Assembly (NCBI GenBank): GCA_000743035.1
Contig: CP008936.1
Location: 1,140,001 to 1,172,000 of the forward strand
Source of the DNA: Candidatus Paracaedimonas acanthamoebae
GTDB lineage: Bacteria > Pseudomonadota > Alphaproteobacteria > Caedimonadales > Caedimonadaceae
Direction of reading: 5' to 3'
Length of the DNA stretch: 32,000 bases
This document shows positions 1-32,000 of this stretch, piece by piece. Each line of letters begins with the position of its first letter. Positions within the stretch are counted from its first letter, which is position 1. Made by a program: the position numbers and the translations under genes. The notes under the pieces are model-generated. The model had not been told where the DNA came from. It made no database searches and saw only the letters and a program-made list of their open reading frames with translations.

Positions 1-1290
1 TTAAGGGAATAATTCGCCATGAGCCCTGCTAAATAATGACCATAAGAAATTGCCATAAGCCAAAGGCCCATCATGAATCCAATATGTCTCTGAGGAACTA
101 GTTTTGATATATTTGAAAATCCAATCGGAACAATCATTAGTTCTCCTAGTGTTTCGAGAATAATTGCGGATAACATCCATAATATTGAGATTGGTATATG
201 CCCCTGATAAGCCGCTGTTGATAAGATACCAAAGCTCAGACTTGTTAAGAAAAATCCTATAGAAAATTTAGTAAACCCTTCTAAGGCTGATTTTTTGCTT
301 GGAAATGTTATTGCAACAAAAGGTATGATTATTCCTAACATTAGGACTAATATAGGATTTAGTGAAAGAAGGCTTGAAGGAGGAATAGTTAAATTAAAAA
401 TTTGTCGATCAACAAAACGTTCAAAAAACAAAATTAAAGAGCTACCACATTGCTCATATAAAGCACAAAAAAAGGTAAATAAAATAATATACAGTATTGC
501 TTTTAAGAGACCCCGCCTTTCTTCAGAATTTGCTCTGTAAAAGAAAAATCCAAAGCTAATAACACTTGCGCTCATAATGATCCCCATCAATCCATGAAAA
601 TAAACTTGATACCTAAGTAGATGATAAATTACATAAGCTACAAAAATTAAGAGGATTATTGTTCTTCCTACATAACCACCTTTAAACCTTGCAGAAAAGT
701 TTTTAAAAAGCTGTCCATGTTTAAAGAATAATAAGGTCCCACCTAGAAAACCTAAGACAATGAACATCAATCCATACTGCCACCCATATAAGCTGCTCAT
801 AAAGCTACAAGCAATTGGCCCCATAAAACTACCAACGTTCATTGCAATGTATAAAGTAGTGAAAGCATTATCTTTACGTGAATCTTGCGCATCTTTGAAA
901 AGCATAGAAAGCATGGTAGAAAAGTTAGGTTTATAACAGCCCACCCCTACACTTAATAATGCCATAGAAATATAGACCGTAGATTTAGGAGTGAAGATTA
1001 ACAATAAGATAGAAATACAGCAAAGGCTTCCTCCAATAAGGAGGGAATTTCTAGCCCCTATAATTTTATCTGCAAGGATCCCCCCAATTAGTGAAGTTGC
1101 ATACGAGAGAGACATAAAAGCAGAGAAAAAGGTAATTGCTTCTTGCTCTTTCAGAGCGAGTGAATCTATAGCATATAATAAGAATAAAGACTTAAACCCA
1201 TAAAAACCAAAATTAAAAAGCATTTGAGTGAAAAAAAGGGGTGTAAATCCTGCCGGGTATTGATTAAATAATTGAAGTTTAGAAAGTCGC
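1..1290 (-). CDS. POT/PTR2-family proton-dependent di/tripeptide transporter (C-terminal end lies outside the window)
   Basis: Not in the supplied ORF track because there is no stop inside the window. Hand translation of the minus strand from ATG (1290-1288) gives MRLSKLQLFNQYPAGFTPLFFTQMLFNFGFYGFKSLFLLYAIDSL...GGILADKIIGARNSLLIGG...GCYKPNFSTMLSMLF...LYIAMNVGSFMGPI...FFCALYEQCGSSLILFFERFVDR...IGFMMGLWLMAISYGHYLAGLMANYSL. The segments I translated (about 750-1290, 481-600 and 1-85) contain no stop; the stretches between them were not checked codon by codon. The motifs match the PTR2/POT signatures as I remember them. Confidence 0.8.
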
Positions 1291-1370
1291 ATTATCACAT
1301 TGATCCCTTCCCTGAATATATATATTCATGACACTATAGTTTGCAGGAGCAATCTTTAAAAGAGGTCTTT

Positions 1371-2459
1371 ATGCTTTACCTTCCCCATGAAGCTTTATCG
1401 ATTAGATGGCTTGATAATAACACAAAGCTTAGTTTGAAATTACCTTGGTTATCCATGGAAATTGAAGTAGATCCTCAAGAAAAGGCTTGGATTGAAAAAG
1501 CTATAAATCTTCTTCATACTGCCCCTCTTAAAGATGAACCACAAAGATTTATTAAAGAATTAAAAGATTACCCACTTTTTTATTACAAACCTCGATTAAT
1601 TGAGGAATTTCATGAACAAGATTTACAAAGTAGTAAACCATTTAGTGTTGATTATACATCGCCACTAACCTTTTTTAATACAGCTCAAATCCCAGCTGAT
1701 GCTTCTCTTCAACAAGATATCCTTCAAGACTGGACTTGGGAATGGGGTAAAATCTTAGATAAGTGTCGTATTGATGGAACTGAACTCTATGATCCCTTAA
1801 GTGCTGTAAGTTATTTGATTTGTTATCGTCTTCAATGGGAAAGCACAACTTGGTCAGGCCAAGATGGGCTAGGAAAAAAACTTGAAGAATTCCTCAAAGA
1901 AGATGAACATAAGTTTTTTAAAGCTATAGGATGGATTTCTAAACAATCTTACTTTATTACAAAAAATTTCTGCGATGGCTTAAAACCCGCTTTAACATAT
2001 TTTCCTAAAGCAACTGACCTTATTGAACATTTTATTAATGATGAAATAGGTCATCATAAATTTATGGAACAAGTATTTAATGATCTAAACTTAAATAAAG
2101 ATGATTTAAAAGTTGGTCCAGCAACAAAATGGACATTAGCAGCACACCAGAAAATGGCTACACTTTCTCCTCTCGCCTTTTCAGCCATGATTAATCTCTT
2201 TGAAGCTGCCTTTTATGAAGGACAAGATCCTATCTCCAGAGTCATCAAGAAATCTTCAAAGCCTGAAGCAGCAAGAGGGTATGATCTTCATTATAAAATC
2301 AATCAAGAACATCGTCATTGTGATATGCCGATAATTTTGGCTCAACGCCTTGCACCACAACCAAAAGAACACATTCTATTAACGCTTGCCATTTTCGAAT
2401 TAACCTTGAATTTTCTTGATCAAATGGAAAAAAGGCTTGACGAATATATTAAAATTTAG
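1371..2459 (+). CDS. hypothetical protein; C-terminal half resembles the heme-oxygenase-like 'iron-containing redox enzyme' family
   Basis: The track ORF 1341..2459 uses a TTG start. The ATG at 1371 is preceded by AAAGAGG 5 nt upstream and is the more likely start. The carboxylate/His motifs NDEIGHHKFMEQ, LFEAAFYEGQD and NQEHRHCD are spaced as in heme-oxygenase-like diiron/redox proteins. The N-terminal ~150 aa are unassigned. Confidence 0.6.
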   Translation: MLYLPHEALSIRWLDNNTKLSLKLPWLSMEIEVDPQEKAWIEKAINLLHTAPLKDEPQRFIKELKDYPLFYYKPRLIEEFHEQDLQSSKPFSVDYTSPLTFFNTAQIPADASLQQDILQDWTWEWGKILDKCRIDGTELYDPLSAVSYLICYRLQWESTTWSGQDGLGKKLEEFLKEDEHKFFKAIGWISKQSYFITKNFCDGLKPALTYFPKATDLIEHFINDEIGHHKFMEQVFNDLNLNKDDLKVGPATKWTLAAHQKMATLSPLAFSAMINLFEAAFYEGQDPISRVIKKSSKPEAARGYDLHYKINQEHRHCDMPIILAQRLAPQPKEHILLTLAIFELTLNFLDQMEKRLDEYIKI

Positions 2460-2589
2460 TTAAAAAATTAATGAAATCTATTCATATGATGAATGATTAG
2501 ATATTTCTGTTGATTCATAAGATATGGAGATCATTATGAAGATTAAAAAAATAAAATTTCAACCAACCAGAACTTGGCAGTATGGTTAA

Positions 2590-3552
2590 TTAAAAATTAT
2601 CAATTAATTTCTCAATTAAATAATTCTTAAAGTTTATAATATGCTCATCATTTTTTAAGTGATTTGGATATATAATATAGTCTTTTATTTCTTTATCTGT
2701 CACATGAGGAAGTATATTAATTAAATTTGATTCTTTAATAATTTTCATTTCTTGGTAGCTACCAACAATTCCTATGCTTTTTTTAGCAGCTTCAATCATA
2801 CACTCAACAGAATTTGAAGTAAAAACAGCTTCATGTAACTTTCCTTCTGACATACCTAAAGTTAATATCCAATTGACATTTGCATATGGATGCTTTCTGG
2901 GCTCACTAAAAGCTATGAGATGATGATTTTTCAATTCTTCAATAGTTTGAGGGGTACCATATTTCGTCAAATACTCTTCACTAGCATACAACCTTTTTGC
3001 TAAACTACACACTATCTCTTTATGAACATTTTGTTCTTTTGGAATATCTTTAATCGTAATATCGATGGGTCTAATAGCAAGATCTACATCATTTAAATCA
3101 ATATCAAGAGAGTAATCATTGGCAATTAATTCAAATATAATCTCAGGGTGCGTTTTATTGTATTCAATTATATGATCACAGAAAACATAGGATGCTAAAG
3201 CATGAGTTGTTACAATGCGAATTTTACGCTTCTTTGTATTATTAGCCATAACCGCAGAGTTATATGTAAGTCCCTTTAATTCTAAGAATGTCCTTTCAAT
3301 AATAGCAAATAGTTCTTCACCTTTACGGGTTAATTCAAGTCCATGAGGGAGACGCGTGAACACTTTAAAATTAAGATGTTCTTCAAGAATTCTTATTTTA
3401 CGACTTAAGCTTGATTGTGAGATATTTAAAAACTTCCCAGCTTCGGAAAAGCTTCCTAACTTTGCAACATAATAGAAGTCCTTAGCTTTATCCCAATCAA
3501 AGTAAGGCAAGCGTATAAGATTATCTGCGTTTAAATTCTTTTTATCGTCCAA
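2590..3552 (-). CDS. LysR-family transcriptional regulator
   Basis: N-terminal winged HTH (FYYVAKLGSFSEAGKFLNISQSSLSRKIRILEEHLNFKVFTR) followed by a ~200-aa substrate-binding-type domain. The start is uncertain: the track uses TTG at 3552 with no clear RBS, and a TTG 15 codons downstream (LPYFDWDK) would give the usual LysR N-terminus. Confidence 0.9.
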   Translation of the reverse strand: MDDKKNLNADNLIRLPYFDWDKAKDFYYVAKLGSFSEAGKFLNISQSSLSRKIRILEEHLNFKVFTRLPHGLELTRKGEELFAIIERTFLELKGLTYNSAVMANNTKKRKIRIVTTHALASYVFCDHIIEYNKTHPEIIFELIANDYSLDIDLNDVDLAIRPIDITIKDIPKEQNVHKEIVCSLAKRLYASEEYLTKYGTPQTIEELKNHHLIAFSEPRKHPYANVNWILTLGMSEGKLHEAVFTSNSVECMIEAAKKSIGIVGSYQEMKIIKESNLINILPHVTDKEIKDYIIYPNHLKNDEHIINFKNYLIEKLIDNF

Positions 3553-3625
3553 TAAATATAAACCCTGTTTTTAATTCATAATAACATAAAATAATATTGT
3601 TAACAGGAGTTTAAGATAGATATTA

Positions 3626-3750
3626 AAGGGGGGTGACTTGTAAGTCTTTAAGCATCCCTGTTTTCTTTTAGTATCTAAGGCTTTCTCCCCAATTCGCCTT
3701 GAAGAACTTTTTGGAGACTATGGCAGCCCCCTGCTGCCCTTACTAAATGT
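3626..3750 (-). ncRNA. candidate small RNA or MITE-like element, copy 1 (paralogue of 31870..31982)
   Basis: The reverse complement of 3626-3750 aligns at roughly 70% identity with 31870-31982. Shared blocks are TTTAG.TA.GG.AGC.GGGGGCTGCCA, GGGGAG..AGC.TTAGATA, AAAACAGGGA.G.CTTAAAGA.TTA and TCACCCCC. On the minus strand TTGATA (3780-3775), a 16-nt spacer and TATATA (3758-3753) lie just upstream. The element sits ~75 nt upstream of the LysR ORF on the same strand. Confidence 0.3.
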
Positions 3751-4039
3751 AGTATATAAGAATCATTTTAAAAATATCAAGTAAAAAGTTATTGATTTTA
3801 TTGTATTATACCTTATTTCTTGCGATAAAAGATTTATATCTTATTTTTTAAAAAATTAATGTATCGTCAATCAATTGGTAAGGTATTGTTAAAATTATAT
3901 TAATAGTTTGTTAACTTTTTAGCGTAATGTACTATTGGTTAGCTCTTATGCATATTGTTCCATATAAAACTTAACTCTAAGAGAAAATCCGTCTATCTTG
4001 TGGTTGATTAGACATTAATGGGAGGCACGACGATTACTC

Positions 4040-4372
4040 CTAAAACACAATAAGGCATCCCTCAGTGAGTAGTAAACTCAAGGTCTTCCCATAAGCGACC
4101 TTCTCTTCTGCAGTAAGAGGAAGGGCTTGAAACGTATCTTTTAATCCTCCCTCACCTTCAATAAGTTCATGAGTAAGCTCATCCATCAACTCCGATACAT
4201 GCAAAGTGAGAATAGGCTTCTTACCCCACCTTAATCCCATTTCTATCGTTCCCATCATAATAAAAGGAAGCTTACCGAAAAATTCAAATGACGCAGAAAC
4301 AGCCTCGGCCTCTTCAGGAAGAATTTCAAGATGAGCAGCCCCCGATTTACCAATTTCCCTAAAAAACATCAA
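4040..4372 (-). CDS. hypothetical protein (110 aa)
   Basis: ORF from the track. It overlaps the upstream ORF by 14 nt, an operon-like arrangement. No motif recognised. Confidence 0.5.
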   Translation of the reverse strand: MMFFREIGKSGAAHLEILPEEAEAVSASFEFFGKLPFIMMGTIEMGLRWGKKPILTLHVSELMDELTHELIEGEGGLKDTFQALPLTAEEKVAYGKTLSLLLTEGCLIVF

Positions 4373-5153
4373 AAATAGAGTCGCCTATTTGATGAGCAAG
4401 AGAGGGGCTCATCTTTTGTTTAGAAGAAGGATTTACAGATTCTTTTAAAGCTTCAACCAATGTAAAATAAGGTTTGATTGGCACATCCCCCTCTTTTAAC
4501 ATTTTTTCAGTTTGCAAAATCTGTGTTTGGGCTTGAGAGGTAAAGTTCCCAAGCTTTAAAGTTTGCTCAGTCAGTAATGGATATGCTCGAGAAAGATGAT
4601 GATCACTAAGAAGATTTTGAGTTACATAAAATCCTTTTATAATGAAATGAGAGATAGATGGCTCTGGAACATTATTTGCAAAGATTAACTTTAAATTTTG
4701 ATCCGCTGTACCGAAAGGAAGTCTTAGTGTATCTCTGATTAAACCTGGTGTTCGATAATATTTGTAAGCTAAGAACTTACTCCCATCTTGCGATTCAAGG
4801 CCAATACAAAACCCTCCTTGTTTGAGATCAACCACGAAAGGTAACTCAAAAGTTGAGAATGGAGTTATGGAGATAGGCTTGCTTATGAGCTGGTAATCAA
4901 TTTTACAAGAATTGGTAGTGACATCAATTCCTTTGTCAGTACGCTCAACATTTTGGGGTAAAAAAGGTGTTAAGATCTTCTCAGGAGAAAGAGGAGACTG
5001 ACTTAAAGCATAATCCTTAATGACAAATTGCGATACGCTTGGCTGTACAACATTATTTGAAAAGATCAAATAAATACTTTTCTCAGAGACTCCAAAAGGA
5101 AGCCTTAAGGTATCTTTCACAAGACCAAGCTTTCGATAAATCTTATAGACCAA
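4359..5153 (-). CDS. hypothetical protein with an internal tandem domain repeat; probably the 3' part of a disrupted longer gene
   Basis: Two copies of a ~50-aa block are present: YKIYRKLGLVKDTLRLPFGVSEKSIYLIFSNNVVQPSVSQFVIKDY and YKYYRTPGLIRDTLRLPFGTADQNLKLIFANNVPEPSISHFIIKGF. Each is preceded by a .LK.GGF..G..SQD..KFL. segment. The frame stays open upstream of the TTG start to ~5223 without an ATG. Confidence 0.55.
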   Translation of the reverse strand: MVYKIYRKLGLVKDTLRLPFGVSEKSIYLIFSNNVVQPSVSQFVIKDYALSQSPLSPEKILTPFLPQNVERTDKGIDVTTNSCKIDYQLISKPISITPFSTFELPFVVDLKQGGFCIGLESQDGSKFLAYKYYRTPGLIRDTLRLPFGTADQNLKLIFANNVPEPSISHFIIKGFYVTQNLLSDHHLSRAYPLLTEQTLKLGNFTSQAQTQILQTEKMLKEGDVPIKPYFTLVEALKESVNPSSKQKMSPSLAHQIGDSIFDVF

Positions 5154-5545
5154 AAACTTTTTTTGATCTTGGGAGAGAAACCCAACAGCAAAGCCCCCTT
5201 CTTTGAGCTCGGCACTCTCCTCTTACGCCATATAAAAGATCCCAATTTGCTGTCGCGGTTGAAACATCATTGAAAACATCTGTATAACCCTTGCGTAAAG
5301 CCCATTTGTCTAAAAGCCTATCTTTTGCACAATCAAGACAAGACCTATAATCATGGACTGTAGAACTAGTGACGTTCTTATAGCTCAGCAGAGTCTTAAG
5401 AATGAGGCTTAAAATTTTATTGATATTGCGTCTTAACCATATTCAGTAAAATACGCCCTTTATAGGAGATATTTCAATTTGCTTCCAAATTGCTTCCAAA
5501 TTTATTTGGTTTCAATTTAGAAATTCCCCAAGCTATTGATTTTAC

Positions 5546-5622
5546 TGGTGCGCCCGGCGGGATTCGAACCCACGGCCCCAGGATTAGGAATCCTGTGCTC
5601 TATCCTGCTGAGCTACGAGCGC
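5546..5622 (-). tRNA. tRNA-Arg (anticodon CCU)
   Basis: The reverse complement reads GCGCTCG-TA-GCTCAGCAGGATAGAGC-A-CAGGA-TTCCTAA-TCCTG-GGGCC-GTGGG-TTCGAAT-CCCGC-CGGGCGC-A-CCA. This gives a 7-bp acceptor stem with one G-U pair, D and T arms, anticodon loop UUCCUAA (anticodon CCU) and an encoded CCA. Confidence 0.93.
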
Positions 5623-5682
5623 GCGCCTAGCACTCTAATACACTTTAGCTCAACTTCCAAGCCCTTGTAGCATGAGCCATCT

Positions 5683-5937
5683 TCAAAACATTATCTTTTG
5701 CTTTTCTAAAGTCGATAAACAATCAATAATATTCTTAAGCATGTCGTCGTCTGTCCCCGTCATATTTTCTTCTTCTGCCACTTCTAGCCGTTCAGCATCA
5801 TAAGCCCATAGTCTCAAAATAATTATTTTTTCATCCAACGAAAAATTTGGAGCCGCTAACAATTCTTGAGGCGTTCCAAAAGAGTTTTTCGGATCTAAAA
5901 TAGCTTGCTTTAGCGTCACCATGATTCCAATCCTCAT
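5683..5937 (-). CDS. small conserved hypothetical protein (84 aa, or 79 aa from the second ATG)
   Basis: ORF from the track. The second ATG (5922) is preceded by AGGA. The acidic C-terminal half (EVAEEENMTGTDDDML) resembles a small protein family seen in Proteobacteria, but I cannot name it. Confidence 0.5.
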   Translation of the reverse strand: MRIGIMVTLKQAILDPKNSFGTPQELLAAPNFSLDEKIIILRLWAYDAERLEVAEEENMTGTDDDMLKNIIDCLSTLEKQKIMF

Positions 5938-6075
5938 TTTTTTCTATTATATCATTAAATAAATAAATTTTCATTTAACTTAAAAATATCAACTTTTAAC
6001 CGAAGTTTGTTGCAGAAAATAATAAATATTATTAAGAAGAGTAATTAAAATGTAATTTAGTTTAAGGTTAAAAAA

Positions 6076-7074
6076 TTGAGCCTTCAAATTGGTCCTATTA
6101 AACTTCAAGGAAATGTCATTCTGGCTCCCATTACGGGCGTTTCAGATCTTCCCTTCCGTAACCTTGTGAAAAAGTTTGGGGCCTCTCTTGTGATGTCTGA
6201 GATGATTGCCTCCCAAGCGATGATCCGTGAAACACGACAAAGCCTAAAAATGGCTCAAAAAACAAAAGAAGAACGTCCTATGGCTGTGCAATTAGCTGGT
6301 TGCGAGCCAGCCGTTATGGCAGAAGCTGCCCGCCTCAATGCAGACTTAGGAGCCGACCTTATTGATATCAATATGGGATGTCCTGTAAAGAAAGTCGTTA
6401 ATGGCCACGCAGGATCAGCCCTTATGCGTGATGAAGTCCACGCCGCTAAAATTATCGAAGCAACGGTTAAAGCAGTGGACATTCCCGTGACTTTGAAGAT
6501 GAGAACCGGTTGGGATGATAATAGTCGGAATGCCCCTCGCCTTGCAAAGATTGCTGAAGAATGTGGTATTCAGATGGTCACAGTCCATGGTCGTACAAGG
6601 TGCCAACTTTACAATGGGCATGCAGATTGGGCTTTTATTCGCCAGGTTAAAGATGCCGTAAAAATACCAGTGATTGGTAACGGAGATGTTAATACTGAAG
6701 AAGACGCTGTTGATCTGTTAAATCTCTCAGGTGCTGATGGTGTTATGATTGCGCGCGGTTCTTTTGGCAGACCTTGGTTCTTAAATCAAGTGAGCCACTA
6801 CCTAAGTACCGGCAATAAGCTTCCAGCGCCCACCCTTATTGAAATGAAACAGATTGTTTTAGAACACTACAACGCAATTCTAACATATCATACATCAGAC
6901 TTGGGCGTAAAAATGGGACGTAAACACTTGGCTTGGTATAGTCGAGGGCTTCCTAACTCTGCAGAATATCGTGTAAAAGTCAATCAATTACAGGAACCAC
7001 ACGAAGTGATTTCGTTTATTCACTCCTTTTTTGATACCATTATTGACAATCCTTTACAACCAATGGCAGCATAG
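6076..7074 (+). CDS. dusB: tRNA-dihydrouridine synthase B (NifR3 family)
   Basis: The motifs [24 protein letters not shown] and VTVHGRTR are typical of the Dus TIM barrel, followed by a C-terminal helical domain. The gene sits at the head of an ntrYX block as in other Alphaproteobacteria. TTG start. Confidence 0.92.
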
Positions 7075-7080
7075 GTTTTT

Positions 7081-7356
7081 ATGAAAACATCACATCCTAA
7101 AGCATGTCTGCAACAAGAAATAAGTAATGTTGGCTTATCAGTCATTGTGGAAGCAAAGTTAAGAGAATACTTTTCAGCATTGGGCGATATAAAACCTACC
7201 TGTAGCCTCTATGATCATATTATCCGTGAGGTTGAACGGCCTCTTATTTGTCTTGTGCTTGAGCATGCTAAGGGTAATAAAGGTAAGGCTGCAGACCTCT
7301 TAGGTATCAATCGCAATACCTTACGTAAGAAATTACAAGAACATAATCTTACTTAG
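7081..7356 (+). CDS. Fis-family / NtrC-C-terminal-like HTH DNA-binding protein (91 aa)
   Basis: The C-terminus LYDHIIREVERPLICLVLEHAKGNKGKAADLLGINRNTLRKKLQEHNL is the Fis/NtrC-type HTH. The gene starts 7 nt after the dusB stop and ends 10 nt before ntrY. Confidence 0.8.
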   Translation: MKTSHPKACLQQEISNVGLSVIVEAKLREYFSALGDIKPTCSLYDHIIREVERPLICLVLEHAKGNKGKAADLLGINRNTLRKKLQEHNLT

Positions 7357-7365
7357 GCCTTCTTC

Positions 7366-9567
7366 ATGAGATTTTTCACTCTCCCATCCTTCAACCTCTT
7401 TATAAAATGGAGGGTATGGCTTTTAATAGCTGCTGGCGTAGCTTGTGGAATAGCAACTTATTTTACATTCAGTAATGCCGGCCTGTTAGGGGTGAGTTCC
7501 CGTTCCATTGTTTTACTGTTAAATATGGATCTGGCAATTTTATTGCTGTTTGTGATTATAATTGCACGACGACTTGTCACATTATGGGGACATCGCCGTC
7601 AAAAACGCGCCGGTGCAAAACTTCATGCGCGATTAGCTCTCATATTTGGAGCTCTTACTGTTGCGCCTACTATATTTATTTCTATCACTTCAGGTTATCT
7701 TTTTAATGCTGGTATTGGATCATGGTTTAATGAACGAATTAGCACGGCACTTCAAGAATCTACAGCAGTTGCTGAGGCTTATTTAGAAGAGCACAAAAAA
7801 GTCATTAGAGCAAATTGCGAAGCAATGGCTCATACTTTAGCAGAAAATTTTCAACCTCTTTCAAATGATCAGATTCATTTTAATCAAGCACTTGATATAG
7901 AATTACAAGTACGCTCTCTAGATGAAGCCATTGTTTTTAACTCTTCAGAAGTTCTTGCCCGTTCCAGGTTAAGTTTTTCTCTTGAATTTGAACGTATTTC
8001 AGAACTTGATCTCGAAAGAGCCGAAAAATCTGTTGTCATTAATACTTCAGAAAGTGGCGACCGCGTCCGCGCTCTTATGAAGCTGCCTAGTTATAATGCC
8101 TACCTTCTTGTTGGAAGATTAGTTGATCCGCTTGTTTTAAAAAGAATTGCTAATGCTAAAGATGCTGTCAGCGAATATAACCAACTTCATGACATTCAAA
8201 AGCAATTAGAAATTAGGTTTGTGCTTGCTTTTATTTTGATTTCTCTGATTTTATTAGCAATTGCTATATGGGTGGGACTTAACTTTGCTAATCAGTTAGC
8301 TCATCCCATTATCGATCTCATTGAAGCTGCTGAAAAAGTGGCTTTAGGCAATCTTAATGTAACTGTCAAAGATGGCCGACAAGAGGACGAATTATCCATT
8401 CTCAGCCAGACTTTCAACCATATGACCTACCAGTTGAAAGCTCAACAACATGAGCTTATCGAAGCGAATCAGCAAATCGATCAAAGACGCCAATTTATTG
8501 AAGACGTATTAGCAGGAGTTAGTGCAGGTGTTATTGAACTTTCTTCTAAGGGAATCATCCGTTTGCTTAATCGTTCAGCACTTGAACTCCTCCGTCTAGG
8601 AGATCAAGAAATCCTTGGTCAAAAACTTGGAAAAATAGTTCCTGAGATGGCGGAAGTTCTCATGCAGGCGAGAGAAAGTAAAATTAACTTTTACCAAACT
8701 GAATTGAACTTAACACGAGAAGGTTTCACACGCGTTCTCTTAGTAAGGGTTGTTTATGAGAAAGGACAAAACTCCCAACAAGGAGTTATTGTCACATTTG
8801 ATGATATTACAGCCCTTGTTTTTGCTCAACGAAAAGCCGCATGGACTGATGTTGCCCGTCGCATAGCTCATGAAATTAAAAACCCACTTACACCTATTCA
8901 GCTCTCTGCTGAACGTCTGCGTCGGAAGTATCTTCCAGTACTTCAAGATGACTCACAAGCTTTTGAAACATGCATTGAAACTATCATTCGTCAAGTTGAT
9001 CATATCGGACGCATGGTCGCTGAGTTCTCTGATTTCGCTCGCATGCCAGCACCTCAAATAACACTTACTAATCTCATAGAATTGTGCAAACAAGCTATTT
9101 TCTTGCAACAATCTGCTCATCCAGAAATTGAGTTCGAATTTTCAACTGCTTACCAGCATATCGGCATCTATGCTGATTTATCTCAAATTGGCCAAGTTTT
9201 AACAAATTTGATCCAAAATGCTGTTGATTCAATTCTAAGCTGGCAGAGTGAAACTGAAGAAAAACCTTCCTTAGGTTGGATAGGATTCAAAATTGTCCTT
9301 GATAATACAAAATTGACTCTCTTGATTGAAGATAATGGAAAAGGTTTCCCTGAAAATCGCCCGTCTCTTACAGAACCTTATGTTACCTATCGTGAAAAAG
9401 GAACAGGTCTCGGACTTGCAATTGTAAAAAAAATTATTGAAGATCACGGTGGAGAAATTAACCTAGAGGATCGAAGTGTGAGAGGTGCTTGTGTGCGTAT
9501 TACCCTTCCAACTACAATTATAGAAAAGGTTGTTATGATGCCTTCTATCCCATTTAACATATCATAG
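7366..9567 (+). CDS. ntrY: sensor histidine kinase NtrY
   Basis: N-terminal TM segments, a second TM followed by a HAMP-like region (LAHPIIDLIEAAEKVALGNL), a PAS region, the H-box ARRIAHEIKNPLTPIQLSAERL, the N-box LTNLIQNAVDS and the G-boxes DNGKGF and GTGLGLAIVKKIIEDHGG. Located immediately upstream of ntrX. Confidence 0.9.
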   Translation: MRFFTLPSFNLFIKWRVWLLIAAGVACGIATYFTFSNAGLLGVSSRSIVLLLNMDLAILLLFVIIIARRLVTLWGHRRQKRAGAKLHARLALIFGALTVAPTIFISITSGYLFNAGIGSWFNERISTALQESTAVAEAYLEEHKKVIRANCEAMAHTLAENFQPLSNDQIHFNQALDIELQVRSLDEAIVFNSSEVLARSRLSFSLEFERISELDLERAEKSVVINTSESGDRVRALMKLPSYNAYLLVGRLVDPLVLKRIANAKDAVSEYNQLHDIQKQLEIRFVLAFILISLILLAIAIWVGLNFANQLAHPIIDLIEAAEKVALGNLNVTVKDGRQEDELSILSQTFNHMTYQLKAQQHELIEANQQIDQRRQFIEDVLAGVSAGVIELSSKGIIRLLNRSALELLRLGDQEILGQKLGKIVPEMAEVLMQARESKINFYQTELNLTREGFTRVLLVRVVYEKGQNSQQGVIVTFDDITALVFAQRKAAWTDVARRIAHEIKNPLTPIQLSAERLRRKYLPVLQDDSQAFETCIETIIRQVDHIGRMVAEFSDFARMPAPQITLTNLIELCKQAIFLQQSAHPEIEFEFSTAYQHIGIYADLSQIGQVLTNLIQNAVDSILSWQSETEEKPSLGWIGFKIVLDNTKLTLLIEDNGKGFPENRPSLTEPYVTYREKGTGLGLAIVKKIIEDHGGEINLEDRSVRGACVRITLPTTIIEKVVMMPSIPFNIS

Positions 9568-9577
9568 GAATTAGGTT

Positions 9578-10954
9578 ATGGCACATGACATACTTATTGT
9601 AGATGATGAGGCGGATATTGGACGCCTTATTGCAGAAATCCTTGAAGATGAGGGATACCAATGTCGCTATGCAATGGATGGTACCAAAGCCTTGGAAGCA
9701 ATTCGCATGAGGCGACCAAGTTTAGCCATTTTAGACATATGGTTAGGTGATAGCCGTTTTGATGGTATGAAACTTTTGGAGCTTATCAAAAAGGATCATA
9801 CAGATCTTCCAGTTATCATGATGAGCGGGCATGGTACAATTGAAACTGCCGTTACTGCGATCAAAAATGGTGCCTATGATTTTATTGAAAAGCCATTTAA
9901 AGCAAATCGTTTATTATTGGTTATCGAAAGAGCTATTGAAGCTGCAAAACTTAAACGAGAAAATAAGGAACTAAAATCTAAGGCCCCCATCCTTACTCAA
10001 TTGATTGGCACATCACCTTCAACAAATCATGTACGACAACAAATTGAACGTGTTGCCGCGACGAGTAGTCGCGTTTTAATTTCAGGCGCATCTGGGGTTG
10101 GCAAAGAAGTGGTTGCTCGCCTTATCCACAATAAATCGCGAAGAGAAAAAGGGCCTTTTATTGTGCTAAATTGCGCAACTTTAAGTCCAGAACGCTTCGA
10201 AGAAGAGCTTTTTGGACAAGAAGGGGAGCAGGGTATCAAGATTGGACTTTTAGAACAAGCCCATCAAGGGACATTATTTCTTGATGAAGTTTCAGATATG
10301 CCTTTAGAAACACAAGGTAAGATCGTTCGTTCTTTGCAAGAACAAACCTTTTTAAGAGTGGGGGGAACTAAAAAAGTGCAAGTTGATGTGCGCGTGTTAG
10401 CCTCTACAACTCAAGATATAAAACAAGAAGTTATCGAAGGAAAGTTTCGCGAAGATTTATATTATCGCCTTAATGTTGTGCCGCTTCGTGTTCCTTGCCT
10501 TAAAGAGCGACGAGATGATATTCCTCAATTGGTGGAAGAATTCATCAGACGTATCGCGTTTTCTCAAGGTTTGCCAGAGCGAATTTTTACCAAAGAAACT
10601 CTTCTTGTTTTGCAATCATATGATTGGCCCGGTAACATACGACAGCTTAAAAATGTTATTGAATGGATCCTTATTATGGCAACGGAAAAAGATGATAATT
10701 ATATCACTCCCAATTTCCTACCCGCAGAAATCTGCGGCGAGACCCCCTCTTTACTACGAAATGAGGAAAGTTCTAAAATTATGAGTCTTCCACTGCGTGA
10801 AGCAAGAGAACATTTCGAGAAAGATTATCTTTTAGCACAAGTCGCTCGCTTTTCAGGTAATATTTCACAAACTGCCAACTTTGTAGGAATGGAACGTTCA
10901 GCTTTGCATCGAAAATTAAAAACTCTCCAGATCGAGCGTAACAACCGTTCATAA
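9578..10954 (+). CDS. ntrX: response regulator NtrX (receiver + AAA+ + Fis-type HTH)
   Basis: Receiver domain (ILIVDDEADIG...LAILDIWL), Walker A GASGVGKE, Walker B GTLFLDEV and C-terminal HTH GNISQTANFVGMERSALHRKLK. The GAFTGA loop is absent (see findings). Confidence 0.9.
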   Translation: MAHDILIVDDEADIGRLIAEILEDEGYQCRYAMDGTKALEAIRMRRPSLAILDIWLGDSRFDGMKLLELIKKDHTDLPVIMMSGHGTIETAVTAIKNGAYDFIEKPFKANRLLLVIERAIEAAKLKRENKELKSKAPILTQLIGTSPSTNHVRQQIERVAATSSRVLISGASGVGKEVVARLIHNKSRREKGPFIVLNCATLSPERFEEELFGQEGEQGIKIGLLEQAHQGTLFLDEVSDMPLETQGKIVRSLQEQTFLRVGGTKKVQVDVRVLASTTQDIKQEVIEGKFREDLYYRLNVVPLRVPCLKERRDDIPQLVEEFIRRIAFSQGLPERIFTKETLLVLQSYDWPGNIRQLKNVIEWILIMATEKDDNYITPNFLPAEICGETPSLLRNEESSKIMSLPLREAREHFEKDYLLAQVARFSGNISQTANFVGMERSALHRKLKTLQIERNNRS

Positions 10955-10978
10955 ACTAAACTGACAAAAAGAGGCTTT

Positions 10979-12355
10979 ATGCGAGTTATTATTTGTGGTG
11001 CTGGTCAAGTCGGATTTAATTTAGCTCGTTACCTTTCCGAGCGTGATAATCATGTTACCGTGATTGATTCTTCAGCGGAACTTATTAATAAAATTAATGA
11101 CCGCTTAGATGTGAAAGCCATTTGTGGGTTTGCCTCACATCCGGAGATTTTAGAAAGTGCAGGAGCAGACTCAGCAGATATGCTTATTGCGGTTACTTAC
11201 TCGGATGAAGTCAATATGATCGCATGTGAAATTTCTCATGCTCTCTTTAAAGTCCCAACAAAAATTAGTCGCGTTCGCAGTCAGGCCTACCTTGATCCAA
11301 AATGGTCTCGACTTTTTAGTAAAGAACATCTTAGCATTGATGTAGTTATTTCACCTGAAGTTGAAGTGGCAAAATCCATCAGCCAAAGCTTAAGCATCTC
11401 TGGTGCTTTTGACTTAATTTCGTTAGCAAATGGTCGAGTCAATATTGTGGCCGTAAGATGCACACAAGATACACCTGTTATTAATACCCCTATTAGTCAT
11501 GTGACCAGCCTTTATCCGGATCTAGATCTTACTGTTATAGGGATTGTTCGTGAAGACTATAATTTCCTTCCCCAACCCCAAGATATTCTTCAAGTAGGGG
11601 ATGCTGTTTATTTTGCAGTTGCTCAAGAACAAATTCCCTTAGCAATGAATGCTTTTGGATTTGAGTACCAAGCAGCACATAGACTTCTCATCTTGGGAGG
11701 TGGCAACATTGGCTTAAGCTTAGCACAAGAAATAGAACAATCATACCCCGGCGTACATATAGAAATTATTGAGAAGAACCCCACAAGAGCTGAAGCTATC
11801 GCAAGCTCCTTAAAGAATACAATCGTGCTTTGTGGAGATGCTCTCGACAGTGAAATTCTTCAAGAAGCAAGCGTATCCACAACAGAAACTGTTGTTGCTT
11901 TGACCGAAGATGATCGTGTTAATACTCTTGCCTCTCTTCTTGCAAAACGTTTAGGAGCTATGCGTGCGCTTGCTCTGATTAATAATACTTCTCACGCTCC
12001 TCTTGTAACTTCCTTGGGAGTTGATGCCATAATCAGCCCACGCAAAGTTACCGTTTCTAAAATTCTCCAACATGTACGAAGAGGTCGAATTAGATCTGTT
12101 CATTCTTTAGGTGAAAATTTTGGCGAAATAATTGAGGCTGAAGCAGTTCAAGCCTCTAGCCTGATCGGTTCAACAGTTCAAGACCTAAATAGCGATAAAG
12201 AAATTATTGTTGCAGCAATTATTCGTAATGCTGAAGTGATTATTCCACTTCCTGCAACCATTATTCAGCTAGAAGATCGAATTATCATTATGGTAGCGAA
12301 TCGAGCAATTTCAAAGATTGAAAAATTATTCTCTGCGAGAATCGATTATTATTAG
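10979..12355 (+). CDS. trkA: Trk potassium-uptake system NAD-binding protein TrkA
   Basis: Two tandem RCK/KTN units with Rossmann glycine motifs (IICGAGQVGFNLA and LILGGGNIGLSLA). The length of 458 aa is typical for TrkA, and the position after ntrX is conserved. Confidence 0.93.
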   Translation: MRVIICGAGQVGFNLARYLSERDNHVTVIDSSAELINKINDRLDVKAICGFASHPEILESAGADSADMLIAVTYSDEVNMIACEISHALFKVPTKISRVRSQAYLDPKWSRLFSKEHLSIDVVISPEVEVAKSISQSLSISGAFDLISLANGRVNIVAVRCTQDTPVINTPISHVTSLYPDLDLTVIGIVREDYNFLPQPQDILQVGDAVYFAVAQEQIPLAMNAFGFEYQAAHRLLILGGGNIGLSLAQEIEQSYPGVHIEIIEKNPTRAEAIASSLKNTIVLCGDALDSEILQEASVSTTETVVALTEDDRVNTLASLLAKRLGAMRALALINNTSHAPLVTSLGVDAIISPRKVTVSKILQHVRRGRIRSVHSLGENFGEIIEAEAVQASSLIGSTVQDLNSDKEIIVAAIIRNAEVIIPLPATIIQLEDRIIIMVANRAISKIEKLFSARIDYY

Positions 12356-12538
12356 TTAATAACACAGGCTACAGAGCCTCAAGAAAATTTTTGAATAATA
12401 ATTTTTCTCATATTGTTGCTAAAGAGTTTATTTTTAGGCTTATTTTAAACTTACTACTTTAAGCTATTTTAATTTTATATCTCTTACAAAGTATATTAAG
12501 ATATTTTTAAAAGATACAAGGAGTGAAGTAGATTAAGA

Positions 12539-13273
12539 ATGAAAAGAACAATCCATAATACTGAAACAGAAATAAATCCAGTAGATATTTTTGTAGGACA
12601 AAAATTAAGAGATTTCAGAGAAAAAGTAGGCTGGACCCTTTCTGATTTAGCAGACAAAGTTGGCGTCTCACACCAACAAATCCATAAGTATGAACAGGGG
12701 CTTACAAAAATTTCTGCTAGTATGCTTTACAAGCTGACTACTATTTTTAAAACTACCTCTAACTGTTTTTTTGAAGGCTTTAACCCGGAGGTTTTTCAAG
12801 ATAAAGAAATAAAAGCAGATGATCTTATTTCGCTCGAAACCAAAGGACATATTAATTTACTCCTTATCGAAGATAACCCGGCAGATGAATTTTTAGTCCG
12901 AAAGGTTCTTGAATCTGCAAAATATCAATTTGATATTTACTGTTTACACGAAGGGGATGAAGTTCTTGATTTTTTACGTCATAAAATTTCACTGACCTCT
13001 TTTTCACGCCCGGATATCATTCTTCTTGATCTTAATCTGCCTAAAGTTAATGGCCTTTCCATTCTAAGAGCATTGAAGCAAGATCGTGACTTGCAAGGAA
13101 TTCCTGTCCTTGTCTTAACCAGTAGCCTGAGCAAAATGGATATGGTGAATGCCTATAAGAATTATGCTAGTGGATATATTATCAAATCTTTTGAATTTGA
13201 AATTTTTAAAAAGAATTTGTTAATGGCTCTCAATTATTGGGTAGAAACTGTTGTTTTTCCTGAGCAAGCTTAA
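12539..13273 (+). CDS. hybrid regulator: N-terminal XRE (Cro/C1) HTH plus C-terminal receiver domain
   Basis: HTH: GQKLRDFREKVGWTLSDLADKVGVSHQQIHKYEQG. Receiver: LLLIEDNPADEFL (acidic pair), PDIILLDLNLP (phospho-acceptor Asp), VLVLTSS and GYIIKS (conserved Lys). Confidence 0.85.
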   Translation: MKRTIHNTETEINPVDIFVGQKLRDFREKVGWTLSDLADKVGVSHQQIHKYEQGLTKISASMLYKLTTIFKTTSNCFFEGFNPEVFQDKEIKADDLISLETKGHINLLLIEDNPADEFLVRKVLESAKYQFDIYCLHEGDEVLDFLRHKISLTSFSRPDIILLDLNLPKVNGLSILRALKQDRDLQGIPVLVLTSSLSKMDMVNAYKNYASGYIIKSFEFEIFKKNLLMALNYWVETVVFPEQA

Positions 13274-13311
13274 GAGAAAAACACTTAGCCGAGAAGAACA
13301 TATGGATCTCA

Positions 13312-13692
13312 TTAAGATACCCAAAGTATGGCGCTGAGCGTCAAAATAGCCCCTAATACAGCTATAATATTCACTCTTATGAGAACTTTATCCTTAATAA
13401 GGACACCATAAATAAGCCAACTTATTAAAGAAATAAGGGCAATTGTAAAACCACTCAAGGAAACTCCTTGGGCGTTTCCTGTGAGAAAGATCTTAATAGC
13501 TTGAAGATAAAAAAGAGATTGTCCCCCTATCCCCATATATAACATATATTTTTCATAATATTTTAAGAAGTTACTTTTGAGGAATTTTTCTTCATCTGTA
13601 ATTTTTACTTCTAACTGAGCGCTAGCAAGGTCTTTATTGTCATGATTCACTGCATTATCATAATTAACTGCTTTTTTATTACTTTGAATCAT
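13312..13692 (-). CDS. SemiSWEET/PQ-loop-like small membrane protein (3 TM) with an N-terminal extension
   Basis: The C-terminal ~75 aa (SLFYLQAIKIFLTGNAQGVSLSGFTIALISLISWLIYGVLIKDKVLIRVNIIAVLGAILTLSAILW) aligns by eye with bacterial SemiSWEETs (..PQ.IK......A..iS...F......L.LWLIYG.L..D..li..N). Here the PQ motif reads LQ. The true start may be an internal Met at 13545 or 13536. Confidence 0.55.
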   Translation of the reverse strand: MIQSNKKAVNYDNAVNHDNKDLASAQLEVKITDEEKFLKSNFLKYYEKYMLYMGIGGQSLFYLQAIKIFLTGNAQGVSLSGFTIALISLISWLIYGVLIKDKVLIRVNIIAVLGAILTLSAILWVS

Positions 13693-13885
13693 TAAATTTT
13701 TACTCCTTTATAATTTAATCATCTATATTTCCATTTTTTAAATAACACTGAAAATAAAATGGAAAATATAAAAGAAGAAAATTACTTACTTTTTAAACTT
13801 TTATAGTTAATTATTTTAATAAAAAATAAATTTGTCAGGCCGATTGAAACCTATAAATTTTCATTGGCACGCGGGGGAAGAAAAA

Positions 13886-14347
13886 ATGAATTCTAAACAA
13901 GTTTTTATAAAAAAATTGCAAGAAAAATTTCAATCTTTTGACAAAAATCTTTCTTACATAACAAGTGCTTCAGGAGATAGATTTATTAGTAAAAAATTGC
14001 TTATTTCTAAAAAATTAGACGACATTAACTCTCATCTTCAAGAAGCTTTTGACATTTATAAAAAAATTAAATTATCCAAAGAAGAAGACTGGAATGAACT
14101 TCATCCTCTTGCCTCAAAGACTTTTCACAAATTAACAAAAGAGTTCTCAATACTTATTAAAGATATTAAAAAGAAAAAGATGAACAAAGCTTCTCTTCAT
14201 CTCTTAAAGAAAGGTAAAATCTTTTTACATAATTTACAACTTTATATTAAAAAGCGTCCCTGCACATCTATGCTAACTGCTTTAAGTGTTGGTTTTACTT
14301 TTGGGAAAGCATTTATAGCCCAAGGTAAAAATACAAAATTTTCTTAG
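13886..14347 (+). CDS. DUF883/ElaB/YqjD-like tail-anchored protein
   Basis: The ATG at 13886 is preceded by GGGGAAG. The track ORF starts earlier at a TTG (13832). The protein is Lys-rich and helical. Its C-terminus KKRPCTSMLTALSVGFTFGKAFIA resembles the ElaB-family anchor (..RPWTSVG.AAAVGIFIGALL). Confidence 0.55.
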   Translation: MNSKQVFIKKLQEKFQSFDKNLSYITSASGDRFISKKLLISKKLDDINSHLQEAFDIYKKIKLSKEEDWNELHPLASKTFHKLTKEFSILIKDIKKKKMNKASLHLLKKGKIFLHNLQLYIKKRPCTSMLTALSVGFTFGKAFIAQGKNTKFS

Positions 14348-14772
14348 ATATTTTTCAAATGACCTGAAATTTCTTGTAGCGTGCAATGCGTAAGATCCTT
14401 GCTGACCTCCTTATAGATGAAAGCTTTAAACTTTGGGTCTAAAGTTTTCCTGAGGTCGCCAAGCATTTTAGGATCAGCAAATACTACAATACATTCCGTA
14501 GGATAAAACTTGAGGATACTTTTAAGCCCACGACTAATTTCTAATGAAAAGCTTTTTCTTTTATTTTCCTTTGCTTCATGACGAGGGTCAAAAAAGTGGC
14601 TTGAAACACCCATTTTATGAAAAAAATTATCGCGCCCTTTTTGGAGCAATATTTTCCACCATTTTTCTGCTTTTACGCTTTTTAAGAGATCTTGAACGCG
14701 ATTTCCCTTAGAAGAATAAAATTTAGCCACTTTACTATCCATAATTAAAATTAATGTGTTAGATGCAAGCAT
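14344..14772 (-). CDS. host-attachment-protein family (bacterial eRF1-like) protein
   Basis: The pattern LILIMDSKVAKFY...FFDPRHEAKENKRKSF...IVVFADPKMLGDLRKTL...KEVSKDLTH matches my memory of the 'host attachment protein' family. Confidence 0.55.
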   Translation of the reverse strand: MLASNTLILIMDSKVAKFYSSKGNRVQDLLKSVKAEKWWKILLQKGRDNFFHKMGVSSHFFDPRHEAKENKRKSFSLEISRGLKSILKFYPTECIVVFADPKMLGDLRKTLDPKFKAFIYKEVSKDLTHCTLQEISGHLKNI

Positions 14773-14954
14773 TGATTTTTTTCCTTTTTTTAAAAAAATT
14801 AAAAACTTCTTACCATAAAGAAATAATTTTCAACTATACTTACAAAAAATTTAGAAATTAAATTCTACTATCATTATTTAATTAAAAGAAATTAACCATT
14901 CCTAAAAAATATAGCCTAATAAAAAGGAAATAGGCACAAATATTTCTCGTATTG

Positions 14955-15368
14955 TCAGAGAATATTTGTTTTATCAGCTCTAGATTTTTGAAGCAAATTT
15001 TGAAATATAGGCAATGGTAAATATTGCTCTATCGTAAAAAGCAACGAGTGTTTCTGCTCGATGGTTTTCTTGATTGTTGCCAAATAACTTAACCACGAAA
15101 AGCATAAACTAAAGCCAAGCAAGACTAAAACCCAAAGAATAAGAGGTTTTTGATTACTATTGAGATTAGAAGTATCTCTCGTATAAGCTATAGCGGAAAT
15201 CCCCAGGGAATTAACTATGACCCAAAAATTATTTGCCGACTCTCTCAGTTGATTGCTTGTATTGATTGAATCATTGATGATCTTATATTGGTTTATAATT
15301 TGCCCTTGATTAGCATTTTTATTAAGAAATATTGCGTTCTTCCATTCTATATTTCGTTCATTCATCAT
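14955..15368 (-). CDS. small membrane protein, 2 predicted TM segments, function unknown
   Basis: ORF from the track. Hydrophobic stretches are FWVIVNSLGISAIAY and PLILWVLVLLGFSLCFSWLSYLA. Confidence 0.5.
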   Translation of the reverse strand: MMNERNIEWKNAIFLNKNANQGQIINQYKIINDSINTSNQLRESANNFWVIVNSLGISAIAYTRDTSNLNSNQKPLILWVLVLLGFSLCFSWLSYLATIKKTIEQKHSLLFTIEQYLPLPIFQNLLQKSRADKTNIL

Positions 15369-15559
15369 ATAAAAACTTCCTTTTTTAGTTATCTATAAGG
15401 AAATCCTTCCCCACCTTTTTGCTACGGCTCATCTCCTCAATAGTATGAGCGAAAGCAAAGGATCATAGTAGTTGAGATTTTCTCAATTATTCGCATGTTT
15501 ATAGATCTTTTTTTGGGTTACTGTTGTGTGGTTAGGCAAAAAAAGAAAGGAGTATGCCA

Positions 15560-15865
15560 ATGAAAAAACAAACAATATTTGCAACAGCTATTTTAGCAAC
15601 CCTATTACCTGGATGCGCTGTTTTACAGGATCGAGAAACAACAGGACAATATATTGATGATTCAGGGAAAACGGCAAGCATCAAATCAGCGCTTATTGCA
15701 GAACCTACACTCAATGCAACAGAAATCCATGTTGATACATTTAAAGATACGGTTCAATTAAGTGGTTTTGTCAGCACTTATGAACAAGCGCGTGTAGCAG
15801 AAAGAATTGCTCGAAATACTAAGGGTGTTAAGAGGGTTGAAAATAATATTAAAGTACGACGCTAA
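15560..15865 (+). CDS. BON-domain lipoprotein (OsmY-like)
   Basis: Signal peptide plus lipobox (MKKQTIFATAILATLLPG|C). BON domain: IHVDTFKDTVQLSGFVSTYEQARVAERIARNTKGVKRVENNIKV. The second ATG (15560) has AAAGGAG 7 nt upstream. The track start at 15554 is too close to the RBS. Confidence 0.8.
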   Translation: MKKQTIFATAILATLLPGCAVLQDRETTGQYIDDSGKTASIKSALIAEPTLNATEIHVDTFKDTVQLSGFVSTYEQARVAERIARNTKGVKRVENNIKVRR

Positions 15866-15872
15866 TATCACT

Positions 15873-15910
15873 GGGTTTGTAGGAATTCCTCCTACAAACC
15901 CTTATTTATT
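15873..15910 (+). terminator. rho-independent terminator after the BON gene
   Basis: A 12-bp perfect stem GGGTTTGTAGGA / TCCTACAAACCC with a 5-nt loop, followed by TTATTTATT. Confidence 0.7.
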
Positions 15911-16101
15911 ATCATAATTATCATTTTCTCTAGGGTTAAACCAAGGTTAGTGGTGGCTTACCTTTCAAAAGAAAATCCTTCCATTTTTAAACTTTTAATA
16001 ATAAAAATTCTTCATTATATAGCTTTAAAGTTATTTAATAAAAATCTTGCAAAGCTAAGGCTTATGAAAATTCTCATTAATTTAAACTTAGGGACTTTTT
16101 C

Positions 16102-17208
16102 TTGAAACACACCTTAAAAGACCTTGTAATTTTGAAAGAAAATGAGGATCTTCTCAAAGTTTTAATTAAAACAATGCCAACAGCTGTTGCTATGCTTGAT
16201 GACCAACTACGATATATCATAACAAGTGATCGCTGGTTTAAGGAAACTAATTTATCCGAGAGCGACATAACAGGAAAATTGCATTACGAGGTCGTACCAG
16301 ACCTTCCTGAACGATGGAAAGAAATACACCAGCGTTGTTTAAAAGGCGAACATGTAAAATGTGATGAAGATGTTTTTATACGCTCAAATGGAAGCATCGA
16401 ATACCTAAGATGGGAGATTTTGCCTTGGTATAAATCCTCAAGCCTCATTGGTGGGATCATTATGTTTGTTGAACATATTACCGAACGTATAATCGTTGAG
16501 AAAAAGATGGAAAAAATGTTAACACAGCTAAAAAAATCAAATACTGAGCTGAAACAGTTTGCACATATGTGTGCACATGATCTGACTGAACCTCTCCGAA
16601 CAATTACAAATTATATTCATTTAGTGGAAGAGAAGGTTCAGAATAAAGACCTGCAAGATATTAACAACTATCTTAATATTATTCGAGACGGAGCTACTTA
16701 CATGCGTGCTCTTGTCCAAGGTATTTTGAATTACTCGCAAATGGGCCTCCATAAACCTAATAAATCATTATTTAATCTTGATAAAATAGTAAAAAATACT
16801 CAAATTACTCTTGCAAAAAGAATTAAAGAAAAAAATGCTGTTATTCATTGCCATGATTTACCAAAAATTTATGCAGATGTAACCCTGATCACTCAAGTCA
16901 TGCACAACCTTATCAGTAACGCGATAAAATTTAATTGTAGTGAAGCTCCAATTATCATGATCACCGCAGAAGAAAAAAAAGATACTTGGCTTATTAATAT
17001 TACCGATAATGGAATAGGTATTGATAAAAAATACCATGCAACCATCTTTAATATTTTTGTCAGGCTTCATAGCAAATCTCAATATCCAGGTTCTGGCATT
17101 GGATTGGCATCGTGCAAAAAAATTATAGAAGACCATGGTGGAGAGATCGGCCTTCAATCTAGCCCAAACAAAGGCTCTACTTTTTGGTTTACCTTACCAA
17201 ATAAATAG
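16102..17208 (+). CDS. cytoplasmic PAS-domain sensor histidine kinase
   Basis: PAS region (LIKTMPTAVAMLDDQLRYIITSDRW...), H-box FAHMCAHDLTEPLRTITNY, N-box MHNLISNAIKF, G1 ITDNGIGI, F-box IFNIFVRLH and G2 GSGIGLASCKKIIEDHGGEI. No TM segments are seen. TTG start; the exact start is uncertain. Confidence 0.85.
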   Translation: MKHTLKDLVILKENEDLLKVLIKTMPTAVAMLDDQLRYIITSDRWFKETNLSESDITGKLHYEVVPDLPERWKEIHQRCLKGEHVKCDEDVFIRSNGSIEYLRWEILPWYKSSSLIGGIIMFVEHITERIIVEKKMEKMLTQLKKSNTELKQFAHMCAHDLTEPLRTITNYIHLVEEKVQNKDLQDINNYLNIIRDGATYMRALVQGILNYSQMGLHKPNKSLFNLDKIVKNTQITLAKRIKEKNAVIHCHDLPKIYADVTLITQVMHNLISNAIKFNCSEAPIIMITAEEKKDTWLINITDNGIGIDKKYHATIFNIFVRLHSKSQYPGSGIGLASCKKIIEDHGGEIGLQSSPNKGSTFWFTLPNK

Positions 17209-17272
17209 TCTGCCTCCTGTCGTCATGAAGCAACATTGTTTTTAATAAGGGTGTCTCCCTCAAACAATCTCT

Positions 17273-20200
17273 TTAAAGATGACTTATTTTAATCCGGCGA
17301 ACCCAAGCCTGCCAATCTCGCGCGCCTAAATCTGATTCAAAAGATAATAACTCTTTCACAGTTTTCTCACAGATTGATATATCAGGCACAATGAGTTCTT
17401 GGTTCATGGATAAGACCAAACACTGAGTTTTACAGGCTTGTTGAAGATGGTAGGTATAAAATAGCGCCTCTTGGATTGTCTTCCCACAAGTTAAAGAACC
17501 ATGATTCCTCATGAGCAAGACATATTTATCTTGTAAATCATCGACAAGGGATTCTCCTTGGCTTCCATTAAGGGCTAACGAATTATAAGAATGATAGGTA
17601 ATCTGATTATAAAAATGCAAAGCCCATTGACTCAGCGGTTGCAAACCTTTTTTAAGCGCCGAAACAGCCACAATCTCAGGGGTATGGATATGAAAAATGG
17701 CATTAATATCAGGGCGCTTCTGATAGATAGCCCCATGAATAACATAGCCTGTTTTATTATATTGATACTCCGATCCTTCTAAAATTTCCCCATCAAAAGC
17801 AACCCGCAACAAACACTCAGGCGTTACTTCTTCAAAACAAAGACCAAACGGATAGATATAATATGCGCAACCATCTTCTGCACGTAAAGATAAGTGCGTA
17901 TAGGTATGGTCATCAAGCCCTAAGTAAGCAAGGATTTGATAGGCATAGGCGAGATCTCTTCTCAAAGTCATCTTCTGGTTCCTGCATTCTTCTCTACTTG
18001 CTTTGTAAGTATCATAAGCAATAAATAATTCTAAGGGAAAAAGGTACTCAAGTTGACCATCACGATAGAGTTCTGCGATTTCATTCGCACCTAACCCACC
18101 AAGTGTTCCTGCTACAATACTTCTGATCATCCCTTGAAGAGTGTCTTGAAGTCGAGCACCTCCAATTGTTGCATTTAATGCCCCTGAGACTCCCGCACGA
18201 ACCATATTGCTCTTCAAATGCTGCTGCCATCCTTCAGGTTGCTTGGGAAGATTAAACGTCCCACTTAGCTCATGCATCAACCCCGCACTGGCCATATTGA
18301 TGATGAACGATCTGGCAAACTCAGATGAGGTAAGAGCCTTCAGGTTCCCTGTCTGCACAAGAGACGAGGCCGCTTGGCTACTTATCGTCGAGAATCCTGC
18401 ATTGGTGACGGCAACACCCAACGAGGATAAACTCACTGCAGGCACCACGGTTGCTGTGCCGGTCGCTGCCACGGCTGGCACCATCCCAAACGCGGACTCC
18501 GCAAGCGCATTCATAAGCCCTGATGCCCACCCATAGGTTAAAAGACCTGCAGCGAGTCCCACCACCATCGCAAGGGCTTGATTCCCGCCTGGGCGATGGC
18601 CCACACAGAGATCATACAGCTCTTGACGAGGCGCCGGACGCGTAAGGTCAACATCTGGCGCTTCAGTGATCAACTCAGTTCGCACCTCAGGCCGATGACC
18701 TTGAATCTTCCCTTGCGCCTTCAACACAACCTTGCCAGGCATCGTGAGGGTGTTCGGGACCTGAATCTCTTGAGAGCCACCCCGCTCCCAAATCGCTCGC
18801 TTCTTATTATAAAGCTCTGTCTTTTGCGGCTGCATCACGCTGGCGTCTTCAACCGTCAGATCTCTCTTCGCCTCAATCAGAGCAGACCCCTTCTTCCCCT
18901 CCATCTCAACCCCCACCAGATGAATATCCTGATGAGAGAAAAGATGGATTGGCCCTTGCGAGAGGACCTTTGGCCGCACAACCCTATAACTTGGCCGCAT
19001 CCCTTCCTTGCGCATCCCGCGGCAACTCGTCGAATCCTCCATTAATGACCTCGTGATCAAAGGCGAAAGGTGCATCTTCTTTTGAGTCTCTGGCGACCAG
19101 CCTCCTTCCCCAACGATAAGGGTGACGCCTTGAGCAAACAAGGACTGAAGCTCTCTGACTTTCTCATACCCGGCAAAGATCTCTTGGATCTCTTTGGGAT
19201 CCTTCAAAACCCTGCCATATTTATAAAGGCCACTCACCTCCTCTGGAAGCGCTTCTGATAGGGTCACTGTCTGCTTCTTGATCTCCTTCTTCCTCTTCAC
19301 ACGACCCCAAACATTCTTCCGCTTCCACATCTTCTTCATCTCATGCGTCTCGGACCATGTGTGGTGCTGACGTTGAATCGCAAGATGCCCAACATCCTCA
19401 ATCAGCAGCTCTGTGTGAAGGGTTCCTGTCGTCAATAAGTCTTCAATATCTAACCACAAGATTTTTGACTTCATCTCACCAAGATCAATGTTGGCTTGCT
19501 CGGCATGAAGATCGAACTGATCCACCCATAAATCCCCCCCAGGTTGGGAAACATACTGAAACTTTTTAGGAAGCTTTGGCGCCTCTTTCTCCTTTTTCTT
19601 AAAAAACCCTATCAGCTTTGTCGAGGCTCCTTCTCTTATGAAAGGCTTGGGCGTTTGCTCGACACAATCCACCTGCTTTGTCACCTTCAAGGTCCCTGTC
19701 GTCAGAGTTCCTTTCTTGGCGATCAGGCGAGAGCGATCAAAATGCGTATGAGACCCTTTCTTCCCCAACAGATAGGCTTCCTTCTCTATGATTTGCGCGA
19801 GGTGATCACGGACATGAGGATCATGATAGGAAGGCGGCGTAATCAAATAAGAGCGCAAGGCTTGCCGATCATACTGCCCTTCAGGAAGGCTAAAAAGGAT
19901 CGGCTCATTCAGCTTCAGCGCCATCTCTTTCGGCAATGAGGATTGAAGGCCTTGGAATAAATGGGGGCCCCGCTCAATCAACGCTTGAGAAGGCGTATTC
20001 GCGGGCAAACCCAAAAGCTTCGGATTGTCAAGAAAAGGCTTAAGGTAAGGGAACAGATCCGCTCCATTTTGAATCACCTTGCGATGCAAAGAAAGGTAAT
20101 CTGGACATTCAGGTGTCAATGGCACATAGCCGATATTCTGCTGAAACGCCTCAATAAGAGCCTGTCCCTCAGCAAAGAAAGGAAGAACAAACGGAAGCTT

Positions 20201-23200
20201 CTCTGATCCTTTCGGCCCTAAAATCAGCCGTTTGCTTTTTTGAAGCTCTTCTTCCAAAGGATACTTAATGGGAACAAGCGGGATAAATAATGTCGACCCC
20301 TTCCCTGTCGAATCCAGCTTCACAAGGCTGGAAGACGCTCCCAAAGATAAAGGCATGACGGGCTGATAAGGAATGGCACGGCCAGACCGGCCAACCGTCT
20401 GCACCGTGAGCCCTTTTTCAAAAATAATGAGGAGCTTCGAGCCAATCATCTTTCCTTGAACTAAGGCTTCCTTTGCTCCAGTAAAGGCAATTCCCTGGCT
20501 TCCTTCCAGCTGAGGAAGGATTGAATAAAACCCATCCCTTTCAATCTCAATGGGCGAATCCCACGTAAAATAATCATCAATCGTTTTCTTTTTAGGACGT
20601 TTCGGGAACGCCTTATTCCACCGTTCATTTTGGAGAAGTTTTAGAATGTTTTTATTTTCCCATCCTCGGCGGGTTAAATCGGAGCATCTGGCCGGATGTA
20701 AAATCTCATAAGGCGTCTTATCAAGATGATAAATAATTCCTGACTTAAAGTGAAACACCGCCTCTATTTGATCAATAAATTCTTTCCCAACAATAGCTCC
20801 AGAGGCTAAAATAGATCCTCCATAGTTCCTTCCTTTCTGAATATCAAACCTTATATGGCCATTCACCTTGAAGCTCGGCGCTCTTCCTTGAGCAAGGCAA
20901 TAATCAATCCAATAAGGCGGAGAAAGACCTTCACCCACGCGCTGAACAGCTGGAATGAAATGATTAAAGAGAGCCCCCCTTATCGTCGCATTGCCCTTCC
21001 AAACCGCCACTGACGTCCCTGAAAAAGAACTCTCTTGATGGGCCACAACTTCCAAATGCTCATCCGCAACCACAATATTCCCGCCATGGCCATGGAAGGT
21101 TTGAGCCTCAAGCCTCATCCCCTCATTCGAGACAAATTGACTTTTATTGGGAATATACACGTCATAAGGCGCCTTAATGGCTGGCCCAATCGCATTCCCG
21201 CGGGATGTCTCATAGAATACCTTCCTTTTAATCCATCGCCCTAACGTAATGTCTTGCTCTGCCTTGATGTGAAAGAAATGATTGGAGAACACAATCCCTC
21301 GAACAAGGTCAAACGTTTTAGCATCGGTCGCTTCAAAAGAACCCCCACTCTGAATCTTGATCAAGGGAAGAGAAGGCTCTCCAACCCAAATAGCATGCCC
21401 TGAGGCTTTCAGCTGAAGCCCTTTGCCTGATGACAGATTTGCGTGTAGTTTTAAAGTTTGCGCGGTCTTGTGAGGGAGAACTTCAATCTTTATCCCCCCT
21501 TCCACCTCAAGAGGACGCCATAGCTTTCCTCCTTCCCGAAAAATCAGCTTTAAAAGGCCTAAGGTTCTTAAAGAATGGAGACCATAGTTGGCCACTCTCT
21601 CAGGGCACTTGGCCTTAATCTCAATTCCTTCTCGCCCTTCAACAAACGCCCCTCGAAAGTCATGGTAATGTCCCTCGATCTTAAGAACTTTTGCCGCTCT
21701 CACCTCTCCTGTATCTCGTTGCGAGAAGTTCCCCTTTAAAACAATGTTCCCTTGATCGCTGATCATCTTCCCATAGTTATACAGATTCCACAGATCCTCA
21801 TTATAAGAAGACGTTAAAATCTCAATTCCTTTTCTGGCTTCAAGGGTGGTCTTGTTCGTGAGCCCAGGACTTTCAACCCGTAGCTGTCCAAGCAATTTAA
21901 GAGGAATCTCTAATTTTTGGCAAGGCGGCAAGATAAGATGAAGCAACCCTGGGGTTTGCAGACCCTCTGTTTGATAAGAAAGGCCTTTTGCTGTCTTCAA
22001 TAAGACTTTCTGAGTGCCCTCAACAACATCCTTTAAGATAATATCCCCCTTCGTCGAGGTGATCTGAACGTGATCTGCCTGGATCTTTTTTTCAGCCACG
22101 ACGGAAGGCGCTTGGATAAAAAGTTCACCCCTCGTCTGTAGGGGGGGCGTTAACGTGAAGGCCTCTTGAAGAATAAACGAAAGCTTCGGCGTGTTCCCTT
22201 TGATCTCTTTCACCTTAAAAGGTTGTGTCACTGTAATAGAAGGACCTTCCAGGGTTAACTGTGTCTCTGGACTCTCAAGGGGCTGATTCAGTTGCTTATT
22301 GCCATCAAAGGCAAAGGTTACTAAAGGACATCCCTTAAAAACTGTGGGCAAATATTTAAGACCCCACTTATGCAACGTATGTACCTTCAAATGCTCTTTT
22401 ACCGTCATGGGGCCCTGCAAATAATTTAAATGCCCTTTAAAAGAAGCCTGCTGAGAGGTATAAATCTCCCCTTCTGGATAATGGGTGGTATTGCCCTCAA
22501 CATAAAGAGGACCTTCTTCACTCATCAGCTTTCCACGATTCACCACCCCAAACCCTTCTTCAACAAGAGGCGTCAAAAAGGTAAAGCCTTGTTTTGCGCG
22601 TAAGGAGGAAAAATTATAGGCTTGAGGGCCTTTAAAAAGAAAATGACCTAAAAGAGAAAGAGGAGATTTAAAATAAAGCCGAGATGGAGTGCTGATAATC
22701 TCTAAAGTCCCCTCTGTCTGCAGGCCTGAGGTTTGTGGCGTGATATTCGGGCCGCCGTCTTTGTAAGAAAGCCCCCCTCCGACTCGCAACGTGAGACCTT
22801 CAATACCCACAGCCCTTTCCTTCAACGTGATCTGACCCGGACTCTCAACTTGCAAGGTGTTATGGGCAAATACCTCTTTCTCTGAGCTCACCGATTGGCC
22901 CACAATCGAGATATCTTGCTTGCCGATAACGGTTCCTTTCAGCACAACAGGCCCTGAGGCTGATATTTTAAGGTCCCCCTCAACTTGAAGATCTTGCGTT
23001 GAGGTAAAAGCTGAAGAAGCAATCTCAACCTTTCCCCAAGCCTTGAGGGAAGTGGATAAAGCAGTCCCTGTAAACTTTAAGAAAGGTGTGTGAGCTTCCG
23101 TGATGGTCGCCTCTAAATGCTGTCCGATCTCTAACGACGGTCCTTCTAAGGAAAGAGGTCCTAACGTTTTAATGTCTTGTGTGAAGGTTGCAGGCTCTTG

Positions 23201-24580
23201 AAACACAAGCTTTAAGGCTTTCTCGGTCTTCAACTTTTGAGGATCATAGGTAAATCCTTGCTTGCTCTTGATCGTAAAAGCTGATTGAGGGTAAAGGTCC
23301 CCTTGCACCACATGCGTCTCACCTTCCATCTCAACGCCTTGATAGGCCCAAAGAAGTCCTTTTGTATGCTGAACATTCCCTTGAAGAATCACTTTCCCCT
23401 CTTCCGAGTGTAAAACGGCTTCATTGAGAATGGAGGGTGCTTTAAAGTGAACTGTTCCTTTGCCACTCATCCCCCCAAGGTTCTTTATAAGAGCAGCTTC
23501 GGCGGTTAAAGAACCTTTAAGGATAAGAGGATCTGAGAAAGTTAAAGGAGAGGTTGTTGAGATCAGCTCAAGCTTCTTAAATTCCGTCAAGCCCTTAAAA
23601 TCACATCCTTCAAAGTTTATGGCTTCAAGGTGGAGATGATCCCCCTGCAAATGAGGAAAAGTGCTGAGACCTTGGTGGGTCTTCACGTGAATCTTGTGAG
23701 CCTCAACCAAAGAAGAGGGATGCGAGATCATCTCCTTCCCTTCATAGGCAAACTGGCCTTCTTTCATCCTGAGCTGAGACTGGGAAGTCCGATGATCAAG
23801 GACCCGGCCATTTCTAAAGGTAAGACGCTTAACCCCTTTAATCTGATGATCATTCATCAGGTTATTCCCATGTAAATCAGCCGTCCCATCTTCTTTAAAT
23901 TTTAAAGTCCCTTGGTTTAAAAACGTCCCTTCATGAAGGTGGAGCTCTTGCACATTGAGGGTGCTGCTCCCCTCAATCTTAAAATCTCCATGTACAGCTA
24001 AAGTCTCAACATCAATCCCCTGTAACTCTTTCTGCAAATCTAAAGAAGCCATCGCCCGACTCACAACCCTTGGCGCACACGTCACAAGGCCTTTCACTTG
24101 AATCCCATCCTCAATAATAATGGCGCCCTCATTCTCGAGCCCAACTGTGGAGTTCTTCTGTCCTAAACCATCAAGCAATAATTTAATGTAAAGAGTGTTG
24201 TTGTCTTCCCCTTTAGGGCTTTTCAGGACCTGAATAGACTTCAAAAGAGCAGGATGGACAAACTGATAAACCTTCCCTTTCCAGCGATAAAAAGTTTGAA
24301 GCTGATCTTGGCTTTCTCGAAAGACCCAATCACAGTCCTTAAACTCTTCTCGTAATTTAGCACTCTCTTTTGAAAGGCTTATCGTAGAATGGGGAAAAGG
24401 TTTAGAAACATACGACCCTCCTTGCAAGCGAGCTTCTTGGAGGTCTGCTTGAATCGCTCCCAACCCCTCATGCGCCCACACAACACCTAAAAATATCTGC
24501 TGATAAATCAAAATATAGGTCAGAAAGATGCGACCCACATCACGCAATAATCCCAAAATCTTTGGCACACAAAATCTCAT
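17273..24580 (-). CDS. giant (2,435 aa) FhaB/CdiA-like beta-helical protein with a DUF637-like pretoxin region and a C-terminal class II aldolase/adducin-head domain
   Basis: Uninterrupted 7.3-kb ORF with GGGAGG 4 nt before the ATG and a hydrophobic N-terminus ([19 protein letters not shown]). The body is repetitive and G/L/K/T-rich. An FhaB-like block [21 protein letters not shown]...[13 protein letters not shown] lies at about nt 20,000-20,190. The Ala/Gly/Ser-rich DUF637-like segment spans nt 18,041-18,577 and ends in [17 protein letters not shown]. The last 232 aa (nt 17,276-17,971) match class II aldolase/adducin ([57 protein letters not shown]). Confidence 0.85.
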
Positions 24581-24940
24581 GCAACCTCCCTTTGCAACCT
24601 CAAAACCTCTCTGTCCCCTGCCTGTTCTCTCTTTTTATTATTATTTTACGTCTCTAAGCAGAGATCCCCTCAATCGCCCTTCCTCCAAACCTTCAATCAT
24701 CAATAAATAGACGACCAAGCTCTTTTAATCTATTACCCAACCAAAATGTCTCTTTCAAACTTTTTTATTCCTTTGGGACAATTTAGTCTCAACTCGCTCC
24801 CTCAAGATAAACAAACTAAAAATAGGAGAAAAGACCTCATAAAATCTAAAACTGGCTCTTTCGCTTTTCTCCCCTTTTCCGTATAAGCTCTTAGAATAAG
24901 CTATATGTACGCCGTGGTTTTTTCTCCCTCATTACACACC

Positions 24941-25735
24941 TTTCCCGCACGATGAGGACTCTTCTCTGGCACCTATTCACACCTTCTGGTTGCTTGAGAT
25001 CCCCGGCACAAGGCCGGGGATGACCGTATGGGTGATAGCCCTGAAGCTCATCAGTTTTCATTCCTTTGCTGTCAACCATTTTTTCTTCCTTTCTTTATTC
25101 ATTTTCATCTCTGCTCAGTCCTCACTAATGAGATCCAAGTTCTTCCATCTTCGTCATCCTAGGCCTTGTGCCTAGGATCTCAAGCGACCGTAAGATCTCA
25201 CCTACCACTACTCGATGTCTTCGGCCTTTCCTGGATCCCCGCCTCCGCGGGGATGACAATAGGAGTGTGCAGGAATGATACAAAAAAGTGTTTGTTGCCA
25301 TCCGTGCCTTTACTTTGCCTCTCCTCTTCCAGATCGTGCCTGTGACACACAAGTACGCCTCTCGGGTACCTTTACCACCTTCAGGCTGCCTGAGATCCCC
25401 GCCTCCACGGGGATGACCGTGTGGTCGATATGTTTCAAGTTCATCAGTTTTAATTCTTTTGTTTTCAATCATTTTTTCTTCCTTCCTTTAAGTTGTTTTA
25501 ATTTTCACTCAGACCTTACCTGTGAGTCCCAAGTTCCTTTGTATTTGTCATCCTCGGCCTTGTCCCGAGAATCTCAAGTAACCGATAGGTCTCACTCATC
25601 ACCTTTCGATGCCTTTCAGTCTTTCTGGATCCCCGCCTCCACGGGGATGACCCTTATAAATTTCAAACGTTGTCATTCTTGAACTTGTCCCGAGAATCTC
25701 AAGCGACCTGAAGATCTCTCCTGTCACCAACTTTT
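24941..25735. repeat. hairpin-repeat array 1 (modules X1-Y1-X2-Y2-partial Y3)
   Basis: Two ~400-bp units, each with three parts. The first is an ~85-nt X module ending in CTGAGATCC[stem-loop-stem]GGATGAC. The second is a ~128-nt T/C-rich spacer. The third is a Y module: GTCATCC[stem-loop-stem]GGATCTCAAG, then ~55 nt, then CTGGATCCCCGCCTCC(A/G)CGGGGATGAC. Hairpins lie at 25002-25020, 25161-25179, 25237-25253, 25398-25413, 25553-25569 and 25631-25646. Confidence 0.9.
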
Positions 25736-25770
25736 ACCTTTCCGCCATCAAATGCCCATTTCTTTCCTCT

Positions 25771-26007
25771 TTTCATCAGGCAAAGAGAGAGCCTTCGCTC
25801 AAAAAGAGCGTTAAAAGGTTTATTTCTTTAATAAATTGAGTTTGTGCTCCCTTTATTATTATTTTTATTGAGATGGATATAGAGACTTTAAGAAGAGGAC
25901 TTATCAAGGTTTATTTAACCTCAATAAGGGGAAGAGATTCGTCTCTAACCATCTACAACCAGACTATCATATCATGATACAAAAATCAAGAAAATTCAGC
26001 ACAAATA
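25771..26007 (+). repeat. conserved array tail, copy 1 (paralogue of 30859..31077)
   Basis: Starts TTTTCATCAGGCAAAGAG.G.G.C.TT.GCTCAAAAAGAGCGTT and ends TCTCT(A/G)ACCATCTAC...CATATCATGATACAAAAATCAAGAAAATTC. Both blocks are nearly identical in the two copies. The middle is diverged but alignable. Confidence 0.8.
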
Positions 26008-26212
26008 TCAAAAAATAAATACTTAATATCCATAGCTTATAAAATAATTATTTGGGTCCATAGTGACCTCTTATTCTTGATCACTTCATCATCCAAGCTT
26101 GGTGGTATCTTACTTACAGTGGTGAGCTTGTCCATTCTTCCACCATCGATAAAGGTTTTTTGATAGACAAAAAATTAAAAGTTTTCGCCTATCAAAAGCT
26201 GTGTTTGAACCC

Positions 26213-26246
26213 CCTATAAAAAAAGGTTAAGCAATTGCTTAACCTT
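26213..26246 (-). terminator. rho-independent terminator (perfect 26-nt palindrome) downstream of the 26424..26903 gene
   Basis: The palindrome is AAAGGTTAAGCAATTGCTTAACCTTT. On the minus strand it is followed by TTTTTTTAT. On the plus strand the U tract is weaker, so it is mainly a minus-strand terminator. Confidence 0.65.
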
Positions 26247-26423
26247 TTTAACATTCTTCTTTTCCACCTTAGCGTAACAATTACTCTATTTCTTCAACTT
26301 TTATTAAAGAGGTTGAAAAGGTGTTTGAAATTTTTACAGAATATAACGTAAAATCAACGATCAACATTTCAGGTACAAAGAATTGATATTGACCATAATA
26401 CCAACCATTCCCAGGTATTGAAT

Positions 26424-26903
26424 TCAACATAGACGTGGGCTTTGATTCGTACATTGATATCCCTTGAAACCCTGTAAGCCCGGTGCTTGAAAATACTTTA
26501 AAATTTCTGACGCACTCTTAATCGCAAAATCATGAGGCTTAAAAGTCTCTTCTCTCCATCCAATAGGAACTGCGGCAAGTTGATAATATTGACCAGCATC
26601 AACATCTTCATAAACTGTGAATTTTGCAAAAGGTAAAGTATAATTTTGGCGCATTTTCTGCGCAAAATCTTTGACTGCCTCTTCTGTCTTTATTTTACTG
26701 AAATCGTCTGCATATCGCTTCGCTTGCTTAAATATTGGTGAATCTAAAAAAATACGAGGATATTCTTCTACGCGACAAAGATTCTCCAAGACTTTATGTA
26801 TCGAACCCCCCTTGAGATCTGTTTCAATCAAACTCGCCTCACTGAGGTTAGAGAAAAGTAAACTTCCCAAAGCAATCTTTAAAAGCAAAAACTTCTTCAT
26901 CAT
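26424..26903 (-). CDS. secreted hypothetical protein (159 aa from MMKKF)
   Basis: The track ORF extends to 26987, but the internal start gives a classic signal peptide, MMKKFLLLKIALGSLLFSNLSEA|S. No recognisable domain. Confidence 0.6.
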   Translation of the reverse strand: MMKKFLLLKIALGSLLFSNLSEASLIETDLKGGSIHKVLENLCRVEEYPRIFLDSPIFKQAKRYADDFSKIKTEEAVKDFAQKMRQNYTLPFAKFTVYEDVDAGQYYQLAAVPIGWREETFKPHDFAIKSASEILKYFQAPGLQGFKGYQCTNQSPRLC

Positions 26904-27014
26904 ATGATTCCTCTTAGTTATTGTGCTTATTAGTAATATAAGAGTTTGCTTGCGCTTTATAAGCGTCATTCTAAAAAATAAGTCCAATATCTTCTTTGCT
27001 CCTTGGTGTGGCCC

Positions 27015-27386
27015 TTACCCCCGCACCAACTGCTGGAATTCGAGCACAGCTTCTCGGGTAATGGCATCGTCTTTAAGGGCTATGTCCTGGCGAACAAATC
27101 GGAACAATCCTAAGCTATTAGGTTCAAGAAGCACCTTATAACCCTCCAATTTCTCCTTCAAAAACGCCACAATTCGATCCATCTCCTGGGGACCTTTATA
27201 AGTGCTGACAGCCTTAAGTGTAAACGTGATCGTCCCTTTGTCTACCTCAGGAAAAGACCATGCTTGGCCAGTTTCTTCATAAATCACATAAGGTGGCTTA
27301 GCATCGGGAGGCACAAAGCCATATAAAGAGACTTCCCCTTTCAAAAGAGCTTCAATGGCGGGAAAAATGGAAACTATGGTCATCAT
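27015..27386 (-). CDS. DUF3168-type phage/GTA tail-completion protein (RcGTA g8-like)
   Basis: Its size (123 aa) and its position directly after the head-tail adaptor, with an ATGA overlap, fit the family. The sequence style LYGFVPPDAKPPYVIYEE...TFTLKAVS resembles the DUF3168 proteins that follow the adaptor gene in alphaproteobacterial GTA clusters. Confidence 0.6.
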   Translation of the reverse strand: MMTIVSIFPAIEALLKGEVSLYGFVPPDAKPPYVIYEETGQAWSFPEVDKGTITFTLKAVSTYKGPQEMDRIVAFLKEKLEGYKVLLEPNSLGLFRFVRQDIALKDDAITREAVLEFQQLVRG

Positions 27387-27750
27387 CCGCCTCTTTCATG
27401 ATCTTTTAGAGCCACCCCACAAAACTGTTGCCATCCCCTATTGGGAAGATATTCTGCATCTTCAAGAATCGCATAAGACGTGCGCGTTCCTTTAAGACGC
27501 ATCCCAGCCTTAATGGAGATATCTCGGCGGGCTGAAAACACATAGATAGGCTGTCCAAGATATCTTGCGCCTAAACATGGCCACATGTCACATGACCCAC
27601 ACGCCGTCGCACAGGATGCAACATCTCGCGCTTTACCCATAGGCGTCCAACATCTTGCCAGTCTTCTTCAACCCCACCTTCATGATCCGGCAAAAGATGG
27701 CTTTGTTGCACAAGAATGAGCTCTTGCAAGCTGTTTAAGGATGACTTCAT
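27383..27750 (-). pseudogene. phage head-tail adaptor / head-closure protein (RcGTA g7-like), frame-broken
   Basis: N-terminal part, by hand translation from ATG 27750: MKSSLNSLQELILVQQSHLLPDHEGGVEEDWQDVGRLWVKRE..., which stops at 27571-27573. The C-terminal part is in another frame (track ORF 27383..27640: ...IYVFSARRDISIKAGMRLKGTRTSYAILEDAEYLPNRGWQQF...). Together they resemble one ~120-aa adaptor protein. Confidence 0.6.
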
Positions 27751-27773
27751 GATTGATCTACCTTTTCAGATGA

Positions 27774-28394
27774 TTATCCTAATCGTTGAACGCGATAAGG
27801 TAGAATCAATTGAATAGCAGCTGGACTTAAAGAGGGGGGCACGCCTCGATTATCATTGCTGGACACGCGATTCTCAAAAAGCTCTGCCACCATCATCAAG
27901 ATTCCATGCTGAATTGACTCAGGAATATCATTATGATTCAGGCCATAGCCTGCTTTAAAATCAATTTGAATCATGCTGTTTTTGCTGGCTTCGAGGCTTA
28001 ATGTCTTCCCGAAATAAAGCTTTGCAACACGTCCTGCGGTATCAAGACGATAATCTTTCAGCTCACATTGCCGATAGGAATCAATAAGCTTTGGACAACT
28101 CAAGAGTTCGACAAAGGGTGAGCGTGGCAGTTCGATGCCTTGCTCATGCTGACGATGATTACCTGTTAGAAAACCATTATCACTTTTAGCAATACAGAAG
28201 CCTGCATTCACAGTAAAACGCCAAGTTTGATAAATGAGCGAGCGGGCTGTGAATGCTTCAACGGCCATTCGTGCTGTTTTAATAAGATGCTTTAAAAGCT
28301 CATCTTCTTCAGAACTTTCAATCCTTAAAAAGGCTTTCACATCCGCCAAAGTAACGGGCTCTTTTCCTGGATGTTGTAATAATGTTAGACTCAT
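27774..28394 (-). CDS. phage gp6-like head-tail connector protein (RcGTA g6-like)
   Basis: The N-terminus (TLADVKAFLRIESSEEDELLKHLIKTARMAVEAFTARSLIYQTW) is the typical head-tail connector motif. The length of 206 aa and the position directly after the capsid gene also fit. Confidence 0.75.
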   Translation of the reverse strand: MSLTLLQHPGKEPVTLADVKAFLRIESSEEDELLKHLIKTARMAVEAFTARSLIYQTWRFTVNAGFCIAKSDNGFLTGNHRQHEQGIELPRSPFVELLSCPKLIDSYRQCELKDYRLDTAGRVAKLYFGKTLSLEASKNSMIQIDFKAGYGLNHNDIPESIQHGILMMVAELFENRVSSNDNRGVPPSLSPAAIQLILPYRVQRLG

Positions 28395-28520
28395 TTTTTT
28401 TATTTTCCTTTAAAGGTTATCTTAACGATAAGACTATTAAAAAATTATTACGTGCTTGAGGAATGATCCCTAAAACTTCATTTTTTGTAAAAGTTTAAAG
28501 GAGTTCCCTCTCATCCTTTT

Positions 28521-29639
28521 TTAAGCCGCGAATGAAATTACTTTAATCGCTTCAAAATTGATCACATCACCCCCCACTCGCTTTGTGGTATAAAATTCCA
28601 CATACGGTTTTGAGCTAAACGGATCCCGCATAATGCGCATGCCCGCGCGATCAACAATTTGATAGCCTTCTTTAAAGTTCCCAAAAACGATGGATTTAGA
28701 TGCCGTTCCAGCCACTAAAGCCGGCATGTCTTCAGCCAAGACAACGGGATAACCAAGCAACGTTGGACTGATCTCATCAGCTAAACCTGGCTGCCATAGA
28801 TATTGGTGATTTTGATCTTTGAGTTTGCGGACCATGGCATGAGCGGAGCGTGACATCAACCACACAGCCCCTTTTTGGTACTCAGGCTTTAAAGCATTCA
28901 TGGTCTCAATTAAGATATCCGCCGCATTTTCATCTCAGAAAGCCCCATCCTTCCCTGTCTTAATATGTTCAAGCTTACCCCACTCCCATTGAGCGCGATC
29001 TTTCGTTTCATAGCTTAAAAAGCCTTTAGGCTTATTATCACCATCCCCATGGATAAAGGCATGATTTTCCACCTGAGCGAGTTTTGTGGCAATCCGACCC
29101 GCAAGCCATGACTCAACATCAACCCGCGCATCATCCAACAGTTTCTGGGTTGCGCGCGGCTTTGCATAGAGTTCATGCACGGGAATGCGCAACTTCATCA
29201 AATTTGGCGTCTTTGTTTCTTTCCGCTCTGCTGTCTCAGTCACCCACCCCACTTCAGCGCCTTCTTTATCCAACAAGAGCTCAATCGCACTTGCTGAAAT
29301 TGTCATGACGGATGAGATGGCACGAATCGGCGATAAATCCTGTAAATTTCGTCCAATGCGATCTGCAACCACTTGAGGAATAAGATAGCCCCCATCACCC
29401 TCAACCCCAGCGGTTAAGCTTTTTGTCTCCGCGCATTCCAGCTGTTTTGATTCTCCTTGCCGAACATAGTTGAGTAATGCTTTCTTTTGTTCCGTTTCTC
29501 CGTAAGAAAGTGAACCACTCGTCTCAAACGCCGGTCGTTTGGAAGCCACCTCAAGATGACGGAATCGTTCTTCTTGGCTCGCTTTAAATTCGCCAAAGGC
29601 GTGTGTTAATGTATCAATTGCTTCATTGACTGTATTCAT
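28521..29639 (-). pseudogene. HK97-family major capsid protein (RcGTA g5-like) interrupted by a single in-frame TGA
   Basis: Track ORFs 28935..29639 and 28521..28901 are in the same frame, separated only by TGA at 28937-28935 (...GKDGAF*DENAADILIETMNALKPEYQKGAVWLMSRS...). Capsid motifs present: DGGYLIPQ, SPIRAIS, GWVTETAERKETKTP, PVHELYAKPRATQKLLDDARVDVESWL, ENHAFIHGDGDNKPKGFL, LWQPGL, GYPVVLAEDMP and FYTTKRVGGDVINFEAIK. Confidence 0.8.
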
Positions 29640-29934
29640 TTTTAGTCTTCCTGTTTTTTCGTTTTTTTAATTTTAGTGTGCTGTTAGGCACGTTTTTTGT
29701 TTTATGGTTTCATTAAAACCTTTTGTTTTTTTGTTTTTTGGTATGAGGTCAACCGTTAAGCCTTTTCCTCAAGTGTTATGCTCTACGTTCTTTATGACAT
29801 TTCTGCCTCCCTTTGTTTTTTATCGTTAGTCATTGTTCATCTACTTCGCTGTATCTTCTTTTCTCATTTCTGCCCCGTCCCTCTCCCGCGCGGTTAGGGA
29901 TCTTTTGACACCTTTCGATACTCACCTTTTCCAC

Positions 29935-30790
29935 CGTTCCTCTCCCGTAGAGTGAAGACATCCTGGCGCCTCTCAGCATCCTCTGGTTGCCTGAGATCCT
30001 TGGGACAAGCCCAAGGATGACAGGATAAGGTGGTCATTCTCGGGCGTGTCCCGAGAATCTCAAGTAACCGATAGGTCTCACCCATCACCACTCGATGCCT
30101 GTCTTCTTCACACTGCGCCTCTCACGCACAATGAGGACTCTTCTCTGGTACCTTTCAGCATCTCTTTGTTGCCTGAGATCCCCGCCTCCGCAAGGATGAC
30201 AAAGAAGAAGCCAGGGCTGACAAAAGAAAGGATTTTTCCTCTATCGGAGCCTTTCCATGACTTTCCTCGTTTCAAAAGGTAAAACCAGAAAAATTGTCCT
30301 CTCGTTGTCACTAACTTCACGCCTTTTCTTTTCCAACTCGTGCCTCTCACACACGGTTGAGGACTTCCTGTCCGTCCCCTTATTTGTCATTCCCGCGAAG
30401 GCGGGAATCCATCCTCTGTTTTTCGCAAGCGTGCCTCTCAGGCGCACTTGGGACCTTCTGGCACCTATGCACATCCTCAGGTTGCCTGAGATCCCCGGCA
30501 CAAGGCCGGGGATGACCGTGTGGTCGATATGTCTCAAGTTCATCAGTTTTAATTCTTTTGTTTCCAATCATTTTTTCTTCCTTCCTTTATTGTTTTCATT
30601 TCTATTTAGTCTTCACCAATGAATTTCAAATCCTTACATTCTCGTCATCCTAGGCCTTGTGCCTAGGATCTCAAGCGACCTGCAGGTCTCTCCTGTCACC
30701 ATTTGTTGTCCTTCGGTCCTTCCTGGATCCCCGCGTCTCGCCTCGACGTAGACAGGATCTCAGGGAGAACAAGAGAGAGGCTAGGAATGA
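29935..30790. repeat. hairpin-repeat array 2 (X3-Y4-X4-X5 variant-X6-spacer-Y5)
   Basis: Same module family as array 1. Hairpins: CCTTGGG-ACAAG-CCCAAGG (29998-30016), TTCTCGGG-CGTGT-CCCGAGAA (30038-30058), a decayed CCCCGCCTCCGCAAGG (~30180-30195), GTCATTCCCGCGAAGGCGGGAATCC (30386-30410), CCCCGGC-ACAAG-GCCGGGG (30493-30511) and CCTAGGC-CTTGT-GCCTAGG (30651-30669). Confidence 0.9.
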
Positions 30791-30858
30791 CAAACCAACA
30801 CCTTTCAATCCTCCTTATTTTCCACCAAACCCTCTCCTTTTCCGTGCCCAACTCGGCC

Positions 30859-31077
30859 TTTTCATCAGGCAAAGAGGGGGCATTTGCTCAAAAAGAGCGT
30901 TCATTGGCTTTTAATGAGCTTTTAGGGCTCAATTTTTAATCGGACGGATGGAGGGAATTTTTGAAGAGGATTGAGAGCTTTTTTAAAGGCCCGCAAGGAA
31001 GTAAATTTCATCTCTGACCATCTACTAATAGGCTACCATATCATGATACAAAAATCAAGAAAATTCGCCCCAAATAT
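30859..31077 (+). repeat. conserved array tail, copy 2 (paralogue of 25771..26007)
   Basis: Same start and end blocks, in the same orientation, as the tail of array 1. Confidence 0.8.
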
Positions 31078-31316
31078 GTATTATTTTATTGTTTTAAATC
31101 AAGTAGTTGAAAGAATATTTTAACTTACCTAAATCTTCCAGATAATATCGATAGTTAGGCGGTTTCGTTCTGCCACCTAAACATTTAAGAATTAAATGAT
31201 GTTTTAGAACTTAAAGCTCTTTTTTTGAAGAGCATCCCCCTTAAGATAAAATATTCCTAAGTTTCTCTATAAGGTCCTTTGCATAACCATAAAAGCCTTT
31301 TCCGGCATCTCCTAAA

Positions 31317-31678
31317 CTCCGCTTTCGCGGAGATAACAAGATGAAATCCGAGGATAACAAGAAAGAATGCCTGAATATGCGCTTTTACTTTTCCTCTCCT
31401 CTTCCAGCTCATGCCTGTCACACAATTAGAAGCTTCTGCTACCTTTCACAGCATCCTCTGGTGGCCTGAGACCCCGTCACAAGGCCGGGGATGACGATGG
31501 AGACGTTGCTTATCCTATGTTTTCCTTTCCAACATCCGTTCTTATGTTTTCTTTCTCCCCCAACCTGTGTCATCCTCGGGCTTGTCCCGAGAATCCCAAG
31601 CGACCGGAAGACCTATCCCGGCCCCAATCAATGCCTTTCCTTCAGTATTCTCTGGATCCCCGCCTGTGCGAGGATGAC
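31317..31678. repeat. hairpin-repeat array 3 (extra hairpin + X7 + short spacer + Y6)
   Basis: Contains CTCCGC-TTTC-GCGGAG (31317-31332) and an X module ending in a decayed hairpin, GAGACCCCGTCACAAGGCCGGGGATGAC (~31468-31495). A ~74-nt spacer follows. The Y module is GTCATCCTCGGGCTTGTCCCGAGAATCCCAAG (31569-31600) ... CTGGATCCCCGCCTGTGCGAGGATGAC (~31652-31678). Confidence 0.85.
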
Positions 31679-31834
31679 CTAACAGAGCTTTTTTGTCTCT
31701 AACAACACCATGTTTATTTCTTATTCATCACGCTTTTTTGACATTTTAGGATTACCTATGATGAAAAAAATGAGATATAAAACTTTTATCGCAACAAACG
31801 AGATAAAAAGCAATAAAATCAAGCACTTTTATAC

Positions 31835-31863
31835 TTGCATTTCCAATAAGAGCTCGCTATGAT
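31835..31863 (+). promoter_or_regulatory. sigma70-like promoter candidate (TTGCAT-N17-TATGAT) in front of element copy 2
   Basis: TTGCAT at 31835-31840, a 17-nt spacer, and TATGAT at 31858-31863. AT-rich DNA produces such matches by chance, so this is weak on its own. The paralogous copy at 3.7 kb has comparable boxes at the same relative position. Confidence 0.3.
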
Positions 31864-31869
31864 GTTTTT

Positions 31870-31982
31870 AGATAGGTAGCTGGGGGCTGCCAAAGCGTTC
31901 ACTAAAGATCCTAGCAAGTTAGGGGAGGGAGCTTTAGATAAAAAAACAGGGAAGGCTTAAAGATTTAACATCACCCCCACCA
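31870..31982 (+). ncRNA. candidate small RNA or MITE-like element, copy 2 (paralogue of 3626..3750 minus strand)
   Basis: Roughly 70% identity to the reverse complement of 3626-3750. GGGGG (31882-31886) and CCCCC (31974-31978) could close a long stem. The local hairpin GGTAGC-TGGGG-GCTGCC (31875-31891) differs from copy 1 (GGCAGC-AGGGG-GCTGCC) by a change that stays paired (G-U) only in this transcription sense. Confidence 0.3.
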
Positions 31983-32000
31983 ATTTCTTAAGTTTTTCAT

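Follow-up and report, generated by a model that had tools for sequence, protein, structure and literature searches.

The chromosome of Candidatus Paracaedimonas acanthamoebae contains a 7.3-kb open reading frame, and the question raised by this locus is whether that frame is a single intact giant protein gene, as the first-pass annotation of the 32,000-nt stretch analyzed here (the window) had proposed. The frame is real, yet it is not one intact protein gene, and what it displays is mostly ordinary gene decay: a toxin gene is cut within its DUF637 domain and fused to a housekeeping aldolase gene. The frame and the elements within it are as follows (window coordinates).

17273..24580, minus strand: chimeric ORF consisting of a truncated polymorphic-toxin gene, an aldolase leader and an aldolase gene in a single frame (2,435 aa, ATG start)
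24585..24590, minus strand: GGGAGG, Shine-Dalgarno-like, 4 nt upstream of the giant-ORF ATG (read directly)
24473..24580, minus strand: signal-peptide-like N-terminus, aa 1-36 (basic n-region, hydrophobic aa 18-33, VWA/HEG)
22481..24472, minus strand: family-specific N-terminal module (aa ~37-190, lower confidence), then right-handed beta-helix, together aa 37-700; no TPS domain detected
19001..24574, minus strand: tract 100% identical, by protein comparison, to plasmid gene product IM40_11330 (P0001), aa 3-1860
20063..20179, minus strand: FFAEGQ block, aa 1468-1506, conserved within the family
18074..18403, minus strand: truncated DUF637 pretoxin domain, aa 2060-2169 (PF04830, 32 bits against a cut-off of 26.6)
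18041..18043, minus strand: junction codon L2180 (CTT), at which toxin homology (GQLEYL) ends and homology to the aldolase 5' leader begins
17972..18040, minus strand: native aldolase 5' leader, read through as aa 2181-2203; conserved in four related loci whatever lies upstream
17273..17971, minus strand: class II aldolase/adducin-family gene, 232 aa plus stop, identical to IM40_06005 (P0005)

The extent, strand and ATG start of the frame, the strong ribosome-binding site and a GC content near 50% (measured at 0.45-0.55, against 0.29-0.44 in the flanks) had all been read from the sequence and were reproduced; a promoter consensus scan upstream of the frame returned no match. GC at third codon positions is 0.44-0.585 in the toxin part (aa 1-2180), against 0.32 for the leader, 0.345 for the aldolase and 0.26-0.36 for core genes; the fall, from 0.47-0.59 to 0.32-0.35, coincides exactly with the toxin/aldolase junction. 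The 2,435-aa product has no record in an exact-protein look-up (nor has plasmid-encoded P0001 an exact record there) and no giant chromosomal protein is present among 5.8 billion proteins that include both P0001 and P0005 from the same assembly, which suggests that the giant ORF was not called as a protein by the depositors.

Over the C-terminal residues 2204-2435 the product is 100% identical to IM40_06005, which is annotated separately as a 232-aa protein on a 1.72-Mb contig, and this part matches both Aldolase_II (PF00596, aa 2209-2387, E=1e-42, 146.6 bits against a cut-off of 22.2, profile positions 2-183 of 183) and NCBIfam PRK06661 (aa 2203-2432, 386.9 bits against 339, positions 3-233 of 235). 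Judged by its sequence, this part is a complete class II aldolase/adducin-family member. It is full-length, like the stand-alone PRK06661 aldolases of, e.g., Rickettsia prowazekii and Wolbachia, and unlike them it has no stop codon between itself and the upstream toxin remnant; stand-alone homologues of 229-260 aa number in the hundreds in Rickettsiales and Holosporales. That the last 232 aa of the ORF are an aldolase had been overlooked in the first pass.

The leader of the aldolase has an AGGA 8 nt ahead of the ATG and a block, TTAGAATTATTTAT..TGATA.TTAC.AAG, that is common to all five loci. Colinear DNA identity of 87% to the closest relative (L002) begins exactly at window position 18043, and in the aldolase frame of the leader the window has AAA where L002 has TAA. 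A simple sigma-70 consensus scan reported no promoter in this conserved leader, which is therefore graded no higher than a possible promoter. On the toxin side of the junction, the Ala/Gly/Ser-rich region that had been called DUF637-like does score above the PF04830 cut-off; that the domain is truncated (profile positions 3-131 of 168) had been missed. The giant ORF contains no VENN-like motif and no C-terminal toxin domain, its C-terminus being the housekeeping aldolase, and no immunity gene lies directly downstream, where the neighbor is a histidine kinase. The missing immunity gene, previously taken as a sign of a different system, is explained instead by deletion of the toxin tip and of whatever followed it.

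The surroundings of the giant ORF comprise the following features.

16102..17208, plus strand: convergent PAS-HisKA-HATPase histidine kinase, at the same position in all related loci
24581..27014, no strand assigned: DNA upstream of the giant ORF without counterpart in toxin-less relatives
24980-25730: repeat units of ~394 nt with palindromic elements of 42-44 nt, upstream of the giant ORF
26424..26987: secreted-looking 187-aa ORF, upstream of the giant ORF
27015..29657, minus strand: head-tail (GTA-like) gene cluster; synteny with the toxin-less locus L011 ends at 27015

Position 27015 marks the left limit of a ~9-kb insertion; an Rfam search of 24.4-27.1 kb gave no match to an RNA family. 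On the other side, the convergent kinase had been correctly identified as the downstream neighbor. At the same syntenic site, the aldolase stands alone in four related Holosporales lineages, three of which (L010, L011 and L013, with aldolases 81-86% identical that precede the same convergent kinase) have no toxin gene there. In the fourth, the closest relative L002 (aldolase 89% identical), a separate toxin remnant lies alongside, with a full DUF637, AIDHNF and ~35 aa, and stops 35 nt before the aldolase ATG; this toxin copy is interrupted by a group II intron.

The plasmid paralogue IM40_11330 of Candidatus Paracaedimonas acanthamoebae encodes 2,406 aa and ends in a full DUF637 (positions 2-166 of 168), a VENN-like motif and an Ntox28 toxin. 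Compared with this protein, the window copy differs at residue 2 and, beyond the identical tract, is ~90% identical to aa 2006, mosaic up to GQLEYL (aa 2175-2180) and then unrelated; searches for the plasmid DNA with megablast and tblastn against PLSDB gave no match. This near-identity, seen at the protein level, indicates a recent origin of the window copy, which would thus be too young for decay to show. The long open frame, from which ongoing selection had been deduced, is no evidence for selection on this copy.

Directly observed are the domains, the sequence identities, the junction, synteny with related loci and the shift in composition. Together they make it probable that a tip-less toxin gene was run in frame into the aldolase gene by a deletion; from them we infer the order of events, independent expression of the aldolase and loss of toxin function. 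A foreign segment of ~9 kb with a giant CdiA-like toxin gene would have come to lie between the GTA-like head-tail cluster and the class II aldolase gene, and its 5' 5.6 kb would recently have undergone homogenization with the plasmid paralogue, or copying between the two in either direction. In a later deletion the final quarter of DUF637 would have been lost along with the VENN-like motif, the toxin domain and an immunity gene, if there was one, and codon 2180 would have become joined to DNA that begins 72 nt ahead of the aldolase ATG. The two parts would share a frame by chance, and as no stop interrupts the leader in that frame, a gene finder sees one 2,435-aa ORF. The aldolase, its conserved leader and AGGA kept, is most likely still made alone as a 232-aa cytoplasmic enzyme, and the upstream 2,180-aa part would be the disarmed remainder of a toxin, on its way to becoming a pseudogene and serving at most as a recombination reservoir with the plasmid copy. 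Since a toxin remnant also persists at this site in the closest relative, some retained role is conceivable, and the remnant may act, for example, as an adhesin or recombination donor. Transcription and translation of the giant gene would yield the fusion protein. The lack of a promoter match in the leader counts against the deletion and fusion proposed here, and so does the observation that the ribosome-binding site and start of the giant ORF are intact.

This intact start also fits a functional filament without a tip, in which the 2,180-aa signal and beta-helix part is exported as an adhesin or surface fiber, like FhaB in Bordetella, with the aldolase tail either carried along incidentally or removed. 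Start codon, ribosome-binding site and signal-like N-terminus are all intact, the beta-helix is predicted with high confidence, and a toxin remnant is kept at the same site in the closest relative as well. However, the 100% identity to the plasmid copy already explains the intactness, the group II intron and different end of the relative's copy mean that no common truncated form is conserved, and export of an unfolded passenger of type-V-like kind would be expected to suffer from a C-terminal aldolase that is folded and metal-dependent. We consider such a filament unlikely.

Far less credence is given to a new effector, in which the aldolase/adducin-like domain would be cargo of the delivery filament in place of a nuclease tip. 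In its favor are the in-frame fusion, a complete aldolase domain and the C-terminal domain swaps that do occur in polymorphic toxins, but the junction falls within DUF637 and ahead of the leader that belongs to the aldolase, whereas tip swaps in this toxin family fall after the VENN-like motif. Moreover, the domain is the housekeeping orthologue of this syntenic site, unaltered (identity is 100% to IM40_06005 and 81-89% to stand-alone neighbors at the site), and no other DUF637-Aldolase_II fusion was found among the best 120 of 842 aldolase matches; this reading is accordingly disfavored. A mis-join in the assembly, which would leave no continuous chromosomal ORF, could in principle arise from the exact protein-level repeat of 5.6 kb between the replicons, which exceeds short-read length, and metagenome contigs of relatives do break inside the toxin gene. 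It is nevertheless highly improbable, given that the window copy differs from the plasmid copy at both ends (residue 2 and everything after aa 1860), that both flanks are chromosomal and syntenic with relatives, and that the decisive junction at 18043 is outside the repeat.

With deletion and in-frame fusion as the preferred explanation, the giant ORF should be annotated as two features, a toxin pseudogene and an aldolase gene, and not as one "hemagglutinin" of 2,435 aa; recent fusion by deletion can produce a very long open frame. The locus would record the turnover of polymorphic toxins in an obligate amoeba symbiont, by insertion near core genes, plasmid-chromosome homogenization and loss of tip and immunity gene, with group II intron invasion of the toxin gene in a relative.

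Membership of the N-terminal 2,180 aa in a CdiA-like polymorphic-toxin family is supported, so that the earlier assignment to FhaB/CdiA-like proteins stands with respect to the family (DUF637, predicted beta-helix, no detectable TPS domain or adjacent TpsB), and its description of the gene as intact does not. Several relatives (P0002/L006, P0003, P0129 and P0135) have a common body with differing tips. Relatives are genuine polymorphic toxins with LHH, EC869-like (CDI_toxin_EC869_like) or Ntox28 tips; the VENN-like motif in relatives is AIRNN, AIENN or AIDHN, and SUKH/SMI1_KNR4 immunity genes directly follow the toxin. The combination of a conserved delivery region with variable tips is also borne out by the window copy, in which identity to P0001 gives way to divergence after aa 1860. 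A metagenome scan added one locus (L016), and the sole match in a genome-collection scan was a contig of Caedibacter sp. 37-49.

The hydrophobic, signal- or anchor-like N-terminus that had been described is present as the single hydrophobic N-terminal segment of the giant protein (aa 18-36, ending at VWA/HEG), from which N-terminal cleavage and Sec dependence would be expected. Relatives conserve its motif, LTYxLIYQQxFLGxVWA, which is shared by beta-helix proteins of the clade that are otherwise unrelated (P0004, P0134 and P0136). The right-handed beta-helix in the N-terminal part is an AF2 prediction. The body had been described as repetitive, glycine-rich and of hemagglutinin-repeat style, a picture that found no confirmation in a BLASTP self-comparison without internal repeats at E<=1e-3, a Gly content of 9-10% and a search for filamentous-haemagglutinin repeats (PF05594/PF13332) in which Fil_haemagg_2 reached 12.6 bits, below the cut-off of 22. 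The FFAEGQ block lies where it had been placed; its proposed equivalence to the GDGFYEQ block of FhaB/CdiA found no backing, as no Pfam model matches there and hhalign of the toxin family against one true TpsA aligned the shaft only, with a probability of 33%.

The reported absence of TPS motifs was confirmed, with no Pfam or NCBIfam match to the TPS domain (PF05860/TIGR01901) at E<=1 and no NPN motif in the giant protein. A profile of the N-terminal 700 aa yielded 15 matches among 1.84 billion proteins (about 15 representative clusters), the only TPS-bearing one of which, P0138, aligned in the shaft (aa 686-1135) and not in the TPS domain; in a third protein database, at least two proteins matched. 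Foldseek searches with two AF2 models returned nothing at E<=1e-3, TPS structures (3fy3, 2odl and 4rm6) appearing only at E 0.5-2.3 with TM<=0.28, and a profile search against PDB sequences gave chance-level matches only. In keeping with the claim that no Omp85-type gene flanks the ORF, a scan of the window ORFs of 100 aa or more, and of a few shorter ones, revealed no Omp85/ShlB/POTRA gene, and no TpsB gene occurs in the flanks of related loci L005, L006-L009 and L016 (up to 10 kb where the contig allows).

The family resembles CdiA/FhaB TpsA proteins (type Vb) in its giant size, N-terminal signal, predicted right-handed beta-helix shaft and DUF637 pretoxin region and, in relatives, in the VENN-like AI(E/D/R)(N/H)N boundary, variable nuclease-type tips and downstream immunity gene. 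It differs from them in lacking a TPS domain by Pfam, NCBIfam, exhaustive profile and fold searches, in Fil_haemagg scores below threshold and in that TpsB/CdiB adjoins none of the loci inspected; the window copy additionally lacks the VENN motif, tip and immunity gene. Hemagglutinin-like polymorphic toxins are also known from the CRCT/CRCA modules of Rickettsia, and CdiB is scarce in Rickettsiales (PMC9111745); a Paracaedibacter-like endosymbiont of Bodo has polymorphic toxin systems with toxins reported to lack homology to known proteins or to each other (PMC8163844). These are likewise large modular toxins with immunity genes in endosymbionts, with frequent remnants and orphan modules and an unresolved secretion route, whereas the N-terminal module and the housekeeping-gene fusion found here are undescribed in either study (PMC9111745, PMC8163844).

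Polymorphic toxins without a TPS domain or an adjacent TpsB, forming a very small Holosporales family, are the only moderately novel point here, and they offer a compact test case for CdiA-like export without TPS domain and CdiB, a question raised for Rickettsiales (PMC9111745). A DUF4280 (PAAR-like) gene 3-7 kb from two family loci brought T6SS cargo into consideration; it follows petABC in both and lies on different sides of the toxin, which gives no support for linkage to the toxin, and the idea was rejected. The earlier suggestion of a secretion route other than classical TPS may hold for the family and has no bearing on the window copy. Tentatively, and with more doubt than confidence, we suggest that the family replaces the TPS domain with the LTYxLIYQQxFLGxVWA signal and a new N-terminal module of ~150 aa and is exported without a dedicated TpsB, for which BamA/TamA or another outer-membrane pathway are possible routes. 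Even so, the window copy would still be a disarmed remnant, and the signal on P0004, P0134 and P0136 would point to an undescribed export route shared among amoeba endosymbionts.

The giant open frame (17273-24580, minus strand) comprises 7,308 nt and 2,435 aa, with an ATG start preceded at 4 nt by GGGAGG, and this length is too great for chance opening, so the ORF noticed in the first-pass annotation stands as an observation, albeit an incomplete one in which an aldolase was overlooked. The C-terminal part contains a complete class II aldolase/adducin domain (aa 2209-2387, E=1e-42, Pfam), matches PRK06661 across aa 2203-2432 (profile positions 3-233 of 235, 386.9 bits, exceeding the cut-off, NCBIfam) and, over aa 2204-2435, is 100% identical to the entire 232-aa protein P0005 (IM40_06005), which stands as a separate annotation on a 1.72-Mb contig of Candidatus Paracaedimonas acanthamoebae. 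The giant ORF is probably the remnant of a disarmed toxin gene that reads in frame into a housekeeping aldolase gene.

Ahead of the aldolase, Pfam placed the pretoxin domain DUF637 at aa 2060-2169, with 32 bits (cut-off, 26.6) but covering profile positions 3-131 of 168 only; the pretoxin region proposed earlier is therefore present but partial, and its right edge (18,041) coincides with a change in sequence character. The description of the toxin gene as intact is not supported, given this truncation and the in-frame aldolase that follows. The giant ORF has neither a VENN-like motif nor an NPN motif. The alleged repetitive haemagglutinin-repeat body was not recovered either: comparison of the protein with itself by BLASTP yielded no internal repeats at E<=1e-3, the Fil_haemagg_2 match in Pfam stayed below threshold (12.6 bits; cut-off, 22), and no haemagglutinin or two-partner-secretion (TPS) model of NCBIfam matched at E<=1.

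Among database proteins, aa 1-2200 are closest to the plasmid paralogue P0001 ('hypothetical protein IM40_11330 (plasmid) [Candidatus Paracaedimonas acanthamoebae]', 2,406 aa). A global alignment gives 100% identity over residues 3-1860 and ~90% from there to residue 2006; the sequences are then mosaic until GQLEYL (aa 2175-2180), and no similarity extends past this motif. The identity tract has sharp limits, with residue 2 different and a drop past aa 1860. P0001 goes on to complete DUF637 (profile 2-166 of 168) and then has an AIRNN boundary followed by an Ntox28 toxin domain. The matches to P0001 and P0005 identify the window as chromosomal DNA from that endosymbiont of amoebae, or from a strain nearly identical to it.

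Related loci were collected via the aldolase. In each, an aldolase of 229-238 aa precedes the same convergent PAS histidine kinase, and in most the order continues with BON, 8xMP, Host_attach, trkA, ntrX and ntrY, as in the window. The ntrY-ntrX-trkA arrangement (7366-12355), typical of Alphaproteobacteria, is kept in all related loci and makes a useful synteny anchor. A toxin gene is missing from this site in L010, L011 and L013: the aldolase is preceded directly by a gp17-like gene in L010 (aldolase identity 81%), by GTA-like head-tail genes and two unrelated ORFs in L011 (84%), and by unrelated genes on the opposite strand in L013 (86%). In L002/L003/L004 (89%, a Holosporales MAG), a toxin remnant lies 5' of the aldolase, but as a separate ORF with full DUF637, AIDHNF and ~35 more residues, ending at a stop 35 nt 5' of the aldolase ATG. 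The metagenome contigs of L002 and L003 end at a group II intron, the 3' end of which (L002 1-148, also in L003) lies inside the relative's toxin gene directly 5' of DUF637, with Intron_gpII at L002:72-148 (63 bits, Rfam) and an HNH-like maturase C-terminus ahead.

A five-way alignment revealed a leader (…TTAGAATTATTTAT..TGATA.TTAC.AAG…) conserved 5' of every aldolase, regardless of the preceding genes; in the window it is part of the giant frame:

17972-18040, minus strand: aldolase leader, read through as aa 2181-2203

The last toxin-shared codon, L2180 of GQLEYL (CTT, 18043-18041), is also the first triplet of leader homology. L002 shows TAA in the aldolase frame at a position where the window, L010, L011 and L013 read AAA. 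AGGA lies 8 nt 5' of the ATG that starts the aldolase at 17971. GC3 is 0.47-0.585 in aa 1500-2178 but drops to 0.32 within the leader and 0.345 within the aldolase (core genes, 0.26-0.36), and overall GC is 44.5-55% in the giant ORF versus 29-44% around it. Because 87% colinear DNA identity between the window and L002 runs from exactly 18043 through the aldolase and kinase, and synteny with L011 on the other side ends at 27015, the ~9 kb between them (18043-27015) is an insertion relative to the toxin-less relatives.

On the simplest reading, a foreign polymorphic-toxin gene would have entered between the GTA-like genes and the aldolase in an ancestor shared by the window organism and the L002 lineage, and its tip and immunity gene would later have disappeared. 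A deletion in the window lineage, running from mid-DUF637 into the leader of the aldolase, would have created the in-frame read-through; the reported absence of an immunity gene holds, but deletion would explain it. The 5' 5.6 kb appears to have been homogenised with the plasmid copy, which makes the long open frame, previously read as a sign of selection, uninformative on selection for this copy.

The toxin part retains the sole strongly hydrophobic stretch of the ORF (aa 18-36, ending VWA|HEG) and, from ~aa 190, a right-handed beta-helix predicted by AF2 (mean pLDDT 78.9 for aa 1-700, >90 across much of aa 370-670); that it is still exported as a tip-less filament is nevertheless considered unlikely. 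An effector with the aldolase as cargo is highly improbable, and so is an assembly artefact. In toxin-less loci such as L013, where the upstream genes are on the other strand, the aldolase has to be driven by a promoter of its own, and the conserved leader kept in the window makes independent aldolase expression likely there too; a simple promoter scan flagged no promoter in the leader. The complete 2,435-aa product has no database record, though P0001 and P0005 are both recorded; this suggests that the giant ORF was not called as a protein at deposition.

The relatives of the toxin part are genuine polymorphic toxins. In L006/L015, a split gene (1,213 + 1,270 aa) encodes DUF637 plus an LHH nuclease and precedes a gene for SUKH immunity. 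In P0003/L005 and L016, the tip after DUF637 is of unknown type, and two SUKH genes lie downstream with a 357-369-aa ORF between them. The family proteins P0129 and P0135 join DUF637 to CDI_toxin_EC869_like and to a sub-threshold Ntox28 (16.7 bits; cut-off, 25), respectively. A DUF4280 (PAAR-like) gene lies directly 3' of petABC in L016 (6956-7312, Pfam), and L015 has a 117-aa ORF in the equivalent place after petABC (24485-24838) that is, by eye only, its apparent counterpart. Each lies 3-7 kb from a toxin gene of the family, but the side differs between the two loci, so linkage to the toxin is at best tentative.

The remaining interest is a family-level question, namely export without a TPS domain or its transporter TpsB. 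As previously noted for the giant ORF, neither was found; across the family, no member has a TPS domain, and no TpsB-like gene turned up among the scanned window ORFs or in the flanking sequence available for the related loci. The earlier family call is only partly right, in that the protein is a CdiA-like polymorphic toxin without TPS. A profile of the N-terminal 700 aa retrieved only 15 matches (E<=1e-3) from 1.84 billion representative proteins; in the sole TPS-bearing one, P0138 (E=8e-5), the match fell on the shaft, outside the TPS domain, and hhalign gave it 33% probability. Foldseek searches with models of aa 1-700 and aa 37-335 gave no match at E<=1e-3, and type V passengers and TPS domains were hit at the generic beta-helix level only (TM<=0.28).

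The N-terminal motif LTYxLIYQQxFLGxVWA also heads the otherwise unrelated beta-helix proteins P0004, P0134 and P0136 of the clade, which hints that a shared export route may exist. Type V proteins have conserved signal-peptide extensions, of which this motif is reminiscent. As LTY(I/V/L)LIYQQ(I/V)FLG.VWA (window 24473-24580), it is strongly conserved on several large beta-helix proteins of Caedibacter/Paracaedimonas relatives, to a degree unusual for a plain signal peptide. A Sec signal on a beta-helix passenger suggests that an outer-membrane Omp85-type helper may be encoded elsewhere.

This kind of system is already known from published endosymbiont toxins: polymorphic toxin systems with uncharacterised N-terminal regions and a suggested T6SS link occur in a Paracaedibacter-like endosymbiont of Bodo saltans (PMC8163844), and Rickettsia and other intracellular bacteria have hemagglutinin-like toxins with CRCT tips, with CdiB scarce and remnants frequent in Rickettsiales (PMC9111745). 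The genome paper first reporting plasmids in these amoeba symbionts mentions neither toxins nor haemagglutinins (PMC5751055), and the literature covered here describes neither this N-terminal architecture nor the fusion to the aldolase.

In the non-syntenic DNA 5' of the giant ORF, 24980-25730 holds about three ~394-nt repeat units, each with 42-44-nt palindromic elements (GTCATCC..GGCCTTGTGCC..GGATCTCAAGCGACC); they have no Rfam match and may belong to a genome-wide palindromic or MITE-like family. A 187-aa ORF (26424-26987, minus strand) with a signal-peptide-like start has no Pfam match, and L011 carries an ORF of equal length and position with no detectable sequence similarity. The head-tail cluster (27015-29657) looks like a decaying GTA-like remnant. 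Its phage/GTA-type major capsid gene (28521-29639, minus strand) is divided into two ORFs, 28935-29639 and 28521-28901, matching profile halves 1-131 and 155-280, and in L011 its syntenic counterpart is called as a single ORF, truncated by the contig start but at least 380 aa long.

Follow-up and report, generated by a model that had tools for sequence, protein, structure and literature searches.

A giant open reading frame in Candidatus Paracaedimonas acanthamoebae that joins a truncated toxin-family gene to a class II aldolase gene is probably a deletion scar

Introduction

The question raised by the locus described here is whether a metabolic enzyme fold has become the C-terminal cargo of a giant toxin-delivery protein. 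Within the window, that is, the whole stretch of 32,000 nucleotides that was analysed (positions 1,140,001 to 1,172,000 of contig CP008936.1, chromosome of Candidatus Paracaedimonas acanthamoebae, an endosymbiont of amoebae), a single open reading frame of 2435 codons runs on the minus strand at 17273-24580 and passes from a DUF637 part into an aldolase with no stop between them, the DUF637 domain being partial and followed, after 23 linker codons, by a complete class II aldolase/adducin domain. Polymorphic toxins of the CdiA/FhaB type (T5bSS) comprise DUF637, PT-VENN and a variable C-terminal toxin, together with an immunity gene (Zhang et al. 2012, PMC3482391), and a preliminary description of the locus placed the aldolase in the toxin slot of such a protein. 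It is argued below that the frame probably arose in another way, in that a toxin gene truncated by deletion reads through the leader of a conserved neighbouring aldolase gene, and that it does not represent a toxin carrier with an enzyme as its cargo. The features on which the argument is built are collected in Table 1.

Table 1. Coordinates, within the window, of the features at the junction of the giant gene and the aldolase gene
Feature	Position	Strand	Basis or remarks
PAS histidine-kinase gene, convergent; conserved backbone anchoring the aldolase	16102..17208	+	Pfam; synteny with L001, L002, L081, L083, L086
Stand-alone class II aldolase/adducin-family gene, complete, 232 aa + stop	17273..17971	-	Exact database match, Pfam, NCBIfam
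Native upstream leader of the aldolase, 69 nt, here read as a 23-aa 'linker'	17972..18040	-	Five-genome alignment A2
Probable deletion join	18038..18042	-	Between ...GAG TAC CTT (EYL) and TTT CCC TTA GAA...; within T5 homopolymer
3'-truncated giant polymorphic-toxin gene, 2180 codons, lineage-restricted family	18041..24580	-	Own ATG, GGGAGG Shine-Dalgarno
Tail of the giant gene (aa 1860-2180), diverged	18041..19003	-	Highest GC of the region; related to sister-species chromosomal remnant
Partial DUF637, profile 3-131/168	18074..18403	-	Pfam; full-length matches in P0001, P0128, P0132, P0137
Tract encoding aa 3-1859, protein-level identity to plasmid paralogue P0001	19004..24574	-	Mismatch list, per-50-aa identity

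The open frame and the aldolase gene

The continuation of the giant frame into a complete aldolase domain, as first described, is real: one stop-free ORF carries a full-length Aldolase_II match (aa 2209-2387, E 1e-43, profile 2-183/183) downstream of DUF637 (aa 2060-2169), and at E up to 0.01 Pfam finds nothing else in the 2435-aa frame. The 19-aa motif (nt 18,041-18,097) and the 23-aa linker that follows it are also as described. The 2435-aa product has no entry in the protein collection searched; given transcription and translation of the giant gene, the open frame means that a fusion polypeptide should be made.

That the last 232 aa are those of a class II aldolase is equally well founded. 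Read from the ATG at 17971-17969, they score 392 bits against NCBIfam NF005186 (= PRK06661; profile 4-233/235), for which the curated equivalog cut-off is 339 bits, and they match Pfam PF00596 Aldolase_II over profile 2-183/183 at E 1.7e-44. An identical protein is deposited separately for the chromosome of this species (AIL13158.1 / IM40_06005); the sources name the family 'hypothetical protein' or 'putative aldolase'. The closest solved structure, PDB 3OCR, is matched by sequence at 5e-43 and adducin-1 at 1e-31, and the HIH and RNHG visible in the aldolase, which would supply three histidine metal ligands, pair with HTH and RNHG of 3OCR in what is a sequence alignment only. The adducin-like role at the host cytoskeleton that had been suggested goes beyond the fold-family similarity to which its support is limited.

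Orthologues of the aldolase, at 53-89% identity, were found in 80 genomes, the window's own not among them, and their starts are conserved (MTLRRDL, MSLLRKDL and MNLRRDL align). The frame around the aldolase measures 217-363 aa in 79 of these 80 loci, and the orthologue ORFs are 215-283 aa long in most of them; the exception, L015, is a GNAT/DUF4440 fusion with a frame of 543 aa and a protein of 538 aa. Joining of the aldolase to a giant ORF was seen in none of the 80 loci, and among the best 120 database homologues (229-372 aa) Aldolase_II is the sole precomputed Pfam domain. To its sister-species orthologue the window protein is 89% identical over the full length, and it shows no departure from the stand-alone orthologues. 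The aldolase stands alone in relatives, and full-length relatives of the giant gene have a complete DUF637. As an observation in its own right, this adducin-related aldolase is conserved, at the identities given above, across many unrelated intracellular bacteria.

The leader and the join

The DNA of the linker can be aligned with the aldolase's upstream leader in four relatives, L086, L083, L081 and L002. A conserved block of this leader, TAGAATTATTTATTGCTTATGATACTTAC at 18005-18033, is present in L083, L081 and L002, where other genes lie upstream and the giant gene is missing, and the frame that corresponds to the linker carries stops in L086 and L081. An AGGA at 17980-17983 stands 8 nt ahead of the aldolase ATG. 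From conservation only we infer that the aldolase may be transcribed independently and that the conserved block probably has a function of its own. A simple scan for sigma-70 consensus sites found no promoter in the leader, the number of sites being no higher than in shuffled sequences. The idea of a riboswitch or leader RNA was rejected, as Rfam finds only a tRNA in the window and RNAalifold finds no conserved structure in the leader.

The two homologies meet at the join. That to the plasmid protein P0001 stops at EYL, and that to the aldolase leaders of relatives begins at TTTT(T/A)CC. Counted from the E of EYL, the two remaining frames of the leader are closed by stops 5 and 11 codons on. 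In relatives, the stretch in frame with the aldolase ATG is open for 4-26 codons on its 5' side, so that an open leader of 23 codons is unremarkable, and the chance that a random join falls in frame is about one in three.

The position of the join within DUF637 bears directly on the toxin-slot idea. The domain had been taken to end at the EYL motif; this does not hold, for the match covers profile positions 3-131 of 168 and no more, whereas the paralogue P0001 matches positions 2-166. Since DUF637 is cut at profile position 131 of 168, the join lies inside the domain and upstream of any pretoxin boundary, and so not in the toxin slot.

The rise in GC that had been noticed upstream of the join is genuine, and the base composition separates the two parts of the frame. 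GC is 0.33 in the linker and 0.535 in the tail of the giant gene (18041-19003), with 100-nt windows at 18373-18672 reaching 0.57-0.59, and GC3 is 0.34 in the aldolase and 0.30 in the linker, compared with 0.19-0.36 in backbone genes, 0.52 in the tail and 0.47 in the rest of the giant gene. The aldolase and the linker thus fit the backbone, and the giant gene does not.

The giant gene, its family and its neighbourhood

Over a long N-terminal and central region the giant gene is homologous to a Holosporales-type family of giant DUF637 proteins (P0001, P0002, P0128, P0132 and P0137). The family is restricted, in that a phmmer search of 1.84 billion representatives with the first 1200 aa finds no more than 17 relatives (E up to 0.001), P0128, P0132 and P0137 included. 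Identity to P0002 is 32% across 63% of the query; P0128 has an entire DUF637 (1-168/168) and a CDI_toxin_EC869-like C-terminal domain, and DUF637 is likewise complete in P0132 and P0137. Past FEYL, P0001 continues (THKLAHAILGG...AENAIRNN) with the remainder of DUF637, a motif that was assigned by eye as VENN-like and then Ntox28 at 2304-2401, all of which are absent from the window copy. Relative to its family, the window copy is therefore without a complete DUF637 and without a further C-terminal (toxin) region of 200-430 aa.

P0001 (IM40_11330) is 95% identical to the giant gene overall. The identical tract of aa 3-1859 indicates what would be a recent duplication or gene conversion. In the tail, identity to P0001 drops to 88% and then to 40-70%, and the tail is 52% identical over 149 aa to the remnant in L086. 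The tract shared by chromosome and plasmid, its identity being judged on protein, spans 5.6 kb. The remnant of 2180 codons has no internal stop, and it could still be under selection or could just have been recently converted from the plasmid copy.

Several components of a delivery system were looked for. Pfam (E up to 0.01) found neither a TPS secretion domain nor filamentous-haemagglutinin repeats in the giant protein, aa 1-2180 have no sequence match in the PDB, and the plasmid collection contains no match to the giant gene; exact look-ups of the aldolase and of P0001 in the contig index likewise gave nothing. The window contains no TpsB (FhaC/CdiB) gene, its ORFs of more than 400 aa being NtrY, NtrX, TrkA and the giant ORF only, and the giant ORF is followed by no immunity gene, the next gene being the convergent histidine kinase. 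Judged by what its sequence retains, the giant remnant would no longer deliver a toxin.

Downstream of the aldolase the gene order is conserved (histidine kinase, BON, 8xMP, Host_attach, response regulator, trkA, ntrX, ntrY), and upstream of the giant ORF lie small ORFs, repeats and phage/GTA genes. Among the genes nearby is a capsid gene with one in-frame stop, which may be a sequencing error or mark a real pseudogene. A search for the left boundary of the inserted segment, in which window positions 26150-26470 were aligned with the empty site of L083, was uninformative; two ORFs that are both 187 aa long proved to be unrelated. In the sister species (L001/L086) a remnant of the same family occupies the same site and has a different cut point. 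This remnant is cut after ACNAIDHNF...ASLS, equivalent to aa 1923 of 2308 in P0002. Its ORF enters the same leader in a different frame and ends there 35 nt short of the aldolase; in L086 the stop is the TGA of CTTATGA. The truncation in the sister species is judged to be independent of that of the window copy.

Origin of the open frame

The course of events proposed here starts from an aldolase gene that would be ancestral, vertically conserved and stand-alone, with a conserved leader of about 70 nt and a ribosome-binding site of its own. In the common lineage of this species and its sister, a giant DUF637 toxin gene would have arrived just upstream of the aldolase, in a variable region that has a GTA/phage-like cluster on one side and the aldolase on the other. 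A later deletion would have cost the gene the remainder of DUF637, its pretoxin (VENN-like) region and its toxin domain, along with any immunity gene and the distal intergenic spacer, and would have brought codon 2180 of the giant gene up against position -69 of the leader. Because no stop interrupts the leader in the frame set by the aldolase ATG, and the join happens to fall in this frame, the computed ORF continues into the aldolase. The aldolase would still be expressed alone, from the retained leader and the AGGA-ATG, and any read-through product of 2435 aa would be a by-product of decay that is not under selection; translation of a fusion polypeptide is possible, and there is no sign of selection or delivery. 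The part of the preliminary description in which a foreign gene of higher GC lost its C-terminus and became joined to a resident gene is supported by the comparison with P0001, the alignment of the leaders and the GC content.

One might ask whether the fusion exists at all, as an indel introduced by sequencing or assembly at the join could have merged two ORFs into one. The run of five T sits on the join, and if the run were four or six T long, the remnant would come to a stop a few codons past it, in one of the two leader frames closed early (the L086 remnant ends in one of these), leaving the aldolase plainly separate as in the sister species; the stop in the nearby capsid gene is possibly also an error. 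However, the genome was assembled from 454, Illumina and PacBio reads (PMC4198247), Illumina data usually correct homopolymer errors, and five T make a short homopolymer. An artefact of this kind is therefore considered unlikely, and it would affect only whether a fusion polypeptide can exist and not how the locus originated.

A fusion that is functional and selected, in which the giant protein, though truncated, serves as a scaffold for export or at the surface and presents or delivers the aldolase/adducin-like domain to the amoeba or to neighbouring bacteria, would be in keeping with the uninterrupted frame, the strong ribosome-binding site of the giant gene, the relationship of the aldolase family to adducin heads and its striking conservation among intracellular bacteria, and amoeba endosymbionts of this group are known to have polymorphic toxin systems (PMC3482391; PMC8163844). 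It is nevertheless very unlikely, as the giant gene lacks the pretoxin/VENN region and the final quarter of DUF637, relatives have the linker sequence as a non-coding leader, stopped in two of them, no other genome shows the fusion (80 loci, 120 closest proteins), the window offers neither an immunity gene nor a TpsB partner, database annotators keep the aldolase separate, and its sequence has not deviated from that of stand-alone orthologues. Much of this evidence (the break inside DUF637, the lost VENN-like region, the native leader, and the conserved and separately deposited stand-alone aldolase) also tells against the original view of the aldolase as cargo in the toxin slot. Very little credence is given to the specific proposal that the 2435-aa read-through product is made and that a Sec-type N-terminus and the scaffold export or display a folded aldolase/adducin head at the surface or in the amoeba cytoplasm; were it true, a toxin gene in decay would have recruited an endosymbiont's housekeeping enzyme as an effector, and the locus would show an effector being born by deletion. 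A canonical C-terminal swap with an orphan cassette, in which the aldolase is a new variable module in the manner of CdiA-CT, can appeal to the mosaic of the tail (aa 1860-2180) against the plasmid copy, which shows that recombination operates in the gene family. Such swaps, however, take place no earlier than the VENN-type boundary and introduce a toxin together with its immunity gene, whereas here the break is inside DUF637 and the supposed module is a backbone gene in conserved synteny, older at this site than the giant gene; contradicted by both the synteny and the leader alignment, a swap is extremely improbable.

Significance

If the locus is a deletion scar, it matters little as biology, being another decayed polymorphic-toxin gene in a reductive endosymbiont genome, beside an ordinary conserved gene. 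It does carry a caution, namely that an open-frame architecture such as 'DUF637 + Aldolase_II' can be an accident of deletion, a matter that an empty site in relatives resolves quickly. What may merit attention is the giant toxin scaffold, lineage-restricted and lacking any secretion domain that can be recognised, the long tract shared between chromosome and plasmid, and the conservation of the adducin-related aldolase in intracellular bacteria.

Comparison with known systems

Like the CdiA/FhaB-type toxins, the giant family carries a VENN-like motif behind DUF637, and its toxins vary (Ntox28 in P0001, CDI_toxin_EC869-like in P0128). Unlike them, the giant gene has no detected TPS domain, filamentous-haemagglutinin repeats or TpsB partner, and in the window copy DUF637 is moreover cut short, with neither the VENN-like motif nor the toxin nor the immunity gene present. 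With deletion-made chimeric ORFs of reductive endosymbionts the locus shares a lost 3' end, the persistence of a long 5' portion, a sister-species copy truncated independently and apparently decayed neighbours; it differs from the usual truncated toxin genes in that the remnant is in frame with the next gene, which yields a striking but probably meaningless architecture. Fusions found in Rickettsiales MAGs (GNAT-Aldolase_II-DUF4440 and Aldolase_II-DUF4440) place the same aldolase orthologue group within larger proteins, represented by L015, already described, by L025 (360 aa) and by P0028 (372 aa), of which P0028 is a cluster of 9 sequences and the other two were each seen once. Their fusion partners are small enzyme-like domains and, unlike that of the window ORF, not secretion or toxin scaffolds. 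Set beside the PRK06661/PF00596 aldolases of intracellular bacteria, the aldolase has the same length and the same start, and its H-x-H and N-H-G motifs contain putative ligand histidines; its protein sequence is no different from theirs, and the one distinction, an upstream frame open into another gene, is found only in this genome.

The fused reading frame and its aldolase part

The giant DUF637-bearing toxin gene and the aldolase gene next to it form one open frame that carries both Pfam domains, as the preliminary description had reported; the shift in composition that it had described at the join is likewise seen in GC3, which is 0.34 in the aldolase and 0.30 in the linker, and 0.19-0.36 in the backbone genes of the region versus 0.47-0.52 in the giant gene. 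The fusion product is absent from a collection of 15 billion proteins. The sequence feature is real and its explanation is ordinary: very probably it is a scar of decay, left by a deletion after which a toxin remnant reads into the neighbouring aldolase.

The 232-aa aldolase exactly matches AIL13158.1 (IM40_06005), a protein encoded by the 1.72-Mb chromosome of Ca. Paracaedimonas acanthamoebae, formerly Caedibacter, whose genome (CP008936-CP008940) comes from 454, Illumina and PacBio data (PMC4198247). It exceeds the cut-off of the NCBIfam equivalog NF005186/PRK06661 (392 bits versus 339) and, with its complete Aldolase_II match, is the full class II aldolase/adducin domain that had been proposed, belonging to an already catalogued family. 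The closest solved structures are a class II aldolase/adducin protein, 3OCR (5e-43), and adducin heads (1e-31). Orthologues occur in 80 genomes at 53-89% identity, among them Holosporales, Rickettsiaceae, Wolbachia and Midichloriaceae, and also MAGs of Coxiellaceae, Legionellaceae and Francisellaceae; for a protein called 'hypothetical' such identity is unusually high, and its distribution leans towards intracellular bacteria.

The open frame around the orthologue measures 217-363 aa in 79 of the 80 loci and is continuous with a giant ORF in none of them, the exceptions being fusions to small GNAT or DUF4440 domains. The best 120 protein homologues span 229-372 aa, with Aldolase_II as their sole precomputed Pfam domain. 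In some Rickettsiales MAGs the orthologue carries an N-terminal GNAT acetyltransferase, a C-terminal DUF4440 (SnoaL-like) domain, or both. The aldolase gene has its place among conserved backbone genes (PAS histidine kinase, BON, 8xMP, Host_attach, response regulator, trkA, ntrX, ntrY and dus) whose order is common to the close relatives, namely the sister species Caedibacter sp. 38-128 (L001/L086) and the loci L081, L083 and L002. By these comparisons the aldolase is an ancestral stand-alone gene.

Features of the window and of the loci compared with it
Feature	Position	Strand	Remark
Giant ORF + aldolase	24580 to 17273	minus	single ORF, 2435 aa
DUF637	aa 2060-2169 of the ORF	minus	Pfam, profile positions 3-131 of 168 only
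Aldolase_II	aa 2209-2387 of the ORF	minus	Pfam, complete match, E 1e-43
Aldolase gene	17273-17971	minus	last 232 aa, ATG 17971-17969; orthologues compared in L001-L080
Giant scaffold	18041-24580	minus	aa 1-1200
Tract identical to plasmid P0001	19004-24574	minus	1857 residues, ~5.6 kb
Palindromic elements	24980-25730		between 187-aa ORF and giant gene
Major capsid gene	28521-29642	minus	GTA/phage type
Head-tail cluster	27015-29642	minus	compared with L002 3330-5955 and L083 1-2634
GNAT/DUF4440 aldolase fusions	L015 1819-3432; L025 8147-9226		also protein P0028
Sister-species contig starts	L086 1-120; starts of L087-L091

The leader of the aldolase

When the sequence upstream of the ATG is aligned with L086, L081, L083 and L002 (aldolases 89%, 86%, 84% and 79% identical to that of the window), a conserved block, TTTT(T/A)CC..TAGAATTATTTAT..CTT(A/G)TG.TA.TTAC, is followed by a purine-rich stretch, and the two fill exactly the 69 nt readable as the 23-aa linker. 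The giant gene is absent upstream in three of these relatives: L083 has capsid, connector and tail-completion genes, a 446-aa gene and a 187-aa gene, then 175 nt to the aldolase; L081 has a methyltransferase and small ORFs; and L002 has two opposite-strand genes. Because it is shared with relatives that lack the giant gene here, the block is non-coding DNA of the aldolase. AGGA lies 8 nt 5' of the ATG, whose frame is open upstream for 4-26 codons in the relatives versus 2221 in the window. Conservation suggests that the block may act as a promoter or operator; a simple sigma-70 scan called no promoter in the leader, and no conservation of RNA structure was found there.

The truncated toxin gene

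A plasmid of the same organism encodes the closest relative of the giant protein, P0001 (IM40_11330). The two share every residue over aa 3-1859; identity is then about 88% up to aa 2006 and 40-70% up to aa 2180, and their likeness ends after ...GANEIA(E/Q)LY.DGQ.EYL, beyond which they are unrelated. P0001 continues with THKLAHAILGG... and the rest of DUF637 (profile 2-166 of 168), has a motif, ...AENAIRNN..., that is VENN-like by eye, and ends in Ntox28 (aa 2304-2401). Other family members have a full DUF637 and 200-430 more residues, one with a C-terminal CDI_toxin_EC869-like domain; in P0002, another relative, the DUF637 match is partial and about 385 residues follow the VENN-like motif. 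The window copy lacks the final quarter of DUF637 and all that would follow (pretoxin boundary, toxin, any immunity gene), and is a polymorphic-toxin family member that has been truncated. A lost C-terminus and a join to a resident gene, both suggested earlier, are borne out; the aldolase does not occupy the 'toxin slot', since the break falls inside DUF637 and the slot itself is gone, and its reading as cargo is unsupported.

The family is rare: of 1.84 billion representatives, no more than 17 are relatives of the first 1200 aa. No TPS domain, haemagglutinin repeats or PDB relatives were detectable for the giant protein, and no TpsB gene lies within the window; the scaffold has no recognisable secretion domain, its N-terminus resembles a signal or anchor sequence, and a GGGAGG Shine-Dalgarno sequence precedes the gene. 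The tract shared residue for residue with the plasmid copy is flanked by diverged sequence on either side, which points to a recent event between replicons, either gene conversion or duplication.

In the sister species a same-strand remnant of this family lies directly upstream of the aldolase. Over 149 aa it has 52% identity with the window tail; it reaches past the end of the window copy (LHKGGH...ACNAIDHNFLTQEDEF...ASLS, equivalent to aa 1672-1923 of the 2308 of P0002) and enters the leader in another frame, where the TGA of CTTATGA ends it 35 nt short of the aldolase. The toxin end is lost in both lineages with breakpoints that differ on both sides, and the sister truncation is independent. 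Every contig of the sister species ends some 0.1-1 kb upstream of the aldolase. In L086 the DUF637 remnant follows in-frame stops and unrelated sequence, which suggests a repeat or mobile element at the contig start and survival of only about 290 codons of the giant gene.

Between the conserved, GTA/phage-like head-tail cluster and the aldolase, gene content differs in every close relative examined, and this stretch appears to be a local insertion/deletion hotspot. The capsid gene has one in-frame stop (...KDGAF*DENAAD...), reflecting either a pseudogene or a sequencing error; L002 has an uninterrupted orthologue (373 aa, 92% identity). The cluster of ~40-nt palindromic elements, of the forms GTCATCCCCG(T/C)GGAGGCGGGGATC and GTCATCC..GGCCTTGT.CC..GGATCTCAAG, looks like a REP/RPE-like repeat family, and a ~394-nt unit is duplicated there as well.

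Origin of the join

A deletion would have joined ...GAG TAC CTT to TTT CCC TTA GAA..., at about 18040/18041. No stop interrupts the leader in the ATG's frame, so that every join made in this frame is read through, and to judge from the leader frames the chance that a join within it falls in frame would be about one in three. Counting from the E of EYL, a stop closes the remaining two frames after 5 and 11 codons, so that a one-base error would give back two ORFs; the join sits in a T5 run, and a sequencing indel that merges two separate ORFs is an improbable alternative, one that would leave the origin of the locus unchanged.

That the fusion was selected for delivery or display of the aldolase is very unlikely, given an ancestral gene that stands alone across the 80 loci, a linker that is the aldolase's own leader and a partner broken inside DUF637. 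The separate truncation in the sister species, at other breakpoints, is what decay predicts and not what selection for a fusion would. Exchange of a C-terminal cassette is hardly credible at all, being contradicted by both synteny and the leader alignment. Under decay by deletion, any continuing expression of the giant gene may yield a fusion polypeptide, and the retained leader with its AGGA-ATG makes independent expression of the aldolase likely.

Polymorphic toxins with DUF637 and VENN pretoxin modules are established, including in amoeba endosymbionts of this group (PMC3482391; PMC8163844); particular to this locus is only that the deletion kept a toxin remnant in frame with the neighbouring gene.

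Follow-up and report, generated by a model that had tools for sequence, protein, structure and literature searches.

CGTC-tagged hairpin arrays of Candidatus Paracaedimonas acanthamoebae as a probable mosaic of ssn cassettes lacking the gene

The CGTC-tagged REPs form a superfamily defined by an unpaired terminal tag, CGTC or its variants TGTC and CCTC, a stem of 8 or 9 bp that begins with complementary A-T and T-A, a loop of 4 nt in family 1 and of 5 nt in families 2-4, and a short unpaired tail, mostly CCA (Di Nocera et al., 2013; PMC3733652). They reach high genomic copy numbers, mostly as head-to-head dimers, often heterodimers, with conserved spacers, and their stems are heterogeneous under the constant tag, which has likewise been described for pairs of Ssn-related motifs (SRMs) and Ssn (Chenal et al., 2025; PMC11893778). 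The families relevant here are CGTC-1 and CGTC-3/4, including RPE-6/RPE-4 of Rickettsia and dRS3 of Neisseria (Di Nocera et al., 2013; PMC3733652). In the NIMEs of Neisseria, dRS3 is interleaved with other repeats, so that hairpins of the CGTC-1 type alternate with modules of 50-150 nt (as cited in PMC3733652). Holosporales are absent from the survey of Di Nocera et al. (2013; PMC3733652).

The NTS/SRM hairpins are the ssDNA targets of SsnA, a 94-aa GIY-YIG nuclease (Chenal et al., 2025, Nat Commun 16:2388; PMC11893778). As established in Neisseria and Wolbachia, Ssn recognises the hairpin in single-stranded DNA, binding the GTCAT strand alone and cleaving it a few nucleotides 5' of the tag; it shows no RNA binding (PMC11893778). 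SsnA of N. meningitidis is inactive if the palindrome sequence is altered with the structure kept, and its residues Y6, Y17 and E64 have been probed by mutation (PMC11893778). The published SRM search sequence is HGTCWYN(0-2)YYVSBRHN(0-5)WNVSBRGN(0-2)RNCYNB (PMC11893778), and in the SRM-ssn-SRM architecture the gene, which encodes a single-domain GIY-YIG protein of ~94 aa (cd10448), carries hairpins on both sides.

The repeats described here are members of this already known family of CGTC-tagged REPs/SRMs. The window, i.e., the whole 32,000-nt stretch that was analysed, contains 16 oriented hairpins built as NGTC-AT-stem-loop-stem-AT-tail, which are confined to three arrays (24939-25742, 29935-30750 and 31299-31680), with none in the rest of the 32 kb. 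Fifteen are oriented matches, every one inside the three arrays, to a covariance model made from 38 distinct hairpins (cut-off E<=0.02); the sixteenth is an NTS-like copy at 30385-30412. The pattern TGAGATCC-N5-ACAAG-N5-GGATGAC is matched nine times in the window (<=3 mismatches) against 0.00 expected from shuffles, and GGATCCCCGCCTCCRCGGGGATGAC six times against 0 expected. GTC is invariant in 16/16 hairpins, AT begins every stem, and 12 of the 13 detected stems are perfect (0 unpaired positions). Seven hairpins have a 9-bp stem and a 5-nt loop (9/5) and six an 8-bp stem and a 4-nt loop (8/4), classes that also predominate in related loci. The tail is CCA (CCAG or CCAT) in four of the six 8/4 hairpins and CTC in the two that lie within X flanks (25395-25417, 30178-30200), as in all 9/5 hairpins except 31569-31594, which has CCC. 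The tag opens with C in 3, T in 7 and G in 6 of the 16; among 230 hairpins of related loci its first base is T in 120, C in 73, G in 22 and A in 15.

With the CGTC REP superfamily (PMC3733652) the window shares the tag, the AT stem start, the 8-bp/4-nt and 9-bp/5-nt classes, a CCA tail in four of its six 8/4 hairpins, the head-to-head pairing of unlike hairpins across a conserved spacer and the occurrence in Alphaproteobacteria. It differs in the frequent G as first tag base (C or T in the described family), in the CTC rather than CCA tail of the 9/5 class, and in a spacer of 127-129 nt as opposed to the usual 20-100 bp (PMC3733652). With NTS/SRM (PMC11893778) it shares the 5' (C/T)GTCAT tag, the C after the stem, the intergenic clusters and the occurrence in intracellular symbionts. 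The copy at 30385-30412 is identical to the Neisseria NTS in 26/28 bases and is the one hairpin among the 16 to match the SRM pattern strictly (0.09 expected by chance), and four more array hairpins match with one mismatch (2.5 expected by chance in the window). Most copies, however, combine a 9-bp stem with a CTTGT loop and lie 1-2 positions off the published pattern. Moreover, the window adds conserved flanks of 55-85 nt, the 128-nt spacer and a polar tail of ~300 nt, none of which is described in PMC11893778; it differs from SRM-ssn loci in having no ssn, and the Ssn biochemistry established in Neisseria and Wolbachia is one that we infer here. Like the NIMEs, the arrays alternate CGTC-1-type hairpins with modules, but the NIME modules are unrelated in sequence to those of the window, which are recognisable as ssn flanks. 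The features of the three arrays are as follows.

24939-24994, plus strand: X-left module of unit 1, flank of the X hairpin, repeated within the window (copies at 25306-25390, 29935-29991, 30118-30173, 30430-30486 and 31381-31466)
24995-25024, minus strand: X hairpin 1, GGTC-ATCCCCGGC-CTTGT-GCCGGGGAT-CTCA on the minus strand, 9-bp perfect stem, 5-nt loop (covariance-model match 52.3 bits, E 3e-17)
25025-25152, no strand: T/C-rich 128-nt spacer between two hairpin heads (head-to-head dimer)
25153-25182, plus strand: Y hairpin 1, CGTC-ATCCTAGGC-CTTGT-GCCTAGGAT-CTCA (covariance-model match 51.5 bits)
25183-25231, plus strand: Y-right module 1, ~50 nt from the Y hairpin to hairpin 3, aligning with L034 961-991 and 1332-1361
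25232-25257, minus strand: hairpin 3 of unit 1, TGTC-ATCCCCGC-GGAG-GCGGGGAT-CCAG on the minus strand, 8-bp stem, 4-nt loop
25306-25390, plus strand: X-left module of unit 2 (repeat families D8, D5)
25391-25417, minus strand: X hairpin 2, ATCCCCGT-GGAG-GCGGGGAT, the 8-bp/4-nt-loop type in an X flank (28.3 bits)
25418-25546, no strand: spacer of unit 2, 129 nt, 94% identical to 30517-30643 over 87 nt
25547-25576, plus strand: Y hairpin 2, ATCCTCGGC-CTTGT-CCCGAGAAT, stem imperfect (39.7 bits; 1 mismatch to the X/Y pattern)
25577-25625, plus strand: Y-right module 2 (repeat family D1)
25626-25651, minus strand: hairpin 3 of unit 2, 8-bp stem, 4-nt loop, CCAG tail
25672-25742, plus strand: third Y module, partial and decayed, a degenerate hairpin plus Y-right (D1 at 70%; 33.3 bits; 2 mismatches to the X/Y hairpin pattern)
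25760-26057, minus strand: tail 1, conserved ~300-nt module ending array 1, with a second copy at 30858-31124 (D10, D13)
29935-30750, mixed orientation: array 2, with hairpins at 29992-30021 (-), 30033-30062 (+), 30174-30200 (-), 30385-30412 (+, NTS-like), 30487-30516 (-) and 30644-30673 (+)
30726-30749: decayed hairpin 3 of array 2
30786-31124, minus strand: tail 2 and the preceding PRE segment, with an orthologue in L103/L074 (Caedibacter sp. 38-128) that is 78-80% identical
31299-31680: array 3, beginning with a decayed hairpin at about 31313-31337, followed by X at 31467-31495 (-), a 73-nt spacer, Y at 31569-31598 (+) and hairpin 3 at 31653-31678 (-)

Array 1 consists of two units with a period of 393-394 nt (direct-repeat families D1-D3), in agreement with the two ~400-bp units of a first-pass annotation whose coordinates and sequences for the array 1 repeats proved correct, as did its modular anatomy with alternating orientation. 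The spacer of 127-129 nt that it gave for three units measures 128 nt (25025-25152), 129 nt (25418-25546) and 127 nt (30517-30643). Arrays 1 and 2 of its inventory stand, but array 3 and the partial third Y module had been omitted. The inverted arms of X and Y are 42-44 nt long and 83-85% complementary, and in the X(-)/Y(+) pairs the tags face each other while the stems differ (CCGGC vs TAGGC). The MITE-like unit of ~190 nt proposed earlier is in fact a head-to-head REP heterodimer with a conserved spacer, the commonest CGTC REP arrangement, and its ~30-nt terminal inverted repeats are two REPs plus about 15 nt. The spacer is conserved both within and between genomes, with copies in L034, L049, L020 and L039 at 75-86% identity, and the dimers of array 2 comprise one X-11 nt-Y and one X-127 nt-Y. 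Copies of the X-left module that are 70-85% identical occur in the Caedibacter sp. 37-49 and 38-128 MAGs, and the TAGGC stem of Y hairpin 1 recurs in Y modules of Caedibacter MAGs and of Paracaedibacter symbiosus. Hairpin 3 of unit 1 is of the CGTC-1/NTS type, with a CCA tail, four mismatches to the Neisseria NTS consensus and one to the SRM search pattern. Tandem Repeats Finder reported nothing within the arrays.

Covariation was assessed in 38 distinct hairpins from 78 loci plus the window, in which the stem positions were free to vary because the search had fixed flanks and loop only. All five free stem pairs covary: paired cells amount to 91.5% against 73.6% in shuffles, and doubly changed cells to 60 against 19.7±3.8, a value reached by 0/500 shuffles. 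If the 3' partner is shifted by +/-1-3 columns, pairing falls to 26-48%. The covarying stems under constant flanks noted in the first pass are thereby confirmed; that they are unusual for REPs is not, since compensatory stems are a known property of CGTC REPs (PMC3733652) and of SRM-Ssn pairs (PMC11893778). At least 15 different fully complementary stems occur under common flanks and loop across Alphaproteobacteria, including Rickettsia, Wolbachia, Holosporales, Rhizobiales and Maricaulis. Folded as ssDNA, 24965-25260 pairs X with Y (dG -48.6 kcal/mol, z = -5.9).

The orthologous locus of Caedibacter sp. 38-128 (L103; genes 86% identical) retains both array and tail. Its Y hairpin and first X hairpin (29992-30021 in the window) are identical to those of the window, and the second X hairpin (30487-30516) differs by a substitution that is compensated in the opposite arm (CCGGC/GCCGG against CCGGT/ACCGG). 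The modules around these hairpins have been rearranged and share only ~75-85% identity, and the spacer follows another X hairpin than it does in the window.

The relatives also point to the enzyme. Inside the homologous arrays of two related Caedibacter MAGs, at the position of the 55 nt of the Y module, lies a 94-aa GIY-YIG ORF, and both MAGs have intact, putative ssn genes; none is found within the window. The partner suggested earlier, a RAYT or IS200/IS605 TnpA, gives way to the small GIY-YIG ssDNA nuclease Ssn as the candidate, whose gene sits in the homologous arrays of these two relatives. A GIY-YIG ORF lies 20-66 nt upstream of such a hairpin at five independent loci (L009, L014, L017, L028 and L034), associations that carry an ascertainment bias because the loci were collected by hairpin or tail pattern. 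Hairpins flank the ORF on both sides in L017 and L034 and lie 3' of it in L014, L028 and L009, the last being a Wolbachia locus whose ssn ORF is interrupted by a stop codon. The ORFs of L017 and L034, each of 94 aa, match PF01541 only in Pfam and, by residue count, carry Y6, Y17 and E64, the positions mutated in SsnA. NCBIfam holds no specific model for the GIY-YIG ORFs, and their sequence relatives in the PDB are UPF0213 proteins only.

Alignment places the modules of the window on the flanks of this gene. Window 30339-31077 is colinear with L034 630-2131, ssn and its leader excepted, and the Y modules match the sequence on either side of ssn in L034, leaving a single ~340-nt gap that corresponds to ssn plus leader. 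In L017, the gene is flanked by the X hairpin and the reverse complement of X-left on one side, the latter being the immediate 5' flank of the ORF, and by the reverse complement of Y-right and the Y hairpin on the other. Because the ORF of the relatives occupies its 55-nt position, the Y module looks like an empty SRM-ssn-SRM cassette. On these grounds we put at roughly 0.7 the probability that the window arrays are a mosaic of gene-less ssn cassettes built of CGTC REPs/SRMs that Ssn recognises.

Under this mosaic reading, the repeats would be short DNA hairpins with an oriented GTC tag that Ssn recognises and cuts when they are single-stranded. The Y module (9-bp hairpin, 55 nt, 8-bp hairpin, both tags outward) would represent an SRM-ssn-SRM unit devoid of its gene, and a second variant, Y hairpin - Y-right - X-left - X hairpin (30033-30200), may correspond to the cassette of another relative, which it matches. 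Cassettes appear to be joined head to head via an 11-nt or the conserved 128-nt spacer, and the predicted cut sites of neighbouring hairpins would therefore fall in the spacer, on opposite strands. The arrays probably arose as parts of cassettes were duplicated and recombined. They end in the conserved tail, which, where ssn occurs, is upstream of it; they may persist because the hairpins are kept intact, either by selection for Ssn recognition or by repeated copying. As the window has no ssn, Ssn is assumed in this organism, and given the sensitivity of SsnA to palindrome sequence (PMC11893778), one enzyme may not serve the at least five coexisting stem types. Additionally, the copies without ssn need not have lost it; the gene may instead have entered an array by insertion.

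The conserved tail marks one end of the arrays: across 30 distinct copies from genome and metagenome loci, themselves collected by hairpin or tail pattern, 63 REPs lie on the array side and 3 on the other. In L017 and L034 the tail lies upstream of ssn, in the direction of ssn transcription. On the minus strand, tail 1 has a promoter-like TTGATT-17 nt-TAGTCT directed into the array, followed by a hairpin at 25928-25900; judging from a consensus based on alignments of 13 and 19 copies, the tail may carry a promoter, at about 25965 on the minus strand, that reads into the array. RNAalifold predicts almost no structure in the tail, and a hand-drawn tail hairpin, 60.6% paired versus 55.2%, has modest support. 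A role as promoter of the next gene was rejected, since that gene is co-directional with the tail in 12/18 cases (p=0.12, not significant). Hairpin and tail copies were absent from the viral contigs searched.

Several other origins would account for part of this anatomy. The arrays resemble REPIN-RAYT systems and the BIMEs of E. coli in their inverted doublets that fold into one long hairpin, in their alternating orientation and, at the level of the family, in a single-copy enzyme gene that is flanked by its own hairpins and accompanied by many gene-less copies, and a mobilising RAYT (IS200/IS605-like), being typically single-copy, could be encoded elsewhere in the genome. Yet the tag is GTC(AT) and not GTAG, CGTC REPs have been found without association to a RAYT gene (PMC3733652), and the gene that actually lies between these hairpins encodes a GIY-YIG nuclease and not an HUH Y1 transposase. 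A tblastn search with E. coli RayT, a weak test with a single query on partial genomes, gave no match in the window, in the Caedibacter-lineage loci or near any array, its one distant match lying 5.5 kb away from a hairpin in a Rhizobiaceae MAG. We regard mobilisation by a RAYT as very improbable, and a classical MITE, i.e., an internally deleted IS copy with terminal inverted repeats of ~30-44 nt and a DDE transposase, as equally far-fetched. A core of 127-129 nt bounded by 42-44-nt inverted arms and multi-copy in several genomes does recall MITEs such as the short, non-coding, multi-copy Correia elements of Neisseria with their inverted ends. Here, however, those ends consist of REP hairpins that are also found singly or differently combined (X with a spacer of 11, 20 or 73 nt; X flanks with the other hairpin type); there are no target-site duplications, none being definable because the units abut other modules, and no parental IS. 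A multi-copy transposase ORF is missing among the 1620 ORFs of the loci, and the window holds no transposase, RAYT or integrase, as had been observed before. Integron attC sites and CRISPR were ruled out by anatomy (conserved spacers without ORFs, alternating orientation, no R-box motifs).

The units might alternatively act mainly as RNA, i.e., as terminators, mRNA stabilisers, processing sites or a structured RNA made from the tail promoter. REPs are often transcribed and affect mRNA fate (PMC3733652), and the promoter-like site of the tail reads into the arrays, with the next gene mostly in the same direction. Nevertheless, this co-direction is not significant, the hairpins have no U-tracts, the arrays lie upstream of genes as often as downstream, and Rfam returned tRNA only at gathering thresholds and chance-level matches only in a permissive search of 24600-26400, with no family even at E<=5. 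Furthermore, Ssn recognises its DNA by the conserved unpaired GTC tag and the strict orientation, and it does not bind RNA (PMC11893778), so a main role as RNA seems unlikely. It is comparably unlikely that the arrays are inert relics of a past expansion in a genome that has no Ssn left and no present activity. The missing ssn, the decayed copies (25672-25742, 30726-30749, about 31313-31337 and 31467-31495), the stop codon in the Wolbachia gene and the proposal of Di Nocera et al. (2013; PMC3733652) that the CGTC families may be on their way to extinction fit that picture; against it stand the nearly uniform perfection of the stems, the orthologous hairpins that stay identical or compensated amid surroundings diverged to 75-85% identity, and the intact ssn genes of both related MAGs.

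A bolder version of the mosaic reading, rather doubtful, would make SRM-ssn-SRM a replicator of the RAYT/REPIN type, with one master ssn cassette per genome shedding gene-less 105-nt Y modules and related shells that insert beside hairpins. If these insert beside existing hairpins, where Ssn cuts, polar arrays would grow from the promoter-bearing tail. If true, the IS-like origin hypothesised by Chenal et al. would have its first comparative evidence, and the dedicated enzyme of the CGTC REPs, which eluded Di Nocera et al., would be identified.

What had been described as modules are, in the comparison with the relatives, the flanks of a nuclease gene, and a Caedibacter-like (Holosporales) symbiont joins the symbiont genomes that carry Ssn-related hairpins. 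The correspondence of the 105-nt Y module to SRM-ssn-SRM minus the gene, together with the polar tail, offers a testable handle on how hairpins multiply without a transposase, and bears on a past or present mobility of Ssn cassettes. In annotation, it accounts for the spurious ORFs across the arrays and flags intergenic mosaics that are likely prone to recombination. The ORFs overlapping the units belong to no Pfam family (25125-25472-, 25275-25682+, 30241-30567-, 30257-30622+, 24891-25079- and 30380-30571-). A small, seemingly conserved frame with its start in the spacer (MIxNKRIKTDEL...) was discarded as a coding candidate because its start codon is lost in L034.

An association with surface genes, as in Neisseria, was considered and rejected: the genes flanking the arrays of the relatives are mostly ordinary housekeeping genes, whereas Neisseria NIMEs flank genes for surface proteins. 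Hairpin density is 16 per 32 kb in the window and 45 per 80 kb in the Caedibacter sp. 37-49 loci, which were selected for a hairpin.

Array 1 comprises two ~394-nt units that contain all the parts described for 24941-25735 in the first-pass annotation, followed by a partial third Y module. Each unit runs through X-left (the module flanking the X hairpin), the X hairpin, a 128/129-nt T/C-rich spacer, the Y hairpin, ~50 nt of Y-right and a third hairpin, GGATCCCCGCCTCCRCGGGGATGAC. The X hairpin has the form TGAGATCC-stem-ACAAG-stem-GGATGAC, and the Y hairpin is of the same type, inverted.

Arrays and tails in the window
24939-25742: array 1
25672-25742: partial third Y module, after the two ~394-nt units (repeat families D1-D5)
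25760-26057: tail, a ~300-nt non-repeat segment after array 1
29935-30750: array 2
30858-31124 (30786-31124 in a wider delimitation): tail after array 2
31299-31680: array 3

The window holds nine matches to the X/Y hairpin pattern and six to the third-hairpin pattern, against 0.00 expected, and a covariance model trained on 38 distinct hairpin sequences returned 15 oriented matches (E<=0.02), every one inside array 1, 2 or 3. Folded as single-stranded DNA, the X-spacer-Y unit pairs X with Y (dG -48.6 kcal/mol, z = -5.9).

Scanning 185,579 species genomes for TGAGATCC-N5-ACAAG-N5-GGATGAC, with the stem positions left free, yielded 78 loci, almost all alphaproteobacterial, in the Caedibacter sp. 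37-49 and 38-128 MAGs, Paracaedibacter symbiosus, Holosporaceae, Rickettsia, Wolbachia, Rhizobium, Agrobacterium, Microvirga, Maricaulis and Parvularculaceae. In most loci the two free N5 segments are fully complementary, and at least 15 different stems occur. Among 38 distinct sequences, covariation was found in all five free pairs: 91.5% of cells are paired (shuffles, 73.6±1.4%), 60 are doubly changed (shuffles, 19.7±3.8; reached by 0/500) and the covariation score is 0.432 versus 0.117, whereas pairing falls to 26-48% when the 3' partner is shifted by 1-3 columns. The compensatory stem change proposed earlier is therefore statistically sound. Matches in Bacteroidaceae/Bacteroidales MAGs (L013, L019, L042-L044, L051, L055, L059, L066) have non-complementary 'stems', mostly CTCAC/GTTCG; most have a similar GTCAT-tagged motif in inverted orientation 10-40 nt away, with which they pair, and in L019 and L066 a GIY-YIG ORF lies 1.4 kb from the match. 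This arrangement may represent a variant Ssn motif of Bacteroidota.

Searching the loci and the window with a more general hairpin definition (GTC, AT, 6-7 nt, 4-5-nt loop, complement, AT) produced 230 matches, compared with 21 in shuffles, and these resolve into two classes, one with a 9-bp stem, a CTTGT loop of 5 nt and the tail CTC (9/5), the other with an 8-bp stem, a loop of 4 nt (GAAA, GAAG or GGAG) and the tail CCA (8/4). Apart from the CTC tail of the 9/5 class, both match the CGTC-tagged REP superfamily as published; its members carry a CGTC or TGTC tag, stems of 8 or 9 bp opening with complementary A-T/T-A, loops of 4 or 5 nt and a CCA tail (Di Nocera, De Gregorio and Rocco, 2013; PMC3733652). 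These REPs are mainly alphaproteobacterial, include Rickettsia RPE-6/RPE-4 and Neisseria dRS3, vary in stem sequence within families, and mostly form head-to-head dimers, often heterodimers, with conserved spacers; no dedicated transposase is known for them (PMC3733652). At least five stem sequences occur in one genome (window arrays; L017, L068, L012), of CCGGC, TAGGC, TTGGG, TCGGG and 8-bp CCCCGC/TTCCCGC types. A short frame, MIxNKRIKTDELxxYxPxGHPR..., with an RBS-like AAAGGAAG-N6-ATG at its start, runs from the 128-nt spacer through the X hairpin (minus strand, 25418-25472 / 25125-25472, 24891-25079 and 30380-30571) and is kept between units because the difference in length between 9/5 and 8/4 hairpins is exactly 3 nt; it has no Pfam match, lacks the start codon in L034 and is probably non-coding.

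When 1620 ORFs from the loci were compared all against all, no transposase family emerged, but a ~94-102-aa GIY-YIG ORF did. In five independent alphaproteobacterial loci (L009 Wolbachia, L014, L017 Caedibacter 37-49, L028 Holosporaceae, L034 Caedibacter 38-128), this ORF is located 20-66 nt upstream of a hairpin. In the Wolbachia endosymbiont of Cantharis cryptica (L009 5272-5568), this ssn-like gene is probably a pseudogene because it has an in-frame internal stop codon. The association of GIY-YIG genes with such hairpins is already known from the literature (PMC11893778). SsnA, a 94-aa single-domain GIY-YIG protein (cd10448), binds the Neisseria NTS hairpin CGTCATTCCCGCGMAVGCGGGAATCYRG as ssDNA only and on that strand only, cutting a few nucleotides upstream of the tag; an Ssn-related motif (SRM) lies near 71% of ssn homologues, the Wolbachia pipientis enzyme was verified in vitro, and symbionts are enriched among genomes with >300 SRMs (Chenal et al., 2025; PMC11893778). 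Both the L017 and the L034 protein have a length of 94 aa and PF01541 as their sole family match, and both possess Y6, Y17 and E64, which Chenal et al. had mutated (PMC11893778). In the window, a sixteenth, NTS-like hairpin (30385-30412) shows 26/28 identity to the NTS consensus and matches the SRM pattern strictly; the remaining hairpins are one or two positions off this hand-made pattern.

The array modules can be traced to the surroundings of ssn. In the direction of ssn, L034 reads tail, ~600 nt, ssn, the reverse complement of the first 30 nt of Y-right, Y hairpin, 128-nt spacer, X hairpin, the reverse complement of X-left and an 8/4 hairpin, and window 30339-31077 is colinear with L034 630-2131 except that 158 nt replace 913 nt containing ssn. 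The window Y modules (25153-25257, 25547-25651) align to L034 932-991 and 1332-1420 with a lone ~340-nt gap corresponding to ssn and its leader, which identifies the 105-nt Y module as the shell of an SRM-ssn-SRM cassette whose two tags point outward. L017 carries a variant, X hairpin - rc(X-left) - ssn - rc(Y-right) - Y hairpin, with a gene-less counterpart at window 30033-30200. Together, the two layouts identify X-left and Y-right as the 5' and 3' flanks of ssn, respectively. Gene-less copies may have lost ssn, or the flanks may have been copied without it.

An orthologous array is present in L103, whose contig is 99.6% identical to Caedibacter sp. 38-128. L103 matches window 27650-29747 at 86% identity and has an array and tail in the corresponding place. 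The Y hairpin and first X hairpin (29992-30021) are identical in both, and the second X hairpin (30487-30516) differs by a compensated change (CCGGC/GCCGG versus CCGGT/ACCGG), whereas the surrounding modules show 75-85% identity and the 128-nt spacer is preceded by a different X hairpin. This comparison indicates that the arrays predate the split of the two organisms and that their internal order shifts while hairpins are preferentially preserved.

The tail is multi-copy in Caedibacter MAGs and occurs in L006, L012, L017, L020, L034, L039, L063, L068, L073-L075 and L079-L122; a pattern with 30 specified bases found 44 further loci in metagenomes and none in viral contigs. Its polarity is strict: counted out to 1.5 kb around 30 distinct tails, one side has 63 hairpins and the opposite side 3. 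The block GAATTTTCTTGAWWTTTGTATC-N4-TATGGTAGTCTGGTTGTAGATGGTCAGAGATGA is well conserved and, by consensus, promoter-like on the minus strand (-35 TTGAWW, 17-nt gap, -10 TAGTCT) and would fire towards the array; the tail also carries a variable-stem hairpin. The tail is followed by ssn in one sampled locus of each of two Caedibacter MAG genomes, and the next real gene points the same way as the tail in 12 of 18 cases (not significant). Hairpin-free copies lie 240-420 nt upstream of unrelated genes, e.g., in L093 a GatC-like/GatA-like ORF pair identified by eye.

The observation is real, and its core is already explained by published work; new here are the occurrence in Holosporales, the tracing of the X/Y modules to ssn flanks, and the polar tail. 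The hairpins would be recognition sites of a putative Ssn nuclease on DNA that is single-stranded, e.g., in replication, repair or transcription bubbles or when entering the cell. Cuts are predicted just beyond both ends of an outward-tag cassette, on opposite strands, and within the spacer at head-to-head junctions, and the mosaics were probably built and reshuffled by recombination and duplication among repeated flanks. One point does not fit easily: N. meningitidis SsnA requires both a particular sequence and a particular structure, losing activity when the palindrome sequence is changed (PMC11893778), yet at least five stem types coexist in the window arrays. This diversity may reflect a single relaxed enzyme, several paralogues or copies that are mostly inactive.

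A RAYT/REPIN system is disfavoured by the different hairpin tag, by the literature and by a negative, although weak, search for RAYT; as stated earlier, the window contains no transposase, RAYT or integrase. The X-128 nt-Y unit had been called MITE-like, but an origin as an IS-derived MITE is likewise disfavoured, as no transposase or target-site duplication was found and the 'TIRs' occur independently; the unit is instead a head-to-head heterodimer of the CGTC REP kind. A primarily RNA-level role lacks support. Some decayed copies are possibly inert relics, but this fits poorly with preserved and compensated stems.

The window derives from a low-GC alphaproteobacterium, and its genes include an NtrY-type sensor kinase and other two-component proteins.

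Genes flanking the arrays (all minus strand)
17273-24580: 2435-aa ORF, directly downstream of array 1 in minus-strand terms
27015-29639: HK97-type phage or GTA head-module remnant
27015-27386: gp17-like tail-completion protein
27774-28394: gp6-like connector
28935-29639 and 28521-28901: ORFs of the split capsid gene of the remnant

The 2435-aa ORF oddly joins a DUF637 region, possibly a hemagglutinin, to a class II aldolase/adducin domain at the C terminus (E 1e-42). Where this ORF ends 3' (about 17.3-18 kb), GC content climbs from ~33% to 45-52%, which suggests a foreign island reaching the end of the window. The head-module remnant is flanked by array 1 and its tail on one side and array 2 and its tail on the other, and the block recurs at 86% identity in Caedibacter sp. 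38-128 (L103 1-2109). A second repeat family of ~200 nt forms an inverted pair 28 kb apart (3714-3918 / 31761-31987; 66-nt core 83% complementary) and is also found in Caedibacter MAG/metagenome loci at <=92% identity (L039 4688-4922, L024 2732-3023, L119 1388-1639). Finally, a perfect 30-nt palindrome, AAAAAGGTTAAGCAATTGCTTAACCTTTTT, at 26220-26249, downstream of ORF 26424-26987, resembles a bidirectional terminator and has no relation to the hairpin family.

What the first reader, a model, noticed from the sequence alone, without database searches (positions are those of the whole stretch)
29935..30790. Array 2 shuffles the same modules and recruits a different, widely known palindrome
The second array uses the same building blocks in a different order: X3, Y4 (without the third hairpin), X4 (decayed hairpin), X5, X6, the 127-nt spacer and Y5 (third hairpin disrupted).

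In X5 the X-type leader (GTGCCTCTCACACACGGTTGAGGACTTCCTG...) is joined to GTCATTCCCGCGAAGGCGGGAATCC instead of the usual hairpin. That palindrome and its translations (IPAFAGMT, RLRGNDK, VIPAKAGIH; compare track ORFs 30241..30567, 30380..30571 and 30257..30622) recur as spurious ORFs in many proteobacterial genomes, as far as I remember.

The mosaic suggests that the hairpin is an exchangeable cassette inside a conserved scaffold. That points to a dedicated, recombination-driven or template-driven process rather than plain tandem duplication.
Basis: partly seen in the sequence, partly recalled or inferred. Interest (0 to 1): 0.65.

Follow-up and report, generated by a model that had tools for sequence, protein, structure and literature searches.

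The report
Mosaic array of Ssn-nuclease hairpin repeats
This stretch is a real cluster of short DNA hairpin repeats of a recently described family (NTS/SRM, the cutting sites of small Ssn single-strand DNA nucleases). The repeats are built from leftover ends of nuclease gene cassettes, so the stretch is a new example of a known kind and not a new mechanism.

Summary

The interpretation needs correcting.
- Every hairpin in the three arrays belongs to one oriented family: GTC, then AT…stem-loop…AT, then C.
- The "different, widely known palindrome" (30386-30408) matches the Neisseria NTS consensus at 26 of 28 positions and the dRS3 pattern exactly.
- It is also the flipped version of the arrays' own 8-bp/4-nt hairpin, differing by one compensatory base pair and one loop base.
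- NTS/SRM hairpins are the ssDNA substrates of Ssn GIY-YIG nucleases (PMC11893778).

In related Holosporales genomes ("Caedibacter" MAGs), a 94-aa GIY-YIG gene sits exactly between such hairpins.
- Window module Y5 equals one of these cassettes minus 339 nt.
- The 3' part of X equals the region upstream of the gene.

X and Y are therefore ends of ssn cassettes, and the window copies lack the gene. The arrays resemble BIMEs.
- Hairpins alternate in orientation.
- They are joined by short or long conserved linkers.
- Module content differs between related genomes at the same locus.

Hairpin type follows scaffold type closely, with two exceptions (X2 and X4), so free cassette exchange is not supported. 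Whether the units move is untested.

The parts
29935..30021 (-). Module X3. It consists of an X leader and an X 3' arm ending in a type-A SRM hairpin. The SRM reads GTCATCCTTGGGCTTGTCCCAAGGATCTCA on the minus strand (29992-30021).
   Evidence: The same hairpin stem is present at the orthologous position in L113.
30022..30032 (.). 11-nt short linker between the facing ends ATGAC and GTCAT of X3 and Y4.
   Evidence: X3 and Y4 together fold as a long inverted repeat as ssDNA (-24 kcal/mol, z = -4.4). This is the source of a spurious sub-threshold mir-616 hit in Rfam.
30033..30103 (+). Module Y4 (the Y-left arm). It is a type-A SRM hairpin, GTCATTCTCGGGCGTGTCCCGAGAATCTCA, followed by a 41-nt arm. 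There is no third hairpin. With X4 it forms a 168-nt GTCAT…ATGAC unit (30033-30200).
   Evidence: (90% identical to Y2). Its ends align with the ends of the ssn cassette in L063.
30106..30200 (-). Module X4. It is an X leader plus X 3' arm that carries a decayed type-B hairpin (30178-30200 on the minus strand, 2 stem mismatches).
   Evidence: The ssDNA fold is -2 kcal/mol, no better than shuffles.
30201..30330 (.). Conserved linker with no hairpin. It is collinear with L106 327-467.
   Evidence: (77% identity over 146 nt).
30331..30385 (+). X5: a truncated X leader. It matches the X family for about 45 nt, lacks the X 3' arm, and abuts the NTS-like hairpin.
   Evidence: Alignment A5. The same arrangement is seen in L106 622-716.
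30385..30412 (+). NTS-like SRM hairpin, TGTCATTCCCGCGAAGGCGGGAATCCAT (type B, 8-bp stem and 4-nt loop). It is the left end of the unit 30386-30516.
   Evidence: It matches the NTS consensus at 26 of 28 positions and is the only exact match to the published SRM motif. It also fits the dRS3 pattern ATTCCC-N8-GGGAAT. The ssDNA fold is -8.9 kcal/mol, z = -4.1. It is widespread in other replicons.
30421..30516 (-). Module X6. It is a full X (leader plus 3' arm) ending in a type-A SRM hairpin (30487-30516 on the minus strand).
   Evidence: The ortholog in L113 differs in the stem by a compensatory C-G to T-A change.
30517..30643 (.). It is conserved in array 1 (25025-25152 and 25418-25546) and in L106 and L074. 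In L113 a 20-nt short linker takes its place at the orthologous position.
30644..30790 (+). Module Y5. It runs GTCAT, type-A hairpin, Y-left arm, Y trailer, then a disrupted type-B hairpin ending in ATGAC. It is the ssn-less counterpart of the ssn cassette in L106.
   Evidence: Its left 55 nt and about 75 nt of its trailer (30699-30771) align with L106 935-1412, leaving out a 339-nt block that holds the GIY-YIG gene. The same empty junction is seen in L074. The third hairpin is not stable.
30845..31080 (-). Conserved 'down block', a paralog of 25755-26030. It has a promoter-like TTGATT-17-TAGCCT on the minus strand, pointing into the array, and a short conserved hairpin.
   Evidence: It is present at the orthologous site in L113-L115 and, in L063 and L106, lies upstream of ssn in the same direction.
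31381..31678 (.). Array 3. It holds one X (31381-31495, hairpin decayed) and one Y (31569-31678, with a type-A SRM on the plus strand and a type-B SRM on the minus strand).
24930..25745 (.). Array 1, in the order X1, 127-nt linker, Y1, X2, 129-nt linker, Y2, 20-nt linker, Y3. X1-linker-Y1 is 82% identical to X6-linker-Y5.

Best explanation
The region is a BIME-like cluster of Ssn-related-motif (SRM, NTS-type) hairpin repeats in a Holosporales-like alphaproteobacterial chromosome.

Structure of the repeats
- Each hairpin is an oriented ssDNA stem-loop: GTC, then AT…AT, then C.
- This is the kind of site that small single-domain GIY-YIG nucleases of the Ssn family bind and cut a few bases 5' of the GTC, and only when the DNA is single-stranded.
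- The modules X and Y are not free-standing scaffolds. They are the two flanks of an IS-like cassette with the layout GTCAT-hairpin, Y-left arm, ssn gene on the opposite strand, X 3' arm or Y trailer, hairpin-ATGAC.
- The window copies are gene-less miniatures of that cassette, GTCAT…ATGAC units of 105-168 nt, together with fragments of such units.

How the array was probably built (inferred)
- The ssn ORF was lost by internal deletion between short direct repeats (TGTCACCT / TGTCGCCA).
- Units inserted or joined next to existing hairpins.
- Units recombined through the shared hairpin core of about 45 nt.
- Hairpin symmetry was maintained by intrastrand templated correction.
- These processes would give alternating orientations, short (11-20 nt) or long (127 nt) conserved linkers, and occasional hairpin-type swaps such as X2 and X4.

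Shown versus inferred
- Shown: family membership by sequence, homology of the modules to ssn cassette ends, filled and empty cassette pairs, and array polymorphism at an orthologous locus.
- Inferred: that a cognate Ssn is encoded elsewhere in this genome, that it cuts these sites, and that Ssn or hairpin-directed recombination drives the rearrangements.
For: 1. Sequence family
- All 11 perfect hairpins in the arrays carry GTC 5' and C 3' of the palindrome. With up to 2 stem mismatches allowed, 15 such sites lie in the arrays and 1 elsewhere.
- GTC and the 3' C are the positions PMC11893778 reports as critical for SsnA cleavage and binding.
- X5's palindrome matches NTS (CGTCATTCCCGCGMAVGCGGGAATCYRG) at 26 of 28 positions and matches the published SRM motif exactly. 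Type-A hairpins are 3-5 mismatches from NTSvar.

2. Association with ssn
- A scan of genomes for the type-A hairpin alone brought in 7 loci where a GIY-YIG ORF lies next to the hairpins. The ORF matched Pfam PF01541 at E = 1.8e-16 in the one case scanned (L106). It is 94 aa in L106 and L063, the same size as Nm SsnA.
- The 7 loci are L106 and L063 (Caedibacter MAGs), L056, L086, L031 (Wolbachia), and L017 and L070.

3. Modules are cassette ends
- Y5 aligns with L106 935-1412 on both sides of a 339-nt block that holds the gene.
- The 3' 35 nt of X aligns with the region upstream of the ssn start codon in L063.
- L074 and L106, from the same genome, are an empty and a filled pair with the same junction, TCACC-W-TTCG.

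4. Hairpin structure is maintained
- 5 of 9 stem pairs show double changes.
- The orthologous X6 hairpin differs by a compensatory C-G to T-A change between the window and L113.
- Intact hairpins fold with z = -4 to -6 as ssDNA.

5. Dynamics
- At the orthologous site upstream of the GTA capsid gene, L113, L114 and L115 (flanking genes 77-86% identical at the nucleotide level) hold different module sets.
- The breakpoints lie at the ATGAC and GTCAT ends.
Against: - No ssn or any GIY-YIG gene lies in the 32-kb window, and no transposase does either. The source genome could not be retrieved, so a cognate nuclease in this organism is unproven.
- The published SRM degenerate motif matches only one of the hairpins exactly. 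The others need 1-2 substitutions, and at 2 substitutions the motif is no longer specific.
- PMC11893778 reports that changing the palindrome sequence while keeping the hairpin abolishes Nm SsnA activity. Types A and B may therefore need different enzymes, or some copies may be inert relics.
- Nothing here shows transposition. No clean target-site duplication of a whole unit and no precise empty site for a whole unit was found.
- The covariation set was selected for pairing (at most 1 mismatch), so the 97.6% paired figure is partly circular.
Confidence: 0.7

Rival explanations
1. These are classical REP/BIME elements mobilised by a REP-associated tyrosine transposase (RAYT, the Y1 family related to IS200/IS605).
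For: The organisation resembles BIMEs. Extragenic palindromes alternate in orientation and are joined by short or long conserved linkers. PMC11893778 itself draws this parallel.
Against: In relatives the gene flanked by the repeats is a GIY-YIG nuclease, not a Y1 transposase. No Y1 transposase domain appears in any window ORF scanned. The conserved 5' element is GTCAT, not the GTAG-type head of REPs (the REP feature is from my own knowledge). The loci of relatives were not systematically scanned for RAYTs.
Confidence: 0.06
2. The hairpins act at the RNA level as terminators, attenuators or mRNA stabilisers in the leaders of the capsid gene and the large gene. The resemblance to NTS would then be incidental.
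For: The arrays lie upstream of genes on the minus strand. They also lie downstream of a conserved promoter-like block that points into them.
Against: No T-runs follow the hairpins, and terminator-like sites are not enriched (9 found against 7.1 expected). No Rfam family reaches threshold. The hairpins occur in both orientations. The invariant GTC and C flanks match the DNA-level determinants of Ssn, and PMC11893778 reports that SsnA does not act on RNA.
Confidence: 0.08
3. A dedicated template- or recombination-driven process swaps hairpin cassettes inside otherwise constant X and Y scaffolds.
For: X2 (25395-25417) and X4 (30178-30200) carry hairpin B in an intact X 3' arm that elsewhere carries hairpin A. 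The outer 7 bp of the two stems are identical, which would allow conversion.
Against: Hairpin class and flank class are almost fully congruent (28 of 28 against 1 of 19, p = 4e-12). Stem variants mostly follow X or Y flanks. X5 is a truncated leader abutting the next unit, not a swap, and this arrangement is conserved in another species.
Confidence: 0.1
4. The palindromes are attachment or insertion sites for an IS110/Piv-type recombinase or a filamentous phage, as dRS3 is in Neisseria.
For: The X5 palindrome fits the dRS3 pattern ATTCCC-N8-GGGAAT exactly. PMC11893778 cites work showing that dRS3 is the target of a phage recombinase.
Against: No such recombinase, IS or filamentous-phage gene lies in the window or next to the arrays. 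Most hairpins here are type A and do not fit dRS3.
Confidence: 0.04
5. The array is an assembly artefact of a repeat-rich stretch.
For: The region is repeat-dense, and short-read assemblers can collapse or shuffle such regions.
Against: Independent assemblies of related organisms carry the same modules with the same junctions: X-long linker-Y in L106 and L074, X5-NTS-X6 in L106, and X3, X6, Y5 and the down block in L113. Copies within the window are only 70-90% identical, which is too divergent to be confused during assembly.
Confidence: 0.02

Closest known systems
NTS / SRM repeats and the Ssn (SsnA) GIY-YIG ssDNA nuclease family (PMC11893778, Nat Commun 2025)
   Same: - The hairpin is oriented in the same way, with GTC 5' and C 3' of the palindrome.
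- The X5 copy is a near-canonical NTS. Type-A copies resemble NTSvar (CGTCATACTCGGG-N5-CCCGAGTATC).
- The repeats cluster in intergenic regions.
- In relatives a 94-aa single-domain GIY-YIG gene is bracketed by inverted hairpins, which is the 'NTS-ssnA-NTS' layout.
- The host is a symbiont-type alphaproteobacterium, a group the paper notes as SRM-rich (it names Rickettsia and Wolbachia).
   Different: - No ssn gene lies in this window.
- Here the hairpins are embedded in larger conserved modules (X, Y, and long and short linkers) that are recognisably the flanks of the ssn cassette. The main text of the paper does not describe gene-less miniature units or this mosaic grammar. Its supplements could not be read.
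- Two hairpin classes coexist in one array.
- Holosporales and Caedibacter are not mentioned in the main text.
E. coli-type REP/BIME elements with RAYT transposases
   Same: - Both are extragenic palindromic units in alternating orientation.
- The units are separated by a small vocabulary of short and long linker motifs.
- Both form mosaic clusters that vary between strains.
- In both, the associated enzyme gene is itself flanked by the repeats.
   Different: - The associated enzyme is a GIY-YIG nuclease, not a Y1 (HUH) transposase.
- The conserved head is GTCAT.
- The units here retain about 40-95 nt of cassette-derived arms, not only the palindrome.
Neisseria dRS3 and Correia-type miniature elements (MITEs)
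   Same: - The X5 palindrome satisfies ATTCCC-N8-GGGAAT.
- The units are small, non-coding and bounded by inverted repeats (105-168 nt).
- They are multi-copy and intergenic.
   Different: - Nothing here shows phage integration or target-site duplications.
- The parent of these miniatures is identifiable (the ssn cassette). Correia elements have no known coding parent (from my own knowledge).

Membership tests
SRM/NTS repeats (Ssn-related motifs) | A GC-rich palindrome of about 20-23 nt that forms a stable hairpin in ssDNA | tested here: met
   There are 11 perfect hairpins with 8-9-bp stems in the arrays. Their ssDNA folds are -8.6 to -11.6 kcal/mol, z = -4 to -6. The decayed copies (X4 and the third hairpin of Y5) fail this test.
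SRM/NTS repeats (Ssn-related motifs) | Oriented, conserved flanks: three nucleotides (GTC) 5' of the palindrome, needed for cleavage, and a C immediately 3', needed for binding | tested here: met
   All array hairpins found by the unbiased search carry gtc…c. In the alignment of 28 copies, G1, T2, C3 and C27 are invariant. The determinants are as reported in PMC11893778.
SRM/NTS repeats (Ssn-related motifs) | Match to the published search motifs (NTS with at most 1 mismatch; SRM degenerate motif) | tested here: inconclusive
   The X5 copy matches the SRM motif exactly and matches NTS with 2 mismatches, both at the outermost positions. With 1 substitution allowed, the SRM motif matches 5 sites in the arrays and 1 outside. 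At 2 substitutions the motif loses specificity (31 hits against 23.6 in shuffles).
SRM/NTS repeats (Ssn-related motifs) | Spatial association with an ssn gene (single-domain GIY-YIG, cd10448) | tested here: inconclusive
   This is not met in the window: tblastn finds nothing better than E = 2. It is met in relatives. L106, L063, L056, L086, L031, L017 and L070 have the gene next to the same hairpins. Assignment to cd10448 itself was not testable here; only Pfam GIY-YIG membership and the 94-aa size were checked.
SRM/NTS repeats (Ssn-related motifs) | Strand-specific cleavage of the ssDNA form by the cognate Ssn | not testable with these tools
   This needs biochemistry.
Neisseria dRS3 | The sequence pattern ATTCCC-N8-GGGAAT | tested here: met
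   30389-30408 reads ATTCCCGCGAAGGCGGGAAT. Only this one copy fits. The others have ATCCCC or a type-A stem.
REP/BIME with RAYT | Palindromic units in alternating orientation, joined by a small set of conserved short and long linkers | tested here: met
   The orientation series is R-F-R-R-F-R-F in array 1 and R-F-R-F-R-F in array 2. If the disrupted third hairpin of Y5 is read as a former R site, array 2 ends with a further R. Linkers are 11-20 nt or 127-129 nt and recur in the window and in relatives.
REP/BIME with RAYT | An associated Y1 (HUH) transposase gene flanked by the repeats | tested here: not met
   No such domain is found in the window ORFs scanned. The gene flanked by the repeats in relatives is GIY-YIG.
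MITE (non-autonomous derivative of an IS-like element) | Ends homologous to those of a longer, protein-coding element, with the coding part deleted | tested here: met
   Y5 against the L106 cassette, Y4-X4 against the L063 cassette, and L074 against L106.
MITE (non-autonomous derivative of an IS-like element) | Evidence of transposition: target-site duplications and precise presence/absence of whole units | tested here: inconclusive
   The arrays differ between orthologous loci, with breakpoints at the hairpin ends. No clean empty site or target-site duplication for a whole unit was found. The 8-nt repeat TGTCACCT / TGTCGCCA flanks the ssn block inside Y, which fits either deletion or insertion.
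CRISPR array | Direct repeats of one orientation separated by unique spacers | tested here: not met
   The repeats alternate in orientation and the 'spacers' are themselves conserved repeats.

The most novel reading that the evidence does not exclude
The ssn cassette (hairpin, GIY-YIG gene, inverted hairpin) may be a genuine autonomous mobile element that moves through single-stranded DNA using a GIY-YIG nuclease in place of a transposase. The X and Y units would then be its MITEs, inserting next to existing hairpins and so building BIME-like arrays. This would be a new mechanistic class of prokaryotic transposable element, parallel to IS200/IS605-RAYT/REP but with unrelated chemistry.
Probability: 0.22. 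Interest if true: 0.75.

Novelty: new member of a known kind. Interest (0 to 1): 0.4.

Why it matters
- The finding links an otherwise puzzling repeat mosaic in a protist-symbiont-type alphaproteobacterium to a nuclease and repeat system that was described only in 2025.
- It adds something the main text of that paper leaves open. Here the repeats are visibly the ends of the nuclease cassette, both gene-filled and gene-less versions exist, and the arrays turn over quickly at one orthologous locus.
- That makes the question of whether SRM repeats spread by an Ssn-dependent, IS-like process directly testable, using filled/empty pairs and cleavage assays on two natural hairpin classes.
- In practical terms, it explains a class of spurious ORFs (…IPAFAGMT…, …RLRGNDK…, …VIPAKAGIH…) that genome annotators should mask.

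Tried and rejected
- **Exact-protein look-ups.** The look-up of encoding contigs for three window proteins found nothing on record, so the source genome could not be walked.
- **Genome scan.** Genome-wide copy number and the presence of ssn in this organism therefore remain unknown.
- **Rfam.** At gathering thresholds only a tRNA was found. At permissive thresholds only sub-threshold miRNA-like hits appeared, caused by the X3/Y4 inverted repeat. An RNA-family explanation was dropped.
- **Tandem Repeats Finder.** It found nothing in the arrays, so plain tandem duplication was dropped.
- **Terminator scan.** There was no enrichment.
- **MAFFT.** It misplaced the 339-nt gap between Y5 and L106. 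The alignment was redone with an affine-gap pairwise aligner.
- **Published SRM regular expression.** It proved too strict for type-A hairpins and too loose at 2 substitutions. I relied instead on the oriented-flank criterion.
- **NCBIfam.** It has no specific model for the GIY-YIG protein. The PDB holds only distant UPF0213 relatives.
- **Paper supplements.** The supplements of the Ssn paper, including its species lists, are not held.
- **Literature search.** A search for repeat descriptions in Holosporales genomes found none.
- **Consensus RNA fold of the 'down block'.** It gave no convincing structure beyond one 5-bp hairpin with a single covarying pair.
- **Other families considered.** CRISPR was rejected as an explanation (see the membership test). 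Rickettsia palindromic elements were considered from memory only: all copies here are intergenic, but no sequence comparison was run.
Full report
**Context.** The window looks like an alphaproteobacterial chromosome.
- It encodes Dus, NtrY, an NtrX-like regulator, TrkA, two-component proteins, and a gene-transfer-agent-like head and tail cluster: capsid, head-tail connector and tail completion protein.
- Its closest DNA relatives in public genomes are "Caedibacter" MAGs (MKUV01 and MKUU01) and other Holosporales or Alphaproteobacteria MAGs.
- Three repeat clusters lie in non-coding DNA: array 1 at 24930-25745, array 2 at 29935-30790 (the finding), and array 3 at 31381-31678.

**Observation.**
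- X3, Y4, X4, X5, X6, a linker of exactly 127 nt, and Y5 are all there.
- The hairpins of X4 and the third hairpin of Y5 are decayed. As ssDNA they fold no better than shuffles, whereas intact hairpins have z-scores of -4 to -6.
- The quoted peptides occur in the named ORFs.
- The oriented hairpin pattern occurs 9 times in the window, all in the arrays, against 0.00 expected.
- TRF finds no tandem array here.

**One hairpin family, two classes.** An unbiased search for perfect GC-rich hairpins shows that all array hairpins share one oriented layout, GTC | AT…stem-loop…AT | C.
- Class A has a 9-bp stem and a 5-nt loop, for example GTC-ATCCTAGGCCTTGTGCCTAGGAT-C.
- Class B has an 8-bp stem and a 4-nt loop, for example GTC-ATCCCCGCGGAGGCGGGGAT-C. 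This is the "third hairpin" of Y, and X2 and X4 carry it too.
- The X5 palindrome, GTC-ATTCCCGCGAAGGCGGGAAT-C, is class B. It has one compensatory C-G to T-A pair and one loop change, and it points in the opposite direction to the usual X hairpin.
- It is therefore not a foreign recruit. The identical 23-mer also occurs in Caedibacter loci L023 and L038.

**What the family is.**
- A full-text search for the sequence led to PMC11893778.
  - That paper defines the Neisseria Transformation Sequence (NTS, CGTCATTCCCGCGMAVGCGGGAATCYRG), a variant (NTSvar, CGTCATACTCGGG-N5-CCCGAGTATC), and a degenerate Ssn-related motif (SRM).
  - It shows that the 94-aa GIY-YIG protein SsnA binds and cuts these hairpins only as ssDNA and only on one strand.
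  - The three bases 5' of the palindrome govern cleavage, and the C just 3' of it governs binding.
- The window hairpins fit this family.
  - The X5 copy matches NTS at 26 of 28 positions and matches the SRM motif exactly. Class-A hairpins are 3-5 mismatches from NTSvar.
  - The GTC and C determinants are invariant in all copies, while 5 of 9 stem pairs covary. That set was selected for pairing, which inflates the paired fraction.
The 32-mer occurs at 87-100% identity in 45 plasmid or secondary-replicon records across alpha-, beta- and gammaproteobacteria.

**X and Y are ends of ssn cassettes.**
- Scanning genomes for the class-A hairpin alone returned seven loci with a GIY-YIG ORF next to the hairpins, 94 aa in L106 and L063.
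- In L063 (Caedibacter sp. 37-49) and L031 (Wolbachia) the gene is bracketed by inverted hairpins in a GTCAT…gene…ATGAC layout.
- Window Y5 aligns with L106 935-1412 on both sides of a 339-nt block that contains the gene. The junction is …CTCCTGTCACC | ATTYGTTG….
- Locus L074, from the same genome as L106, shows the same empty junction.
- The 3' 35 nt of X aligns with the region just upstream of the ssn start codon in L063.
- The natural units are therefore GTCAT…ATGAC elements. They are 25153-25257, 25547-25651, 30033-30200, 30386-30516, 30644-30790 and 31569-31678, 105-168 nt long. They are gene-less miniatures of an IS-like ssn cassette.
- No ssn is present in the window.

**BIME-like grammar and turnover.**
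- Hairpins alternate in orientation.
- Facing ATGAC and GTCAT ends are joined either by short linkers (11-20 nt; 30022-30032 and 25652-25671) or by the conserved 127-129-nt linker.
- At the orthologous site upstream of the capsid gene, metagenome relatives with 77-86% nucleotide identity in the flanking genes carry different sets of modules.
  - L113 has X3 plus a long linker, then X6, a 20-nt linker and Y5.
  - L114 has only two class-B hairpins.
  - L115 has one X.
  - All keep the downstream conserved block.
- Window 30022-30430 (Y4, X4, the linker and X5/NTS) has no counterpart in L113.
- The 127-nt linker between X6 and Y5 is replaced there by 20 nt.
- The orthologous X6 hairpin differs by a compensatory pair.
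- In contrast, X5-NTS-X6-linker-Y5 is collinear at 77% identity with L106, so that sub-arrangement is old.

**Test of the cassette-exchange idea.**
- Across 47 hairpins from the window and Caedibacter loci, class A always has CTCAAG or CTCAGG flanks (28 of 28). Class B has such a flank once in 19 (Fisher p = 4e-12).
- Stem variants largely follow X or Y flanks. CCTAGGC and TCTCGGG go with Y. CCTCGGT, CCTTGGG and nearly all CCTCGGG go with X. CCCCGGC occurs once with each flank type.
- The exceptions are X2 and X4, which carry class B in an intact X arm. The outer 7 bp of the two classes are identical, so occasional conversion is plausible.
- X5 is not a swap. It is a truncated leader followed by the left end of the next unit.

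**Mechanism.**
- Shown:
  - family membership by sequence;
  - homology of the modules to cassette ends;
  - filled and empty cassette pairs;
  - rapid turnover at the orthologous locus.
- Inferred:
  - that an Ssn encoded elsewhere in the genome cuts these sites in ssDNA;
  - that hairpin-directed breakage, recombination between the shared cores of about 45 nt, deletion between short direct repeats (TGTCACCT / TGTCGCCA), and intrastrand correction of palindromes generate the mosaic.
- Whether Ssn acts as a transposase-like enzyme is open.

**Rivals.**
- RAYT-driven REP/BIME: the flanked gene is GIY-YIG and no Y1 transposase domain is found in the window.
- RNA-level elements: there are no terminators and no Rfam family, the hairpins occur in both orientations, and the conserved flanks are DNA-level determinants.
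- IS110 or phage attachment sites: no such genes are present.
- CRISPR: the grammar is wrong.
- Assembly artefact: the same junctions appear in independent assemblies, and the window copies are only 70-90% identical.

All of these rate low.

**Verdict.** It is wrong on two points: the palindrome is not a different one, and hairpins do not exchange freely. This is a new lineage-level example of the SRM/Ssn repeat system with a BIME-like organisation. It is of moderate interest, mainly because it offers clean filled and empty cassette pairs for testing whether Ssn cassettes are mobile.

Noticed in passing
window 25755-26030 and 30845-31080; also L113, L114, L115, L106, L074, L043, L078, L023, L063: A conserved non-coding block of about 250 nt always lies next to the hairpin arrays. 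On the minus strand it has a promoter-like TTGATT-17-TAGCCT followed by the invariant sequence GTAGATGGTCAGAGATGA. At its far end is a 5-bp hairpin (CGCTC-TTTTT-GAGCG) with one covarying pair. In L063 and L106 it lies 0.5-0.8 kb upstream of ssn in the same direction. It may be the promoter and leader of the ssn locus, or an sRNA.
   Followed up: partly
window 18034-27013: Relative L117 joins the homologs of window 18033 and 27014 with only about 130 nt between them. About 9 kb is therefore an insertion in this genome or a deletion in L117. The segment has higher GC (45-55% against 33-40%). It holds most of the 2435-aa ORF, including a DUF637 hemagglutinin-like part, and also array 1, down block 1 and ORF 26424-26987. 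The large ORF runs in frame into a class II aldolase domain, and the DNA encoding that domain (17273-18033) is retained in L117.
   Followed up: partly
window 28902-28934 (minus strand), between ORFs 28935-29639 and 28521-28901: The GTA-type major capsid gene is interrupted by a single in-frame TGA (…GKDGAF*DENAAD…). L113 and L115 have an uninterrupted 372-aa ORF, and L114 has a different premature stop. The cause could be a pseudogene, a sequencing error or read-through.
   Followed up: partly
window 3784-3849 with 31765-31830, and 3718-3738 with 31875-31895: Two segments 28 kb apart form inverted repeats: 66 nt at 83% and 21 nt at 86%. The copy at 31.8 kb contains a promoter-like TTGCAT…TATGAT. 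These may be duplicated regulatory or leader regions.
   Followed up: no
L017, L070 and many other Bacteroidaceae MAG loci: The class-A hairpin pattern, and ssn homologs 47-51% identical to the Caedibacter protein, also occur in gut Bacteroidaceae MAGs. The hairpin-nuclease pair therefore crosses phyla with little change.
   Followed up: partly
L031 5272-5568 (Wolbachia endosymbiont of Cantharis cryptica): The ssn homolog, bracketed by inverted class-A-like hairpins, carries an internal stop codon (…LIKRI*EHK…). This copy appears to be a pseudogene.
   Followed up: no
L106 1412-1640 (minus strand): A small ORF of about 75 aa (MMNIDEQKTNFTKNHGSQTGLGK…) lies between the down block and ssn in Caedibacter sp. 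38-128. It was not compared with the window.
   Followed up: no
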